From: Candidatus Hydrogenedentota bacterium
GTDB taxonomy: Bacteria; Hydrogenedentota; Hydrogenedentia; Hydrogenedentales; SLHB01
DNA length: 64,000 nt
Assembly (NCBI GenBank): GCA_963745075.1
Contig: CAVUWV010000031.1
Coordinates: 192,001 to 256,000, forward strand
Reading direction: 5' to 3'
Shown here: positions 1 through 64,000 of the stretch, piece by piece
How the letters are laid out: every line of letters starts with the position of its first letter
How positions within the stretch are numbered: position 1 is the stretch's first letter
Position numbers and translations under genes: made by a program
Notes under the pieces: generated by a model
Database searches by the model: none
What the model was told of the DNA's origin: nothing
What the model saw: only the letters and a program-made list of their open reading frames with translations

Positions 1-996
1 ATGTGGACCAGCCCTTCTTCGAGGGGTTGGCGGAGGACTTCCAGGGCGCTACGGTTGAACTCGGGCAACTCGTCGAGGAACAGGACGCCGTGGTGGGCGA
101 GACTGACTTCTCCGGGCGTGGGTTGTTGCCCTCCCCCGCCGCCGCTGATGGAGACGGTGGTCGCGGTGTGGTGCGGCGAACGGAAGGGCCGCCGCACGAT
201 GAGGTCGCCTTTCTCCTGGACGCCGTTTGCGACGCTGTAGATGCGGGTCGTTTCGAGGGCCTCTTCGAAGCTCATGGTGGGCAGAATTCCCGGGAGCCGC
301 GAGGCGAGCATGGTCTTGCCGGTTCCCGGCGGGCCGATCATGAGGAGGTTGTGCCCGCCCGCCGCGGCCACGGTCAGTGCGCGTTTGACGTGGGCCTGTC
401 CCTTGACCTCCGTAAGGTCCGGGATGTCGTGGTGGGCCTTATCGATGACCGCCTGCATATCCGTACGGAAGGGCAGAATCTCTTGCGCGTCTGCCATGAA
501 GCCGACGGCGTCGGTCAGGGTCGCGGCGGGGATGACTTCGATGCCGGGCACGACGCCGGCTTCCTCCGCATTCGCTTCGGGCAGGACAATCCCGCGCAGG
601 CCCTGTTCGCGCGTGGCGATAGCCATAGACAGGGCGCCGGAAACCGGCCGTAGGGACCCGTCGAGGGCCAACTCGCCCGCGAGAACGTAGTCATTAAACC
701 GCGGTCCGGCGATCTGTTCGGAGGCCGGCGAGCATCCCCAAGGCAATGGGCAAGTCGAGGGCGCTGCCTTCCTTGCGAATATCGGCGGGCGCGAGATTGA
801 TGACCGTGATTCCGCGCGGATACCGGAACCCGGAGTTCTTGAGGGCCGAGCCGACGCGTTCCTTGCCTTCCTTGACGGCCGCATCGGGCAAGCCGACGAG
901 GTAGTACTGGTTGCTGCCGGGGTGGTTGTCGACCTCGATGGCAAGGGGATATCCGTCGATTCCGATAACGGCGCATGATTGGACCCGGGCAAGCAT
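1..996 (-). CDS. comM: YifB/ComM family Mg-chelatase-like AAA+ ATPase, 5' part (runs off the window edge); one apparent +1 frameshift near 727
   Basis: ORF 694..996 gives [15 protein letters not shown]...[15 protein letters not shown]...[22 protein letters not shown]. Removing one G in ctcgccggcctccgaa continues as [22 protein letters not shown]...[44 protein letters not shown] (Walker A). Confidence 0.93.
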
Positions 997-1088
997 GGTT
1001 CGTGCGTTTCCTTGATACAGTCAACCCCTACACTCGACAGCATCTTAGTGTCTGGAGGCGGCGCGTTCAAGAAGACGACTGGGCAGAG

Positions 1089-1270
1089 GAAGAAACATCC
1101 CCCTCGACCCTTCGGGTCTGCCCCCTTCAAAGGGGGATTCCCTGGCCCGCGCTTCGCGGGGCGATTGCGATGAATAAAGGTCTTCAAGTTTGCTGTTTGT
1201 CGTTGCGTTCACCCGAAACCCGGGTCTACGAAACTCCCCCTTCGAAGGGGGATCAAGGGGGATGTTCTTC
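1089..1270. repeat. REP/BIME-like inverted doublet of palindromic CCCCCTTC(A/G)AAGGGGG units
   Basis: 1089-1140 gaagaaacatccccctcga...cccccttcaaagggggattc is the near reverse complement of 1231-1270 aaactcccccttcgaagggggatcaagggggatgttcttc. The left copy carries an extra gacccTTCGgggtc hairpin. It lies between mutM and comM. Confidence 0.8.
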
Positions 1271-1295
1271 CGTGTCTCGCGACTATGGTCGTGCT

Positions 1296-2093
1296 TCAGC
1301 CCCGGCGGCGCTGGTGGGTGGCGCAATAGTAGGTGGTGCGACCGCCGGCGGTCGTGGTCTTGAGCGGCCGGCGGCACTTGGGACACAGGCCGGTGTAGTT
1401 CCGGTGCCGGAGGAGGAAGCGATCGGACAGTTTCTCGTAGCGGGTTTCGACGGCGAGGGACGCATTGAATACGTCCATCATGGCGTTATAAAGCGCATCG
1501 ACGGTCTGGGGCTTCAGGTTGGAGGCCCGGGTCTCGGGATGCAGGCCGCATTGAAACAGCATCTCATCGGCGTACAGATTGCCGATCCCGGCGATGACCT
1601 GCTGGTTAAGCAACATGCCTTTCAGGTTTCCCGTGCGCCCCTTCAACAGGTCTTGGAATGCGTACCGGTCAAAGCCGTCCTGGGTCGGATCGGGTCCCCA
1701 CTTGCGAGCGCGTAGAAATGCGTCGACATCGCGGGTAAGGCCTGCCTCGCCGAACTTGCGGGGGTCGGTGAATACCAGCGAGCCGCCGTCGGCAAACCGG
1801 AGTTTGAGCCGGACATAGCGAGGCAACGCGTCCTCCTTTGATAGGATTCGCACGGTGCCGGTCATGCCGAAGTGGAGGACCAGCCAAGTTCCGGATTCGG
1901 ATTGGAGGAAGAGCCATTTCCCGTGACGGTGGGTCGCTACCAGCGCATGGTCCACCAAGGCCCTGCGCAATGCCGGCACTTTCATGTCGGTCAGGACGGT
2001 AACGTCCGCAACATTGACCTCGGCGATGGTGCGATGCAGGGCGTTGGCGGCGATATACCGGCGGCGGGTCTCCACTTCCGGCAGTTCGGGCAC
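1296..2093 (-). CDS. mutM: Formamidopyrimidine-DNA glycosylase (Fpg/Nei family)
   Basis: N-terminal (M)PELPEVE from GTG at 2093 with an AGGAG RBS; HFGMTG, DPRKFG, AGIGNLYADE (H2TH) and C-terminal zinc finger CPKC...CATH. Confidence 0.93.
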   Translation of the reverse strand: MPELPEVETRRRYIAANALHRTIAEVNVADVTVLTDMKVPALRRALVDHALVATHRHGKWLFLQSESGTWLVLHFGMTGTVRILSKEDALPRYVRLKLRFADGGSLVFTDPRKFGEAGLTRDVDAFLRARKWGPDPTQDGFDRYAFQDLLKGRTGNLKGMLLNQQVIAGIGNLYADEMLFQCGLHPETRASNLKPQTVDALYNAMMDVFNASLAVETRYEKLSDRFLLRHRNYTGLCPKCRRPLKTTTAGGRTTYYCATHQRRRG

Positions 2094-2618
2094 CGTGTAT
2101 TGGCTCCTTCCTTCGACGTTATCCGTCACTTCGTGGGCGCCATGCTACCACCACCGGAACCCCGGCGCGAATCCTGGCCGGGAGCGCGGGGCCGTCCTCT
2201 TCGCGGAGGCGGGGAGGGCCCGTCAACGTATCGGAAGAGTGCAGCCGTCACCTCTCATGAAGTCGTCGCGGGAGGTTGCCGAAAAGAATGAAGAAAACCA
2301 ATCGAATGCGTAGTCAGTACTTCCGGGAGGTGCGTGCTACCGCGCGCGGGCCTATCCAAATGCCTCGCGCGATTCGAGCATACTCGCACGCACCGCCGTG
2401 CCGGGTTGTCTCGGAATCCGGCTGCGCGGGTGTCGCGACCAAGTCGCGGTAACCTTGGGCGCGTGCGGCCACGCGCGGGTTACCGCCGTTGAGTACGCAG
2501 AGTAAGGTCGCCGAGGGCCCCATACTGATTCCAGCCGATGTATCCATGGGGATTCCCTCTCCAGGATGGGCGAATTATATGCCATGGGGACAGGGAAATG
2601 GCGCGCTTCTTGAACGAT

Positions 2619-2994
2619 GAAATACAGGGACGGACTACTGCTGCGTACGCCTGTTGAAGCGCATGGCGTAGACCGTGTGCACATCGCGCGATGCCCGCGC
2701 CAGCGACTCCTCCCGTTCCGGCACCGCGACGAGGTGAATGTGGTTGGTCATGAGACAATACGCCCAGATGTCCAGGCCATGCCGCTCCCCGTACTTCTTC
2801 AGGAACCGCAGATACGCGTGGCGGTCATCCTCCGTCTCGAAGACGTTTGCCCGCCGATTGCCCCGCTGGGTTACGTGATGCGGATACCCCGGAACAACAA
2901 TGCGTGCCACTCTACTCATCCCCCGACAATAACCGAAAAGCCGGAGAATTGCAATTTAATTCGTAGTCTGTCCCTGAATTTCCCTGAATTTCCC
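2619..2994 (-). mobile_element. Truncated RAYT (TnpA-REP, Y1 HUH) element: end motif, promoter and N-terminal half of the transposase (ORF 2635..2919)
   Basis: MSRVARIVVPGYPHHVTQRGNRR...WAYCLMTNHIHLVAVP...YAMRFNRR is the typical RAYT N-terminus with the HUH motif. It stops inside a copy of GAAATACAGGGACGGACTAC (2619-2638); an inverted copy lies upstream (2958-2983). Confidence 0.88.
2926..2954 (-). promoter_or_regulatory. Putative sigma70 promoter of the RAYT gene (probably leaderless mRNA)
   Basis: Minus strand TTGCAA-17 bp-TATTGT; the ATG at 2919 lies only 6 nt downstream of the -10 box and has no RBS. Confidence 0.5.
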
Positions 2995-3288
2995 TGGGGA
3001 AGTATCGCAGGGAAGGGGAACGGTTTCTGACTAATTCAGTGCAAGAGTGGGGCTGTAGCGCCAAAAAAGGGCCGCAGCCCCGCAGGGCCACAGTCTGGAG
3101 CAATTCTTTCGAATCAGAAATAGTGGGAAACTGTGGCACGAATCTCTTGCGATATCGGTGCTCGTGGTGCACAATGAACTCAGTAGGGTAATTGCAAGGC
3201 CCCTTTCAAAACTGGATAAGGCGCAGGGCACGTGTCTCCTCTTGAACGTCTGTTCGCGGGACGCATGTCGTGCACCAAGTGAAAAGGA

Positions 3289-4101
3289 ATGCCTAATATG
3301 AAGACGGCGTCCCACATCTATTTCGTTGGTTTGGTTACTTCATTCCCATTGGTGATCACAGGATGCCTCCCTAGTGTCGGTGTGCCGGTTCCCGGTGAGA
3401 CGCGAACATTTGACGGCATCGAGTTTCAGTGGTGTCCGGCCGGGACGTTCACGATGGGGAGTCCGTCGAGTGAAACCGGCCATACGATGGATGAAGCTCA
3501 GCACGAAGTTACGATCAGTAAAGGGTTCTGGCTCTCCAAGTATGAAGTTACGCAAGCACAGTGGCAGGATATCACTGGCGGCAACCCCTCGAATTTCGAC
3601 GATCCAGGATCCGAGAATAGACCCGTAGACCAGGTAACGTGGGAGGGCGTTCAAGATTTCCTCGAGGACTTGAACGCTGCGACATCCGGTGGACCATACC
3701 GATTGCCGACCGAATCGGAATGGGAATATGCCTGCCGGGCGGGCACGACCACTCGATTCCATTGGGGCGACGACCCGACCGAATCAATGATCGGTGATTA
3801 TGCTTGGTACGACGGCAACTCGCAGGATGAAACGCATCCCGTTGGCGGAAAGATGCCGAACCCCTGGGGACTTTACGACATGAACGGAAACGTTTGGGAA
3901 TGGTGCCAGGACTGGTATGGCGATTACCCCGCTGGACCTGTGACCGATCCACAGGGAGCGGCATCGGGAACGCTTCGGGTTTTACGCGGGGGCGGCTGTG
4001 ATTCATATGCCGACGATTGTCGCGCGGCCAACCGCTTTACTTTCAACCCCATCAGCTCATACAGGACGATAGGGTTTCGGATAGTTCGGACTCCAGGTTA
4101 G
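3289..4101 (+). CDS. Formylglycine-generating enzyme (FGE-sulfatase/SUMF1) domain protein, probable lipoprotein
   Basis: GTFTMGS, YEVTQAQW, YRLPTESEWEYACRAGT, NPWGLYDMNGNVWEWCQDWY, RVLRGG, IGFRIV; N-terminal hydrophobic stretch ending LVITGC. Confidence 0.92.
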   Translation: MPNMKTASHIYFVGLVTSFPLVITGCLPSVGVPVPGETRTFDGIEFQWCPAGTFTMGSPSSETGHTMDEAQHEVTISKGFWLSKYEVTQAQWQDITGGNPSNFDDPGSENRPVDQVTWEGVQDFLEDLNAATSGGPYRLPTESEWEYACRAGTTTRFHWGDDPTESMIGDYAWYDGNSQDETHPVGGKMPNPWGLYDMNGNVWEWCQDWYGDYPAGPVTDPQGAASGTLRVLRGGGCDSYADDCRAANRFTFNPISSYRTIGFRIVRTPG

Positions 4102-4702
4102 AAACCGCTGATTTCATCTTCACGCGACTGAGGGTTAGCCTGTAGCAGGCCTTAAAACGACCGCGAGACGGCGCAACATGTCCTCGGCAACCGACGGTAG
4201 TGTGTTCAGAGCGCGAAGGTGGGATCGTTATAATTGGAGAAAAGGCCGCAACGTTACGGCCTGTCCAAATCTCCACGTAGACTTTCTCTTGGGCTTCTTC
4301 GGCCACGGGATAACGCTCTCCGGGGCCGGTGGAACGTAGCCCATGCCCTTGTAAAGCCAATCCGTACCTTTTGAATTCCATATGCATGTTGGAGTAGATT
4401 CCGTGCGCAAGATCTTTTCTGGTTTTTCCGTATGTTCGATTCCGAGTGTTTGGCCTGTCGTCTGGGGCTGGTGCTTGCGGACACCGGGGCGCTGCTGCGG
4501 GTGTCCGGTTCGTACCATGCGGAGTTCTTTCCGAGCTTCAGGTTTGTCCTCGACCCCGCTCCGGCTTGAACTTCCGGTTCCCGGCGGCGGTTTCTGCGGA
4601 GCAGGCGGACGCCCCGGCTGCTGTGCGTGCGAGGGGCAGCGTTCATCCAGTGATTCAGTGGTGCACTTCCAATAATCCGGTTCGTGTATCAAGGAGCAAC
4701 CC

Positions 4703-7700
4703 ATGAGAAGCATTAGCAAGGCATGGAGCGCGTGGACGGTGTTGGCGGCGCTGGCGTGGGTGGCTGCGCCGGTAGTGGCCCACGGGCAATTCACGGAGGA
4801 CACGAGCGCCAACCTCACCGGGGTGTTTGGTTCTAGCGCGGCGTGGGGTGATTACGATAGCGACGGGGACCTGGACATCCTCCTCACCGGGGACACGGGC
4901 AGCGGCTATGTCTCAACGGTTTACCGAAACAACGGCGACGGAACTTTCACGGATATTGCCGCCAGCCTCACGGCGGTAGCGAGTTCCAGCGTGGCGTGGG
5001 GCGACTACGATAACGACGGGGACCTGGACATCCTCCTCACCGGGGACACGGGCAGCGGCTATGTCTCGGAGGTTTACCGGAACAACGGGGATGGCACCTT
5101 CACGGACATCGCCGCCAGCCTCACGGCGGTAGCGAGTTCCAGCGTGGCGTGGGGCGACTACGATAACGACGGGGACCTGGACATCCTCCTCACCGGGGAC
5201 ACGGGCAGCGGCTATGTCTCGGAGGTTTACCGGAACAACGGGGATGGCACCTTCACGGACATCGCCGCCAGCCTCACGGCGGTAGCGAGTTCCAGCGTGG
5301 CGTGGGGCGACTACGATAACGACGGGGACCTGGACATCCTCCTCACCGGGGACACGGGCAGCGGCTATGTCTCGGAGGTTTACCGGAACAACGGGGACGA
5401 AACGTTCACGGATATCGCGGCCGGACTCACCGCCGTGACCGCATCGAGCGCGGCGTGGGGTGATTACGACAACGACGGGGACCTGGACATCCTCCTCACC
5501 GGGGACACGGGCAGCGGCTATGTCTCGGAGGTTTACCGGAACAACGGGGACGAAACGTTCACGGATATCGCGGCCGGACTCACCGCCGTGACCGCATCGA
5601 GCGCGGCGTGGGGTGATTACGACAACGACGGGGACCTGGACATCCTCCTCACGGGGTACGACGCTGGCATCAACCGCGTCTCGAAGGTTTATCGGAACAA
5701 CGGGGATGGCACGTTCACGGACATCGCCGCCAGCCTCACGGCGGTAGCGAGTTCCAGCGTGGCGTGGGGCGACTACGATAACGACGGGGACTTGGACGTC
5801 GTCCTCACGGGGGCGGACGCCGGTTCCAATGGTGTGTCGAAGGTGTACCGGAACGACCTGCCCCCGGTGCTGGCCAACACCTTCACAGACGTCGCCGCCG
5901 GCCTCACCGGTGTGGACTTGGGCAGAGTGGCGTGGGGGGACTACGATAACGACGGGGACCTGGACATCCTTCTCACCGGGTTTGCGGCCGGCGCCATTGC
6001 CGTTTCTAAGGTATATCGAAACAACGGGGACGGCACCTTTACGGACATTGCCGCCGGTCTGCCCGGACTCTACATTTCCGGCGCGATGTGGGGGGACTTC
6101 GACAATGACGGAGACCTGGACATACTTCTCGTCGGAGACATGAGCGATACCCGCGTAGCTGGGATTTACCGGAACAACGGCGACAACACCTTCACGGAGA
6201 CCATGGGTACAGGACTGACCGGTGTGCTTTACGGCAACGTGGCGTGTGGGGATTACGACCACGACGGGGACCTGGACATCCTTCTTGCCGGATTTGATGC
6301 CACCGTCACGCTTGTCTCAACGGTTTACCGAAACAACGGCGACGGAACTTTCACGGATATTGCCGCCGGCCTGCCCGGAGTATCCGCCTCGAGCGTGGCG
6401 TGGGGCGACTATGATCACGACGGGGACCTGGACATCCTACTTGCCGGATTTGGCGCCGGTAGTGCGCCTGTCTCAAACGTCTACCGGAACAACGGGGACG
6501 AAACGTTCACGGATATCGCGGCCGGACTCACTGCCGTGACCGCATCGAGCGCGGCGTGGGGTGATTACGACAACGACGGGAACCTGGACATCCTCCTCGC
6601 AGGAATTGATGCCGGCGATACTCGTCTGGCAAAGGTTTACCGGAACAACGGGGATGGCAGCTTTACGGACATCACGGCTGGCCTCACCGGGGTGCAGGAT
6701 TCGAGCATGGTATGGGGCGACTACGATAACGACGGGGACCTGGACATCCTCCTCACCGGATCGGTCTCGAGTTCTGAAGCCGACGCAATCGCGAAGGTTT
6801 ACCGGAACAACGGGGATGGCACCTTCACGGACATCGCCGCCGGTCTTACCGAGGTGGCGTATTCAAATGTGGCGTGGGGGGATTACGACAACGACGGAGA
6901 CCTGGACGTCCTTCTTACTGGATTGGACGTCGGTTCCAATGGTGTGTCGAAGGTGTACCGGAACGACAACGTCCGGGCGCCTTCATTCGCGGTTAACGAC
7001 GTGACGCTTGACGAGGGAAACTCCGGCACGACGAGTTTCACATTTACGGTTACACGTGACCACAACCAGAGCGAAGCCTGGGTAGACGCCGCCACGACCA
7101 ACGTTTCCGCCATGGCGGGCAACGACTACACGGCCGTGACCGCTACGACCCTCCATTTCACGGCGGGAGGGGCGCTGTCCCAGCAGGTGACGGTGGACGT
7201 GGTGGGCGATTTGAGTGAGGAACCGGACGAGACTTTCCATCTCAACCTAGCGAACCCCGTAGACGCGGTCCTCGGGGACAGCCAGGGCCTGGGGACCATC
7301 CTCAACGATGATATCCCGCCGTCGATGACCACTCAACCTCAGAGATCAGGATGTCTGCGCGGGGACCGACGCCGTGTTCTCGGCGGCGGCTGCCGGTTCC
7401 CCGGCACCAACAGCGCAGTGGCAGGTGGACAACGGCAGCGGGTTTGCGGACATCCCCGGTGCGACCTCAACGACTCTGACGGTCTCCGCGCCAGACGCGA
7501 ACCTAAACGGGAACCACTACCGGGCCGTGTTCTCGAACGGGGTCAATAGCACCATGTCCGACCCGGCAACGCTCAGCGTAACAAGTACACCGGACGTGAG
7601 CGGTGTCGTCGTGACGGCGACGGACGGTGCGTTCCCTGACCACATCGACGTGACTTGGACAGCCGCACTGAACGCGACGGAGTACCAGGTGTGGCGTGCC

Positions 7701-8045
7701 ACGAAACAGAATCTGAACGGCGCAGCATTGGTCCGCGATTGGTCATCCGCGTTGCACTTCAGCGACAGCAACGTAGGCAGCATGCAGGCGGGTGGATTTC
7801 GATGTCCAGGCCAGGCGGCAGCGATGAAGTATTACTATTACGTGGTGGCCCGCAACCCGTGCTTCGAGAGCGTCCCGAGTTCGGCGGACAGCGGCTACGC
7901 ATCGTCGGCCAAGGGTCTTGGTACGTCTCAGGCGGGGCTCCTGGCTCCTGGAAGCGGCTTGGGTGAATTTCTGCTGTTCCTGGCGGCCTGCCTGGCCGGT
8001 GTCCGTGCGAAAAGGCGCAAACCAGCAGAAAGCGCCGCGAACTGA
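4703..8045 (+). CDS. Large secreted/surface protein: signal peptide, 14 FG-GAP/VCBS repeats, Calx-beta, Ig-like, Fn3-like domain and C-terminal membrane anchor; apparent +1 frameshift near 7340 joins ORFs 4703..7549 and 7374..8045
   Basis: 14x (A/V)WGDYDNDGDLDILL..VYRN; Calx-beta VNDVTLDEGNSGTT...EPDETFHLNL; Ig domain reads TTQPQ/DQDVCAGTDAVFS...QWQ...YRAVFSN after a one-base shift; tail GEFLLFLAACLAGVRAKRRK. Confidence 0.88.
4841..5810 (+). repeat. Near-identical 153-bp (51-aa) coding tandem repeats in the first FG-GAP propeller
   Basis: gcgtggggcgactacgataacgacggggacctggacatcc recurs at 4994, 5147 and 5300 with 153-bp spacing; units 2/3 and 4/5 encode identical peptides. Confidence 0.93.
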
Positions 8046-8299
8046 ATCCCGTTTCCATCGCTCTGTAAAGCGGGCTGCAGGTATCGGCGTCGGGCCGGAC
8101 AAGTTGGGATGTGCGGTCGAGGGCATAGCGCGCATTGTGGGAATATTGCGGCCAGTTTGTAAACTAATGCTCTAATGTTGTGACAGCACCTGCGGTCGCC
8201 TGTACGTTCTATGGTAGGGTCGTTCGGACTATTCCGCGCATTCACAAGTTCGGAATAGCAGTCTTTGGGAAGGTAACACAACCAGTAAGAGGGTATGCC

Positions 8300-8665
8300 A
8301 TGTCTAAACGAAAGTGGTTCGTATTCTTATCCAGCGTGCTTCTTATCGTTCTTTTGCTGGGGTGCCCTATGGACATGTCGTCGTTGGCGGGCGCTTGGAA
8401 AGTGTCGCTCCACTTTGATTGTGACACCGCCACCCAGTCTATATTGGGGATTGTCCTCTATCCCGATGGAACCGCTGAGTTGTACGACGAAGGCGTTTAC
8501 GTTGGCACGTGGTCGTTGAATGGCTCAGTGGTTACGATCACGTTGGTGAGTCCGTCAGCGTATACATTCACAGGGACTGTATCCATGGATGGAGATTCAA
8601 TAATTGACGGGAACTACACCGGCACCTACAGCGGTTGTTGGACCGCCGAGAAGATCAAGTTTTGA
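8300..8665 (+). CDS. Small hypothetical lipoprotein (GCP lipobox), beta-rich; paralog of the next gene
   Basis: MSKRKWFVFLSSVLLIVLLLGCPM signal; shares GAW, DCD, TAEL, GTW..NG and CWTAE with 8702..9073. Confidence 0.75.
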   Translation: MSKRKWFVFLSSVLLIVLLLGCPMDMSSLAGAWKVSLHFDCDTATQSILGIVLYPDGTAELYDEGVYVGTWSLNGSVVTITLVSPSAYTFTGTVSMDGDSIIDGNYTGTYSGCWTAEKIKF

Positions 8666-8701
8666 GGGTGCGCAATTCAGGCAATCTCAGGAGCATGAGA
8701 A

Positions 8702-9073
8702 ATGTTTAAGCGATATGCGGTAATCGTGGCCTCCATGACGCTGTTTTCGGCGATCTTTTCCGGCTGCCCGATGCAGGGCGCCTCAATTGTAGGGGCATGG
8801 GCCATTAATCTCGATGCCGATTGCGACAGTATGGACGTCCAACACTTTATTTTAGTGATTCAAAAGGACAACACGGCCGAGCTCCTTATGGAATTCGACG
8901 CCGAGGGAACTTGGACTTTCAACGGCACGACCGTCAGCCTGTCCTTTCCTGATGTTCAGGGAGCCGAATACGAATTTACGGGTGTTTTGGGGTCACAAAC
9001 CATTACATCGGGCACGTTCACGGTTGACTCCATGGGAACCAACTGTTGGACGGCCGAGCAGCTTGTCTCGTGA
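8702..9073 (+). CDS. Small hypothetical lipoprotein (GCP lipobox), paralog of 8300..8665
   Basis: MFKRYAVIVASMTLFSAIFSGCPM signal, AGGAG RBS, same motif set as the upstream gene. Confidence 0.78.
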   Translation: MFKRYAVIVASMTLFSAIFSGCPMQGASIVGAWAINLDADCDSMDVQHFILVIQKDNTAELLMEFDAEGTWTFNGTTVSLSFPDVQGAEYEFTGVLGSQTITSGTFTVDSMGTNCWTAEQLVS

Positions 9074-9191
9074 TCAGAATCAGGGATACGCCTTCCCGTT
9101 TTCTCGTTTCCTCTGGTAGCGTCGCTTGCCGTTGACGCGCACCCGGTGCGGCTGCGCGAGTCGTGAAGCGCGTCGGACAGAAAACTGAATA

Positions 9192-9424
9192 GTATCCGTC
9201 CGGCGAACCCAGTGGTTGGTGAAGAAGCGAGTACGTGATGGACCGTTGGGACGTGATCAGTTCAGAGTTTTCCAGTGGTCGGGAAAGAGCTCGTGGATGC
9301 GGCGATTAGGGTGTGTGGGGATACGCGCGAGGAGGTCTTGGATATAGGCGAAGGGGTCGAGGTTGTGGCGGCGGGCGCTAGCGATGAGACTGAAATGGAT
9401 CGCGGCGGCGTGGCCACCGCGGTC
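9192..9424 (-). mobile_element. IS66-family remnant: C-terminal ~55 codons of TnpC plus terminal inverted repeat
   Basis: DRGGHAAAIHFSLIASARRHNLDPFAYIQDLLARIPTHPNRRIHELFPDHW matches the IS66 C-terminal pattern (stop at 9257); GTATCCGTCCGGCGAACCC at 9192 resembles IS66-type ends. Confidence 0.82.
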
Positions 9425-9680
9425 GGGGAAATAAAGGGACAGACTACGAATTACCCACTTCTCCGCCGTCTTTCTCCGTCCGTTTGCGTTTCCGGCCTCG
9501 TTTGGCAGGACGCAGGAGGCGACCGAGCAGGTTCTCCAGCTGGACCACAAACTGGCTCCCGCCGCAGGGGCGGCCAGTGCTGGTCTGGCGGCGAATGCGT
9601 TCGATGGCATCGGGATCGTCCTCCACACTAAGCCATCCCGCCCAGTCCTCGATAACGCCGGGCGGGGGCAACTGCTAGTA
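9425..9680 (-). mobile_element. C-terminal fragment of a RAYT transposase with its end motif
   Basis: IEDWAGWL...IERIRRQTSTGRPCGGSQFVVQLENLLGRLLRPAKRGRK resembles RAYT C-termini; the stop codon lies within GGGAAATAAAGGGACAGACTACGAATT (9426-9452), the inverted counterpart of the motif at 2958-2984. Confidence 0.75.
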
Positions 9681-9731
9681 GAGTAGCCGGTCTCGCTGTT
9701 TTGCGCAAGAGGAGATTTAATTGCGGAGTGC

Positions 9732-9847
9732 GGTCCCCGCCTGCGCGAGGATGACGGGCAGGTTGGCACGGGCGAGAGCTTTGGCGGTCCGGGTTGTGGT
9801 GCGGGCTTCCAGCCTGACCTGGTCGCAGGCTGGAAGCCTGCACCACA
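9732..9847. repeat. Two REP-like elements: GTCATCCTCGCGCAGGCGGGGACC (minus, 9732-9755) and the inverted doublet TGTGGTGCGGGCTTCCAGCCTG...CAGGCTGGAAGCCTGCACCACA (9795-9847)
   Basis: Palindromes read directly from the sequence; relatives recur at 37433 and 49776. Confidence 0.8.
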
Positions 9848-9946
9848 CTTCTCGCCTTTGCCTCTTCCGAAGGTTTGGGTACCGTTGGGGGCGCCTGTTC
9901 CACCGATAGTGAGACCTGGCCTCTTTGCACCCAGATCGTTGCAGAA

Positions 9947-9975
9947 TTGACACGTGCGCCGAATCATGGAAGAAT
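9947..9975 (+). promoter_or_regulatory. Putative sigma70 promoter of acs
   Basis: TTGACA-17 bp-AAGAAT, about 100 nt upstream of the acs start. Confidence 0.5.
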
Positions 9976-10077
9976 GTCCGCGATCTGTGTGCGCAAGGTT
10001 TAGGGAATGGTGGCAGTCCTGTGCCCCGACGCGGGGAAACGTTTATGCGCGCAATTCGTAATGGAAGGGAGCATCAC

Positions 10078-12039
10078 GTGAGTACTGCGATCGAGCATGT
10101 CCTGGAAGAAAAGCGTCAGTTCGACCCGACCCCGGAGTTTTCTGAGAAAGCTCACATCACGTCCATGGAGGAGTACAAGAAGCTGTACGACAAATCCGTC
10201 CAGGACCCCGAGGGTTTCTGGGGCGACGTTGCAGAAGAGTTGCATTGGTTCAAGAAATGGGACCGCGTGTTGAACGCCGATAATCCTCCGTTTTTCAAAT
10301 GGTTCGAAGGCGCGAAGACCAACGTATCGTACAACTGCCTCGACCGTCACCTGGCGACATGGCGCAAGAATAAGGCCGCGATCATCTGGGAAGGGGAACC
10401 CTACGGACAGCGCAGTATCCTGACCTACCGCGAACTGCACCGGCAGGTGTCGAAGTTTTCCAACGTCCTGAAGAGCCTGGGCGTCAAATCCGGCGACCGG
10501 GTGGCGATCTACATGCCGATGATTCCCGAACTGGCCATCGCCATGCTGGCCTGCGCGCGGATTGGCGCCCCCCACTCCATCATCTTCGGCGGATTCTCGG
10601 CGGCGGCTATCGTCGATCGCGTGAACGATGCCGGAGCGTCCGTGGTGATCACGGCGGACGGCGGCTACCGGCGCGGCCAGGTTGTGGAACTGAAAGCGGC
10701 GGTCGACCAGGCCTTGCTGAATTGTCCGACGGTCCGTCACGTAGTCTGCGTGCAACGAACGCATACGCCGGTCCAGATGGTGCACGGCCGCGACGTCTAC
10801 TGGCATGAAATGATGGAAACGGCGTCGGACGTCTGTCCCGCAGAAGAGCTGGATGCGGAACACCCGCTCTACATTCTGTACACGTCCGGTTCGACCGGAA
10901 AGCCGAAGGGCATTCTTCACACGACGGGCGGGTATCTGGCCGGAACGTACGCGACGTCCAAATACGTATTCGACCTGAAAGAGGAAGACACCTATTGGTG
11001 TACCGCGGACATCGGCTGGGTGACGGGGCACAGCTACATTATCTACGGGATTTTGGCGAACGGCGCGACGACCGTGATGTATGAAGGCGCGCCGAACTAC
11101 CCGACGCCGGATCGGTTCTGGCAAATCGTGGAACGTTATCAGGTCAATGTGTTTTATACCGCGCCGACGGCGATCCGCGCGTTCTCGAAGTGGGGCGACG
11201 GTTGGCCGGCGAAAAACGATCTGAGCAGTTTGCGGCTTCTGGGTACGGTGGGAGAGCCCATCAACCCCGAGGCGTGGATGTGGTACCACAAGCATATCGG
11301 CCGGGAGAAATGCCCCATCGTCGACACGTGGTGGCAGACGGAGACCGGCGGCATCATGATCACGACATTGCCCGGCGCTATGGGCGCAAAGCCCGGGTCG
11401 GCGGGGCTGCCGTTCTTCGGAATCAAGGCCATGATCGTGGACGAAGAAGGCAACGAGGTCGACGCCAATCACAGTGGATTACTCGTCGTAACAGAACCGT
11501 GGCCGGCCATGCTGCGGACGCTCTGGGGAGACGACGAGCGGTTCCAGGAAGTCTACTGGTCGAAGTACGAGAAGCAGGGCTGGTATTTCACCGGAGACGG
11601 CGCGTATCGAGACAAGAACGGATACTTCATGATCATCGGGCGCATCGACGACGTGATTAACGTGTCGGGGCACCGCCTCGGCACCATGGAAATCGAATCG
11701 GCCCTCGTGTCCCACAAGCTGGTGTCGGAAGCGGCGGTCGTCGGGTTCCCTCACGACATCAAGGGCCAGGGCATCTGCGCGTTCGTTTCGGTACCCGTGG
11801 GCACTTCACCCCATGAAGCGGACAAGGAGAAGTTGCGCGAGCACGTGGCCAAGGAGATTGGGGCCATCGCGAAGCCCGATCAAATTCGTTTTACGGATGC
11901 GCTTCCCAAGACGCGCTCCGGAAAAATTATGCGCCGGTTACTTCGCGACATTGCGTCCGGCCGCGATACGACGGGCGACACGACGACGCTGGAGGATTTC
12001 AGCGTGCTCGCGAAGCTGCGGGAAGAACAGGAAGGGTAG
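10078..12039 (+). CDS. acs: Acetyl-CoA synthetase (AMP-forming)
   Basis: [63 protein letters not shown] start at 10078 after GGAAGGGAG. Confidence 0.97.
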
Positions 12040-12054
12040 GCGCGGGAACGTGTC

Positions 12055-12603
12055 TTACCATACGGCGGTGTATCCTTCCGGAAGGAGATTCCACTCTTCG
12101 CCGTACACGTGAACCGTGTGCGTTTCGCGGCCCTCGGGGTCAACGACTTTGCCGCCGTCGTGCACCCAGGACAAAATGCTTCCCTTCAGATTGTATGCGT
12201 CGAGGCCGTCTTCGCGGAGGGCCTCGGCGTATTCTCCGCTCCGGTATCCAATGGTGCAATACGCGACGACCTTTCGATGTGCGTAGGAGTCGCGATGGGC
12301 GTCGAATTGTTCCTTACTGATGGAGCCGGGAATCACAGACACGGCACGCTCCTCCGGAGTGCGGGCGTCAACCAGGACGACGCGATCGTCTTTCAACATG
12401 CCCTGCACTTGCGCTGGAGAAACTGTCGGCACATCCGGGAACGACTTCTGATACTGCGCGAACATGGACTCGATGGCGGCGCGTTTCTCGTTGTCCGTCC
12501 GATCGTCTCGGTCCGGCGCGCGCCACACGCAACGGCATACACTCCCGACAACGAAAAGCAGAATTCCTATACGCAGAATACGATGTATAGTAGAAATAGT
12601 CAT
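12055..12603 (-). CDS. Rhodanese-like domain protein with N-terminal membrane/signal segment
   Basis: VLVDARTPEERAVSVIPG, YCTIGYRS active-site loop, YNLKGSILSW. Confidence 0.88.
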   Translation of the reverse strand: MTISTIHRILRIGILLFVVGSVCRCVWRAPDRDDRTDNEKRAAIESMFAQYQKSFPDVPTVSPAQVQGMLKDDRVVLVDARTPEERAVSVIPGSISKEQFDAHRDSYAHRKVVAYCTIGYRSGEYAEALREDGLDAYNLKGSILSWVHDGGKVVDPEGRETHTVHVYGEEWNLLPEGYTAVW

Positions 12604-12729
12604 AGTTCAGATCTTGACAGGGCCTACCTCTGTATCCGAGACTCGTCGTGATTATTGATTATTTCGGTGCAACTTTTCCCGGTCGCGCGGCATAATAAAC
12701 GGTAAGGCGTATGGTGCGCGCTGAGTGAA

Positions 12730-13105
12730 GGTGTTGGCAGCCGTTCATTGACGCGGGAACCCACTCACCAAATTGGGGGTTTCACACATCACGCAAAGGT
12801 TGCGGCTGTCGGGTTCTTGTGTTCATGCTTTGCTAACCGTTATGAGGTACGAAGAGGGGTCGTAAGCGGAAAGCGAACAAACGAATCTTCGCTGCGAGTC
12901 TCGCATAAACCATAACCAAATCTTAGCGGCCGTTCGGCGCGTGGACCCTTTCAAGGCAATTCTGCATACCAGGTCAGGTATTCAGTAATTCACGCGTCGA
13001 GCGGTCGCTGATTTCACCCCTTCCATCCTTGCGTCAGCGTTGTCCAGCGGCTATGCTCACCGTTTGTTTCACCGGCGAGAGGTAGTCATTCAAACTTGCC
13101 ACTCA
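12730..13105 (+). ncRNA. Candidate structured non-coding RNA or leader, family not recognised
   Basis: 22-bp helix 12924-12945/12989-13010 with 5 G-U pairs and no mismatches; 11-bp helix 12734-12744/12802-12812 with 4 G-U; further hairpins; no long ORF. Confidence 0.4.
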
Positions 13106-13129
13106 TGTATTCAGAAAAGGTGAAGGACT

Positions 13130-13294
13130 ATGCCACTCGTTCGCATTCCGCTTTCTTCGAGGACCGGCGCCGTGGCGGCGACCGTCCTGGTCCGGAGTTC
13201 GAGGGCTATTGAGTGCGCCATGAATTGGTGCAGTTCGTTCTATGCGACGGGGGCACAGGCTCAGACGCCGGTTACGTTGAAGAAAGCGGACTGA
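13130..13294 (+). CDS. Possible 54-aa small ORF
   Basis: ATG after AAGGTGAAGGA, ends 3 nt before the next start (MPLVRIPLSS...KKAD); no recognisable motif. Confidence 0.2.
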   Translation: MPLVRIPLSSRTGAVAATVLVRSSRAIECAMNWCSSFYATGAQAQTPVTLKKAD

Positions 13295-13297
13295 GGG

Positions 13298-13966
13298 GTG
13301 AAATTGCGGGAACGGCTCCTCGATATCTACCGGCGCATGGAAGCCCACTACGGACCCACCCATTGGTGGCCGGGCGACACGGCATTCGAAATCGCCATCG
13401 GCGCGATTCTCACCCAGAATACGGCGTGGACCAACGTTGAGAAGGCTATCGTCAACCTGAAACGCGCCAAGCTGCTGTCGCCTAGCCGGATTCTCGAATC
13501 GAAGGACGCCCAATTGCACGAGGTTCTCCGGCCGTCGGGCTACTTTCGAATCAAGACGGAGCGGGTGCGCAGCTTCTGTCGACATCTCACCGAACGGTAT
13601 GCCGGCAGCATGGCGCGAATGGCCAAACGCCCCCTCGACGAGTTACGCCACGAGTTGCTCGGGATACCCGGAATCGGGCCGGAAACGGCAGATGACATCC
13701 TGCTCTACGCCTGCGGCAAACCGGTGTTTGTCGTGGATGCGTATACGCGCCGCATGCTGTCGCGTCACGGGTTGGTGGAGCCGGATATCGAGTACGAGAC
13801 GCTTCGGGCAGTCTTTGAACGCCGGCTTCCGGCGGATGTGCGCTTGTTTAAGGAATACCACGGGCTTATCGTCTGGACGGGGAAGGACTATTGCCGTCGA
13901 ACGCCCAAGTGCGAGGGCTGCCCCCTTGCGCCATTGCTGAAACGGGGACAGCCTCGGTTGGGATAG
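13298..13966 (+). CDS. Endonuclease III-related HhH-GPD protein
   Basis: WWPGDTAFEIAIGAILTQNTAWTNV, LLGIPGIGPETADDILLYA, VVDAYTRR, C-x6-C-x2-C-P (CRRTPKCEGCP). Confidence 0.9.
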   Translation: MKLRERLLDIYRRMEAHYGPTHWWPGDTAFEIAIGAILTQNTAWTNVEKAIVNLKRAKLLSPSRILESKDAQLHEVLRPSGYFRIKTERVRSFCRHLTERYAGSMARMAKRPLDELRHELLGIPGIGPETADDILLYACGKPVFVVDAYTRRMLSRHGLVEPDIEYETLRAVFERRLPADVRLFKEYHGLIVWTGKDYCRRTPKCEGCPLAPLLKRGQPRLG

Positions 13967-14164
13967 TCACGATAAGAATTGCTTTCGGAGCGCGGGACAC
14001 CTAGGATAGAAGGATAGGCGTCCGTTGGCGCGAATTGGGAATTACGCTCGCCGCAGATAATGTTTGCTTCATAGCGGGGTTCTTCCTGGAAAGACTGTGG
14101 CCCGGTCGCCGCAAGGTGCTGATATTCAGCACGTTAACACGAAAGTTCGGAGAGGAGCGCAAGA

Positions 14165-15373
14165 ATGTCTGCAGAGTCGGGCGCAAAGGGAACCATTACC
14201 TCCCTGTACCGCGCCATTAAGCGGTCCTACACCGAACTCCCGTACCGGTTTTCGCGCAACGCCTGGGGCCCGCCGACGTGGCACTACTATTTTGAAATCA
14301 CGCGCCGCTGCAATCTGCGCTGTAAGATGTGCCAGTACATCGATTGGCTCGAAACGGTTCCCACCCGCGTGCAGGCGGACGGCGAACTGACTACGGAGGA
14401 GTGGCTCAAGGTCGTCGACCAGACGGGACGATTCAGTCTGATTACGTTCACCGGGGGCGAGGTGTTTGTCCGGAAGGATTTTATGCAGATATTCGAGCAT
14501 GCCTGCTCGAAACGACGGGTCCACTTCATTTCCAACGCCACCATGCTGACGGAAGATCGGGCCCGCCGTTGCGTCGAACTGGCGCCGAAGTGGTTTGGCG
14601 GCCGGGGATTTAACTTCGCGGGCGTCTCCATCGATGGAACGCGCGACGTGCATGACGTCATCCGGGCGCAAAAGGGCTCCTTCGATAAGAGCACGAACGG
14701 CATCAAAATGCTGTCACGTTTCCGTGCGGAGGCGGGTAAGAAGAGTCCGCTCATCCACATCAACACGGTAATCCAGGACGAAAGTCTGGATTGCTTGGCC
14801 GAGATGCCGCACATTGCGAAGGAATGCGGGGCAAACGTGTTGAATTTGTTGACCGAAACGCGGATACACGATCTGCCGGAATTGGGCCATGTTGATCCCT
14901 CGAGTTTCAGCCGGGACGATTTCCGGCAACCGCGAATCGACCGCCAACGGTTGGAACAGTCGCTCCGGAGAACGATGGCGGAGGCCGAGAAACTCGGCAT
15001 CGAAGTGCGGATGCCTCGCATGCCGTTCGAGGAAATTGTCAATCACTACGACGAGGGGTACAACCTGCGCGAGTTTGAGTGCCGGTCCATCTGGTCAACA
15101 CTGAGTATCGGTGCCAAAGGTGGCGTGTATCCGTGCTGGATTCAGAAAGTCGGCAACGTGCGCGAGCATTCGTTGAAGGAACTGCGCAACAACGAAATCA
15201 TGCGCGCCTTCCGTCAGAAACGCCGCGAGGGCGGTTTCGCGGTATGCCGGGGCTGTTGCGAAATCGAGTATCGAGGGAAAGTCAACGACGCGGAGCCGGC
15301 CCTTACGCCTTCGCCCCTACCGACGACCGAGGACTCCGAGCAACCCAATGAAGAGAGCGTAGTGGCGAAATAG
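14165..15373 (+). CDS. Radical SAM protein with SPASM/twitch domain
   Basis: CNLRCKMC, FTGGE, VSIDG...HD..R; C-terminal CRSIW...GGVYPC...GNV...CRGCC. Confidence 0.92.
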   Translation: MSAESGAKGTITSLYRAIKRSYTELPYRFSRNAWGPPTWHYYFEITRRCNLRCKMCQYIDWLETVPTRVQADGELTTEEWLKVVDQTGRFSLITFTGGEVFVRKDFMQIFEHACSKRRVHFISNATMLTEDRARRCVELAPKWFGGRGFNFAGVSIDGTRDVHDVIRAQKGSFDKSTNGIKMLSRFRAEAGKKSPLIHINTVIQDESLDCLAEMPHIAKECGANVLNLLTETRIHDLPELGHVDPSSFSRDDFRQPRIDRQRLEQSLRRTMAEAEKLGIEVRMPRMPFEEIVNHYDEGYNLREFECRSIWSTLSIGAKGGVYPCWIQKVGNVREHSLKELRNNEIMRAFRQKRREGGFAVCRGCCEIEYRGKVNDAEPALTPSPLPTTEDSEQPNEESVVAK

Positions 15374-15620
15374 CCCTTTTCTTCTTGCCTGATCCCCTTC
15401 CCACATGGGATGATTCCCGAAATACTTAGAGCGTATTGACTATTCCGTGTCCTCTCAATCGTAGCACGTAGATGCAGCGCCTCGGCACAGAGGCGCAACG
15501 ACGTGTCGGATTAGCCGGACCGCATGTCTTCGGGGTCGGCGTTCCGAGTACGAGTACGTGAGGTCAGCGACGGCTACGAGAGAACTTCAACGGTTGTAGA
15601 ATTGCCGGAGGGGTTATTCC

Positions 15621-16547
15621 GTGAATACACCGCGAATACTGGTTGTGGGGAGCGCCAACATCGATTTGGTCACGCGCGTGCCCCGTTGCCCGAAGCCGGG
15701 CGAATCCATGATCGGTTCATCGTTTACGACGGTGTGCGGAGGCAAGGGCGCGAACCAGGCGGTGGCGGCAGCGCGATTGGGAGCGCAGGTTCATTTCGCG
15801 GGCTGCGTGGGAAACGATACGTTCGGAACGCTGCAACGGCAGACGTTGAGTGAAGAGGGCATCGACCTGACGTACTTGAAGACGCACCCGGCGGAGCCTA
15901 CGGGGACGGCTATCATCATGGTTGCGGCGGAGGGGCAGAATTCCATCGTCGTGAATCCGTCGGCGAACTACGGAATCATGCCTTCGCACATTAACAGCCT
16001 CGGACCGCTCTTTGATGAGCTGGATGCCGTGATGATCCAGCTCGAGATCCCGCCGGAGACCGTCGAGGCGACGTTGCGCAAGGCCCGTGAGGCGGATGTG
16101 CTATCGGTGCTGGATGCCGGGCCCGCGCAGCAAGTTCCGGAAGCAATCGTGGAACTCGCGGATATTGTGTCCCCCAACGAAACCGAAGCGGAAGCCATGA
16201 CCGGCGTACCGGTAGAGTCGGTGGACGATGCCCGGCAGGCGGCGGCGCAGCTTCTGGCCATGGGCGCGAAGCAGGTGGTGCTCAAGATGGGCGGCGGGGG
16301 CGCGTTATATATGAGCGGCAAGGAATGGTTGCACGTGCCCGCGTATCAGGTTGCAGCCGTTGACACGGTCGCGGCGGGCGATGCGTTCACGGCCGCGTTG
16401 ACCATCGCCTGGCGACGAAAATCGCCGTTGGAAGCGATTCGTTTCGCGAATGCGGCCGGCGCGTTGGCAACAACGATGCACGGTGCGCAACGGTCCATGC
16501 CGTACCGGACCGCCGTGGAAGATTTTTTGAAACAGAAAGGACAGTGA
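15621..16547 (+). CDS. rbsK: Ribokinase (PfkB family)
   Basis: VVGSANID, GGKGANQAVAAARLG, PNETEA, VDTVAAGDAF. Confidence 0.93.
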   Translation: MNTPRILVVGSANIDLVTRVPRCPKPGESMIGSSFTTVCGGKGANQAVAAARLGAQVHFAGCVGNDTFGTLQRQTLSEEGIDLTYLKTHPAEPTGTAIIMVAAEGQNSIVVNPSANYGIMPSHINSLGPLFDELDAVMIQLEIPPETVEATLRKAREADVLSVLDAGPAQQVPEAIVELADIVSPNETEAEAMTGVPVESVDDARQAAAQLLAMGAKQVVLKMGGGGALYMSGKEWLHVPAYQVAAVDTVAAGDAFTAALTIAWRRKSPLEAIRFANAAGALATTMHGAQRSMPYRTAVEDFLKQKGQ

Positions 16548-16551
16548 ACCG

Positions 16552-17238
16552 GTGGCCGAACCATTGAAGTACGCTGCGTCCGTGATGTGTGCAAATCTCG
16601 CGCGTCTGGAAGACGACCTGAAAGCCCTGGAAGCGGCGGGGTGCGACGAACTGCATTTCGACATCATGGACGGAACGTTCGTGCCCAATTTTACGCTTGG
16701 GATCGATGTTATCAAGGCTGCGAAAAGTGTCTGCAGCCTTCCCTGTCACGCCCATCTCATGATTACGAAGCCCGGGGAGTATGTTGAACGATTCGTGGAG
16801 GCGGGGTGCGACATCGTCTCGGTGCATGTGGAAACGTGCCCGCACGCCCACCGCGTGTTGGGTCAAATCCAGACGGCCGGCGCCTCTCCCGCGATCGCAA
16901 TCAATCCGGCGACCCCGTTGACCAAGTTGGATTTTCTCCTGGACTTCGCGGACCGTGTGATGATGATGACTGTGGATCCCGGCTATGCGGGCCAGAAGAT
17001 CATTCCGGGCGCGTTCGAGCGTGTGAAGATACTTCGGGAGAACGTGGACTACCGGGAGCGGCGCATCGACATCGAAGTCGACGGCAACATCGACGCGCAT
17101 AACGCCGCAGTTCTCGCGAACATGGGCGCCCGGGTTTTTGTGATGGGAACGTCGAGCATCTTCAAGAAAGGCATACCGCTGGACGAAGCGTTCCGTCAAT
17201 TCAAAGCGGATGTGGACGCAACGCGTAAGACGGTCTGA
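16552..17238 (+). CDS. rpe: Ribulose-phosphate 3-epimerase
   Basis: LHFDIMDGTFVPN, AHLM, MTVDPGYAGQK, IEVDGNI. Confidence 0.92.
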   Translation: MAEPLKYAASVMCANLARLEDDLKALEAAGCDELHFDIMDGTFVPNFTLGIDVIKAAKSVCSLPCHAHLMITKPGEYVERFVEAGCDIVSVHVETCPHAHRVLGQIQTAGASPAIAINPATPLTKLDFLLDFADRVMMMTVDPGYAGQKIIPGAFERVKILRENVDYRERRIDIEVDGNIDAHNAAVLANMGARVFVMGTSSIFKKGIPLDEAFRQFKADVDATRKTV

Positions 17239-17246
17239 CAATCGTC

Positions 17247-17799
17247 ATGCGCAATATCGAGCTGAAAGCATGCCTTCCCGATCGCCAGGGCGCACTCCGA
17301 ACCTGCCAACGCATCGGCGCGGAACCCCAGGGAGACATTCGGCAAACCGACACGTACTTCGACATCCCGAAGGGGACGTTTGAAACTGCGGGAATGCGCG
17401 CCGGGTGACGATTATCTCGTGTTCTACCACCGATCGGACGTTGCGAATTCGAGGGCATCGGATTACGCGATTGAACCCGCGACTCCGGCGATGGGCGCCT
17501 TGCTCAAACGAGCACTCCGATCGACGGGCGTAGTGCAAAAGGTCCGCACGCTCTGGCTGTGGGAAAACGTGCGTATTCATGTGGACTGTGTGGACGGCCT
17601 GGGCAACTACATCGAGTTCGAGGCGGTGTTGTCGGATACGCACGACGATGCCGACGGGTTTTCAAAGCTTGCCTACCTTCGGGAGGCGTTCGGCATTTGC
17701 GACGAGGACCTGGAGAAGGGTTCCTATTTGGACCTGCTGCACGGGGCCGACCGAGAGCCGGTCGAGCACGACACGCCAAGCGCCTTCGAGAGGGCTTGA
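17247..17799 (+). CDS. CYTH domain / class IV adenylate cyclase-like protein; apparent +1 frameshift in the GGGG run at 17372-17375
   Basis: ATG 17247 gives MRNIELKA (ExK)...QTDTYFDIPKG; removing one G gives RLKLRE...VVQKVRTL...RIHVDCVDGLGNYIEFE...SYLDLL. Confidence 0.85.
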
Positions 17800-17997
17800 T
17801 CCACGTAACTCCGGTGCATAGATGCATCTACGGTCGGCTTGCCCGAGGTTTCCAATCCCGCAACGCGATCGCGCCCAAGGCAATTAGAGCACTTTACATC
17901 AACCCCACCAACCCGAGGGCACGACAACAACGGAAGATCGAGGAACTCACGATACGAACGCGTAAGGGGCTGAGGGAAAGCGTCTTACAGAGGCCAA

Positions 17998-20352
17998 TCA
18001 GTAGTGGCGTGCCGCGCCATACCAGTTGCTGCTGCCGTGATCGAGGTGCAACACGGGAACGCCGCTCAGCCGCGTTTCAGGCCCGAAGGTCTCCCGCATG
18101 TCCTTCCCGAATTTCCAGTCGGCCCCTTCGAAGTGGTGCATTTCTTCGTATTGCACTTTCTCCAGGCATTGCCGCCGCACGCACTGGCAATAGCCGACGG
18201 GCACCCCGTCAGCTTCGCGCATGCGATACTCGCCCGCTGACGCGAGCAACTCTTCCCACTGGTCCCAGGGACGAACTTCGCCCAACAGGATGCGCGCCGT
18301 CGTTTCGCGGCCCAGCATCTTGCGGCCGTCGGGAATGGTGAACATGCAATCGTCCGGCAGTTCCGCCATGCGGGCGAGCATATCGGGCGCAAGCAGCACG
18401 TCCGCATCCAGAACGAGCACCCAATCGCCGCGGGCTTTGCCGAGGCATTCATTGAGGAGAAGCCCCTTGGTTCGTGCGTGCTCTTCGGCAAAGGCGGTGG
18501 GAACGATCTGAAGATTGGGGTGGGCGAGCCCGATGCTGTCGAGCACGTCTTCCGTGGCATCGAGCCCCGGAACGAAGGCGACAATGACTTCGACCTCGTG
18601 GAGGTCGATGTTCCGTTGGTGGGCGAGATTCTCCAGACAGGCCTGGAGCCGCCGCGCGTAGCGGGTACTGACCACGACCACGGAGAACCGGATGTTGGCG
18701 GATTCCGATTGCGCTACCGGTTCGCCTTCCCAAAGGTACACGGCCTGCGTGCCGATGGTGCCGTCGATATTCCAAATCGAGATGCGCGGTTCCAGCCCTT
18801 TCCCCAAGCGGGCGGGGGCGTAGTACGAGCCGACAAACTGGACGGGCGCGACGGGCTGCCCATCGCGGAGCAGGACGTAATGTCCGGCCGCGTCGACGTG
18901 CAGAACAACGCGATGACTGAACGCGGTCATCGGACAGACCAATCGGCATCCTTTGCCCAAAGCAAAGCCCACGTACTCGGCGATTCCACCGCCGAACGTT
19001 ACGGAAAGGGTGAACGGCGGGTTCAGACGTGCGAGGGGCGTGCTGATTTTTTCCGTATTGGAAAACGAAAACCAGCGCAAACAGCCCGGCAAGGCCCAGC
19101 TCCAAGTGCCTTCCACGCGATAGTCAAAGGCGCCGATTTCGCGGTCGGGAGGACGGTTCATGGTTACCGCGTTGGCCGAACCGACCAATGAATCCAATTC
19201 CGAACGTTCGCGGCGGGCGGAGTCTATCGTGTCGTAATGGCGAGGCCGCTCCGCTGCGAAATGAAACGGATCCACTACCGGTTCGCCATCTTGGGCCGTA
19301 ATTCCGATACCGGGGAGCGACCGCTTCAGTTCCGCGGTCAGACCATCGCAGATGCGGCGCAGACTGCATGCGGCGCAGATCGGCCCCTTGGCCTGACGAC
19401 GAAGTTCGGCACCGTTTTCCGCGGCCAGCGAATGTGCCGCCGGCGAGGGATCGGGGGCCGCCTCCGGGGTGCGCCGGCGACGGTGGCGCGTCAGCTTGTG
19501 CCAGGCCCATATGCGGGCACGCACCCAGGGGTGGTCCATGATCCATGGCAACAGAATCCGGTCGATGGGATTGCCCGTTGACGTGGTCAGATCCAACTGC
19601 ATCAGGACTGCCAATCGAATGCGGCTCACGGGTTTGCCGTACAACTTCCGAGCCAGTTCGTAGGAATCGCGTTGATAATGCTGATAATCGCGGAAGAATT
19701 GTGGGGTGTTGACGACCAGTTTGCGGTTCTGTTCCGTCACGACGCAGAACGGCAATCCGATCACGTTCGTCTCCATCCCCCGGTCATGGCACGCCGCGGC
19801 CAGGGAATTCATGCGTTCGATGGACGATTCCGTGTGCCGGGCGTTCCGCGCCGGCGGATTCTGCGTGAACGGGTCGTAGGCGGCTACATGCACGACGGCT
19901 ACATGCGCGTCGACAAGGCGTTGTGCGATGTCGTTCACGTCCAGATCGGTTTCGAAGGGGCCCGTAAGTTGAACCCGAACGGCGCACCCGGCCTCCTTGG
20001 CCGCCGTCAGCCACTCGCCGAAATACACGGCGTGCGGGTGAGGCGGGCCCAGGAGCAGATCCCAGGGCTCGGCATCAAGCAGTTTCTGTGCGGTCGGTGG
20101 CGGGCCGGCGCAGTCGGTGCGAAGGCTCAGTTCGACGTCGAGATGCCGGGCCGCTGGCTTCAACGCCTCGAACCGGGTCAAATCGCTGCCGTGCCACAGC
20201 ACGTCGATCTTGTCCGTCTTGAAAACGACACGGTTCAGCCGCATCCAGCGTTCCAAGTCTACGGTGGATACCGGCCGCCCTTTCACGTTCTGTGCGAGGA
20301 TCAGACCGCGCACGGGGGCTAAGGGGTCAATCCTGTCTGTAGGTGTCGCCAC
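17998..20352 (-). CDS. Fusion protein: N-terminal degenerate radical-SAM-like region (no CxxxCxxC) with PFC and CxxCx5C, central beta-rich domain, C-terminal GT2 glycosyltransferase; paralog A
   Basis: GT2: FSVVVV...EVIVA...LNECLGKARGDWVLVLDADV...HLDH. N-half: LSLRTD, NVIGLPFC, KGPICAACSLRRICDG. Collinear with 20380..22737. Confidence 0.8.
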   Translation of the reverse strand: MATPTDRIDPLAPVRGLILAQNVKGRPVSTVDLERWMRLNRVVFKTDKIDVLWHGSDLTRFEALKPAARHLDVELSLRTDCAGPPPTAQKLLDAEPWDLLLGPPHPHAVYFGEWLTAAKEAGCAVRVQLTGPFETDLDVNDIAQRLVDAHVAVVHVAAYDPFTQNPPARNARHTESSIERMNSLAAACHDRGMETNVIGLPFCVVTEQNRKLVVNTPQFFRDYQHYQRDSYELARKLYGKPVSRIRLAVLMQLDLTTSTGNPIDRILLPWIMDHPWVRARIWAWHKLTRHRRRRTPEAAPDPSPAAHSLAAENGAELRRQAKGPICAACSLRRICDGLTAELKRSLPGIGITAQDGEPVVDPFHFAAERPRHYDTIDSARRERSELDSLVGSANAVTMNRPPDREIGAFDYRVEGTWSWALPGCLRWFSFSNTEKISTPLARLNPPFTLSVTFGGGIAEYVGFALGKGCRLVCPMTAFSHRVVLHVDAAGHYVLLRDGQPVAPVQFVGSYYAPARLGKGLEPRISIWNIDGTIGTQAVYLWEGEPVAQSESANIRFSVVVVSTRYARRLQACLENLAHQRNIDLHEVEVIVAFVPGLDATEDVLDSIGLAHPNLQIVPTAFAEEHARTKGLLLNECLGKARGDWVLVLDADVLLAPDMLARMAELPDDCMFTIPDGRKMLGRETTARILLGEVRPWDQWEELLASAGEYRMREADGVPVGYCQCVRRQCLEKVQYEEMHHFEGADWKFGKDMRETFGPETRLSGVPVLHLDHGSSNWYGAARHY

Positions 20353-20379
20353 GATACCGCGTCCCTGTTTCGTATGTTA

Positions 20380-22737
20380 TCAAAAGTGTTTGGTCGTTCC
20401 GTACCATTGGCTGCCGCCGTGATCGAGGTGGAGGACCGGCAGGCCGCTGAGGCGGGTCTCCTTGCCGTACTTGTCCTGCAACGCCATGCCGAACCACATG
20501 TCCGCTCCTTCGAAGTGGTCAAGTTCGGCGTATTTGATCTTATCCATGAACTCGCGCTTGAAGCATTGGAAGAATCCGACTGGGACGCCCTTCGCCTCGC
20601 GGTAACGGTATTCGGAAGCGCCGTTGACCAGCTCCTGCCATTGCCCCCACGGTTCGACTTCCCCCATCAGGACGCGTGCCGTCGTTTCTTTGCTGAGCAT
20701 GAGCCGGCCGTCGGGTGCGATGAAGTCACTCTCGTCCGCGATGGCTTCGACGCGGGCGAAGGTGTCGGGCGCGATAACGATGTCCGCATCCATGAGGACG
20801 ATCCAGTCGCCGGACGCCATGAGCGCCGACTCGTTGATCATGAAGCCTTTCGAGTTCGCGTTCTGCGCGGGGAACGGTGACCGGAGGATCCGCAAGTCCG
20901 GGTACGTCTGTGTCATGCTGTCGATGAGGTCGTCCGTCGCGTCGAGTCCCGGGATGTAGGCCACGATAACCTCGATCTTCTTGAGATCGATGTTCTCCTG
21001 ATGGGCGATGCCGCGCAGCATGGCCTGAAGCCGCCGGGCGTACCGGGAATTCACAACGATGATGGAATATTTCACATCAGCGGGGGGCGCGTCGCTGATT
21101 TGCTCGCCACGCCATATCTTCACAAACTGAGTCACGATCTGAGCGTCGATATTCCAGATGGAAATGCGGGGGTCGAGCCGGCCCCCGAGGCGCAGCGGCA
21201 CGTAGAACATCCCCTCGAATTCGACCGGGCGAACGGGCGTGCCGTCTCGCAGCAGGACAAAGTGTCCGTCGTGGTCGACATGCAAGACCAGCGTGTGACG
21301 ATACCCTTCCATGGGGCAGAGCAACTTGCAGTGGCGGCCGAAACTGAAGCCGATGAATTCGGCGATTCCGCCTCCGAAGGTCACCGAAATGGTAAACGGC
21401 GGCTCGACGTATTCGAGCGGGGAACTGAGCTTTTCCGTATTTGTAATGGAGTGCCAGCGCACGCCGCCTTCCAGATGCTCCCATGGGGCGCCTTCGACGG
21501 TGTATTCATAAGGCATGATCTGCCGGTCGGGTGTTCGGTTTTCCACGAGTGCGGCGGCTTCTTTGGCAAGGGCGGCATGACCTTCATTTACCGCCATACG
21601 CTCGGTGTCCACGGCATCGTAGTGTTTCGGCTGGTTCAGCGCGAAGTGCATGGGCGAGACGACGAGTTCACCCTCGACCGCCTTCAAGGACAAACCGGGC
21701 AGCAGACCGCGCACCTCGGGCGATAGGTGATCGCAAATGCGCCGCAGACTGCACTCCGCACAGATCGGTCCCAAGACCTGCCGTTCATGGGCATGGAGCT
21801 TTTCCACGTTCTTCTGGTGAGCCTCGAGCGTGGGGGCAGTCGTTTTCGGCTTTCCGATACGATTGCGCAAGTGTCGCGTCAGCTTGTGCAGCGCGGCGGC
21901 TCCACCGTGCACCAGCCGGTAGTGAAGCAGAAGGCGTAGAATGACGGCATCGACAAAGGTGCGCTGGAAGGTCGATCGCGCCAACAGGATGAGTAGAATC
22001 TTGCCCACCGCCGCAGGAACGTTGCGATACAACGACACGCCGAGTTCGTAAGCGCCCTTGTTGTATTGCTGGTGATCCATAAAGAACTGTCGCGTATTCG
22101 CAAGGTGGGGCCAGAGCGACTCCTCGACCACGCAGAAAGGAACGTGGTGGACATTCACCTCGATGCCGTCGGCGGTTAATGCCGTGGCCAATGCCGCCAT
22201 TCCGGCGACGCTGGCGGTGGTTTCTTCCTTGCCTCGGGTTGCTCGAATCTTTTCGAAGGGATCGTATGCGGTGATGGTAACGGCCGCTGCATTTCGGGAC
22301 AGCAGAAGTTCCGCAAGCGGTTTGGGATCGTAGCCTTTCGCGAACGGGCCGCAGACTTGGACACGGCACGGAATCTCGGCGGTGTTGCAGGCGTCGAGCC
22401 ACGCCGTCAAGGGCTCGAGTGACATACCTGATACCGACACGAATACATCAAGCAGACCCGCCTCCCGATACGCAGACAGGTCCGGAACCGGCGCATCTCC
22501 ATCAACACGCAAACTCACGCGAAGATCCAGATCCGCACCGTGTTCTATCAACTCCGGCAAATGGCGTAGCGTGGATGCATTCGCCAAGATATCGACTTTT
22601 TCCGCGTTGTAGACGATTCGGTTCAACCGCATCCATCGTTTGAGATCGATGAGATTGAACGGCTTTCCCCACCGGTTATGGGTGGGGACAATGCCACGAA
22701 CGGGAGGGATTCGCTGTGCTTCAACGGAGGGCGGCAC
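20380..22737 (-). CDS. Same fusion architecture; paralog B
   Basis: YSIIVV...INESALMASGDWIVLMDADI...HLDH; NVHHVPFC, GPICAECSLRRICDH; shares RWMRLNR, AYDPF, HKLTRH, VTFGGGIAE and PRISIWNID with paralog A. Confidence 0.8.
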   Translation of the reverse strand: MPPSVEAQRIPPVRGIVPTHNRWGKPFNLIDLKRWMRLNRIVYNAEKVDILANASTLRHLPELIEHGADLDLRVSLRVDGDAPVPDLSAYREAGLLDVFVSVSGMSLEPLTAWLDACNTAEIPCRVQVCGPFAKGYDPKPLAELLLSRNAAAVTITAYDPFEKIRATRGKEETTASVAGMAALATALTADGIEVNVHHVPFCVVEESLWPHLANTRQFFMDHQQYNKGAYELGVSLYRNVPAAVGKILLILLARSTFQRTFVDAVILRLLLHYRLVHGGAAALHKLTRHLRNRIGKPKTTAPTLEAHQKNVEKLHAHERQVLGPICAECSLRRICDHLSPEVRGLLPGLSLKAVEGELVVSPMHFALNQPKHYDAVDTERMAVNEGHAALAKEAAALVENRTPDRQIMPYEYTVEGAPWEHLEGGVRWHSITNTEKLSSPLEYVEPPFTISVTFGGGIAEFIGFSFGRHCKLLCPMEGYRHTLVLHVDHDGHFVLLRDGTPVRPVEFEGMFYVPLRLGGRLDPRISIWNIDAQIVTQFVKIWRGEQISDAPPADVKYSIIVVNSRYARRLQAMLRGIAHQENIDLKKIEVIVAYIPGLDATDDLIDSMTQTYPDLRILRSPFPAQNANSKGFMINESALMASGDWIVLMDADIVIAPDTFARVEAIADESDFIAPDGRLMLSKETTARVLMGEVEPWGQWQELVNGASEYRYREAKGVPVGFFQCFKREFMDKIKYAELDHFEGADMWFGMALQDKYGKETRLSGLPVLHLDHGGSQWYGTTKHF

Positions 22738-22852
22738 GAATCATTACCGCGCGACGGTCTCGCCGGGACGGTGCCCTGCGGCCGCGCATGGGTATGGGTT
22801 TGAATACGTTACGTGTGTCACCGGCAAAGAATACCGTTTAGGAGCGGAGCAG

Positions 22853-24076
22853 TCAAAGGGCCGGTTGTACGTCGGGCTGTTTGAGTGGAGCGGTCTGGGC
22901 GAGAATCCAATACGTGAGCAGCCGCAGGGCGCACAGCAGGAACAGGGTCATACGGATACCGACGCCGTTTTCCACAAAGTAGGAAGACAACAGCATCAGG
23001 CAGAGAACCATCAGGACGCGCCCAATGGCCAGCGGTATCTCCCAAGCACAGAGGTATTCAATGCGCTGGCTGGGGTCGAGGGCGCTGTTGGCAATGATTT
23101 CCATGCGGAGGCTGAAATGACCGATCCCAAACATGGACATCGACAGGGACCGAATCAGACCGAAGGCGATCAGCGTGAGCGCGGTAATCTTCGCAAAAAA
23201 CAGGAAGCCGCCGGCAAAGAGAATGACCGATGCCAGGAACATATAGCGCCCGCGGGTTTGCGGACGCATTACGCGCCCCAGGAACGTCGAAACGCCGATC
23301 GCCACAAGGGCCTGGTACGAAGCGAATCCCCCGACACTGACTTCGTTGTTGGTCTCGAAGTACATGAGAAGGCCCAACAAAATGCTGAAGATGTGGAACG
23401 ATCCCGCCAACGAGACGGACGCAAGCATGACGTGCTGCCAGTCGCGTTGATCGCGGCCGGGAAAGAGCGCGCGGCGAATTCGGAAGGGCCGTCGTTCTTT
23501 GTCCTCCGGCAAGCGGTAACTGAGAAAGAAGGCAACGATGTAGAGGACCAGCACCAAGGTGAAAAGCCGTTGGTATCCCCGCAAGGGATCGGCCGACATA
23601 CGGATAATCAGTCCGCCAATGGGCGGTGCGGCAAGCCGGGCCAGGTTCGTGACCGCGCCCAGCAGTCCGTAAAAGAGTTCCCGGCGTCCGTGTGTAGTCA
23701 CGTCGTAATTGATGGTGTTGGCGCCGCCCCAGTAGGCGCCCCAGGTCACCCCGAGCAAGGCGCCCAGCGCAACGGCGTGATCGGGGGCCTGCTCCTGGAG
23801 GGTCAGCAACGCTCCGTAGTACACGGCGTGGAGAATCAGCCCCAAACGGTACACGTGAAGGCGGTCACGGACCTGCGAATACCAGCCCGCAAGAACGAAG
23901 AAGAACGGCGTAACCACAAACAGGGCTATGTAATAGCGGCAGATAAGGTCGAGGTCGTGACTATTGATCCACAGGTAGACCGTGACGAAAATGGAACACA
24001 GGGCCTCAGCGGCGCTATAAAGTCCTGTCAGCACGAAGGCTACGGTTGCTTTGGGGTGTAGTTTTGAGTCCGTCAT
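22853..24076 (-). CDS. MFS-type transporter
   Basis: 407 aa, about 12 hydrophobic segments, LAAPPIGGLII motif. Confidence 0.8.
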   Translation of the reverse strand: MTDSKLHPKATVAFVLTGLYSAAEALCSIFVTVYLWINSHDLDLICRYYIALFVVTPFFFVLAGWYSQVRDRLHVYRLGLILHAVYYGALLTLQEQAPDHAVALGALLGVTWGAYWGGANTINYDVTTHGRRELFYGLLGAVTNLARLAAPPIGGLIIRMSADPLRGYQRLFTLVLVLYIVAFFLSYRLPEDKERRPFRIRRALFPGRDQRDWQHVMLASVSLAGSFHIFSILLGLLMYFETNNEVSVGGFASYQALVAIGVSTFLGRVMRPQTRGRYMFLASVILFAGGFLFFAKITALTLIAFGLIRSLSMSMFGIGHFSLRMEIIANSALDPSQRIEYLCAWEIPLAIGRVLMVLCLMLLSSYFVENGVGIRMTLFLLCALRLLTYWILAQTAPLKQPDVQPAL

Positions 24077-24242
24077 AAACCCGCGTAGCTTATCGAAGAT
24101 CGTGGCGCCGATTAAACTCGCGGCCCTAACCGCGTGCTGGGGACCACTTGAACCGCTTTCGCGATTCGCCTATCCTACGCGAATAACTGCGGTTACACGA
24201 TTGAGCCGCAACTGGACCGATTGGGGGGAACGAAGGGATTCT

Positions 24243-25301
24243 ATGCCGAAACCGATGAATTTTGCTGTATTGGGCCTGGGCATGGGGTTGCACCACTGCG
24301 GCGCCATCGTTGGGGCCAAAGACGCCAATCTCGTGGCGGTCTGCGATCACGACGCGAAGCGACTGGCGGCGGGCGTGAAACAGTACGGCGTCAAAGGTTA
24401 CCGCAAGTGGACGGATGTCCTGAAAGATGACGAAGTCGACGCCGTCTGTATCACGACGGAAAGCGGAACGCATGTGAAGTTCGGCGTCCAGGCCGCTCGC
24501 GCGGGCAAGCACATCATCATGGAAAAGCCCGTCGACGTGACATTGTCGCGCATCGGGAAGTTGGAGGACGAAGTCGCCAAGTCCGGCGTCAAGTGCGGGT
24601 GCGTGTATCAATACCGCATGGACAACTGCAACATTCTGATTCGAAAGGCCATTCAAGCCGGAAAGATGGGCCGGGTCATCGGGGCGCACGTCCAGTTACC
24701 CTGGTTACGACTGAACAGCTATTTTCAGGGCCCCCACGGGCGCTGGAAGGGGACGTGGAAACTGGACGGGGGCGGCAGTCTTTCGAATCAGGGAATTCAC
24801 TCGGTCGATCTCATTCAGTGGCTCGTAGGGCCGGTGCACAGCGTGTGTGGCTTTTACGGGATATTCAATCATAGGATCGAAGCCGAAGATCAGGCGGTCG
24901 CCATCTTGAAGTTCGAAAATGGTGCATTGGGTACCCTGGTCACCACTACCTGCGCCATTCCAAACCAGCCTTTGCACGTCTACCTGTATGGAACCAAGGG
25001 ATCCTATTCCCGCAAGGCCGACGACCTCGAGTTCTACGAAATGGGTACCAAAAAAGAGCGCGAGCGGATGATGCGCCTGTTCGGGGGAGCGAAGAAGAGC
25101 GAGAAAATGGGCGTCGATCCCTTGTCCCTCTCGGAGGACGGTCACAAACTGCTCGTGGAAGACTTGGTGAAGGCCGTGCGAAACGACCAGGAGCCCGCGA
25201 TCACGATTCGCAGTGCGACCCACAGCGTGGAGATCGTCAAAGCCATTTACCAGTCGGCGCGAACGGGGCGCGAAGTCAAGATCAGCCAGGTGCGGCAATG
25301 A
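24243..25301 (+). CDS. Gfo/Idh/MocA family oxidoreductase
   Basis: VLGLGMG, AGKHIIMEKP, DGGGSLSNQGIHSVD, IEAED. Confidence 0.93.
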   Translation: MPKPMNFAVLGLGMGLHHCGAIVGAKDANLVAVCDHDAKRLAAGVKQYGVKGYRKWTDVLKDDEVDAVCITTESGTHVKFGVQAARAGKHIIMEKPVDVTLSRIGKLEDEVAKSGVKCGCVYQYRMDNCNILIRKAIQAGKMGRVIGAHVQLPWLRLNSYFQGPHGRWKGTWKLDGGGSLSNQGIHSVDLIQWLVGPVHSVCGFYGIFNHRIEAEDQAVAILKFENGALGTLVTTTCAIPNQPLHVYLYGTKGSYSRKADDLEFYEMGTKKERERMMRLFGGAKKSEKMGVDPLSLSEDGHKLLVEDLVKAVRNDQEPAITIRSATHSVEIVKAIYQSARTGREVKISQVRQ

Positions 25302-25490
25302 CGCACGACGACTCGTCCCTACCGGCTAAGGCATTTTTCGTCAATCCCTTAAAGCGGGCCCCGGGCTCGCGTGAATTGAAACCGGTCCGTCCGCTTGGCG
25401 GTCCAACTTCCGGGCTGAGGAAGTCCCGAGGGGTGGAACTCGCCAGGCGTTGTCGGCAGCCTGTAGGCAACCGCAGAGTATGTAGCACCG

Positions 25491-26459
25491 ATGTTTCGTA
25501 ACTTCACCATTTCGTACGCCCGCAAGAATATTCGCATGCGGAACGTCCGCAAGCTCTCGTTTCAGCGACAGAGCGTCGCCTACTTGTTGTCGATTTCGGC
25601 GCGTAAGATACCCCACGCCGCGGGCAACGTGGAATTCGACGTGACGCCGCTTCACGAATACGGCCAACGGGTCATTCAAGAGATGAAAGCGACGGGGGGC
25701 AAACATACCCCGGACGAACTGACGTGGATGGCCGTCCACAAGAATTTCTCGGCGTTTTACCTCAAGACCATCGCCCACGTGCTCTATCATATTCCGGTGA
25801 TGAATTCGCTGATGGATTGGACGCCGTTGCGAAACGGCGGACACCTGTACGAATGTGAAGATATTTGCCCCTCGTTTACGGTCCATACGAAGCAGGGCGT
25901 CATGGCGCCGATCATCCGGAATCCGCACCAGAAGACGCTCGTAGAGGTGGCCAACGAGATGCGGGTCCTGACCCGGAAGTCGCGGCGCACCGACATGAAT
26001 GAGTTGTATCGGCGGTGCGCGCGCCGGTACTTGACCTATGCGCTGCGCGAACTGGACTTTTCCGGATTCACCGCGGGCTGGCTCTGGGTCAAGTCATGTC
26101 TCTGGCCGGAACCCATGTCAGACGAGGTGAAAAACGTGCCCGAAGACGAGAAGCTGCTCGCCAAGGACGTGGTTGGCTCGACCTGCACGGTGGCCAATAT
26201 CGGCATGTCGGTGGACGGATGGCAGACGGTGACGGTGATCCCGCCGCCGAGCACGTTTATGTGGGGGATCGGACTTACCCGGCAGCTCCCGCGGGTCATC
26301 GATGGCCAAATCGTTCCGCGCCATATCGTGACGGTGGCGGTGACCTTCGACCATCGGGCAATGGACGGCGGGGACATTTTTGACTTCGTGGACGTCATGA
26401 ACGGTTACATCAAAAATCCCGAGCGGATATTCGAGTGGAAGCCCGGCGATCCGGTTTAA
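25491..26459 (+). CDS. Stand-alone 2-oxoacid dehydrogenase E2-type acyltransferase catalytic domain (no lipoyl domain)
   Basis: IPHA..NVEFDVT, GVMAPIIRN, STCTVANIG, VTFDHRAMDG (catalytic HxxxDG). Confidence 0.85.
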   Translation: MFRNFTISYARKNIRMRNVRKLSFQRQSVAYLLSISARKIPHAAGNVEFDVTPLHEYGQRVIQEMKATGGKHTPDELTWMAVHKNFSAFYLKTIAHVLYHIPVMNSLMDWTPLRNGGHLYECEDICPSFTVHTKQGVMAPIIRNPHQKTLVEVANEMRVLTRKSRRTDMNELYRRCARRYLTYALRELDFSGFTAGWLWVKSCLWPEPMSDEVKNVPEDEKLLAKDVVGSTCTVANIGMSVDGWQTVTVIPPPSTFMWGIGLTRQLPRVIDGQIVPRHIVTVAVTFDHRAMDGGDIFDFVDVMNGYIKNPERIFEWKPGDPV

Positions 26460-27388
26460 CGGTCGCGGTCTTTCGCTTCGCGTTCGCTCCATTCCGCGGC
26501 CAGACGCGGCCGTTCTTTCCACCGCCGATGCAGCCATAGCCATTGTTCCGGACTCTTGCGAATCTCAGCTTCGATGTGGTCCTGGCAGCGCTGGGTGATG
26601 CCGACCAGATCGTGTCGCAGATTTCCGGTGCGGGTCAACTCCATCGGCGGGGAAAACGTGAGGGCGTAGTTTCCGGAAACGTGGCGGCGCATGGTCACCA
26701 CGTAAATGGGCACCTTGGCACGGACCGCCACCATCGCGGGCGCGACGGTCGCCCAGCAGGGCGTATCGAAAAACGTCACCGGCACCGCCGCCTCCCGGGG
26801 ACTTTGGTCGACCAGGACGCCGACGAGCCACCCATCCTTCAGCAGACGCATGATGTCCGCGCCGGAACCTTCCTTTTCGATGGTCCGGACACCTTGAGCC
26901 GTGCGGGTGCCGTCTACGAACCGATTCAGCCTCGGGTCATCCAGGGGCCGGACGACCTCGGCGACCTGAAAACCGATGGCGGTGAGGGCCGGGGCCATCC
27001 ACTCCCAGTTTCCCATGTGTGCGCTGATAAGAAATGCGCCCTCCCCCTTCTTGACATCCTCCAGACCCGAGAACGACACAAACGACGCGATCGACGCAGC
27101 GCTCAGCCTTGGAATCCGCGAGAATTCCGCCGCGACGATCCCGACGTTTTCGGCCGCGCCGCGCGCGATGCGGCGTTTTTCCCGGGCGGTGAGGACGTGT
27201 CCGTAGGCGGCTTCCAGGTTTTGCAGCGTCACCTTACGCACCCTTGGCACCAGGAGATATGCGAGGCGACCCGCGATTCGCCCAAGGGAACGGGCGAGCG
27301 GCAATGGAATACGTGCGGTGAGATGACCAAATAGCAGGGACAGTGAAGTCGCAGTCCATACGACGACAGGATTACGGCGCCGCGGCAT
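26456..27388 (-). CDS. Lipid A lauroyl/palmitoleoyl (LpxL/HtrB family) lysophospholipid acyltransferase
   Basis: SAHMGNWE, VLVDQ, VTFF, PEQWLWLHRRWK. Confidence 0.92.
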   Translation of the reverse strand: MPRRRNPVVVWTATSLSLLFGHLTARIPLPLARSLGRIAGRLAYLLVPRVRKVTLQNLEAAYGHVLTAREKRRIARGAAENVGIVAAEFSRIPRLSAASIASFVSFSGLEDVKKGEGAFLISAHMGNWEWMAPALTAIGFQVAEVVRPLDDPRLNRFVDGTRTAQGVRTIEKEGSGADIMRLLKDGWLVGVLVDQSPREAAVPVTFFDTPCWATVAPAMVAVRAKVPIYVVTMRRHVSGNYALTFSPPMELTRTGNLRHDLVGITQRCQDHIEAEIRKSPEQWLWLHRRWKERPRLAAEWSEREAKDRDR

Positions 27389-27390
27389 GC

Positions 27391-28758
27391 TTACCCTTCC
27401 AATTCGATGGTTTCACCGATTTGCGGGATAAACTTTCGAAAGCGGGCGTCGGTATTCTCCGCCATCCATGCCGTAGCTTCGGCATCGCCGTGAACGAATA
27501 CAACATTCTTCGCACCGATATGGTCAATGAGTTTGCACAAGTCCTCGCGGGGGGCATGGGCGCTGAAGTTGAAACTTTGGCGGTTCTCGAGCTTGATGGT
27601 CGTGGGTGGCCCGTTGAGTTCGAAGACAACGTCATCCCCGGTTTTGGCGTGGAGCAGTTTATACCCGAGGGTGTCGGGGTCCAGGTAGCCGACGAAGAAG
27701 ATCCCATGTTTCTTGTACTTCACCAGTTCCGAGGCAATCATGGAAGACGGCGTGTTTTCCACCATCATGCCCGAAGTGGCGACGATGATGGCGGGCTTCT
27801 TCAGCAAATCGTGGCGGACTTCCGGATTCCACACGTCACCGATCCGATTGAATTCGAAAAGCGGCCGGAGCGTAGAATCCGGCCGCAGGTAGTCCGTGTA
27901 TTTGTCATAGATTTCGTATACCGCACGGCCCAGACCCGAAGCATAGACGGGCACGGATGGGATGTAGCCGGATTCCTGCAACCGCGCGATGACGTTCAGA
28001 AGTTCCTGAGTACGCCCCAGCGCAAAGGAGGGAACCAATACGACGCCGCCCCCTTCCAGAACGCGGGAAACCTCTTGCGCGAACCGCTCGGTTTCGCCTT
28101 CGAAGGTTATGGCATGCCCGTTTTCATGGGTTCCGCGCGTACTTTCAATCACGAGCGTGGTGACTTCTTCCGACGGATCCAAGAGCGTCAGCCCGGCCAT
28201 GAGTTCCTGGTGGGTCAGGCAAACGTCCCCCGAGTAGAAGATCGTGTGACCCGGCGCGCGCAACAGGACGCTTGCGCTGCCGAGCACGTGACCGGAGGGG
28301 TGAAAACTGGCCCGAAACGGGCTGTCCCACGTCAGGGCGAATTCCTGATCGAAGGCAAGGCCATAGCTGCGGCGGATGACGTACTCCACGTCGCCGTGGC
28401 TGTACAAGGGATACTCGCGAATCCCCCTCTCGACCGCCAGGGTGCCCATGACGGACACACTGTTGTGGAGCATACGGTCCATAATGCGCACCGTCGGCTG
28501 CGTTGCGTAGCATTCGGTCGAGGGGTGCTCGCGCAACAGATACGGTACACCGCCGCAATGGTCGATGTGCGCATGCGACACGATCACCGCTTCCGGCGAA
28601 CGTTTTAGCAATTCGAATTGCGGCAGGGCTTCGCAGCCCTCCTTTTTCGGATGAATGCCGCAGTCCAATAAAACGTCGTGGTCTTCCGCGGTAACGAGGT
28701 ATGAATTGGCGCCAATCTCGGCGCCCCCACCAATTGGCGTAAAGAGTACCTTGCTCAA
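27391..28758 (-). CDS. MBL-fold beta-CASP metallo-nuclease (CPSF73/RNase J-like)
   Basis: GGGAEIGANS, LLDCG, SHAHIDH, GHVLGS, YSGD, ESTRG, PSFALGRTQE, FSAH, VHG; TTG start at 28758 inferred from RBS (ORF extends to 28797). Confidence 0.9.
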   Translation of the reverse strand: MSKVLFTPIGGGAEIGANSYLVTAEDHDVLLDCGIHPKKEGCEALPQFELLKRSPEAVIVSHAHIDHCGGVPYLLREHPSTECYATQPTVRIMDRMLHNSVSVMGTLAVERGIREYPLYSHGDVEYVIRRSYGLAFDQEFALTWDSPFRASFHPSGHVLGSASVLLRAPGHTIFYSGDVCLTHQELMAGLTLLDPSEEVTTLVIESTRGTHENGHAITFEGETERFAQEVSRVLEGGGVVLVPSFALGRTQELLNVIARLQESGYIPSVPVYASGLGRAVYEIYDKYTDYLRPDSTLRPLFEFNRIGDVWNPEVRHDLLKKPAIIVATSGMMVENTPSSMIASELVKYKKHGIFFVGYLDPDTLGYKLLHAKTGDDVVFELNGPPTTIKLENRQSFNFSAHAPREDLCKLIDHIGAKNVVFVHGDAEATAWMAENTDARFRKFIPQIGETIELEG

Positions 28759-28929
28759 TGCGTTCTCCAGTTCGAAGCATTCTATGGAAGTACCCAAAAG
28801 TTGTCAAAAAGACGATCGCATTCCGGGCGCGAGGGGCCGAAAGAGATCCTTGCCATTTCCGAACCGGTCACTTACCATCACGAAGGATTCCACGTCGGGA
28901 GGTAACGGGTTGAGAGGATTGGCACGACC

Positions 28930-29916
28930 ATGGCAACGCTGACATTGGCAATTTGTGCCCGAAATGCCGACTCCATCATCGGCGATTGCCTGGCCAGCAT
29001 CGAAACCCAAACGGTTGCGCCGGACGATATCCTGGTGGCCGTGGACGATTGGTCCGACCCCACGGCGGAGGTGGCCCGCAGCCATGGCGCGCGCGTCATT
29101 GCGAGTAACGCGACGGGATTGTACGAAGCGAGAAACAGCGTGCTCGATGCGTGCACCACCGACTATCTGGCCTTTACAGATGCAGACTGTGCGCTGGTCC
29201 CGGAATGGGTCGAATCGGTGAAGGCGGTGCTCGATACGCGGCCGGACGTTGCCGCGGGGACGGGACGGCATCCTCCTGCTGAAGCCCGCAACTTCGCCGC
29301 GTGGCTGCATCACATGTGGTTCATTGTTGAGACCGAGTCCACCGGTGAGACCACGGGGATTATTGGCGGCAACAGCTATTTTCGCACGCAAGCGCTCCGC
29401 GACGTGGGCGGTTGGCTCAAGCTCCCGCGCCACAGTGCGGCGGAGGACGTCTACATCGCTACCGCGCTACGTAAAGCGGGGCACACAATTTGGTTCGAGG
29501 AACGGGCGGCCGTCCGGCATCGCTACGAGACGCGGCTCCGGGGGCTCATGCGAAAGGCGGTGATGATGGGCAAGGACATCGTCGTCATGATGCGAGCCGC
29601 GGGATGGCGCGAAAGCCTTTGGTATTACACGCTGAGCATTCCCATCCTGGCGGGCTTGGTTCCGTTGGGGCTGATCGTCGCGATAGTCGCGCCGTGGCCG
29701 GGCCTGTCCGTCGCCGCGGCGCCGCTCATCCTGACGCTCGGGTATTTGACCGCAAAGTTTGGCAGCCTCGCGATGGCGTTTCCGCGTTGGCTGGCGCGGT
29801 GGTGCGTCATCTGGCCGTACTCCTGGGGGATCCTAAGGGGGTTGGTCACGCCGATTCCCGCATCGGCCCGCATTCGACTGGACGGAGGCGCCGGGCGGAC
29901 GGCGTCGGCACCGTAA
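28930..29916 (+). CDS. Family 2 glycosyltransferase with C-terminal membrane segments
   Basis: VDDWSD, ARN, FTDADC, AAED; hydrophobic C-terminus. Confidence 0.88.
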   Translation: MATLTLAICARNADSIIGDCLASIETQTVAPDDILVAVDDWSDPTAEVARSHGARVIASNATGLYEARNSVLDACTTDYLAFTDADCALVPEWVESVKAVLDTRPDVAAGTGRHPPAEARNFAAWLHHMWFIVETESTGETTGIIGGNSYFRTQALRDVGGWLKLPRHSAAEDVYIATALRKAGHTIWFEERAAVRHRYETRLRGLMRKAVMMGKDIVVMMRAAGWRESLWYYTLSIPILAGLVPLGLIVAIVAPWPGLSVAAAPLILTLGYLTAKFGSLAMAFPRWLARWCVIWPYSWGILRGLVTPIPASARIRLDGGAGRTASAP

Positions 29917-29925
29917 CAGCACTCC

Positions 29926-30429
29926 ATGGACCACGAACGACCAGCAGAACCTGCACCCATTAAAATCTGTCTGACGTGTTCGCACGGAGGCCATCTCACG
30001 GAGATGCTCCAACTGGAAGATGCGTTCGCCGATCATGAAACCTTTTACTTCTGCTACGACGCCGATACCACGCGGCGCCTGCCGAACGCCTATCGCGTTC
30101 CCAACATGGCGCGCAATCCCATCGAATTCGTGAAAAACCTCTGGCGAGTGGTTGGCATATTCCGTAAAGAAAGGCCGGATCTCGTCGTGTCCACCGGTGC
30201 GGAGATTGCTATTCCCGTGGTGCTCGTCGCAAAGGTGTTTCGCGTGCCCGCGTTGTATGTCGAATGCGGCGCGCAAGTCACGACGCCTTCCGTGACGGGC
30301 CGGGTCATGTACTGGCTGGCGGAGCGCTTCTACGTGCAATGGCCGGAGTTATTGGAGGCGTACGGGCCGCGCGCGCGGTTCGACGGCAGTCTGATCGACG
30401 AGGATCGTCCGGTGGAGTCATCGCGATGA
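29926..30429 (+). CDS. Alg14/PssD/CpsF-like glycosyltransferase subunit
   Basis: CSHGGHL, RPDLVVSTGAEIA, YVEC, FYVQW. Confidence 0.9.
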   Translation: MDHERPAEPAPIKICLTCSHGGHLTEMLQLEDAFADHETFYFCYDADTTRRLPNAYRVPNMARNPIEFVKNLWRVVGIFRKERPDLVVSTGAEIAIPVVLVAKVFRVPALYVECGAQVTTPSVTGRVMYWLAERFYVQWPELLEAYGPRARFDGSLIDEDRPVESSR

Positions 30430-30926
30430 TCTATGCAACGGTTGGCACCATGTTCCTGGACTTTCCGCGACTGATCCTGGCGATGGACGCGATTGCACGG
30501 GATACGGGAGAGCGGGTTGTCGTTCAACGAGGGATGGGACAAACGATTCCCTCGCACTGCGATCACTTCGAATTCAAGCCGCGCGACGAGGTGCTTGCGC
30601 TGCAACACGAGGCCCGTGTGGTGGTGTGCCACGCGGGTATCGGGTGCGTATCCGATGCCTTGACGATCAAGCGGCCGCTCATCGTGGTGCCCCGATTGAA
30701 GCGCTACAAGGAACACATGAACGACCACCAGCTCGATCTGGCACGAGCGGTCGAGCGGCGCGGGTGGGGACGAATGGTTTTGGATACCCAGGACCTGCCC
30801 GGCGCGTGCGCGGCGCCGCCGGACGCGTACACGACCTATGCGCCGGCGCGCGAACGGTTGATCAATGCGGTACGATGGATGGTGGACGAGGTCGCCCGGC
30901 GCAAAGCGGAGCGCGCAGGCCGATGA
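30426..30926 (+). CDS. Alg13/PssE/CpsG-like glycosyltransferase subunit (GT28 C-terminal)
   Basis: MIYATVGT..FPRL, VCHAGIG, VVPR...EHMNDHQ; ATGA overlap with the upstream gene. Confidence 0.9.
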   Translation: MIYATVGTMFLDFPRLILAMDAIARDTGERVVVQRGMGQTIPSHCDHFEFKPRDEVLALQHEARVVVCHAGIGCVSDALTIKRPLIVVPRLKRYKEHMNDHQLDLARAVERRGWGRMVLDTQDLPGACAAPPDAYTTYAPARERLINAVRWMVDEVARRKAERAGR

Positions 30927-31942
30927 GTTATGGCCAACGGCTCAAGCCGCCATCAAAAACCGGGCTCGCGTCGATCGTTGTACCCGCGCATAATGCCGAG
31001 GCGACGTTGGAACGGTGCCTGACGGCCTGCCTTCATCAGACGTATGGGACGATCGAAGTTATCGTCGTAGATGACGGTTCGACGGACGATACGGCTCGTA
31101 TCGCGCAATCCTTTCCCGTAGAATGCCTTTCACAAACACAACGAGGGCCAGCGGCGGCGCGCAACGCGGGCGCCCGGCACGCTCGCGGCGATGTCCTCGT
31201 CTTCACGGATTCCGATTGTGTTCCGCATGCGGATTGGGTGGAGCAGCTCCTTTCGGGATTTGAGGATGGTGCAGCGGCCGTGGGTGGAACCTACAGTACC
31301 GCAAACCCCGAATCGCTGTTGGCACGACTGATTCACGAGGAGATCATGGTTCGACACGATCGGTATGACGCGGAGGTCGATTTCCTGGGATCGTTCAATG
31401 TGGCGTATCGCCGCTGCGCATTCGAAAAGGCGGGCGGATTCGACGAAGACTTCCGCATGGCGTCTGGTGAAGACAACGACTTGGCATATCGCCTGGCCGA
31501 CGCGGGCGAGCGCCTTCGATTCGTGCGGGAGGCCGTCGTGAAGCATCATCATCCCGATCGACTGATTCCGTACTTGCGAAGTCAGATGCGGCATGGCTTC
31601 TGGCGCATGAAGCTGTATGCGAAACATCCCCGCCGGTCGGGCGGTGACCGGTATGCCGGGCTCTCCGACCTGCTGGCGCCGGCACTTCTTTGCCTGCTGG
31701 CGGTCACAGTGGCGCTGGGCTTGCTGGTTGGCTTTCAGACGCGGGTTGCGCCCGCGCTTCTATTCCTTTTCAGCGTGCTTCTCCTTTCGCGATTTCCGGT
31801 TCCGTTGCGCATGATGCGCCGGGCGCGCGATCCGCGTATGCTGACCTTCGTGCCAATCATGCTCTTGCGCGACGGCGCACGCGCAGCCGGCATGATCCAC
31901 GGCATTTGGACGTTCCTGATTCTCAGAAGGAAAACCGCTTGA
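30923..31942 (+). CDS. Family 2 glycosyltransferase with C-terminal membrane segments
   Basis: SIVVPAHN, VVDDGSTD, GPAAARN, FTDSDC, GGFDE...GED. Confidence 0.92.
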   Translation: MSYGQRLKPPSKTGLASIVVPAHNAEATLERCLTACLHQTYGTIEVIVVDDGSTDDTARIAQSFPVECLSQTQRGPAAARNAGARHARGDVLVFTDSDCVPHADWVEQLLSGFEDGAAAVGGTYSTANPESLLARLIHEEIMVRHDRYDAEVDFLGSFNVAYRRCAFEKAGGFDEDFRMASGEDNDLAYRLADAGERLRFVREAVVKHHHPDRLIPYLRSQMRHGFWRMKLYAKHPRRSGGDRYAGLSDLLAPALLCLLAVTVALGLLVGFQTRVAPALLFLFSVLLLSRFPVPLRMMRRARDPRMLTFVPIMLLRDGARAAGMIHGIWTFLILRRKTA

Positions 31943-32661
31943 TGCCGCGCGTACTCGTCATTATCCCGGCATACAACGAAGAGGAAACGATCGGGGACGT
32001 GATCGCCGCTCTCGAGGACCAGAAGCCGGAATATGATGTTTTGGTCATCGATGACGGATCGACGGATCGAACGGCCCAAACGGTGCGTTCGGCGGGGCAT
32101 GCGCGTCTGGTTCGGCTGCCGTACAATCTTGGCATCGGCGGCGCCATGCAGACCGGGTTCAAGTACGCAAAGCGGTACGGTTACAACGTCGCCGTGCAAT
32201 GTGATGCCGACGGTCAGCATCCGGTGGAACAGATTCCCTCGCTTGTGGAACGGTTGTCGAAAGGCGATGCCGATCTCGTAATCGGTTCGCGGTACGTGGC
32301 GGACAGCAACTACGCACCGTCTTTCAGCCGCCGCGTAGGCAAATCGATCCTTTCGAGGCTGGTTGACGCGCTCATCGGTGGCGGCATTACGGATACGACC
32401 AGTGGATTTCGGGCGGCAAACCGAAAGGCCCTCGGCGTATTCGCAGAGCGCTATCCCGACGACTATCCCGAGGCGGAAGCCCTGGTGATTCTGCATATGT
32501 CGGGGTTGAAAGCGGTGGAGGTGCCCGCGGGCATGCATCCCCGAAAGGGGGGTGTTACGTCGATCAAGCCTCCGCATGCCGTGTATTACATGGTTAAAGT
32601 CGGATTGGCGATCTTCGTCGATCTGTTTCGAAAGCATTCGCAAGCGACGGGAGAACCCTGA
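31942..32661 (+). CDS. Family 2 glycosyltransferase, DPM1/polyprenol-phosphate-sugar synthase-like
   Basis: IIPAYNEE, IDDGSTD, NLGIGGAMQTG, CDADGQH, IGSR, DTTSGFR. Confidence 0.93.
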   Translation: MPRVLVIIPAYNEEETIGDVIAALEDQKPEYDVLVIDDGSTDRTAQTVRSAGHARLVRLPYNLGIGGAMQTGFKYAKRYGYNVAVQCDADGQHPVEQIPSLVERLSKGDADLVIGSRYVADSNYAPSFSRRVGKSILSRLVDALIGGGITDTTSGFRAANRKALGVFAERYPDDYPEAEALVILHMSGLKAVEVPAGMHPRKGGVTSIKPPHAVYYMVKVGLAIFVDLFRKHSQATGEP

Positions 32662-32663
32662 TT

Positions 32664-33044
32664 ATGGACGGCTACGTACAAACCGGGATACAAACGGCGC
32701 ACCGGGTGGGCATTCTGGCACTCAGCTTTGCTTTGTTGCTCGTTGTGCTCGAACTGGTGCGGCGCGGCTACCTGAAGGAGCGATATGCTTTGCTGTGGTT
32801 GGCGACAGCGGGGCTGAGCCTGGTGATCGGCTTATTCCCGAGTATCATCACGGAACTCGCACATCTATTTAATTTCCAGTACCTTACCGTGCTGTTCGCC
32901 ATGTATTTCGCCTTCACGCTCGCGCTCGTACTCTGTTTTACGATCGTCATATCCCGGCTGGCCGAGCGAAACCGCGAGCTGACCCAAGAAGTTGCCCTGT
33001 TGGCGTATGAGGTGGATCGGTTGAAAACGGGGGTGGGTCAATAA
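32664..33044 (+). CDS. DUF2304-like small membrane protein
   Basis: ELVRRGYLKERYALLW, three TM segments, C-terminal LTQEVALL; usual position after a DPM1-like GT2. Confidence 0.85.
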   Translation: MDGYVQTGIQTAHRVGILALSFALLLVVLELVRRGYLKERYALLWLATAGLSLVIGLFPSIITELAHLFNFQYLTVLFAMYFAFTLALVLCFTIVISRLAERNRELTQEVALLAYEVDRLKTGVGQ

Positions 33045-33290
33045 GGACGTCGTTGCCACTTTGGCTTCGTATTGACGTCCGGTCGCATAACTCGCCGACA
33101 ACGCGTTGCGTGCGCGGAGTTTACGGTTGCGAATATTCAGAATTTGTGCGATATTTGTAGAGATCGATCGGATGGAGTTCAGGCTTTACCAGCACCAAAT
33201 GGCCATGGGCACGCGTCTCACGTGACCGATTTCAGGCACGACGCATTCGCGGAATAGGATCACTACCGGCCGAGGGGTTTCGTTGTTATT

Positions 33291-33926
33291 ATGAAGTGGA
33301 TTGATGTAAGCATCCCCATGCGCGAAGGGATGACGGTGTGGCCGGGCGACACCGCGTTTTCCTTTCGGGCCGCATCGAGGATTGCTGAGGGAGCGGGATG
33401 CAATGTGTCCACGCTCACGCTCAGCACGCACACGGGGACGCACGTCGACGCCCCTTGGCATTTTGAGAATGGGGGCAAGCGTCTCCATCAAGTGGACACG
33501 GACCTCTTCTTTGGCGATGCACTGCTAATCGACCTGCCGGAGGTCGACTCGATTCGAGCGCAGGATCTGGGGCGCTCCCCCCTCCCGCCGCGTGTCATTT
33601 TGAAGACGAGCAACTCCGAGTATCCGGCCGAAGACCCGTTTTTGACGAATTACGTCGCGATCGAACCCGACGCAGCGCAGCGCCTGGTCGATGAAGGCGT
33701 GCGGTTGATTGGCGTAGACTATCTTTCCGTAGCCCCGTTTAAGCAGCCGGGACAGGATACGCACCATATTCTGTTGCAGTCCGACGTGCTCATTGTTGAG
33801 GGGTTGCGGTTGGCAGGGATAGTAGCGGGACTGCACCGGTTCGTTGTTTTGCCGCTTCCGTTGGAAGGCGCCGACGGTGCTCCGTGCCGTGCCTTTCTCG
33901 GTGTAGAAGAGGAGTGCCATGCCTAA
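33291..33926 (+). CDS. Cyclase family / kynurenine formamidase-like metal hydrolase
   Basis: HTGTHVDAPWH, IGVDYLSV, IVEGL, LPL..ADGAPCRA. Confidence 0.9.
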   Translation: MKWIDVSIPMREGMTVWPGDTAFSFRAASRIAEGAGCNVSTLTLSTHTGTHVDAPWHFENGGKRLHQVDTDLFFGDALLIDLPEVDSIRAQDLGRSPLPPRVILKTSNSEYPAEDPFLTNYVAIEPDAAQRLVDEGVRLIGVDYLSVAPFKQPGQDTHHILLQSDVLIVEGLRLAGIVAGLHRFVVLPLPLEGADGAPCRAFLGVEEECHA

Positions 33927-35190
33927 TATTCGTGACACGCGCGACGTTCTCGCGGTCGTTCTGGCCGGGGGAGTCGGCGAACGCCTGTACCCTTTGACCA
34001 AGGACCGGGCCAAGCCTGCCGTCCATTTCGGGGGCATCTACCGGCTCATTGATTTCACGCTATCCAATTGCATCAATTCCCAGTGCCGAAGAATCATGGT
34101 GCTGGTGCAGTACAAGTCCCTGTCTCTTTCGCGGCACATCCGAACGGGATGGAACATCCTGAGTCCCGAACTCAATGAGTACGTCGAGATTATCCCCGCG
34201 CAGAAACGGGTGGGCGAGGACTGGTATCAGGGCACCGCCGACGCCATTTATCAGAATCTTTATTCCATCGAGCGGATCGATCCCCGGGACGTGATGGTCC
34301 TTTCCGGGGACCATATTTACAAGATGGATTATGGCCCCATGATTGCGTTCCACCGCAGGAACAACGCAGATATGACGGTAGCGGCCATTGAGATGCCCCT
34401 GTCCCAGGCCACTCGATTCGGCGTGTTGGCGGTGGACTACGACGCCCGGGTTGTTGGGTTTGAGGAAAAACCTGCCAATCCGAGTTCCTTACCGGACCGG
34501 CCCAGCACGGCGCTGGCCTCCATGGGCGTGTATATCTTCACAGCGGATGCGTTGAAACGGGCCTGCCTGGACGACGCCAAGCAGGTGTCCTCGCACGATT
34601 TCGGCAAGGACGTGATCCCCAAGATGATCGGCACCGATCGGGTTTTCGCGTATATGTTCCAGGACGAGAATAAGAAAGAGGCCCAATACTGGCGGGACGT
34701 GGGCACGCTGGATTCCTATTGGGAAGCGAACATGGACCTGGTCGCGGTCGACCCGATATTCAACCTCTACGACCAAGGCTGGCCGATTCGGACGCGCAGT
34801 TCCAATTCACCACCCGCGAAGTTTGTGTTCGCGACGGAAGGGGTCCGGTTTGGCGCGGCAGTCGACTCCATTGTGAGCCCGGGATGCATTGTCAGCGGCG
34901 GTCTGGTCAAGCGCAGTGTCCTTTCATCGGACGTGCGCATCAACAGCTATTCCCACGTGGAAGAGAGCATCTTATTGCCGGGCTGCGATATCGGCCGGAA
35001 CTCACGAATCCGCCGGGCCATCATCGAAAAAAACGTAGAGATTCCGGAAAATACGGTAATCGGCTATGATAGCCGCGAGGACGCAAAACGCTTTCACGTA
35101 ACCGCAAACGGTATTGTCGTGGTCGATGCGATGGAACAGGCGCCCCGGCCCTTTGCGGTGGAACCGCGGACCCCGTCACCCGTCGGGTGA
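33919..35190 (+). CDS. glgC: Glucose-1-phosphate adenylyltransferase
   Basis: LAGGVGERLYPLTKDRAKPAVHFGG, WYQGTADA, SGDHIYKMDY, FEEKP, DFGKD, YWRDVGT. Confidence 0.97.
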   Translation: MPNIRDTRDVLAVVLAGGVGERLYPLTKDRAKPAVHFGGIYRLIDFTLSNCINSQCRRIMVLVQYKSLSLSRHIRTGWNILSPELNEYVEIIPAQKRVGEDWYQGTADAIYQNLYSIERIDPRDVMVLSGDHIYKMDYGPMIAFHRRNNADMTVAAIEMPLSQATRFGVLAVDYDARVVGFEEKPANPSSLPDRPSTALASMGVYIFTADALKRACLDDAKQVSSHDFGKDVIPKMIGTDRVFAYMFQDENKKEAQYWRDVGTLDSYWEANMDLVAVDPIFNLYDQGWPIRTRSSNSPPAKFVFATEGVRFGAAVDSIVSPGCIVSGGLVKRSVLSSDVRINSYSHVEESILLPGCDIGRNSRIRRAIIEKNVEIPENTVIGYDSREDAKRFHVTANGIVVVDAMEQAPRPFAVEPRTPSPVG

Positions 35191-35215
35191 TTACGGGCGA
35201 TGCAGGAGGTGTGTC

Positions 35216-36274
35216 ATGATTATGCTGGCCGCGATTCTGGTATTGGCCGCGCCGGTGGACGGCAGCGTACGTGAACACGCGGACGCCATTCTCGCCGCAC
35301 AACTTCCGGACGGCGCAATCGTTCACGCGACGGACGGCGATGAAATCGCGATCGTGCCTTACCTTGGAAACCAGGCGGCCGCGGGCCTGTATGAAGCATA
35401 CCGGGTGACGGATGACGCAACGTATCTCGACGCCGCGAATGCCTGGGTGGATTGGTACCTCGATCGCATGGACCTCGACGGCCGGGTCGTCGAGTACCGC
35501 GGGACGAAGGATAACTATCGCCCTGTGAATACCGGCGGGGTTGACGTGCCGGGTGCGGCGACGTTCCTGGAATGCGCGAATATGCGGCGCGTTCTCACCA
35601 AGGACCGGTACTTCCTGCTTCGGGAACAAGCGAAACTGTGGAGGGTGTACGAGACGGTGGTGAATGCGGCGGAGCCGGACGGACTGCTGTACGCCTACGA
35701 AGACGCGCCATACAAGTCAACGTTCCACAATATCGAGGCCTATGAAGGGTTGTGGCATGCCCGGCAAATTGCGCGGAGTTTGCGCGATTACCACTGGAAT
35801 TCGAGCATCTACTACGCCCGCCGAGGAATTGAATCGGCTCTGGATCGAATGCGTGACGAGAATGGGCTGTATGCGTGGGCCAAGGCGCGGGACAACACGA
35901 TCGAGTGGGCGGAGGATGCATCAACCTTCAACACCGTGGGGCTGGCAAATCTGGCCGCCGCCGCGTACGGGCCGACCAGCGAACACGAAGCGAAGGAGAC
36001 CCTGCGTGGCGTTCGCGAGCGTTTCCCCGATCTTGGCGCATGCACGCCGGCGCAACTCTACTGGTGGTCGGCTGCGGCGTGCCGGGTGGATGACGATTCC
36101 GTGGCAAAACATGCCGCGCAACTCGTGGAAAACTTGGCGCCGGGGGATGCGTCCCCGGCGGACCATGCGTACTGCATCCGGATCCTTGTTCTCGCAGACA
36201 AAGGCGAACCGCGTCGCTTCGGCGTGCCAATGGGATCGACGTACATCCCCTATCAACGGCCCATCTTTCGTTAA
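35216..36274 (+). CDS. Hypothetical secreted protein, possibly (alpha/alpha)6 six-hairpin glycosidase-like
   Basis: AGGAGG RBS; signal-like N-terminus; helical motifs such as LYEAYRVTDDATYLDAANAWVDW. Confidence 0.6.
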   Translation: MIMLAAILVLAAPVDGSVREHADAILAAQLPDGAIVHATDGDEIAIVPYLGNQAAAGLYEAYRVTDDATYLDAANAWVDWYLDRMDLDGRVVEYRGTKDNYRPVNTGGVDVPGAATFLECANMRRVLTKDRYFLLREQAKLWRVYETVVNAAEPDGLLYAYEDAPYKSTFHNIEAYEGLWHARQIARSLRDYHWNSSIYYARRGIESALDRMRDENGLYAWAKARDNTIEWAEDASTFNTVGLANLAAAAYGPTSEHEAKETLRGVRERFPDLGACTPAQLYWWSAAACRVDDDSVAKHAAQLVENLAPGDASPADHAYCIRILVLADKGEPRRFGVPMGSTYIPYQRPIFR

Positions 36275-36356
36275 GACGAGCCCGGTCTTTTGACTTTCGC
36301 ACTCACGGCCCCTAGCATACCCGTTTGATTGAAAGTCTGCTGATGGAGTATGTGCC

Positions 36357-37281
36357 GTGAGAACTTGGGTAAGAATTCTTCTTGCAATCCTCCTGCTCGT
36401 CATTGTCGGCGGTGTCGCCGTGTTGTTCATCGCGGACAGCAAGTACCAGTTCCTACGGGACGCGCCGAGGATTTCGCATGAAACCCTGGCCCAACCCGAC
36501 ACGAGCATTCGGATCGTCGCGCAGCCGCCCTTGGCCAAGGACATCATCAAAACGGTCCTGGGGGACCAGGCCCCGAGCGACTGGGTCCTGGAAAAGGCGC
36601 TTCCCTACGAAGTTGCTCTGCTGATTACGCCGCACCTGGATACCGGCAAAATCGACATCGACCTTTTCTGCAATGACCGGCGGCTGGGGCCGCTCATCGC
36701 GGCACAGTCGTCGCAGTTAGCGCTCGACAGCGCATACCCTTTCATCCACTGGGACAGCGGTCGATTCAGCGAAACGAGCCGGGGCAGCCTGGTGTGGCAT
36801 GGCACGGCCGATATCAAGTCGTCGGTGGTCGATAACGTGCGCACCCATTGGGGAGACGTTCCGGCAATTGAGCCGGGCGCGCGCGAAAGGCGGCCACTTG
36901 GTGGAGGCCGTCGTCGACAATCGGGACGGTTCCTTGTTCACCCTGATCGCCACCCTCCAGGCGGACGGCGAAATCGTGCTGCCCATTTCGCTCGAAGACG
37001 TTGCCAAGAGCCTGTTAACCGTCGCGGACGTCCACATTACCGCCGACATGGACGGTCCCGACAACCTTTCCATAGACATGGTCGTGGACTGCGTTCCCCA
37101 AGCGGAACCCGGCGAAATTACGGCGACGAGTTTTCTGATTGGCGGGATACTGAATCAAATCTCGCTGATACTGGAACAGAACTACAAGGTGACTTTTGAA
37201 GGCACCAAAAAGACCGAAGGCACCGCCATTCTGAGCACGTACACCCTCACACCCTTGTCTCGATTAGTGCACGCCAGATAA
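36357..37281 (+). CDS. Hypothetical membrane-anchored protein; apparent +1 frameshift near 36876 joins ORFs 36357..37199 and 36799..37281
   Basis: N-terminal TM helix; protein-like composition switches frame at gagccgggcgcg. Confidence 0.6.
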
Positions 37282-37283
37282 CG

Positions 37284-37375
37284 CTACATCCGCTCCAGGG
37301 CATCGATTCCGAGGAGTTCGAGCGCGTTCTGGATCACTCGCCGGGTTGCGGCACAAATCTGGGCGCGTGCCACCC
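37284..37375 (-). repeat. Displaced 92-bp duplicate of the argS 3' end (att-like direct repeat of 38438..38529)
   Basis: 84/92 identical; encodes VARAQICAATRRVIQNALELLGIDALERM*. Confidence 0.93.
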
Positions 37376-37429
37376 CCGGACTTCCTGGGTTCATCTCCAA
37401 ACAGCGCGGCTCTTCGACGCCCCGCCCAA

Positions 37430-38380
37430 AACGTCATCCCCGGCTCCGAAAGCGGGGACCCATCTTCAACCAACGCCCCAGGCTCATCCTTCACACACCA
37501 TCCGTGAACGTCCGTGTAGGTCCGTGGCGCCTTGCGCGCCGTCAGACCGGAAGTGTGTTTCGGTCATTGGTTATTCGGTCATTAGAATTTGTTTCGGATT
37601 TCGTGCTTCGGATTTCGGATTTGGCTGCGGCTATGCCGCGCCGGGCTACACTCAAATCGCCCCGTCCGGCGCAAATACGGTCTTTCCCCACGACAGTGTT
37701 CTTCCTGCCAATTCATCGGTGTAATCGGTGCAATCGGTGGATGAAACTCTTGGTTTCGTTCCGGCTTCGTCCCGCTGTGGAATCCCAACGTACCGCTCAA
37801 CGGAGAACGGGCGTCTCGCCCGTTCGTCTTCACCGCTCCCCACCGTGATCCCATCACACAACCCGTCTCCACCCGCCGTGCGACGCCACCCCCTCCACGG
37901 GCGAGACGCCCGTGCCCCCTTACCCCCTCGCCCCGATCGCAACGCACGTATCTTCGGCCTCCCGCCATCTTCCCGATCCTCTGACCGTGTCCTCCCCAAC
38001 AAAAGATTCGCGCCAATCCGAACCATCCGCCAAATCCGCGTTCCATTGATTTGTCGTTCATCAGTTCCCTATCTCCACTGCAACACCCCGCGCTATAGTG
38101 ATAAGGACAACTCCACCCATGACAATCGCCCCAAAACGCGCTGCACACCTCCAGCCTCCGGACGCCGGACCCGCACCCCCCTTGTTTCGTCAAAAAGCAG
38201 GGAGGTGTACACCCCCCAGTCCTCCAGGCTCCCTTCTCCCGCTTCTCCCGCGTCATTCCAGTGCAAGTCCCAGACGTCCATGATGATTAGGAGAACGCCG
38301 TCCCCATCGCTCCGGACTCCAGCCTCCGGACGCCGGACTTGCACCCCCCCTTGTATCGTCAAAAACAGAGGGGGGTGCTC
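37430..38380. repeat. Cluster of several dispersed-repeat types
   Basis: REP-like palindrome 37433-37464; heptamer TTCGGAT-type run 37562-37622; nonamer ATCGGTG(T/C)A run 37714-37741; inverted pair ACGGGCGTCTCGCCCGT 37807-37823/37897-37913; ~62-bp direct repeats at 38149 and 38317. Confidence 0.8.
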
Positions 38381-38437
38381 ACGCGGGACAATCGCCGGAC
38401 GAATCACAGGGGACGGGCTTTTGAGGAGAAATGCGGA

Positions 38438-40135
38438 CTACATCCGCTCCAGGGCATCGATCCCGAGGAGTTGGAGTGCGTTCTGAATCACCCGCCGGGT
38501 TGCGGCGCAAATTTGGGCGCGCGCCACCCGGTGCGCATCGGTGGGGGCATCGATTACCGGGCATTCGTGGTAGAAGGCCGTAAACGAACGGGCGGCATCG
38601 AGGGCAAACTGAGCGACCGGCGCCACACTTCGCTGGCCGATCCCGAGTGCGACCACATCGGGAAATGACGCAAGTTTGGTTAATAGAGCCCACTCGGCAT
38701 CGTTTTCGAGAGGAAATGCATCGCCTGGAGCATCCGGAACCGCAGTCCCAAGCTTGCGTAAGATGGATGAAATCCGCGCGCATGAGTATTGGACGTAGGG
38801 CCCCGTGTCACCGGTAAACGACAGGCTCGCATCCCAATCGAAGATTACGTTCTTATTTGCCCCGACGCGCAGGATGGCGAATCGGATCGCCGCGACCGCG
38901 ACTTTGGCGGCAATGGCTTGGCGTTCTTTCTCGGGAAGATCTTTACATTGCTCTTCGACTTTCTCCGCAGCCCGCGCCGACGCCTCGTTGAGAAATTCGG
39001 AGAGGAGCACGACTTTGCCTTGGCGGGTCGACATCTTGCCTTCCTTCAGCAGGATGTACGAGTAATAGATAGGTTCGGGGGACGCGATCTCCGCGGCAGC
39101 GAGTATCAAGGCAATCTGCTGCATATACAGCCGGTGATCTTCACCGAGGACGATCAGATTGAGATCGGCGCCCTTCTCCATCTTGTCGATGGTGTACGCG
39201 ATATCGCGGTACCCGTACATGGAGCTGCCGTTTGACCGCAGGAGCGCAACGTACCGGCCTTCTTCGTAGGTGTGACCGATCTTGCTGAGGTCGACGGAGA
39301 GCCGGCCCTCTTCATCGGTAAACACCGCGTCTTTCGTGCGCAGCACTTCCAGAATCCGTTCCAACCGGGGATCCTGGACAAAATCGGACTCGCGATCGAA
39401 ACGATCGTAGGCGATCCCCAACCGTTCAAGTACCGCGAGCTGCCCTTGTAAACACAATTCCGTGATGGCGCGAAACCGCTCGCGTGCCTCCGGGTCGCCT
39501 TGCTCGATGCGAGCCAGCAACTCGAATCCCCGTGCCGCGAATTCGGGCTCGGCTTCGGCACGCGCATTGGCGTCCGCATACACTTGAAGCATGCTGTCGA
39601 ACGTCAACGTCTCGGGACGATCGCACGACAGTACAAGCAGCGCGATTTGACGCCCGATGTCGTTGACGTAGTAGTGGGTTTCCACGTCGTATTGCTCGAA
39701 TCGGAGCAACCGTACCAGGCTGTCGCCGATCATGGCGTTCCGGGCGCGGCCCACGTGCGGACTCGCGTTGGGGTTGATGCTGGTGTGCTCGACCAGAGCC
39801 CGCAACCCGACGCCGCTGGAATTGCTTCCGTATCGAGGCCCGCGCGCGAGAATGGCGCCGACGATCCGCTTGCCGAAGTCATCGCGGTTCAACCGGAAGT
39901 TGACGTAGGGGCCCGCCGTAAACGCTTCGGCCACGTCATCGCCAAAAGTGACCTCTTTGGCAATTCGGGCAGCCAGTTGCGGGGGAGGGAGTTGAAGTTT
40001 TCGCGCCGCTTCAAAGGTGCGGAGCGCCACGTCGCCCATCTCCAACTTGGGCGGCGGAGCAAAGGCCAGGTCTTCCGGCGCAAGTTCCGGAAAGGCGTCG
40101 AGAATGGGGCTGGCCAACGTTTGATACAGGTTCAC
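38438..40135 (-). CDS. argS: Arginyl-tRNA synthetase
   Basis: GPYVNF, EHTSINPNASPHVGRARN (HIGH-like), YYVNDIGRQ, KMSTR, GDTGPYVQYSCAR, LLGIDALERM; GTG at 40135 after GGAG. Confidence 0.95.
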   Translation of the reverse strand: MNLYQTLASPILDAFPELAPEDLAFAPPPKLEMGDVALRTFEAARKLQLPPPQLAARIAKEVTFGDDVAEAFTAGPYVNFRLNRDDFGKRIVGAILARGPRYGSNSSGVGLRALVEHTSINPNASPHVGRARNAMIGDSLVRLLRFEQYDVETHYYVNDIGRQIALLVLSCDRPETLTFDSMLQVYADANARAEAEPEFAARGFELLARIEQGDPEARERFRAITELCLQGQLAVLERLGIAYDRFDRESDFVQDPRLERILEVLRTKDAVFTDEEGRLSVDLSKIGHTYEEGRYVALLRSNGSSMYGYRDIAYTIDKMEKGADLNLIVLGEDHRLYMQQIALILAAAEIASPEPIYYSYILLKEGKMSTRQGKVVLLSEFLNEASARAAEKVEEQCKDLPEKERQAIAAKVAVAAIRFAILRVGANKNVIFDWDASLSFTGDTGPYVQYSCARISSILRKLGTAVPDAPGDAFPLENDAEWALLTKLASFPDVVALGIGQRSVAPVAQFALDAARSFTAFYHECPVIDAPTDAHRVARAQICAATRRVIQNALQLLGIDALERM

Positions 40136-40203
40136 AGAAAACTCCACTCGTTTTGGACGGAGATGTCCCCGACGATCGTGCAAAGATCCGTTTGGACGAT
40201 CGA

Positions 40204-40770
40204 TTACTGATTGGCGGTGCCGGCGGATGGTTCGGCAGCATCACCGGAATCGGCGCCGGTCTCGTTGCCTCGGCTGATTCGTTGGTTCCATTCGCGGTCT
40301 TTTTGCATTTTCAGGCGATCCACGTCGGAAAGCTGCCGATCCGTTACAATCACGAGATGGTAGCCCAAACCCGACTTCAAGACGGGACTCAGTTTGCCGA
40401 TCGGGGCCGTCCACGCGTATACCTCAATCGCCGGGTCGAGCGTTCCCATCGGGACGTATCCGATATCGCCGCCGCGCGCAGCGCTCTGGGGATCGTTGGA
40501 GTACTCTTCCGCCATGTCGCCGAAGTCGGCTCCATTCACAATGCGTTCGCGCAAGTCGCGTATGAGATCGCGCGCGCGGGCGTCGTCCGCCGGGTCGCCC
40601 GCTTTAACTGCGATGAGAATGTGTTTCAGCCGGACCATAGACGTGTTCGGATTCGTCTTACCCGACCACCAGATCGCGACGGACATCATGGCGACCAGGA
40701 CGAACACGGCGCCCCAGATCAGTTTCGTACGGTCTTTTGGTTCCGGCAAATCGTCTAACTCAGATCCCAT
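40204..40770 (-). CDS. Parvulin-type peptidyl-prolyl isomerase with N-terminal TM
   Basis: HILI, FGDMAEEYSND, GGDIG, GYHLVIV. Confidence 0.9.
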   Translation of the reverse strand: MGSELDDLPEPKDRTKLIWGAVFVLVAMMSVAIWWSGKTNPNTSMVRLKHILIAVKAGDPADDARARDLIRDLRERIVNGADFGDMAEEYSNDPQSAARGGDIGYVPMGTLDPAIEVYAWTAPIGKLSPVLKSGLGYHLVIVTDRQLSDVDRLKMQKDREWNQRISRGNETGADSGDAAEPSAGTANQ

Positions 40771-41809
40771 CCAGAATGTCTCCCATCATGCCGAAGTACA
40801 TCAAATAAAACGAGATAATAATATACCCAATCAGCCCGGCCACGGCCAGGAGGATCAGCACGCCCATGACACGCGTGGCGATGGCCACCGCATGCTGCGC
40901 TTCTTCGAGATGGTATTCGGAGACCTTACGCAGGGCCTGTTCCATCTGACCGGACTGCTCGCCGATGGCGATCATTTCCCGCGCGGTGGGGGTCAGCATC
41001 CGGGAAGCGCCGAATGATTCGACGAGCGTATATCCTTCCCGCACCAGCGGCACGGCTTTCAGCAGATCCTTCTCCATATATGGATTTGCGGTGATGGCGG
41101 CGGAATTCACGATGCAGTGGTCCACCCGCACCCCCGCTCCGATCAGCAAGGACATGCTGCGGAAAAACCGGGCGAGCCCGAAACGTCTCGTGACCGGCGC
41201 CATGGGCCAGATGTGCGTCGCAAACAAGCCCCACACATAGCCGAAGAGACCGAGCCGGGACAACACGACGCAGGCGGCAAAAATCGCGGCAAACACCAGG
41301 GTCGCTTCGGCCTGGAAAATTATGTAATCGTGAACGAACTTCATGAGATCGAAACTCTGACCCGACGCGCTCGGTTTGAAGATTCCGCTGATTCGCCGAA
41401 TGAGCATGATCGCGAACATCCCCACGTACCAGGCGGCGGCAAGTTGAAGGCCCGGGTAAATGAGGGACCGGACGATCTGGCGCTGCATATCGAGGCGGTC
41501 CTCGTAATACTGGGCCAAGTCGCGCAGCATGATGTCGAGTTTTCCGCCCGTTTCGCCGGTGGCAAGGAGTTCCACGAAGAACTGGGGCAGGTACCGGCGC
41601 TGGGTCCGGGCGGCATCGCCGAGGGTGCCCCCGTTCTTGATGGTATCCCCCATCTCTTCCATGACTTGGCGAATGCGCTTGTCGCCATTTTGCCGGCCCA
41701 CGATCTCGAGTCCGCGCAAAATGGGAATGCCCGCGTCGTAGGACGTGGCGAGTTGACGGCAGAGGGGAACCACTTTTTTGAGCGATATTTGCGGAGAAAA
41801 AAGGCCCAT
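40760..41809 (-). CDS. Type II secretion/type IV pilus platform protein (GspF/PilC family)
   Basis: RQLATSYDAGIPILRGL, TGETGGKLD, LIYP, ARFFRSMSLLIGAG, IGEQSG; ATG at 41809. Confidence 0.9.
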   Translation of the reverse strand: MGLFSPQISLKKVVPLCRQLATSYDAGIPILRGLEIVGRQNGDKRIRQVMEEMGDTIKNGGTLGDAARTQRRYLPQFFVELLATGETGGKLDIMLRDLAQYYEDRLDMQRQIVRSLIYPGLQLAAAWYVGMFAIMLIRRISGIFKPSASGQSFDLMKFVHDYIIFQAEATLVFAAIFAACVVLSRLGLFGYVWGLFATHIWPMAPVTRRFGLARFFRSMSLLIGAGVRVDHCIVNSAAITANPYMEKDLLKAVPLVREGYTLVESFGASRMLTPTAREMIAIGEQSGQMEQALRKVSEYHLEEAQHAVAIATRVMGVLILLAVAGLIGYIIISFYLMYFGMMGDILDGI

Positions 41810-41922
41810 AACGTCGGATGTTCCTTGTTGCAGCCGGATTGAACTCGAGGACGAACTTCTCTTCTCGTGCCCGAATCCACCGCAGTTTAGCAAAGGGGAA
41901 CGTGCAAACGCTAATCGAGTAT

Positions 41923-42936
41923 TCAAAAAACGGTGTGCCAAAGCGCGTTGAGCGACTCGACAAGCATACCGAGAACCCATGACGCCAGGAACAACACAAC
42001 GCCCACCACGACCATCGCGAGAATCATGTATCCCGTCAGTCCAATCGCAATGACATGAACGGGATAGGCTGCCTCCGCATAGAGATAGTCCGCGCACTTG
42101 TAGAGCAGCTCCTCGTCCCGGCCGGACAGTTCTCCAACGTTGACCATTTCCTGCACCATTTCGGGAAGCACCCCGGTCCGGCTGAGCGCCTCATGCAACG
42201 ACTCCCCTTGCTGCACCAGGGGTACCGCTTGGCACAGTGCTCGCTTGAGCCGGGGATGGGTTGTCACCGCGGCGGAACGTTCGATGCTCTGACGGATCGT
42301 CAGTCCCGCTCCCAACATGACCCCCATGCAGCGGCAGAACCGTGCCAACGCAAAACGGCGCCAAAGCCCGGCGATCGGCCGGATTCGCGAGAAAATGGGA
42401 TCGGTAATCTTCCTCAAAATCCCAAGGCGGGCAAGTATCACGATGGCAAGGAACATAGGACCGTACGCCCGTAGCATATACCACATGAATTGTAAGATGT
42501 ACGCCTCCGGGCTGAGAGATGTCAGTATGAAGCCTGACACGAAAGGGATAATGAACCACCAGGTAATCAGGAGACAGATCGGGTACATAGCCCCACGCCA
42601 ATACAGACGTATCAACCGCAGCATTTGCTCGTAGTGTTTGGTCAGGTCTTCGAGGACGACATCCTGGCGGCCGGCCACCTCACCGGCAATCATGGTCTCT
42701 ACGAACATGTCCGGCAAGTATTTCGACTCCTTGCGGAGTGCGTCGCCAAGGGTACCTCCCCGCCGAAGGACGTCGATCATGGAGGGCAGAATCTTATGAA
42801 ACGGTTTGCCGTGGGGACTCTCTCGAAGAAGGCTGAGGGCACGTACGATGGGAATACCCCCGTTCGTCATTGATGACAACTGGTAGCTCAATTGAGCCAT
42901 GCGTTTGGTCGAGAACTTGGACGAGAAAAGCCCCAC
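41923..42936 (-). CDS. Second GspF/PilC family paralog
   Basis: QLSSMTNGGIPIVRAL, AGEVAG, MYP, ARFCRCMGVMLGAG, VGELSG; GTG at 42936 after GGAGG. Confidence 0.88.
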   Translation of the reverse strand: MGLFSSKFSTKRMAQLSYQLSSMTNGGIPIVRALSLLRESPHGKPFHKILPSMIDVLRRGGTLGDALRKESKYLPDMFVETMIAGEVAGRQDVVLEDLTKHYEQMLRLIRLYWRGAMYPICLLITWWFIIPFVSGFILTSLSPEAYILQFMWYMLRAYGPMFLAIVILARLGILRKITDPIFSRIRPIAGLWRRFALARFCRCMGVMLGAGLTIRQSIERSAAVTTHPRLKRALCQAVPLVQQGESLHEALSRTGVLPEMVQEMVNVGELSGRDEELLYKCADYLYAEAAYPVHVIAIGLTGYMILAMVVVGVVLFLASWVLGMLVESLNALWHTVF

Positions 42937-43088
42937 GTACACCTCCAGGCGAGGTAACGGCATTGCACGCCGTCTGTGCTACGATACGCTCTGCCGTTGC
43001 CAGACGGGTTGAGTGTAGCAAAACGATTGGACGTGCCTCATACGCGCACATCGCGTGTGCAAACAAGTGCAGGCCAGGAGATTGCGTA

Positions 43089-43610
43089 TTGGCTTTGGAA
43101 CCGCATTATCGGATGGTGCCCTCCTCCGATCTACCCCCGATACCAAGAAACCCGGTCCATGTTGTTCTGGACAACATCCGTAGCGCGTTCAACGTGGGCT
43201 CGATGTTCCGCACGGCGGACGCGGGAGCGGTCGAGCATATGCATCTCTGTGGGATGACGGCATTTCCACCGAATCTGAAGCTCAAGAAGACCGCGTTGGG
43301 CGCAACGGATTATGTGCCTTGGACCCACCGGCGGCGTACGGAGGAAGCGCTCGACTGGCTTCAGGCGGAAGGAATCCCCTGCTATGCCGTGGAAACGGCG
43401 GACGATGCCGTATCCCATACGCGTCTGGAATGGCCGCGGCCCACGGCAATCGTTTTGGGAAACGAGGTTACGGGCATCTCGCCGGATATCTTGGGGCGCT
43501 GCACCAAAACCGTCCAAATCCCGATGGGAGGTTATAAGAACACGATAAATGTGGCGACGGCTTTCGGGGTTGTGCTATTCGAGATTTTACGACAATGGGA
43601 AGCGAATTGA
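43089..43610 (+). CDS. TrmH/SpoU family RNA methyltransferase
   Basis: VVLDNIRSAFNVGSMFRTAD, VLGNEVTG, IPM.G..NTINVA; start uncertain. Confidence 0.9.
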   Translation: MALEPHYRMVPSSDLPPIPRNPVHVVLDNIRSAFNVGSMFRTADAGAVEHMHLCGMTAFPPNLKLKKTALGATDYVPWTHRRRTEEALDWLQAEGIPCYAVETADDAVSHTRLEWPRPTAIVLGNEVTGISPDILGRCTKTVQIPMGGYKNTINVATAFGVVLFEILRQWEAN

Positions 43611-43792
43611 ACTAAAACGGGACCGGGCACGAATACAGGGACATGCGCCCGACGTTTGCGTAAGGGATGCGTGTAAACACGGGCTGGAAGACGCAGGCTA
43701 CGTCAGCGTATAGTGTTGGAACTGCAAGGTGTTGTTTTTTGTACGGATACTCAGGCAGGGAAACCCTGCCAACTCCTGGAGGATGGTGCACA

Positions 43793-44422
43793 ATGAGAAT
43801 CAAAGGTGTTGGTCTAATGGCATTGGCGCTGGCATTTACGCTGGCATCCGGTGCGGCATTCGCGGCGGACGAGGTCAAGGGTGACCCGTACCCCCTGGAT
43901 CACTGTTTCATGTCGGGTAAACCGCTGCCGGAAGGCGGGGACGCCGTGTCGACGGTTTACGAGGGCCGGCAAGTCAAGTTCTGCTGCAACGGGTGCAAGA
44001 GCAAGTTCGAGGCGGACCCGACGGCGGCGCTTTCCAAATTGGACACTGAGATCGTCGAACAGCAGAAATCTCGCTATCCGCTGAAGACCTGTGTGGTCAG
44101 CGGCGAGGCGATCAAGGACGGCGAAGGCGTCGATTTTGTATACAACAACCGGTACATGCACCTGTGCTGTGCGGGTTGCGAGAAGAAGATTAAGGCGGAT
44201 CCCGCCAGGTACATTGGCGACGTAGACGCGGCCGTGATCAAGTCTCAAGAAGGGTCGTACGCAGTGAAGACGTGTCCGGTTTCCGGTGAGGAGATTGGGA
44301 GCATGGGCGAGCCGGTCAAGATGGTGGTTGCCAACCAGTTGATCGAACTGTGCTGCAAGGGCTGCAAGAAGAAAGTCGACGCGGACCCGGCCAAGTATCT
44401 CTCGAAGGTGGAACCGAAGTAA
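43793..44422 (+). CDS. Secreted protein with three YHS/TRASH-like Cys-rich repeats
   Basis: Signal peptide ending AFA; three copies of C..SG...CC.GC...ADP. Confidence 0.85.
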   Translation: MRIKGVGLMALALAFTLASGAAFAADEVKGDPYPLDHCFMSGKPLPEGGDAVSTVYEGRQVKFCCNGCKSKFEADPTAALSKLDTEIVEQQKSRYPLKTCVVSGEAIKDGEGVDFVYNNRYMHLCCAGCEKKIKADPARYIGDVDAAVIKSQEGSYAVKTCPVSGEEIGSMGEPVKMVVANQLIELCCKGCKKKVDADPAKYLSKVEPK

Positions 44423-44455
44423 CGCAGCAAATCGACGCCGCAAGACGATGAAATT

Positions 44456-44499
44456 CGCGGGAACCGGGCACGTGCCCCGGTTCCCGCGTTTGGTTTTTT
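44456..44499 (+). terminator. Rho-independent terminator
   Basis: Stem cgcgggaaccggg/cccggttcccgcg followed by tttggtttttt. Confidence 0.7.
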
Positions 44500-44529
44500 G
44501 GTGCCGGGTCGATGTGTACACTGGGTAGG

Positions 44530-44997
44530 ATGACGGAATCACGAGACAATCGCGACGAGAAATTTCCGCATGGCGCGCCGGCACAATCCGCGCCGGACGA
44601 GGAGTCCCTGATTCGAGCGGTCCAGGAGACGCGGGCGGTGGCCAAGCGGGTCGTCGCCAATCCCACCAAAGCGGAACGGCTCGCCAATGCCGCCGATCGG
44701 AAAGCGAGTCGTAATGAAGGGGCAATTCGCCGGGTTCTCAACTATATTCGCGCGCTGACACGGCTTCTGCGCGCCTACGCGCGGAACGAGTACACGGTTA
44801 TCCCGTGGGGGTCGATCGTGTTGGTGGGGATTGCCCTTGTCTATTTCGTGTCGCCCGTGGACTTGATCCCCGACTTTTTCCCGGGCGGACTGATCGACGA
44901 CGTGGCCTTGGTCGCCACGATCGTTCAGCAAATTAAATCCGACTTGGACGCATTCTTGTCGTGGGAGCTGCGCGACCTATCCGAGGAGGACGCTTGA
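44530..44997 (+). CDS. YkvA/DUF1232 family membrane protein
   Basis: ALVYFVSPVDLIPDF...GLIDD. Confidence 0.9.
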   Translation: MTESRDNRDEKFPHGAPAQSAPDEESLIRAVQETRAVAKRVVANPTKAERLANAADRKASRNEGAIRRVLNYIRALTRLLRAYARNEYTVIPWGSIVLVGIALVYFVSPVDLIPDFFPGGLIDDVALVATIVQQIKSDLDAFLSWELRDLSEEDA

Positions 44998-45000
44998 CGC

Positions 45001-47655
45001 TCAGTCGTCGTCATCTTCTGCCTCCTTCGTGACGCCCGGCCAGGCTTCATGGCCGACGTGTACACGTTTTGCGAGTACCGGATAGGGCGTGTCGTACCCC
45101 TTGACGGAGTGCCAGATTATTCGGTTGAGGGTATCCTCATCCGCCATGTCCACTTCATCGAGCGGTTGTTGGATTGACATCTCCGCATAGTGGCGTTGTT
45201 TACCTGACAGGGCGGTCTTCTCGGGGTTGAGTTCGTCGAGGGGGATGTTGTTGGGAAGATGGACGTAGGGTGTCGTGTCGGGCGCGTCCATGAAGCACTC
45301 CACCATGGGCGTCGCAGCCATGTCGAGTTGATTCATGGGGGGCAGTCCAAGAATCAGCTCGATGGTGCGCAGCATGCTGCTCTGATTGTAATGGGCGCCG
45401 ATCACTTCGCCGCGCTTCGTGTACGGGCTGACGCAGAGTGCAACGGTACGGTGGCCGTCTACGTGGTCCAGGCCGGCCTGGGGGTCGTCTTCAACCACAA
45501 AGATCGCCGTCTCGGGCCAGAACCGGCTGTGGCTGACCGCTTCGACGATGCGGCCGAGGGCCACGTCGTTGTCGGCAACCGCGGCCTGCGGCGTGGGATA
45601 CCCCGGCCGCGTGCCCACGGTATGGTCGTTGGGAAGCAGCATGATCATGAAGTTTGGCAGGTCGCCGTTGGCTTCGAATTGCTTGAGTTCGTTGATGAAC
45701 TCCTGGGCGCGGTAGACGTCCTGAACTTTTCCCGGAAACCCGATGAACGAAGGACACAGGTACGGCTCGAGCGTGTGCAGTTCCGTTGTCGCCTGAATAC
45801 TCACGTTGCGCGTGCCGTTGTTGTAATCGGCGTAGATGTCTTGCCACGTGGCGTTGCCGGGTTCGATCTTGGCTTTCACAAACTCGCCGTAGTCGCGGAA
45901 GGTCAGGCCCGCGCGCAGGGCGTAATCCCAGATGAATCCCGAGGAGGCATAGGCCAACGCGTCATCGCCGTCGTAGGGGTAGCTGCGGGAGAAATCGCCG
46001 AAACTTTTCTCGAGGTAATCGGTCACGTAGCCTTCATCGGTCCATTGGTGCCCATCCGCACTGAGGACCCCGTTGCAGTAGAAATTGTCGAGCAGAACGA
46101 AGGTTTCGGCAAGCGCGTGGTGATTGGGGGTAACGTCGCGCCCGAACTGGCAGAGGGTTGGATCGCCGTTGCCCTGGGGCATATCGCCGAACACCTGGTC
46201 GTAGGTGCGGTTTTCCTTGATGATGTACAGGACATGTTTGATGGGCGACACCTCGCCGGGGCGTGTGGGTAGGGGGGTGGTTCGCGGTTGGACGCGCTTG
46301 AGGTTCATGACCTCGTACATACGGGGCAACTGCATATTGGTGGCGACCCGAATCGTGTAGTTTTCGAGCGTGTCCACGTCGGGCACGTCCACGAACGCGA
46401 TCGAACCCAGGTGATCGTGCGAGTTGAAGCCGGTCCAGCCGCTGCCGAACATGTCGGCTTTCATCCCCGCGTTGGTTTTTTGATAGCGGCTACCAACGCC
46501 TTTCGTGTTGGCAATGCAGAGGGTGTTGCCGGTCAACAGAACGGCCCCGGGATACCATCCTGTGGGGATCAGACCGGTTACCCGCCTGGCAACCAGATCG
46601 ATTACGGCGATGGCGTTGTTGGCGCCATTCGCCACATAGAGGGATTTGCCGTCCCGGGAAATCGCCAGCGCGTTCGGCGCGCTGCCAAACGGCAAGTCGT
46701 CCATCGGCTTGACGCCCAAGGTGTCAATGCGGGTATCGGTTGCCGTATCGATTACGGAGACCGTGTCGCTGTTGGCATTGGCGACGTAGAGACGCGATCC
46801 GTCCGGAGACATTGCCATCTCGCTGGGGTGCAGATCGACGTCAATTTCCTTGATCGTTGTCCGCAGGGATAGGTCGACGACCGAAATGGTGCCGGTCGAG
46901 ACGATCCCCGTCTTCGGATCGACGACGGTGCGGCTTCCGGAGGTCGGCCCGGTGGTATCGGCATCGGTAGGCCGCCGCCCCGCCCAGTTGCTGACGTAGG
47001 CCTTGGCACCGGCAAGAAGGACGGTGTACGGCGCGATGCCTACGGGGATCTCGGATTCGACCTGACCCGACGCGAGATTCACGACGCCGAGCGTGTTGTT
47101 ACGGCTGAGGGTCACGTAGGCGATGCCGTTATCTTCGTCGAGCGCCAACCCGCCGGGACTGGAGTTTTTGTCGCCGTTGGGACCCGGCAGTACAAATTCG
47201 GCGGTCCACGCAAAGGTGCCGTCCGGCTGCACGGTGGCGCCCCGCAGAAACTGTTCAGTGGCAGTGTTCCAAAGGGTACGGCCGTCGCGGCTCCAGGCGA
47301 TGCCGCAGAAACTGTTGCCGTTGCTGGGGAGCTTCAGCGTCTGTTGGATTTCGCGGGTCGCCATATTGACGAAAGTCACGTCATTCCTATTCTTGACGGC
47401 AAGGATCGCGCCGTCGGGACTGAGCGCGAGGTCCACGGGGCGGCCGGGAAAGAGAATGGTCTTGCCTGCGGGGTCGATCCGCTGGGCCGTCGCAACGATG
47501 TAGGTACCATCGTTTTGAGGGCCCACGACGACTTTATCGAGGAACGCCTCGGGGCCGCGGTTCAGGGCTCGATCGATCCCCGGTGGATGCTGCATGGAGG
47601 TGACGCATCCGGTGGCCGCGGTTACGACGGCTAACACAAGCAGAATCCGGCGCAT
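45001..47655 (-). CDS. YncE/YVTN beta-propeller plus alkaline-phosphatase-superfamily phosphoesterase, probable lipoprotein
   Basis: Lipobox AATGC; SPDGSRLYVANANSDTVSVID repeats; IKHVLYIIKENRTYDQ, SADGH, LPNDH, VEDD...DHVDGHR. Confidence 0.9.
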   Translation of the reverse strand: MRRILLVLAVVTAATGCVTSMQHPPGIDRALNRGPEAFLDKVVVGPQNDGTYIVATAQRIDPAGKTILFPGRPVDLALSPDGAILAVKNRNDVTFVNMATREIQQTLKLPSNGNSFCGIAWSRDGRTLWNTATEQFLRGATVQPDGTFAWTAEFVLPGPNGDKNSSPGGLALDEDNGIAYVTLSRNNTLGVVNLASGQVESEIPVGIAPYTVLLAGAKAYVSNWAGRRPTDADTTGPTSGSRTVVDPKTGIVSTGTISVVDLSLRTTIKEIDVDLHPSEMAMSPDGSRLYVANANSDTVSVIDTATDTRIDTLGVKPMDDLPFGSAPNALAISRDGKSLYVANGANNAIAVIDLVARRVTGLIPTGWYPGAVLLTGNTLCIANTKGVGSRYQKTNAGMKADMFGSGWTGFNSHDHLGSIAFVDVPDVDTLENYTIRVATNMQLPRMYEVMNLKRVQPRTTPLPTRPGEVSPIKHVLYIIKENRTYDQVFGDMPQGNGDPTLCQFGRDVTPNHHALAETFVLLDNFYCNGVLSADGHQWTDEGYVTDYLEKSFGDFSRSYPYDGDDALAYASSGFIWDYALRAGLTFRDYGEFVKAKIEPGNATWQDIYADYNNGTRNVSIQATTELHTLEPYLCPSFIGFPGKVQDVYRAQEFINELKQFEANGDLPNFMIMLLPNDHTVGTRPGYPTPQAAVADNDVALGRIVEAVSHSRFWPETAIFVVEDDPQAGLDHVDGHRTVALCVSPYTKRGEVIGAHYNQSSMLRTIELILGLPPMNQLDMAATPMVECFMDAPDTTPYVHLPNNIPLDELNPEKTALSGKQRHYAEMSIQQPLDEVDMADEDTLNRIIWHSVKGYDTPYPVLAKRVHVGHEAWPGVTKEAEDDDD

Positions 47656-48071
47656 GGGCAATCCTTTCTCCGACGACTGCGGGTGTTCGAAAGACTCCCG
47701 CAGTGTAGCCCAGACCGGGAGACCCTTCAACCGGGGCTTGAACGAATTCGGCCCATTGTGCTAGCGTCTGGGCAGATATCAACAGGAGATCTCCACATGT
47801 CGAACCATTTGCGTTGCTTGTCCCGGAAGCCCAAGTCCGCCGTGATCGGACCTGAACTCACCGCTCTTCAACAGTTCTTCGCATTTTTGACAAAAGGCAA
47901 GTTTATTCCGACCGCATAGGAAGGACTGGTCCGCAGTGTCCAGGCTGGTCCGGGCGTAGGCGCGGGCCAGCCTGTTTGTATTTCAGACGGTTCGGCAATT
48001 TTCAAACCCCGCTTTCATACGCGATTGGCATCCGGTCGATCGGCTGCGGCTACGTGGAAAGGACAAAGACT

Positions 48072-48584
48072 ATGATCAACAGCAGCCTGGAAAAAGCGCT
48101 GAATAAGCAACTGAATATGGAACTCTACTCGGCGTATGCCTACGCGTCGATGGCGGCGTATTTCGAGCACAAGAATTACAATGGATTCTCGACCTGGATG
48201 AAGACGCAGGCGGCCGAGGAGATGGGCCACGCGCGAAAGTTCTACGAATACATCCTGAATGTGGGCGGCCGAGTGCAGCTCGACGCCATCGACAAGCCGC
48301 CGGCGGAATTCAAATCGCCGGTGTCGGTGTTCGAAGGGGCGCTCGAACACGAACGCAAGGTGACGAAGGCGATCTACAAGCTCGTGGACCTGGCCACTAA
48401 AGAGTCGCACCATGCGACGACAACGTTTCTGCAATGGTTCGTAACGGAACAGGTCGAAGAAGAAGCCGTCGCCGACAATATCGTGCAGCGCTTGACGATG
48501 GTGGGCGATTCGCCCGAGGGGCTGTTCATGATGGATCGGGAACTGGGTGCGCGCCAGTCGGAGCCTCCGGCCACGACCGGCTAA
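48072..48584 (+). CDS. ftnA: Ferritin (non-heme)
   Basis: LNKQLNMELYSAYAY, QAAEEMGHA, EHERKVT, FLQWFVTEQVEEE. Confidence 0.95.
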   Translation: MINSSLEKALNKQLNMELYSAYAYASMAAYFEHKNYNGFSTWMKTQAAEEMGHARKFYEYILNVGGRVQLDAIDKPPAEFKSPVSVFEGALEHERKVTKAIYKLVDLATKESHHATTTFLQWFVTEQVEEEAVADNIVQRLTMVGDSPEGLFMMDRELGARQSEPPATTG

Positions 48585-48605
48585 ACATAAAGCTACGACG
48601 TCGTG

Positions 48606-48637
48606 ACGGGCCGTCTTTCCTGGCGGCCCGTTTTCTT
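48606..48637 (+). terminator. Rho-independent terminator after ferritin
   Basis: acgggccgtc-loop-ggcggcccgt followed by tttctt. Confidence 0.6.
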
Positions 48638-48711
48638 ATGCGCCGGTTTTGTTCCTGCGATTCACCTGCTATGATGACCGGGAACGGAGGGAAGACGGCA
48701 GGAGCCGGCCA

Positions 48712-49746
48712 ATGGCGGACCACAATCTGGACCAACTGGCAAGGGATTATGAATCCCTGTACCTGAGTTACATCGCCCTCAACCGGGAGGTCGATCACCT
48801 CTCGACACTCCGTGAAATCGGACTCGCCATCAACTCCTCACTCGATCTCAACGAGACGTTTACGATCATCGCAAACGTGGTTCACGGCGCCCTCGACATC
48901 GGCCGGTTGACCATCTTTCAAATCGAAAAGGACGGGAAAACGGTTCAGCCCGTGATTGCGAAGTATGGTGAGGACCTGATCGATCGGGAACGGCTGAAAG
49001 AAGAGGCGATGCCGCTCGCAGGCAATCCGATCGGCGAGGTGTTGCAGTACCGAAAGGTTGTTCTGATCAATACCCAGTGGCAGACGGCGGCGTACGTGCC
49101 GCTCATCGCGCAACATACTGCGGTAGGGGTTATGCGGCTGGAAGACCCCCGGAATGGCGGAGATTTTTCGGAAGACGATGCGACCCTGTTCCAGTCGTTG
49201 GGACTGCAGATCGCCATCGCCATTCGCAACGCGCAATTGTACGCCATGGCGGTGACGGACGGGCTGACGGGGCTGTACGTGCGCCGGTATTTCGACTTGC
49301 GGTTGGACGAGGAATTCGACCAGGCGAAGCGATACGGCCGTAAATTCGCGATCCTGCTGTTCGATATCGATCATTTCAAGCAGTTCAACGATACGCACGG
49401 TCATCAAACCGGCGACATGGTATTGCGGGAGTTCGCCGAGTTGATTGGAAACAACACGCGGCGCTCGGACATCTGCTGCCGCTACGGCGGAGAGGAAATG
49501 GTGGTGATTCTCCCGGAAACCGGGTTGAACGAGGCCTCACTGCTGGCGAGCAAATTGTGCGCGCGGATCCGGTCGCATCCATTTACGGGGACCGGCGGTG
49601 AGGAGCTATCGGTGACGGCAAGCATCGGCGTGGCCGCGTACGCGACGGAGTTTGGGAGTCCGTCGGCCTTGGTGGAAGCGGCGGACGAGGCGCTCTATGA
49701 GGCGAAACGGCTGGGACGCAACCGGGTGGAGCTAGCTGGCATTTAA
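48712..49746 (+). CDS. GAF-sensor diguanylate cyclase (GGDEF)
   Basis: TDGLTGL, DIDHFKQFNDTHGHQTGD, RxxD I-site (RRSD), RYGGEEM, ADEALY.AK. Confidence 0.93.
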   Translation: MADHNLDQLARDYESLYLSYIALNREVDHLSTLREIGLAINSSLDLNETFTIIANVVHGALDIGRLTIFQIEKDGKTVQPVIAKYGEDLIDRERLKEEAMPLAGNPIGEVLQYRKVVLINTQWQTAAYVPLIAQHTAVGVMRLEDPRNGGDFSEDDATLFQSLGLQIAIAIRNAQLYAMAVTDGLTGLYVRRYFDLRLDEEFDQAKRYGRKFAILLFDIDHFKQFNDTHGHQTGDMVLREFAELIGNNTRRSDICCRYGGEEMVVILPETGLNEASLLASKLCARIRSHPFTGTGGEELSVTASIGVAAYATEFGSPSALVEAADEALYEAKRLGRNRVELAGI

Positions 49747-49775
49747 GAACTTCTAATAAGAACCAAGTCGTCAGA

Positions 49776-49843
49776 TTGTGGTGCGGCCATCTTGGCTGCT
49801 TTTGGACCGATGGCGCCGACAGGCAGGGATGCCCGCACCACAA
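49776..49843. repeat. REP-like inverted doublet TTGTGGTGCGG...CCGCACCACAA between convergent genes
   Basis: Same terminal TGTGGTGC/GCACCACA as the 9795-9847 doublet. Confidence 0.7.
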
Positions 49844-49884
49844 CGGCCGGAATCGATATGGTTTTTGTTAGAAGTTGTAAATTG

Positions 49885-50541
49885 TCACCGGGTTGCGTAG
49901 CACATGGGGAGGTCGATTCGGCGGTCGGCGACGGCAATGGCTTCTCCAGGGTCGTGCGTGGCAATCATGATCGTGATCCCGTCCGATTCCTTGCGCCGGT
50001 TTAGTTCGTCGGTCAAGAGTCCCCGGGAATCGGGATCCAGGTTTGAAAAGGGTTCATCGAGCAGGAGGACCCGAGGGTTGGTGGCAATGGCACGGGCGAA
50101 GGCGAGACGCTGTTGTTCGCCACCCGACAATTCTCCGGGATAGGCACGCGCAAGATCCTCCAACCCCACGGAGGCGAGCAGGTGGCCGGCGCGTTCGCGG
50201 CGTTCCTGTTGGGTCATTTCGGTGTTTTTGAGGACGAATTCGATATGGCGCGAGGCGCGCATATGCGGCCACAAGCCGAAGTCCTGGAACACCATACCAA
50301 CGATGCCGTCCGGCAAGTCCTGCGTCGTTCTCCCGTTGTGAAGCCCGTTCTCTTGAAAGGAAATGGTCCCGCCGTCCGGAACATCAAGTCCGGCAATCAG
50401 GCGAAGTAACGTAGTCTTGCCGCAGCCGGAAGGTCCGCACAAGGCAATGCACTCCCCATCGGCAACGGCGCACGAAAACGCGTCAAGGACCGTTCTCGCG
50501 CCAAAGCGTTTTACCACTGCTTGCACTTCAATCGCGTACAT
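49885..50541 (-). CDS. ABC transporter ATP-binding protein (Fe3+/FbpC-like)
   Basis: GPSGCGKTT, FQD, LSGGEQQR, LLLDEPFSNLD, ATHD. Confidence 0.92.
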   Translation of the reverse strand: MYAIEVQAVVKRFGARTVLDAFSCAVADGECIALCGPSGCGKTTLLRLIAGLDVPDGGTISFQENGLHNGRTTQDLPDGIVGMVFQDFGLWPHMRASRHIEFVLKNTEMTQQERRERAGHLLASVGLEDLARAYPGELSGGEQQRLAFARAIATNPRVLLLDEPFSNLDPDSRGLLTDELNRRKESDGITIMIATHDPGEAIAVADRRIDLPMCYATR

Positions 50542-52138
50542 TGTAAGCAGTCCTCAGTACGGTGTAACCGACTGCAGTCAGCGCGCTGACAAGTACGATG
50601 ATGGCCGTCGTCAACAGGCTTAATGTCGCGACGTAGGCATCCGGACCATAATGCATCAGGGTGAACATGCGAATGGCAAGCGTGGTGTCCCCCGGAGGGC
50701 ACACGAGCACAGTCGAATCGAGTTCACCGACACACAACACAAAAGCGCATCCCCAACAGACTACCATGTACGGCAGTTGAAGTGGAAGTACAACGCTCAC
50801 AACGGTATGCCACCAGGATAGACCCGCAATATGTGCGGCTTCCTCGAGGCGGCGATCCAGCCGCTGATACCCCATAATCATCGCGGTATTCGCGAAGAAC
50901 AAGAACCGCGCAGATAGTGCCAGAACGACAATTGCCAGACTGTCGTACACCATGCCGGCCACGCCGGGGTGGTTCCAGAGTGCGATCAGGCTGAGCCCCA
51001 GGAGGGGTCCGGCGAGACCGAAGGGGAGCAGGGAAACCCCTTGGACGAGAAGACGGCTGCGGCGGGACCGCATCAGAATCGAGACGGAGGATGCCAGCGC
51101 TGTGAGGATGGTGGCGGAAACGGTTGCTACAAGAAGCGTCACGCCGAATTCCCCGCGTGTCGTGCGCCAGACTTCGGCGTAGGTGCTCAACGGAAGCGAC
51201 CGAAGGGCGAGCACGGTTACCGGCAACGCGACGCACAGGGCGACCAACAGCCAGCAGTAGGCCGATGCCGCGAAACGTAACGTCGCGTTTCGAGGCAACC
51301 GCGTGTTTCGTTGGCGACCGCTCAGCCACGCCGTGCGGCGACGCAAGAACAGGCTCCAGATTCCAAGCGCAGCCAGACACAAGGCGACCAGCGGCACCGA
51401 TTGCATCGCGGCGGCGGCGTAGTCGAGTGTTGCGCAGCTCGCGTAGATCTCGACGGGATAGGTGTTCACCTGGAACAAAGACGGCACGGCGTAGTTCAAT
51501 AGTGCGAGCACGAATACGAAGAGCACGCCCGTACAAAACGCCGGCGCAATCAGCGGAAGCACGATACTGATGAAGACCTGCCTGCCTTGCCCCGACAACG
51601 TCCCGGCTTCCTCGAGACGGCTGTCGAATCGGTGAAAGGCAGCCAGTACGAAGAACGTCACAATCGGGAAGTATGCGAGCGTCAATACAACGCATACGCC
51701 GAAGATGTTGTAGGGACCCGGCCAGCCGACCGCTCCGCCGCTGAGACGCTGTACCGCGTGCGCGACCGGGCCGTTCAAGCCCAGGATATCGATCCAGGCA
51801 ATGGCGAGCACGTAGGGGGGTGTCACGACCGGAAAAGCCAGTAGGCCGCACAGCGTCCGCGTGGCCGGTACACGCACGTATCCCAGGGCGCATCCTGCCG
51901 GCCCGCCCAGGAGCGCCGCTCCCACGGACGCGCCGACCGCCAGCAGGAAGCTCTTCCACAACAGACCCCAAGACCGAAAATCACCGGGCGCGGAACTCCA
52001 TGCCGCGAAGTCTTCCTGCCCGAGGTCGCGGACCAGATAGCAGGCAAATGCCAGAATGGGCAAGACGGCAATGACAAAGACGCACACCCACAACCCAGCG
52101 GTGGCCCATGTACGCGAGGCGGGGAAACGCACCGGCAT
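50528..52138 (-). CDS. Fe3+-type ABC transporter permease (FbpB-like, two EAA loops)
   Basis: DSRLEEAG and DRRLEEAA loops, PPYVLA, about 12 TM segments; start uncertain. Confidence 0.9.
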   Translation of the reverse strand: MPVRFPASRTWATAGLWVCVFVIAVLPILAFACYLVRDLGQEDFAAWSSAPGDFRSWGLLWKSFLLAVGASVGAALLGGPAGCALGYVRVPATRTLCGLLAFPVVTPPYVLAIAWIDILGLNGPVAHAVQRLSGGAVGWPGPYNIFGVCVVLTLAYFPIVTFFVLAAFHRFDSRLEEAGTLSGQGRQVFISIVLPLIAPAFCTGVLFVFVLALLNYAVPSLFQVNTYPVEIYASCATLDYAAAAMQSVPLVALCLAALGIWSLFLRRRTAWLSGRQRNTRLPRNATLRFAASAYCWLLVALCVALPVTVLALRSLPLSTYAEVWRTTRGEFGVTLLVATVSATILTALASSVSILMRSRRSRLLVQGVSLLPFGLAGPLLGLSLIALWNHPGVAGMVYDSLAIVVLALSARFLFFANTAMIMGYQRLDRRLEEAAHIAGLSWWHTVVSVVLPLQLPYMVVCWGCAFVLCVGELDSTVLVCPPGDTTLAIRMFTLMHYGPDAYVATLSLLTTAIIVLVSALTAVGYTVLRTAYNVRD

Positions 52139-52184
52139 CAGCCGCAACCGGGCTGCCCAAGTGGGGAACTGACCTCAAGACTCG

Positions 52185-53232
52185 TCATCGCAGGAATTCC
52201 TCCTTCAAGAACGCTGCCGAGGATGGCATGGCTCGGGCAATCGCGGCGAACGAAACGTCGAGCGTCTTGATCGTATCCAGCTTGGGCACGGTTGCGGGCG
52301 CGCTTACCGACGGGTTCAGGGGTATTTGAATGGACCGCATACGCGACAACGCGGCCTCCACGTCCGGGCTCAGCAGGTAGTCGATGAGTTTCCGGGCGGC
52401 TTCCGGGTGCGGTGCGCCCTTCACGAGCGCGACGGTATTGGGGACGATCAGGGTCCCCATCTCCCCCGCTCCCTGGTCGGGGAAAATCCACTTGGCCGGC
52501 CGGCCGTCCTCGACCGCGCCGTTGGCGTCGTCCGTGTCGGTCAATCCCCATGCGTATTCGCCGGACGCGACCAGGTCACGCACGTTCGCATTGCCGGAGA
52601 GGATTGCGATGTCATTCTTCCGGACACCTTGGAAGAACTCTTTGGCCCGGTCTTCGCCCCACAACGCGAACAAGGCCGCTGCGTGGGTCGCGGTCGTGCC
52701 GAAGAGAGGATTTGCGATGGCAGCGCGCCTCTCCCACCGTTCATCGAGCAAGTCCATGACGGAAGACGGCGGTTCGTTGACGAGATCGGTGTTGTAGATG
52801 ATCACCCGGCCCCGCGCGGCGAATCCGGTCCAATAGCCGTCGGGATCTTTGAACGCCGCAGGGATGGGGTCTGCGGACGGCGACCGGTAGGGTTCGAGCA
52901 GGCCGCGTTCCTTGAGCACGATGGTTTGGGCGACTTCGTTATTCCAGAACACGTCCGCCCGGGGCCGGTCGCGTTCGGCAATGAGCCGGCTCACGAGACC
53001 GGTGGTCTTCGAGGCTTCCGTGTCGTATACGGTCAGACACGTCAATCCCGGTTCGCGCCGTGAATGTGTCGAAGATGGGCTGGGAGTACATTTCATCGAG
53101 GGCCGTGTAGACCACGACGGAGTTTGAGTCGTTTCCACATCCCTGCGTCAGAATGGCGAAACCGATGCACAGCGCAGCCAGTACCGAGATGGCGATCCAA
53201 CGGTCGTAAACAAGACACTTCCTCAGCGGCAT
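52185..53232 (-). CDS. Fe3+-type ABC substrate-binding lipoprotein; apparent +1 frameshift near 53037
   Basis: ORF 52939..53232 (lipobox TQGC, VVVYTALD...TGIDV) continues in ORF 52185..53138 (LTVYDTEASKT...RLIAE..PRADVFW...TDTDD). Confidence 0.88.
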
Positions 53233-53250
53233 TGGGGAACTCCGTGACGG

Positions 53251-54993
53251 TTATCGATCGTGCATGCGGTTCACGCGAAAGGCGCGCGTACATATGAGCA
53301 ATAGAGCGATGCCAAATGCAAGGTGAAACAGCACATTGACAACCCAGTAGTTCGTAATCAAGTCCGGACCCAGGAGCGAATTTGCGCGCTCGGGAAAACC
53401 GATTGCGTACAGGTGATACACGCACCCCGCCATGGGGGAGCAAAAGGCCACCGCCGCGTAGTAGGCATCGGTGTAGTGCTGATTCCAGGTCATGTCGGCG
53501 AGCCATGCCAGCCAGAAGAAGCCAAACATGACCATCCATCCAAGGGCATAACTGAGCAGGATGGCAGCGGGTGTACGTCGCGTAAGCATGGATGCGAACA
53601 GGCTCAACCCTACGATGAGAATCGCACTGACGATTAACGACACGTCGACGACTATTACGAGTTTCCAGGGCCAAATTCTGCTTTCCGTCAAGACGACGAC
53701 GAGAATACCGCCCAGAACGGTGGCCGCGAGAAATGGTACCGCCGCCCGAAAACCACTCCGGGCTTTGCCGAAGATAATCTGGGACGGACGTAGCAGGGTC
53801 ATGCGAAGCGCATCAACATTCTCGCGCTCGTATTCCTTCGTCAGTGTGTTCGCCAAGAGCGCGGGAGTCACGAGCGCGACGACAGCCATGCTCATTATCA
53901 TCCAGTAGAACGACAATATGGCGTCACGTTCCGAGACGTGCTCAGAGATCAGAATCAACCAGAGCGGCACCATCATTGCCGTTTCTAAGCCCGCAACGCC
54001 CAGGAAAGCGAATAGCCAGAGTTTGCGCCGCGCGTGCCAACCCCAAAGGCGCTCTTTGGCAAACATGGGATTAACATAGTCAGGAATCGGACCACGCAAG
54101 GGCCGATGTTTCACCGGCAACCGGAAAAGACTTCGGACTCCGTCGCGGACACGGGAGTAACGTGGTTCGCCGGGCAAGCGACTTTCCCGGGGGCGGCGGA
54201 CCGCGAGCCATGCTACGAATAGCGCGAACAGGCCGTATGCCGTCTGCACCAACAGAAACATGATATACCCGACAACCGAGAATTCGCCGTCGAGCGTATA
54301 AACAAGTGAGACGGGAGAGGCGAGCACCGGCGCAACCGTCTCCAACGCATCCTCGAGTCCATACATATTGAACACTTCCGCCAAGAATACGATGGGGATC
54401 ATGTAAATCCCCAGCAGGGCGACGACGCACAGATAACTCACAAGTACCGCCGCCACTGTGCTGCGTAATCGCGCGGAGCACATCACGCCGACGGCCGCAG
54501 CCCAAAACGCCGTGAGAGCGATGATCGGGCACAAGGTTAGCAGCAGCAGCCAATCAACGCCCACGAGAAAAAACGCCGTGGCGAGGAGTGGAAGAACGGC
54601 GATAGCGAGAAGCGCAAACATGCCGAGCGTATTAAAGAGTTTCCCCATCACCACACCCGCGGGACGTATCAGACTGAGCGTAAGCAGGTCGTAGGTGTGC
54701 TGTTCCCGCTCGACGACGAGGCTGGTCGCGCCGTATGCGGGCATGAGCAGCAGTCCGGCGATGTAGAGCGTAATGGCCAATCCGCCCACGATACTTTCCG
54801 AACTCCACGCCACCGTATACGGCATGGCGTTTTCTCCCGGCCATTGTTCGATCAGCACCCAGCTCGCAATCACCACCAAGGTTGCAATGAGGAAGATCGC
54901 GCGTATTTTGCGCAACGTCCGCAGCAATTCCCGTTGGACCAGCGCAAGAAACGGGGGCATCACGGAAGTTTTCGGCCGGGGAGTGTCAGACAT
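53251..54993 (-). CDS. Double-length ABC-2-type permease, paralog 3 (intact)
   Basis: ALVQRELLR; two copies of E.E..T.D.L..(S/T)L..P..(V/I)..GK; NPMFAKE linker. Confidence 0.85.
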   Translation of the reverse strand: MSDTPRPKTSVMPPFLALVQRELLRTLRKIRAIFLIATLVVIASWVLIEQWPGENAMPYTVAWSSESIVGGLAITLYIAGLLLMPAYGATSLVVEREQHTYDLLTLSLIRPAGVVMGKLFNTLGMFALLAIAVLPLLATAFFLVGVDWLLLLTLCPIIALTAFWAAAVGVMCSARLRSTVAAVLVSYLCVVALLGIYMIPIVFLAEVFNMYGLEDALETVAPVLASPVSLVYTLDGEFSVVGYIMFLLVQTAYGLFALFVAWLAVRRPRESRLPGEPRYSRVRDGVRSLFRLPVKHRPLRGPIPDYVNPMFAKERLWGWHARRKLWLFAFLGVAGLETAMMVPLWLILISEHVSERDAILSFYWMIMSMAVVALVTPALLANTLTKEYERENVDALRMTLLRPSQIIFGKARSGFRAAVPFLAATVLGGILVVVLTESRIWPWKLVIVVDVSLIVSAILIVGLSLFASMLTRRTPAAILLSYALGWMVMFGFFWLAWLADMTWNQHYTDAYYAAVAFCSPMAGCVYHLYAIGFPERANSLLGPDLITNYWVVNVLFHLAFGIALLLICTRAFRVNRMHDR

Positions 54994-56756
54994 CGCGCGT
55001 CACCATGCGTGCGATTCGGCGTTCCGCCAGGTAGTAGATCATACCGATACCGGCGAGATGGAGCATGGAACACAGGAACCACACCAGGAGATAGACTTCG
55101 GGCTCCGAATTGTGGGTGAACTCGCGCAAGTTCGCGGCGTAGCTTGTGATGGGGTTCAAGAGCAGCATTTCATAGCCATATATATTGGGAAATTGCAGGC
55201 GACGCGTCCACTCACGGGCCATTGCATGCAGAAAGAGCGGGCTCAGCGTAACAAGCGCGACCAGACCGTAAGCACTGACCAGCGCCATCCCCGCGCTTTT
55301 GGCACGGACGGAAACCCAAACGCCGATTGTCGTGCACAGGAGCACCATGATTGCAACCGATATCACGCCCGTGAGCAGGAGAATAGCCGTATCCAAATTC
55401 GTGAAGATCTGACCGCTCAAGATAACGAGCGCTATGGCCCCAATGAGCAAAGGCCGTCCGGAAAAGCGTATGGCGGCGGTGGCTTTCCCCCGCAGGATGG
55501 TTGACGGTCTGAGCCCGGACATGAGTAAACCATCCAGAGTGTCAGCATCGACTTCCGCGGTAATCGACACTGCGGCGACACCCGTTGCGATCAGGCTTCC
55601 CGCGATCATCCAGATAGTCGCCAACGCCACAATGATGACCTGCGCGTCGTCCCCTCCAATTCCGCCCGCCGAGTTTGACGGGGCCAGGGACCCGAGTGTG
55701 AGAAAAAAAATAAAAAGGAGCACGGTCGCTGCCAAACCAATAATCGCCAGCCCCCGGTCACCGCCGATGACCGAACCCCAACGGAGTTCGCGGACGCAAA
55801 CGGGATTGGCACTGTCATTGATGGGTTCCCGCGTAAGGCGGGCGGATAGCGCCGCCGCTTCTGTTCTCCTTCGACGCCGGAAGCTCATCCAGTTCGACCG
55901 GCTGCGGCGGCTCGTCCGGTTTGCGTAGGCGTCGCGTGGCGATGCGGACCGCGATGCCCCAGACGAGTCCCTGTCCGATGACCGTGGCGAGGATGCCCCA
56001 GCCGGGCACGTTTTGGGCCAATATCATGGCAAGGGCCGCAACCGGCGAAGTCATCATGACGCCAATCGCAACCGGCTCCAACCAACTCGAGGGGCCAATA
56101 TTCAGGTCCATGGCCATGGGTACGAAGATGACGGCGAGCACAATCAGATAGCCGCCGATGACAACAAACGTGGTGAAGTACCCGAGAATCACCGCGGCGA
56201 CGGGACCCCGGCAATGCGCCGAGGCGAGCACGCCGACGATCGCGCAGGTCAGCGCTGCGATGAGGATGACGATCCCGGATTGAATGATGGTCTGCCAGTC
56301 GACGCCCACGAGGAAGAAGGAAACGCCCAGGAAGGGCAGCACGGCGACGACCAGCAGGCAGAAGTACCCGAGCGTACTGATGACCTTCGCAAAGACGATA
56401 CCTGAGGGACGGATCAGCGAAAGGGTCAGGAGGTCGTAGGTATTGCGGGCGCGCTCGGACTGGATCGAGGCGGCGCCATAGGCCGGCAAGAGCACCAGGG
56501 CCGCGATAAAGAGCGCGACGACCAGCGAACTGACCATGCTTTCGTTGTACGAACCCATTACGAACGGCGTCGCCCGAAGCGGTGGGTAATTCGCCGCCAC
56601 GAGTAGGCCGGCGATGCACGCGAGCAACAACAAGAACACGAAGGGACGCGTGCGCCGGAGCATGCGGACGAATTCCCGGCGCACGAGGGTCAGGAAGGGA
56701 GCGGCCGCGACGGCGCGTTCGAGCAATGGCCTTGTATGTGTCCGATCCTCGCTCAT
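54986..56756 (-). CDS. Double-length ABC-2-type permease, paralog 2; apparent +1 frameshift near 55889
   Basis: MSEDRTH...LVRREFVRMLRR...ERARNTYDLLTLSLIRPSG in the 55815..57200 frame continues in 54986..55888 (NPVCVRELRWG...EVDADTLDGLLMS). Confidence 0.75.
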
Positions 56757-58410
56757 TGGTCCTGCATCCGCCGGTATCGGAACAGGTAGATCTGCGTAAG
56801 CCAGTATCGCAAACGCCAGCGTTGTGTGAAAAAACAGACTCTGGCGCCAGATATGATAGTCGGGGTGCGAGTCGGACAGATTCGCCCGGAATCCAAAAAT
56901 GAGCGAATACCGGAGGGGTACTTCGGTGTGGACAAACTCGGACATGACGACCGGTCCGACAAAGAGCAAAAAACACGCTGCCAAACCGGCAACGAGGGCG
57001 ACGTTTGTCTTTCTCGCCATGAGTGAGATAGCCATTCCCATCGTGGTGCAAAGAAAAACGCACACGCACAGCGTCATCAATGCGGAACCGATGACCGGCC
57101 AGGCGCGCGGGTGCCAGTATAGAATCGGAAGGCTGGCCAGGAACACAGCCAGCATGGCGGGGCCGAGGGAAAGCATTCCGGCCAGACTCTTGCCGCGCAC
57201 CGACCGATCCTGCGTTCAGGAGGGTCATGCGCAGCATGTCGATATTGCCCAGTTCGTATTCTCGCGCAAAGGAGTTCGATACTAAGACGGTCGCGATGAC
57301 CGCGACGATCCCCATCAACACCGCATACCAGCCGGCTGCTGCTTCATTGACGTCCTGAATGCGAGCCGTAACGACCATCATGGCGCCGAAGCCCGCAAGC
57401 GCAAAGACACAATAGAAGATGCGGACCAGGACACTGCCTCGATTGAACAAGCCCCAGCGCATCTCGCGAACGAACATGGGGTTTCGACCGTCATCGATGA
57501 GCGGCTTTCGACGCAGCGGATCGATGAGATAGTAGGGAAACTGCGTGCGCCGCGCTCTCAATACGCGCGGGTCGTCAATCGAATGTTCGGTTGATATCGC
57601 CCGGGGTTCGGTCTGCCGGCGAAGGAGTTTCACGGCGACGAGGAAGCAGAGGATGCAAAAGGCGCCTTGCGCGACAATGGCGAACGGTAGGTATAGCAAA
57701 GCGCCACGTTGAATCGCCGCAAGCGTCTCCAAGGTGCAAACGAAGACGACCAGCTCGGCACCAAGAAAGGATTCCGGGAAATGGACAAGTAATAGAAACT
57801 GCCCGTCACGAGAGCACGGAGAAATCGCAAGATGTACGTTGGCCCGCCCACCATGAGGAGGACCGTGACGACGTAAGAAGCGGTCACGGCAAGAAATGTC
57901 CGCCGAAAGATCGTCGAACACACGATCCCGATCATTGCGCACGTCAAGGCAGTCACCGTGAGGAAGCCGAATATGAAGACCAATTGCTGCCAATCGGTAC
58001 CGACGCCGAACATGACGGTGGCAAAGATCGGGAGCGTCGCAAGCATGAGCAGCAGGTAAATGCCGGCCGTATTCAGGGCTTTGGCCGCGATGACACCGCT
58101 TGGACGCACGAGGGTCAGGTACAATTGATCGAGGGTATCCTGTTCGCGTTCACTTACGATCGCGGCCGCTGCCAACCCGGGCACGCAGAGGATGCAGCCG
58201 AGAAACAGCAGGTACGTCAGACGAGGCGACCAAGGTCTGCGTTACTTCCGCGACCGCGGACGTTGGGAGGTTGTGCGTAGGCCACGACAGAAGCAGTGCA
58301 ATCGCTTCCACGCCGAACAGTCCGATCACGAGCATCACGGTTCGGACGCGGCGAAGGCTGGTGATCAGCTCCCGCTTGACGATGATGATCGCTGGCAGCA
58401 GCCGAATCAC
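56753..58410 (-). CDS. Double-length ABC-2-type permease, paralog 1; broken by about four apparent frameshifts (near 58222, 57775, 57201, 56800)
   Basis: Pieces collinear with paralog 3: IVKRELITSLRR / EREQDTLDQLYLTLVRPSG / NPMFVREMRWG...EYELGNIDMLRMTLL / RGK... / YRRMQDQ* (compare NRMHDR*). Confidence 0.7.
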
Positions 58411-58412
58411 GC

Positions 58413-59342
58413 TTACAGGCCCCCTTTGGTAACATGGAGAAACACGTCCTCCAGATCGCCTTCGTCCTGGGCGAAACTGACGACTTTGACGCCGGCCTGA
58501 ACGAGTTTCGTATTCAGTTCGGCAAACTGGAACCGGTCGAGCTTGGCGTCCATGCGGAATTCGTTTCCGGATCGTTCGAGGTTGGTTACACCCGGCGTCA
58601 TCCGGAGCACTTCCTCCGCCCGGTCTCCGCCGTCCACGACTTCGAGCAAGACTTCAAGCTCCTGACGCAGGCTATGGAGTATGTCGCGATAGTTGCCGGA
58701 CGCCAGGAGCTTGCCATGTTCGAGAATTCCGATCTTGTTGCACATGTCGCCCAACTCCGAGAGGATATGGGAAGAGATGAGGATGGTTTTCCCCATGTCG
58801 CGCAAGGTCTTCAACAGTTCGCGCATTTCGATGCGGGCGCGGGGGTCAAGGCCGCTGGCGGGTTCATCGAGCAGCAGCACTTTCGGATCGTGCAGGAGCG
58901 TTTTGGCGAGGCAGCAGCGCTGTTTCATGCCTCGCGAGAAGGCGCTGACGAAGTCGTCGGCTTTGCTGGTGAGGTCGGTCAGTTGCAGCACGTCGTCGAT
59001 GATGGCGCTCCGTTTCTTGCGCGGGATCTTGTACGCGGCACCGAAGAAATCCAGATATTCGCGCAGCCGCATGCCGTCGTACACGCCGAACGAATCGGGC
59101 ATGTAGCCCAGAATCTTCTTGATTTCGTAGGGCTGTTTGCTCACGTCGATGCCATCGACAAACGCGAGGCCGGAGGTGGGCGCAAGCAGTGTCGACAGGA
59201 TGCGTATGGTCGTCGTCTTTCCCGCGCCGTTGGGACCGATGAATCCGTAGATGTCGCCGGATTCGATAACGAGATTGAGTTCCGTCAACGCTTCGAATTT
59301 ATTGTATCGCTTCGTGAGATTCTTCGTTTCGACTATTGCCAT
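58413..59342 (-). CDS. ABC transporter ATP-binding protein (ABC-2/multidrug type)
   Basis: GPNGAGKTT, FSRGMKQR, LLLDEPASGLDP, SSHILSE. Confidence 0.95.
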   Translation of the reverse strand: MAIVETKNLTKRYNKFEALTELNLVIESGDIYGFIGPNGAGKTTTIRILSTLLAPTSGLAFVDGIDVSKQPYEIKKILGYMPDSFGVYDGMRLREYLDFFGAAYKIPRKKRSAIIDDVLQLTDLTSKADDFVSAFSRGMKQRCCLAKTLLHDPKVLLLDEPASGLDPRARIEMRELLKTLRDMGKTILISSHILSELGDMCNKIGILEHGKLLASGNYRDILHSLRQELEVLLEVVDGGDRAEEVLRMTPGVTNLERSGNEFRMDAKLDRFQFAELNTKLVQAGVKVVSFAQDEGDLEDVFLHVTKGGL

Positions 59343-61876
59343 GGGTGCCAGTCTCCAGTGGTCGAGGCTTGCCGGGGAACGGTCAAATACGCGAGGGGTA
59401 GAAAGCTGCCATACACTTGCTGGTTATTGTTTTCCGAAGACGTGAATCGAATGTTTGCCTTAAACCAATTGTTTTGGGGGTCGGCAAAGGTCTTCCAATT
59501 ACTGAAACGAAACGTTGCAACAGAAGCGGTGCCGTCCGGCGTGTCGACGCGCTGCCACTCCGATGCTTTCGCCTGCTGGAACCCGGGCGATCCCGGTGGG
59601 GTTTCGTTGCCGGACGCATCCACCGGCGCGAACTGGATCGTCGCCTTGGCGTCGGTGTAGATCCAGATCTCGAACTGAAGTTCCGTCGCATGGCTGTTCT
59701 GCCAGCCGTGAGGGAGTTGCGCCTCAACAGAATTGGATGCGGATGGCTGGAAGTCGATCATTCGTTGCCGTAACCCCATACGGTATGGAGCCGGCGATCC
59801 GCTCGGCATCTCATTCACAAGTATGTCTAAGGGGACTTGCGCGGGCAGCGTTGCCTGGGCCTGATTCAATTGAATGTCCGCCACGAGAAGGGAACGGACG
59901 ATTTGCCGTTGCATGGGTTCTTCCGTCCGTATGACGTCCGGCGTGGTCCCCACGATCCAGGCGCACAGAAACGGGCCGAGCCGTGGATCGACGGTGTCTT
60001 CGAAGCCCGGCCGGGCAATCAGATCCTGGAAGAACTGCCCCTGGAGCGTTTGCTGATCGATTTGCGAGTAGCCGTAGTAATAGTTGGGGCGGTTTGCGTC
60101 GAACAGAAAGTCTCGTTGTTCAAGCCGATCGACTGAAACGTTGACCTCCAGCGCATGACCGGTTTGGGGCAATGCGATTCTTCTGCCTTCGAGGATCAGA
60201 AACGGATCTTCAATCGCGTACCCGGTGTTGTTGGTCAGGGTGCCATGGATGCCGTCACGGTCCCAAACGAGGTCGCCATCGATGCCGCCTTCGGGTTCAA
60301 AGTCGGAGGCGACTTCAAAGACGCGCATGACACTGGCGCCGACGCGCAGGTTTTCGATACGAGGCGGCGTGTCGTAGGTGAAGGTGAACGCATCGGACTG
60401 ACTGAACAGGCCGCGACGCGCGCGCGTGAATGGCTGGAACGACTGGCTCCACGAATCGGACACCATCCCGTATTCGTGGGTAAGGTCCAGATCGTAGCGG
60501 GCGGTTCGGGCTGAAAGTAGACCGACGATGCTATGCTTTTCGCCGACACCGCCATCTTGGGGTACGTGGAGCACTTCGAGTTCGGCGATCTCGGTCGCTT
60601 TGGCGCGGCCGGCGGTTCCGTATATGAGGGCGTAGGCGGTGAACCCCAGGGAGAAAAAGACAAGACAAACCCACGCCATCTCGCGGCGCTTCATCCAGTT
60701 CCAAAACAGCCAGTTTCCGACGATCCCGATGAAGAAGTAGGCGAGGAGATAGATCAACACCGACGACCAGGGATAAACTCGAACACCCGTGGCGGACGGC
60801 AACGTCTGCGACGCCGTGTTCGCGGCTTTGGCATAGTTCAGACTGGCGCCGCCACCCTCCCGCGCCGCGAGATCGCTCCAAAGCCGGAGAAAGCCGGAAC
60901 ATTGTTGAAGGGCTTTGCCATGTGCGTCCACGGCGACCGTCACGACGTATCCGCTGCCGAGTGGGCGGCGTGTTGCGAGCACGCGATCGCGTCCCAAACG
61001 CTCCGTATCGGCTGAGCCTCGGGTGAGTTCGGTGATCAAAATATCGCGGCCCGCGCGTCCTCCGGTCCGGTCAACGTTGTCGAAAACCTCTGCGGCGAGA
61101 GTTTGTTCGTCGACGGTAAGCTGTGCACCCATACTTACGCCCGAGAGATCCTCGACCCAGGTACCCCGGAATCGGCTCGCGTTCTCTCCCGTGCAGATTA
61201 CAAGGACGCCGCCCTTGCGCACGTAACGCTCCATCAACTCTCGTTGGCGCAATCCGATTTGGCCGGGATCGATTTGGCCGAACACGATGAGGCTATAGGC
61301 ATCGTAGCATTGGGGGCGGTCGGGCAGTTGCGGCAGCTCCTCGGTACGGAGTTCGTGGCGGTGGAGCCCGGCCTCGCGATCCGCGCGCTGGACGGCTGTA
61401 TAGAGAAAGCCGTAGTCGGCGGGTTCGTCATCCAGAATCAGACCGATGCGATCGCGCTCGTCCAGAGGAAGCAATCGAACGGCTATCGGAAGGTCCAGGG
61501 CCGGGCGGCCTTTCTCGTAGACCATGGCACTAATGCGCTGCGCGTCCGTCAGGTTGCTGTAAACCCGAAACCGCTTTCGCGATCCTTTGGGCGACTCGAC
61601 CGGCACCCGGTAAATGGGACTTGTCGTACCGCTCGATCCCACGACGGTGACTTCCAGGTATCCGGAAATGTCCTCCTTGTTGTTATGGAGTACGACGTCA
61701 ATCGGCACCCAGTTCCCCGGCTTGTAGGCCGTGATGAAGGTTGTGGAAACGTCGGCGACGATGTCGCCTTCACGCACGACTTGCGGCTCCTGGGCGGAGA
61801 GCATCATCGCGATCCAGAATAGCGACCACCACACGCTCCATGCCGGCCGAACGCCCGTCCCGATGTATGCCTTCAA
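59333..61876 (-). CDS. Large membrane protein with N-terminal extracytoplasmic and GATase-like region and two central TM helices
   Basis: YKPGNWVPI, ELPQLPD..CYDAYSLIV...YVRKGGVLVI; TM pair around WMKRREMAW; usual member of vWA/ABC operons. Confidence 0.75.
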   Translation of the reverse strand: MKAYIGTGVRPAWSVWWSLFWIAMMLSAQEPQVVREGDIVADVSTTFITAYKPGNWVPIDVVLHNNKEDISGYLEVTVVGSSGTTSPIYRVPVESPKGSRKRFRVYSNLTDAQRISAMVYEKGRPALDLPIAVRLLPLDERDRIGLILDDEPADYGFLYTAVQRADREAGLHRHELRTEELPQLPDRPQCYDAYSLIVFGQIDPGQIGLRQRELMERYVRKGGVLVICTGENASRFRGTWVEDLSGVSMGAQLTVDEQTLAAEVFDNVDRTGGRAGRDILITELTRGSADTERLGRDRVLATRRPLGSGYVVTVAVDAHGKALQQCSGFLRLWSDLAAREGGGASLNYAKAANTASQTLPSATGVRVYPWSSVLIYLLAYFFIGIVGNWLFWNWMKRREMAWVCLVFFSLGFTAYALIYGTAGRAKATEIAELEVLHVPQDGGVGEKHSIVGLLSARTARYDLDLTHEYGMVSDSWSQSFQPFTRARRGLFSQSDAFTFTYDTPPRIENLRVGASVMRVFEVASDFEPEGGIDGDLVWDRDGIHGTLTNNTGYAIEDPFLILEGRRIALPQTGHALEVNVSVDRLEQRDFLFDANRPNYYYGYSQIDQQTLQGQFFQDLIARPGFEDTVDPRLGPFLCAWIVGTTPDVIRTEEPMQRQIVRSLLVADIQLNQAQATLPAQVPLDILVNEMPSGSPAPYRMGLRQRMIDFQPSASNSVEAQLPHGWQNSHATELQFEIWIYTDAKATIQFAPVDASGNETPPGSPGFQQAKASEWQRVDTPDGTASVATFRFSNWKTFADPQNNWFKANIRFTSSENNNQQVYGSFLPLAYLTVPRQASTTGDWHPWQ

Positions 61877-63831
61877 ATCCAGGCCCTCCTGCTATACACC
61901 CACCATTCCAAGGCCAACACGGCAATCGCTCCGGCCACCAGCCACCGCCACAATTCGCGCGTCTGGCGAACCCGGCCCCGCTCCGCTTCAAAGTCACCGC
62001 CGCCGATGGAAAGGGCGTCGGCCGGCGTTACGGCAGACTCGGTGCGGTCGAGGAGATTTACGGCGTACTCCTCCTTCTCGTCCCCATAGTTAACGGTGTA
62101 GAGGCCCGTGCGTTCCGTTCCGCTGAAGTACGTTCTCCGTAACGGATCCAATGCCACTGTTTCGAGTTCTCCGTCGGGCCGGGTAACCGTCGCGGAATCA
62201 GTATCCGGACGCGAAACAAGGGTAAAGGGCCGTCCTGCGGACACGGAAGTTTCTTCGGCCAGGGCGGTGCGCGGTACCCATGAAAGCAGATTCTGAAAGA
62301 ACAATGGGTACGACAGGTTTAATGGCCAGTCGGAATTCGCGATGTCGAAGGCGATAAGCGCTATGCGTTGCCCGCCTTGCGAGATGTCCGCGATCAGCGG
62401 CGCACCGGCGGTGGAAACGACCGTGCGCGCGCCTTCGGGAAGTGTCACGTTGAGCGCCTGACGAACACCGACGTTGCCGGGATTCAGGTTGAAGCGCATC
62501 AGCGGGTGTTCGGAATCCGTCGCGATGACCGGCGGGTTATCAATCGTTCCGTCCGCGGTCAGTCCCTCCATCTCGGGGAGTGCGTTAATGAAGACCAAGG
62601 TCCCGCCCGGCATCGACTTGGGCGCAAATCCGTAGAAGATGGAGAGGTCGTAGTCGTTGCTTGCGGCGTACTGTTCCGGGGCGATCGTGCTGAGTTCCAC
62701 GCGCGGGTCGGGCGTGAGGACGCGCTGCAAAAAGTACGTACCGGGCGCGTCGGCGTCTGCGACAAGTAACACGCGTATCATGGCGGTAGGCCGCAGGGTC
62801 AGCCAGGCCGAATTGTCTACGGCCAATGCGTCGTCGTGGTCGACTACCGCTTTCAATACGCCGGTGCCCAGCTCGGGGTGGCTAAAGACCAGTTCCCGAT
62901 CCGATTTTGCCGGAATTTCGAGTTCTTCCACTGCCAATACGGCATCGTTGAACGTGAGGGTAACGGTCGTCGCCAACGGCTCGGGCGATTCGTTGTGGAC
63001 CAACACAAAACTCTGCTTCTCGCCGGGCTGCCCTTGTTCCGGCTCCCGAACGCTGAAGGCCACGATGCCCGCGTTGTTCGAGGCCGATCCGACTTCGAGA
63101 TACGTGAGATCGTAGCCGCGCGCGCGGGCCTCGGTGGAGGTGTCGGCGACTTCGCGGACTTCGCCGAAGTTTCGAGGTCCGATTTCATCGAGATCGCCGA
63201 TGCCGCCGTCGCTGATGACGACGGCATGTAGATCGGAAACGGTCAAGCGCAACGAATGGGCGACGAGATACGCGTCGCGCAAGCGCGTACGCGTATCCGA
63301 CGGATCGATGCCGTCAATGGCATTGCGAAGTCGGGCGCGGTCGTCGGTCAGTTCGCAGCGAACATCCGAGTTCTCCGCAAAAGTGATGACCATCATCTTG
63401 TCACCCTTCTGCATTTCGTCCACCATGCGGAGGGCCTCGTCTTTGGCCATGTCGAGCCGGGTGCGGTCGCCTTCGCGCGTTTGCATGCTGGCGGAGCGAT
63501 CGATGAGCAGACACAGGTTGCGCCCGGCCGCGCCTTCTGCGCGGAAGAAGGGCCTCGCCAGCGCCAGGACCGTTAGGAGCAGGATGAGTATCTGAAGCAA
63601 GAGCAACAGGTTTCGGCGCAGTCGCTGAAACGGCGCGTTGGCCGTCAGATCCTGGAGGCTCTTCATCCAAAGCAAGGTGCTGGCGATGACCACGCGCGTG
63701 CGGCGCAGTTTTAAGAGGTACAGGAGAATCACGACCGGGATCAGCCACAGAAAATACAGGAAGGCCGGGGCAAGGAACGCCTGTTGCAGCGTGTTGGCGA
63801 TGTTCTGTGTGAAGCCACCGGTCGGATTCAT
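61873..63831 (-). CDS. BatA-N / vWA domain protein
   Basis: IPVVILLYLLK..., LLALARP, MIDAS DRSAS, VISDG, C-terminal ELW..L...LEW. Confidence 0.9.
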   Translation of the reverse strand: MNPTGGFTQNIANTLQQAFLAPAFLYFLWLIPVVILLYLLKLRRTRVVIASTLLWMKSLQDLTANAPFQRLRRNLLLLLQILILLLTVLALARPFFRAEGAAGRNLCLLIDRSASMQTREGDRTRLDMAKDEALRMVDEMQKGDKMMVITFAENSDVRCELTDDRARLRNAIDGIDPSDTRTRLRDAYLVAHSLRLTVSDLHAVVISDGGIGDLDEIGPRNFGEVREVADTSTEARARGYDLTYLEVGSASNNAGIVAFSVREPEQGQPGEKQSFVLVHNESPEPLATTVTLTFNDAVLAVEELEIPAKSDRELVFSHPELGTGVLKAVVDHDDALAVDNSAWLTLRPTAMIRVLLVADADAPGTYFLQRVLTPDPRVELSTIAPEQYAASNDYDLSIFYGFAPKSMPGGTLVFINALPEMEGLTADGTIDNPPVIATDSEHPLMRFNLNPGNVGVRQALNVTLPEGARTVVSTAGAPLIADISQGGQRIALIAFDIANSDWPLNLSYPLFFQNLLSWVPRTALAEETSVSAGRPFTLVSRPDTDSATVTRPDGELETVALDPLRRTYFSGTERTGLYTVNYGDEKEEYAVNLLDRTESAVTPADALSIGGGDFEAERGRVRQTRELWRWLVAGAIAVLALEWWVYSRRAWI

Positions 63832-64000
63832 CGCAACATACCCCCCGAACGCAACACGTCGAGGGTCAACCGCTCGAAAGGCCCGTCGCTGGGCGCGAAA
63901 ATGTATCCAATGTCGCGCGCGAGACAGTAACGACGGATAGCCTCGCAGAAGCCCGTCAGGTTCTCCTTGTACTTCTTGATCAACGCCGGACTTGCGGATA
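63828..64000 (-). CDS. C-terminal end of a probable DUF58 protein (partial)
   Basis: SASPALIKKYKENLTGFCEAIRRYCLARDIGYIFAPSDGPFERLTLDVLRSGGMLR*; ATGA overlap with the vWA gene; DUF58 usually precedes BatA/vWA genes. Confidence 0.65.
   Translation of the reverse strand, partial: SASPALIKKYKENLTGFCEAIRRYCLARDIGYIFAPSDGPFERLTLDVLRSGGMLR

Follow-up and report, generated by a model that had tools for sequence, protein, structure and literature searches.

The locus

The two genes under study lie one behind the other in the stretch of Hydrogenedentota DNA that was analyzed (the window, 64,000 nucleotides), with 27 bp between the collinear open reading frames. Their products, P0002 and P0001, have the same three-part architecture (Table 1) and are identical at 350 of 783 residues in a pairwise alignment. 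An earlier note on this DNA had described collinear paralogs of 784 and 785 aa, and both reading frames are found there on the minus strand; the motifs DAD, HLDH, VTFGGGIAE, PRISIWNID, PFC and CxxCSLRRIC(D) are indeed common to P0001 and P0002, and CxxxCxxC is absent from both. Because 140 homologs of the fusion were recovered at E ≤ 0.001, the pair of reading frames is not a chance observation. The database gene call gives P0002 a length of 750 aa; the alignments of its homologs begin at residue 1–10, which supports the GTG start at 22737. The fusion proteins contain no strong transmembrane stretch (highest 19-residue hydropathy, 1.48). The promoter scan itself was at chance level (2 found, 2.1 expected), and the candidate ahead of P0002 is conserved as TTGACT-17-TAT(T/G)CT at the same position in five of six aligned upstream regions, the sixth of which starts past the −35 box.

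Table 1. Features of the two fusion genes, with positions in the window.
Feature	Position	Strand	Basis or remark
P0002, 785 aa: pseudo-radical-SAM + CBM-like beta-sandwich + GT2	20380..22737	-	upstream paralog
P0002 pseudo-radical-SAM domain, residues 9-380	21598..22713	-	hhalign, residue map, predicted secondary structure; SAM-cluster loop deleted
P0002 C202, PFC motif (= C264 of intact paralog)	22132..22134	-	alignment, residue map
P0002 C326-x2-C329-x5-C335 (= C382/C385/C391 of intact paralog)	21733..21762	-	putative auxiliary metal site with C202
P0002 CBM/lectin-like beta-sandwich, residues 401-545	21103..21537	-	structural model, fold search, profile matches
P0002 GT-A/GT2 domain, residues 553-785	20383..21081	-	Pfam above cut-off, fold match, conserved residues
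P0001, 784 aa, architecture as P0002	17998..20352	-	downstream paralog, 45% identical
P0001 pseudo-radical-SAM domain, residues 10-380, with C203, C326, C329, C335	19213..20325	-	alignment to P0002, profile match
P0001 CBM/lectin-like beta-sandwich, residues 400-544	18721..19155	-	alignment to P0002, profile match
P0001 GT-A/GT2 domain, residues 552-784	18001..18699	-	Pfam above cut-off, alignment to P0002
Sigma-70-like promoter TTGACT-17-TATTCT	22828..22856	-	~90 bp ahead of P0002

A radical SAM gene elsewhere in the window (14165–15373) was considered as a partner and set aside; it lies on the opposite strand and shares 21–25% identity with the radical SAM families that adjoin the fusion in other genomes. 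A search of viral contigs returned a single weak match, confined to the glycosyltransferase (GT) domain, and plasmids gave none at 1e-20 and just generic radical SAM matches at 1e-6.

The N-terminal domain

The N-terminal half aligns end to end (residues 1–378) with an intact radical SAM family in hhalign, with a probability of 99.3 and an E-value of 3e-20, and a profile of this domain searched against the same genome matched the intact radical SAM gene at E 8e-19. A member of the intact family scores 76.7 bits on PF04055 (cut-off 29.5). The profile match bears out the earlier proposal that this half is a radical SAM barrel without SAM cleavage, and, judged from profile similarity, the domain is a descendant of such a barrel. 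Secondary structure prediction for P0002 gives six alternating strand-helix units, with an alternating beta/alpha barrel up to residue ∼240, a helical insert (241–320) and a Cys region (321–380); the insert is hydrophobic and basic, and model pLDDT falls below 70 over residues ∼250–300. The nearest named clusters in the ESM Atlas are Radical_SAM, at 0.89, which we treat as a lead only. Whole-model fold searches are dominated by GT-A matches, with no radical SAM chain among the matches listed, and are uninformative on the N-domain, while the fusion profile, searched against the sequences of solved structures, found only GT matches besides one at chance level.

A residue map against the intact paralog locates what was lost. 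The SAM-cluster loop, G43-Q-T-C-x3-C-x2-C-Y-F in the intact protein, is deleted in the fusion. Of the GGE motif and the SAM-contact motifs that follow it in radical SAM enzymes, QGGEPT, the NG of TNG (N123-G124) and the SLHG residues S147, H149 and G150 are also gone, their columns being variable or changed. None of the 55 full-length representatives contains CxxxCxxC, and in the 120-sequence alignment (118 of 120 listed matches plus the two window proteins) the string occurs once, at residue 341, away from the SAM-cluster position. Among four long proteins with an intact domain, none was found that combines it with the lectin-like domain or with this GT subfamily, which is weak evidence, as the search covered 806–2300 aa and skipped 770–805 aa.

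Other positions were kept. From the intact paralog to P0002, R37 corresponds to R14, D92 to D49, D143 to D97, R183 to R125, E255 to E193 and N257 to N195; N212 corresponds to N154 in the family consensus and to T in P0002; and N276, Q279, D283 and the four Cys are likewise retained. Strand alternation would have the retained polar residues face the barrel cavity. A ring of six residues (R14, D49, S75, R77, D97 and R125) is complete in 73 of 84 locus proteins, and its R77 is new relative to the parent family, which has I121 there. The N-terminal region is present in all 55 full-length representatives, with a mean column conservation for the barrel (0.47) below that of the lectin-like (0.60) and GT (0.65) domains. 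Distant members, among them P0302 and P0304, have a severely eroded barrel; in these two and in P0301 it has shrunk to ∼220–250 residues, with the lectin-like and GT domains retained. Proteins from genomes where no intact paralog was found keep 4.65 of 8 barrel positions (17 proteins) vs 6.36 in genomes that have one (67 proteins), in a comparison in which relatedness among genomes is ignored and some assemblies are incomplete.

The beta-sandwich and GT2 domains

Residues 401–545 of P0002 are modeled as a lectin-like fold with a pLDDT of 90.3. The domain is confined to this fusion architecture (71 profile matches), and no Pfam match for it was found in 30 fragments. It shares its fold with CBM86 (6sgf; Z 10.9, rmsd 2.6 over 115 residues) and CBM66 (4b1m; Z 9.7, rmsd 2.8 over 121), from which it differs in sequence (11–12% identity), and many lectin-like folds score nearly as well: 75 chains reach Z ≥ 8, and several CBM families fall within ∼1–2 Z units. 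The modeled fold alone is no indication of sugar binding.

The C-terminal domains of P0002 and P0001 exceed the Pfam cut-offs for PF00535 (36.7 and 31.2 bits, cut-off 23.3) and PF13641 (45.8 and 40.6 bits, cut-off 27), and the GT-A fold matches TarS (5tze) at Z 20.9 with an rmsd of 2.4 over 191 residues. Eight GT residues of P0002 (D650-x-D652, H741, D746, H770-x-D772-H773 and W778) are all kept in 82 of 84 locus proteins, the remaining two being truncated; the DxD motif is present in 55/55 representatives; and D650, D652, D746, H770 and H773, invariant in the aligned homologs, probably have catalytic roles. P0001 and P0002 are predicted cytoplasmic, metal-dependent GT2 glycosyltransferases.

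With the whole model, the top Foldseek match is the galactofuranosyl polymerase GlfT2 (4fix, 9nj1; E 3e-11), over ∼440 columns, more than the GT-A domain alone would span. In GlfT2 a beta-sandwich precedes the GT-A domain. The resemblance is nonetheless loose, with a TM-score of 0.2, an rmsd above 20, 11–12% identity and a GT-A match of Z 14.1 as against 20.9 for TarS. GlfT2 also lacks a radical-SAM-derived domain, and any processivity of the fusion is conjectural.

The four-cysteine site

Among the 120 aligned sequences, C202 is found in 117, C326 in 113, C329 in 119 and C335 in 113. Of 84 locus proteins, 72 have all four, and the intact parent family keeps them almost without change. The site is absent from the other 12 locus proteins, 10 of which retain the complete six-residue barrel ring, and from 18 of 55 diverse full-length representatives; on the tree, its loss needs six changes, at least three of them forced by well-supported branches. 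The number of Cys kept (3.53 vs 3.48 of 4) does not depend on whether an intact paralog is present. The earlier note's inference of a kept four-Cys site is weakened, as other features of the family are preserved more faithfully. The terminal pattern that it proposed, CxxCx5C(G), holds for CxxCx5C, whereas the G does not: the window proteins read CxxCx5CD, and the G of the CDG in the intact family is mostly lost.

Distribution and gene neighborhood

The fusion occurs in 100 of 109 genomes of the phylum, including 81 of 86 high-quality genomes. It is single-copy in 63 of the 100 and a tandem pair in 10. The earlier suggestion of a heterodimer fails as a general rule, given these 63 one-copy genomes; two steps with different acceptors fit better than an obligate heterodimer. 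On the tree, the upstream copies of different genomes group together with support, as do the downstream copies, and of the 49 fixed differences between the two clades 23 lie in the GT domain, 11 of these in residues 722–757 around D746, although the share in the GT domain is inflated because such differences collect more readily in conserved domains. The window copies are most likely old, specialized paralogs that make two different linkages or carry out two different steps.

Sixty-six genomes hold both the fusion and the intact paralog, and in 25 of them the intact gene lies directly upstream of the fusion; other radical SAM families occupy its place in further loci. Of the 100 genomes with the fusion, 34 are without a detected intact paralog. 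These include two families (f7, 0/10; f9, 0/14) where the fusion persists with no intact paralog found, and its function therefore cannot depend on that enzyme everywhere. Other radical SAM genes are found at some loci that have no intact paralog.

Of 77 loci, 32 have a GT4 family within 8 kb of the fusion, 12 have wzm there and 12 a long wzt, and one locus (L058) shows the complete order wzm-wzt-rSAM-fusion-GT4-GT4. In the genome of the window, the intact paralog (P0123) follows wzm and wzt on another contig, C8, apart from the window pair. The extension of the long Wzt, ∼450 aa with an internal repeat, has no Pfam match above cut-off. In metagenome contigs, 35 of 78 parent-family loci have a GT2 confirmed by Pfam in the vicinity; genes for ABC-2, flippase, WavE, nucleotidyltransferase and epimerase proteins also occur around the family, and in P0313 the parent-family domain is fused to an unrelated GT2. 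A neighborhood that appears to be one of glycan export weakens the case for HxsC-type protein maturation.

Comparison with known systems

The earlier note did not recognize the architecture as a described family, and we likewise found it in neither Pfam nor NCBIfam, with 0 of 30 N-terminal fragments reaching a cut-off. A literature search, mostly of open-access texts with supplementary tables outside its scope, returned no description of a pseudo-radical-SAM/glycosyltransferase fusion, including in Hydrogenedentota.

The best NCBIfam match of the intact paralog is HxsC (TIGR03977), over residues 38–272, at 63.4 bits against a cut-off of 267.9. TIGR03977 does not match P0001 or P0002, and of 30 fusion fragments just two gave faint scores, of 13.0 and 13.8 bits, near the PxC motif. 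In the genome of the window (89.7% complete), the best HxsB score is 61.5 bits against a cut-off of 370, and HxsD has no match there or in 14 control genomes. In addition to the SAM cluster, HxsC and the intact paralog each have another Cys site; in HxsC of the HXS defense system this second cluster, of which C342 and C345 are part, matters for function (PMC13128918). HxsC, however, matures a protein, whereas the fusion family lies in glycan loci and is without the SAM-cluster motif.

Two pseudo-SAM/SPASM families offer a second comparison, TIGR04347 and TIGR04150, the latter of which we take to be 'pseudo-rSAM'. Like the fusion, both are radical-SAM-like and occur near an intact radical SAM gene (PMC4573289); they differ in standing alone and being peptide-linked, whereas the fusion is joined to a GT. 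Neither matches P0001 or P0002, nor any of 30 fragments at E ≤ 0.1. TIGR04347 is weakened as a precedent, and one protein so annotated retains CxxxCxxC and is thus no precedent for the deleted loop.

Klebsiella WbbB and ORF6 of O7 are multidomain enzymes of Wzm/Wzt-dependent O-polysaccharide assembly (PMC11231755), and like the fusion they are modular glycosyltransferases linked to wzm-wzt, a linkage that for the fusion holds in 12 of 77 loci. In them a coiled coil connects the GT domains with a terminating domain, either a GT or a methyltransferase; here, the partners are the dead barrel and the lectin-like domain. In the known systems, the C-terminal extension of Wzt is a CBM that recognizes the end of the chain, and the Wzt here is also C-terminally extended.

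A proposed role and its alternatives

The window pair most likely helps to build a cell-surface sugar chain. As to how, we give about an even chance to a GT2 that adds sugar to a Wzm/Wzt-exported surface glycan while the dead barrel binds that glycan. Under this proposal, a glycan-tailoring radical SAM gene would have been duplicated in tandem, and the downstream duplicate would then have been joined to a unit of lectin-like and GT2 domains and have lost its SAM-cluster loop. As the cell-surface glycan destined for the Wzm/Wzt ABC transporter grows, each fusion would add a sugar to it. The barrel, with its polar cavity lining retained, may bind the sugar or glycan end on which the active paralog acts, and together with the lectin-like domain it may hold or check the acceptor. 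The four-Cys site would have been inherited as an auxiliary metal site with a mainly structural role, one that some lineages can do without, and in this genome the pair would have moved off the wzm-wzt-radical SAM operon and acquired a promoter of its own. Against parts of this proposal, the kept polar residues could form a structural salt-bridge ring rather than a binding cavity, and wzm adjoins a minority of loci (12 of 77) and is absent from this window.

The same barrel might instead dock the GT onto the intact paralog, radical SAM neighbors, a second copy or the membrane, keeping a tailoring enzyme beside it. The intact gene or another radical SAM family directly upstream, the hydrophobic, basic and poorly modeled insert, and the assembly of O-antigen enzymes on a membrane-associated scaffold protein (PMC11231755) all speak for docking, which we nevertheless consider unlikely, as the fusion is kept in the 34 genomes without a detected paralog, most genomes have a single copy, and the best-kept residues appear to face the cavity and not the surface. 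A complex prediction for the intact paralog (25–439) and the pseudo-domain (6–385) scored 0.00 and is uninformative either way. More doubtful is a slowly decaying relic with neither ligand nor partner, kept as a packing surface for the other two domains; repeated loss of the four-Cys site, the low conservation of the barrel and the short N-terminal regions of P0301, P0302 and P0304 would follow naturally, against which stand the ring complete in 73 of 84 proteins, with its newly acquired R77, and the universal retention of the N-terminal region among the full-length representatives.

A four-Cys Fe-S cluster could also let the GT sense redox state or oxygen, or relay electrons that re-reduce the active paralog. 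Full retention in 72 of 84 proteins and near-invariance in the parent family agree with such a role, as do the importance of the second cluster in HxsC (PMC13128918) and the electron transfer between protein molecules mediated by the auxiliary cluster of PapB (PMC10470005). We regard it as improbable in light of the repeated loss of the site (18 of 55), a retention independent of the intact paralog, and the equal plausibility of zinc as the putative metal. Least probable is a peptide, protein or small-molecule substrate in an HxsC-like or glycocin-like maturation: the parent's best match is a protein maturase and the peptide glycosyltransferase SunS is among the weak matches, but the HxsC score is far below cut-off, no HxsB exceeds its cut-off in the genome, the neighbors are wzm, wzt, GT2 and GT4 genes (clustering covered ORFs ≥ 120 aa, a range that leaves short precursors outside), and presence in 100 of 109 genomes agrees better with a role in the envelope than with a natural-product cluster. 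A bolder reading, to which we give a small chance, has the barrel recognize the sugar once modified by the intact paralog, a mark of radical SAM origin, so that the GT2 would extend or cap only chains that bear it, while electrons from the four-Cys cluster would go to the active paralog.

Implications

Standard annotation labels these proteins just 'glycosyltransferase' and overlooks two thirds of the sequence. The active radical SAM enzyme and the dead copy, both from one operon, constitute a natural pair for studies of fold repurposing, for which a residue-level map of losses and retentions is now available, and the intact parent family, whose genes accompany those for surface glycans in many metagenome contigs, offers a target for new radical sugar chemistry. 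As a near-core gene (81 of 86 high-quality genomes), the fusion marks a common surface-glycan pathway in a phylum whose envelope is poorly described. If the barrel does read a radical-SAM-made mark, an entire phylum would have a radical SAM pseudoenzyme as the checkpoint for quality in its envelope glycan pathway, and the fusion would point to an uncharacterized class of glycan-tailoring radical SAM enzymes.

Organization of the gene pair

The window encodes two fusion proteins on the same strand, P0002 and P0001 (Table), which share 45% identity over 783 residues and are separated by an intergenic gap of 27 bp; the motifs that an earlier note had listed for both ORFs are all found in the sequences. 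The GT2 domain (residues ~556–738) is the sole Pfam match, comparison with NCBIfam gave only weak glycosyltransferase matches that were all under cut-off, and no strong transmembrane segment was seen in the fusion proteins. A sigma-70-like promoter lies ~90 bp ahead of P0002; such promoters turn up in the scan about as often as expected by chance, and because this one is retained in five of six aligned upstream regions, the two genes are probably transcribed as a unit of their own. The adjoining genes (MFS transporter, CYTH protein, epimerase, and PfkB kinase) form a set seen again only in the closest relatives.

Several other features of the window were recorded. The pair is 2.6 kb away from a radical SAM/SPASM gene encoded on the opposite strand; this gene is only 21–25% identical to the radical SAM families that adjoin the fusion in other loci. 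The acyltransferase-domain gene and the gene for a lipid A acyltransferase converge, an arrangement retained in three close relatives. G+C drops to 0.56 at 8001–10000, and the frame at 9257–9967 has a transposase-like C-terminus, judged by eye, which we take to be of IS66 type.

Table. Locations of the fusion genes, the intact paralog, and other features (G000, genome of the window, which spans G000:C31:192001-256000; C8, another of its contigs; L-numbers, genomic loci, with L001 = G000:C8).
Feature	Location	Strand	Remark
P0002	window 20380-22737	-	ORF, 785 aa
P0001	window 17998-20352	-	ORF, 784 aa
P0123	L001:9959-11275	-	intact HxsC-like radical SAM enzyme; profile match
Wzt ATPase	L001:11422-13824	-	C-terminal extension of ~450 aa; also L013, L015, L023, L035, L058, and others
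GT4 family	L017:10296-11525; L058:10371-12838		conserved four-Cys insert; 30 other loci
Small protein	L058:12838-13320		~155 aa, behind GT4 genes; 27 other loci
P0315	L158:4884-6101		annotated TIGR04347 'pseudo-SAM/SPASM'
Radical SAM/SPASM gene	window 14165-15373	+	intact
Acyltransferase-domain gene	window 25491-26459	+	stand-alone 2-oxoacid dehydrogenase acyltransferase catalytic domain, no lipoyl domain match
Lipid A acyltransferase gene	window 26456-27388
Glycosyltransferase cluster	window 28930-33044	+	separate; three GT2 genes, Alg14-like gene, DUF2304
Transposase-like frame	window 9257-9967

A radical SAM barrel without its cluster loop

A profile of residues 10–375 retrieved from the window's genome, besides the pair, a single ORF, P0123 (E 8e-19). 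This protein of 439 aa carries CNLRCYFC, scores 76.7 bits on Radical_SAM, and is encoded behind wzm and wzt, in the same orientation. Among NCBIfam models it matches HxsC best (63.4 bits vs a cut-off of 267.9). The intact family is strongly conserved, with 91 aligned proteins at ≥63% identity. Profile–profile comparison of 117 fusions (three fragments dropped) with 91 intact proteins (90 of the 120 listed, plus P0123) matched residues 1–378 with a probability of 99.3. In the resulting residue map, the cluster loop is deleted in the fusion, and QGGEPT, the NG of TNG, and S147/H149/G150 correspond to variable or changed columns. Retained are R37, D92, D143, R183, N212, E255, N257, and P262, as well as C264, N276, Q279, D283, C382, C385, C391, and D392 (intact numbering); strand alternation suggests that the polar residues among them face the barrel cavity. 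Six alternating strand–helix units are predicted for the N-half in the AlphaFold2 model (pLDDT 86.4), and the match lists of whole-model structure searches were taken up by the GT domain. The 99.3 match and the loop deletion support the earlier proposal of a radical SAM barrel that has lost SAM cleavage: judged by sequence, the fusion descends from the radical SAM superfamily and is predicted not to be an active member of it. It is distinct from HxsC (PMC13128918). P0315, despite its annotation, retains the full CxxxCxxC motif.

The four cysteines (C202, C326, C329, and C335 of P0002) are each present in 113–119 of 120 aligned close homologs, in agreement, for these sequences, with the proposal that the site has been kept. 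Across the wider family that proposal is weaker, as other features are better conserved than the cysteines. Among 84 locus proteins (86 past the score filter minus two that are N-truncated), 72 have all four and 12 have two or fewer, and the ring R14/D49/S75/R77/D97/R125 of the barrel is still complete in 10 of these 12. The CxxCx5C motif is absent from 18 of 55 representatives, a distribution that takes six changes to explain on a FastTree phylogeny, with well-supported branches forcing three or more of them. Because of these losses an essential sensor is unlikely, and an inherited, mostly structural putative metal site fits better.

Lectin-like and glycosyltransferase domains

Residues 376–548 folded alone (pLDDT 90.3) give a helix and a lectin-like β-sandwich. 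The best fold match is CBM86 (Z 10.9, rmsd 2.6, 115 aligned), CBM66 (Z 9.7) comes next, and numerous other lectin-like folds score nearly as high; ESM Atlas leads are likewise lectin-like (0.88). The modeled fold suggests sugar binding. The C-terminal domain is a GT-A fold (Z 20.9 vs TarS), and 82 of 84 proteins carry the full set D650, D652, H741, D746, H770, D772, H773, and W778; the two exceptions are truncated. Both P0001 and P0002 are accordingly predicted to be active glycosyltransferases.

Distribution and duplication

A protein search returned 140 fusion homologs, and the named ones among the 120 listed are mostly from Hydrogenedentota, with a few records labelled Nitrospiraceae or FCB group; one locus is labelled Rhodothermaeota and one Bathyarchaeia. 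Within the window's phylum, a middle-domain profile matched 100 of 109 genomes (completeness ≥85%) and 81 of 86 high-quality ones; neither of the two genomes that lie outside the window's order gave a match. When run against 1.84 billion representatives, the profile matched 71 proteins, 55 of which are at least 600 aa and contain both middle and GT domains; the others are shorter pieces, apart from two weak matches to repeats. A single distant and eroded member comes from Oligoflexia (source looked up for four proteins); it belongs to a distant clade (P0296, P0297, P0301, P0302, and P0304) with a shrunken or eroded N-domain.

Among 100 genomes, 63 carry one fusion copy, 36 two, and one three; tandem pairs occur in 10. 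In the copy tree, upstream and downstream types from different genomes group apart from each other in well-supported clades, which makes the duplication old. The deep nodes of this tree are weak, and its two tandem-pair groups are compatible with one or separate origins. Upstream-type (n = 11) and downstream-type (n = 8) copies show 49 fixed differences: 23 lie within the GT domain, and residues 722–757 around D746 account for 11. The earlier suggestion of a heterodimer or two sequential steps can accordingly be narrowed: the GT-rich differences favor copies that would use two acceptors or linkages, and the single-copy majority speaks against a heterodimer as the rule, an obligate one being possible in the window's lineage.

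Genomic context and proposed function

Across 77 loci, from the best 80 of 141 matches, the recurrent neighbors are the GT4 family (32), the small protein (28), wzm (12), and long wzt (12); L058, for example, reads wzm-wzt-rSAM-fusion-GT4-GT4-small. The window's genome has no clear GT4-family ortholog (best 97 bits), and the small protein, which has no Pfam match, was not found there. The Wzt extension contains an internal repeat (best E 5e-10, 12-sequence test) with no Pfam match above cut-off and is a candidate tandem glycan-recognition module.

The intact paralog is near the fusion in nine of the 77 loci, directly upstream in eight; other radical SAM/SPASM families also recur there. A separate family, TIGR04150, lies beside intact radical SAM genes as well (PMC4573289). 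The intact paralog was found in 57 of the 72 genomes that carry these loci, five loci being set aside as repeats of an assembly already counted, and across the phylum in 68 of 109; it lies directly upstream of the fusion in 25 of 66 genomes with both. From this adjacency across several families, we infer that the fusion arose through tandem duplication. The parent family is most likely a glycan-tailoring enzyme, given its gene neighbors and fusions. In metagenome contigs (78 loci from the best 80 of 314), a Pfam-confirmed GT2 lies nearby in 35 (47 of 49 clustered ORFs confirmed), alongside ABC-2, flippase, WavE, nucleotidyltransferase, epimerase, and methyltransferase genes; in P0311–P0314, the fusion partners of the intact domain are an unrelated GT2, methyltransferase and ATP-grasp domains, and a region that has no annotation and looks GT-B-like by eye.

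We propose, at roughly even chances, that the fusion is a GT2 that would act on a Wzm/Wzt-exported surface glycan, the dead barrel and lectin-like domain holding or checking the acceptor. Three rivals likewise assume a glycan pathway and a dead barrel, and differ from this proposal in what the barrel does. The barrel as a docking scaffold seems unlikely to us; a fixed partnership with the intact paralog is disfavored, since the fusion persists in families of the phylum in which searches did not find the paralog (f7, 0 of 10; f9, 0 of 14). Fewer barrel positions are kept without the intact paralog than with it (4.65 vs 6.36 of 8), and cysteine retention is equal (3.53 vs 3.48 of 4), a comparison that is suggestive only as it includes related and incomplete genomes. 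A structural relic we rate slightly lower still. An Fe-S sensor or electron relay at the four-Cys site, the latter drawing on PMC10470005, is improbable in light of the recurrent cysteine losses, and glycosylation of a peptide or small molecule, outside the shared pathway, is very improbable.

The fusion is a GT2 member that would work much as do the modular enzymes known from ABC-transporter-dependent O-polysaccharide assembly (PMC11231755), and it differs from them in its accessory module. In keeping with the earlier view of an undescribed family, a search of part of the literature found no account of the architecture. The combination of pseudo-radical-SAM, lectin-like, and GT2 domains is a real architecture, undescribed in the literature covered, in a known kind of pathway.
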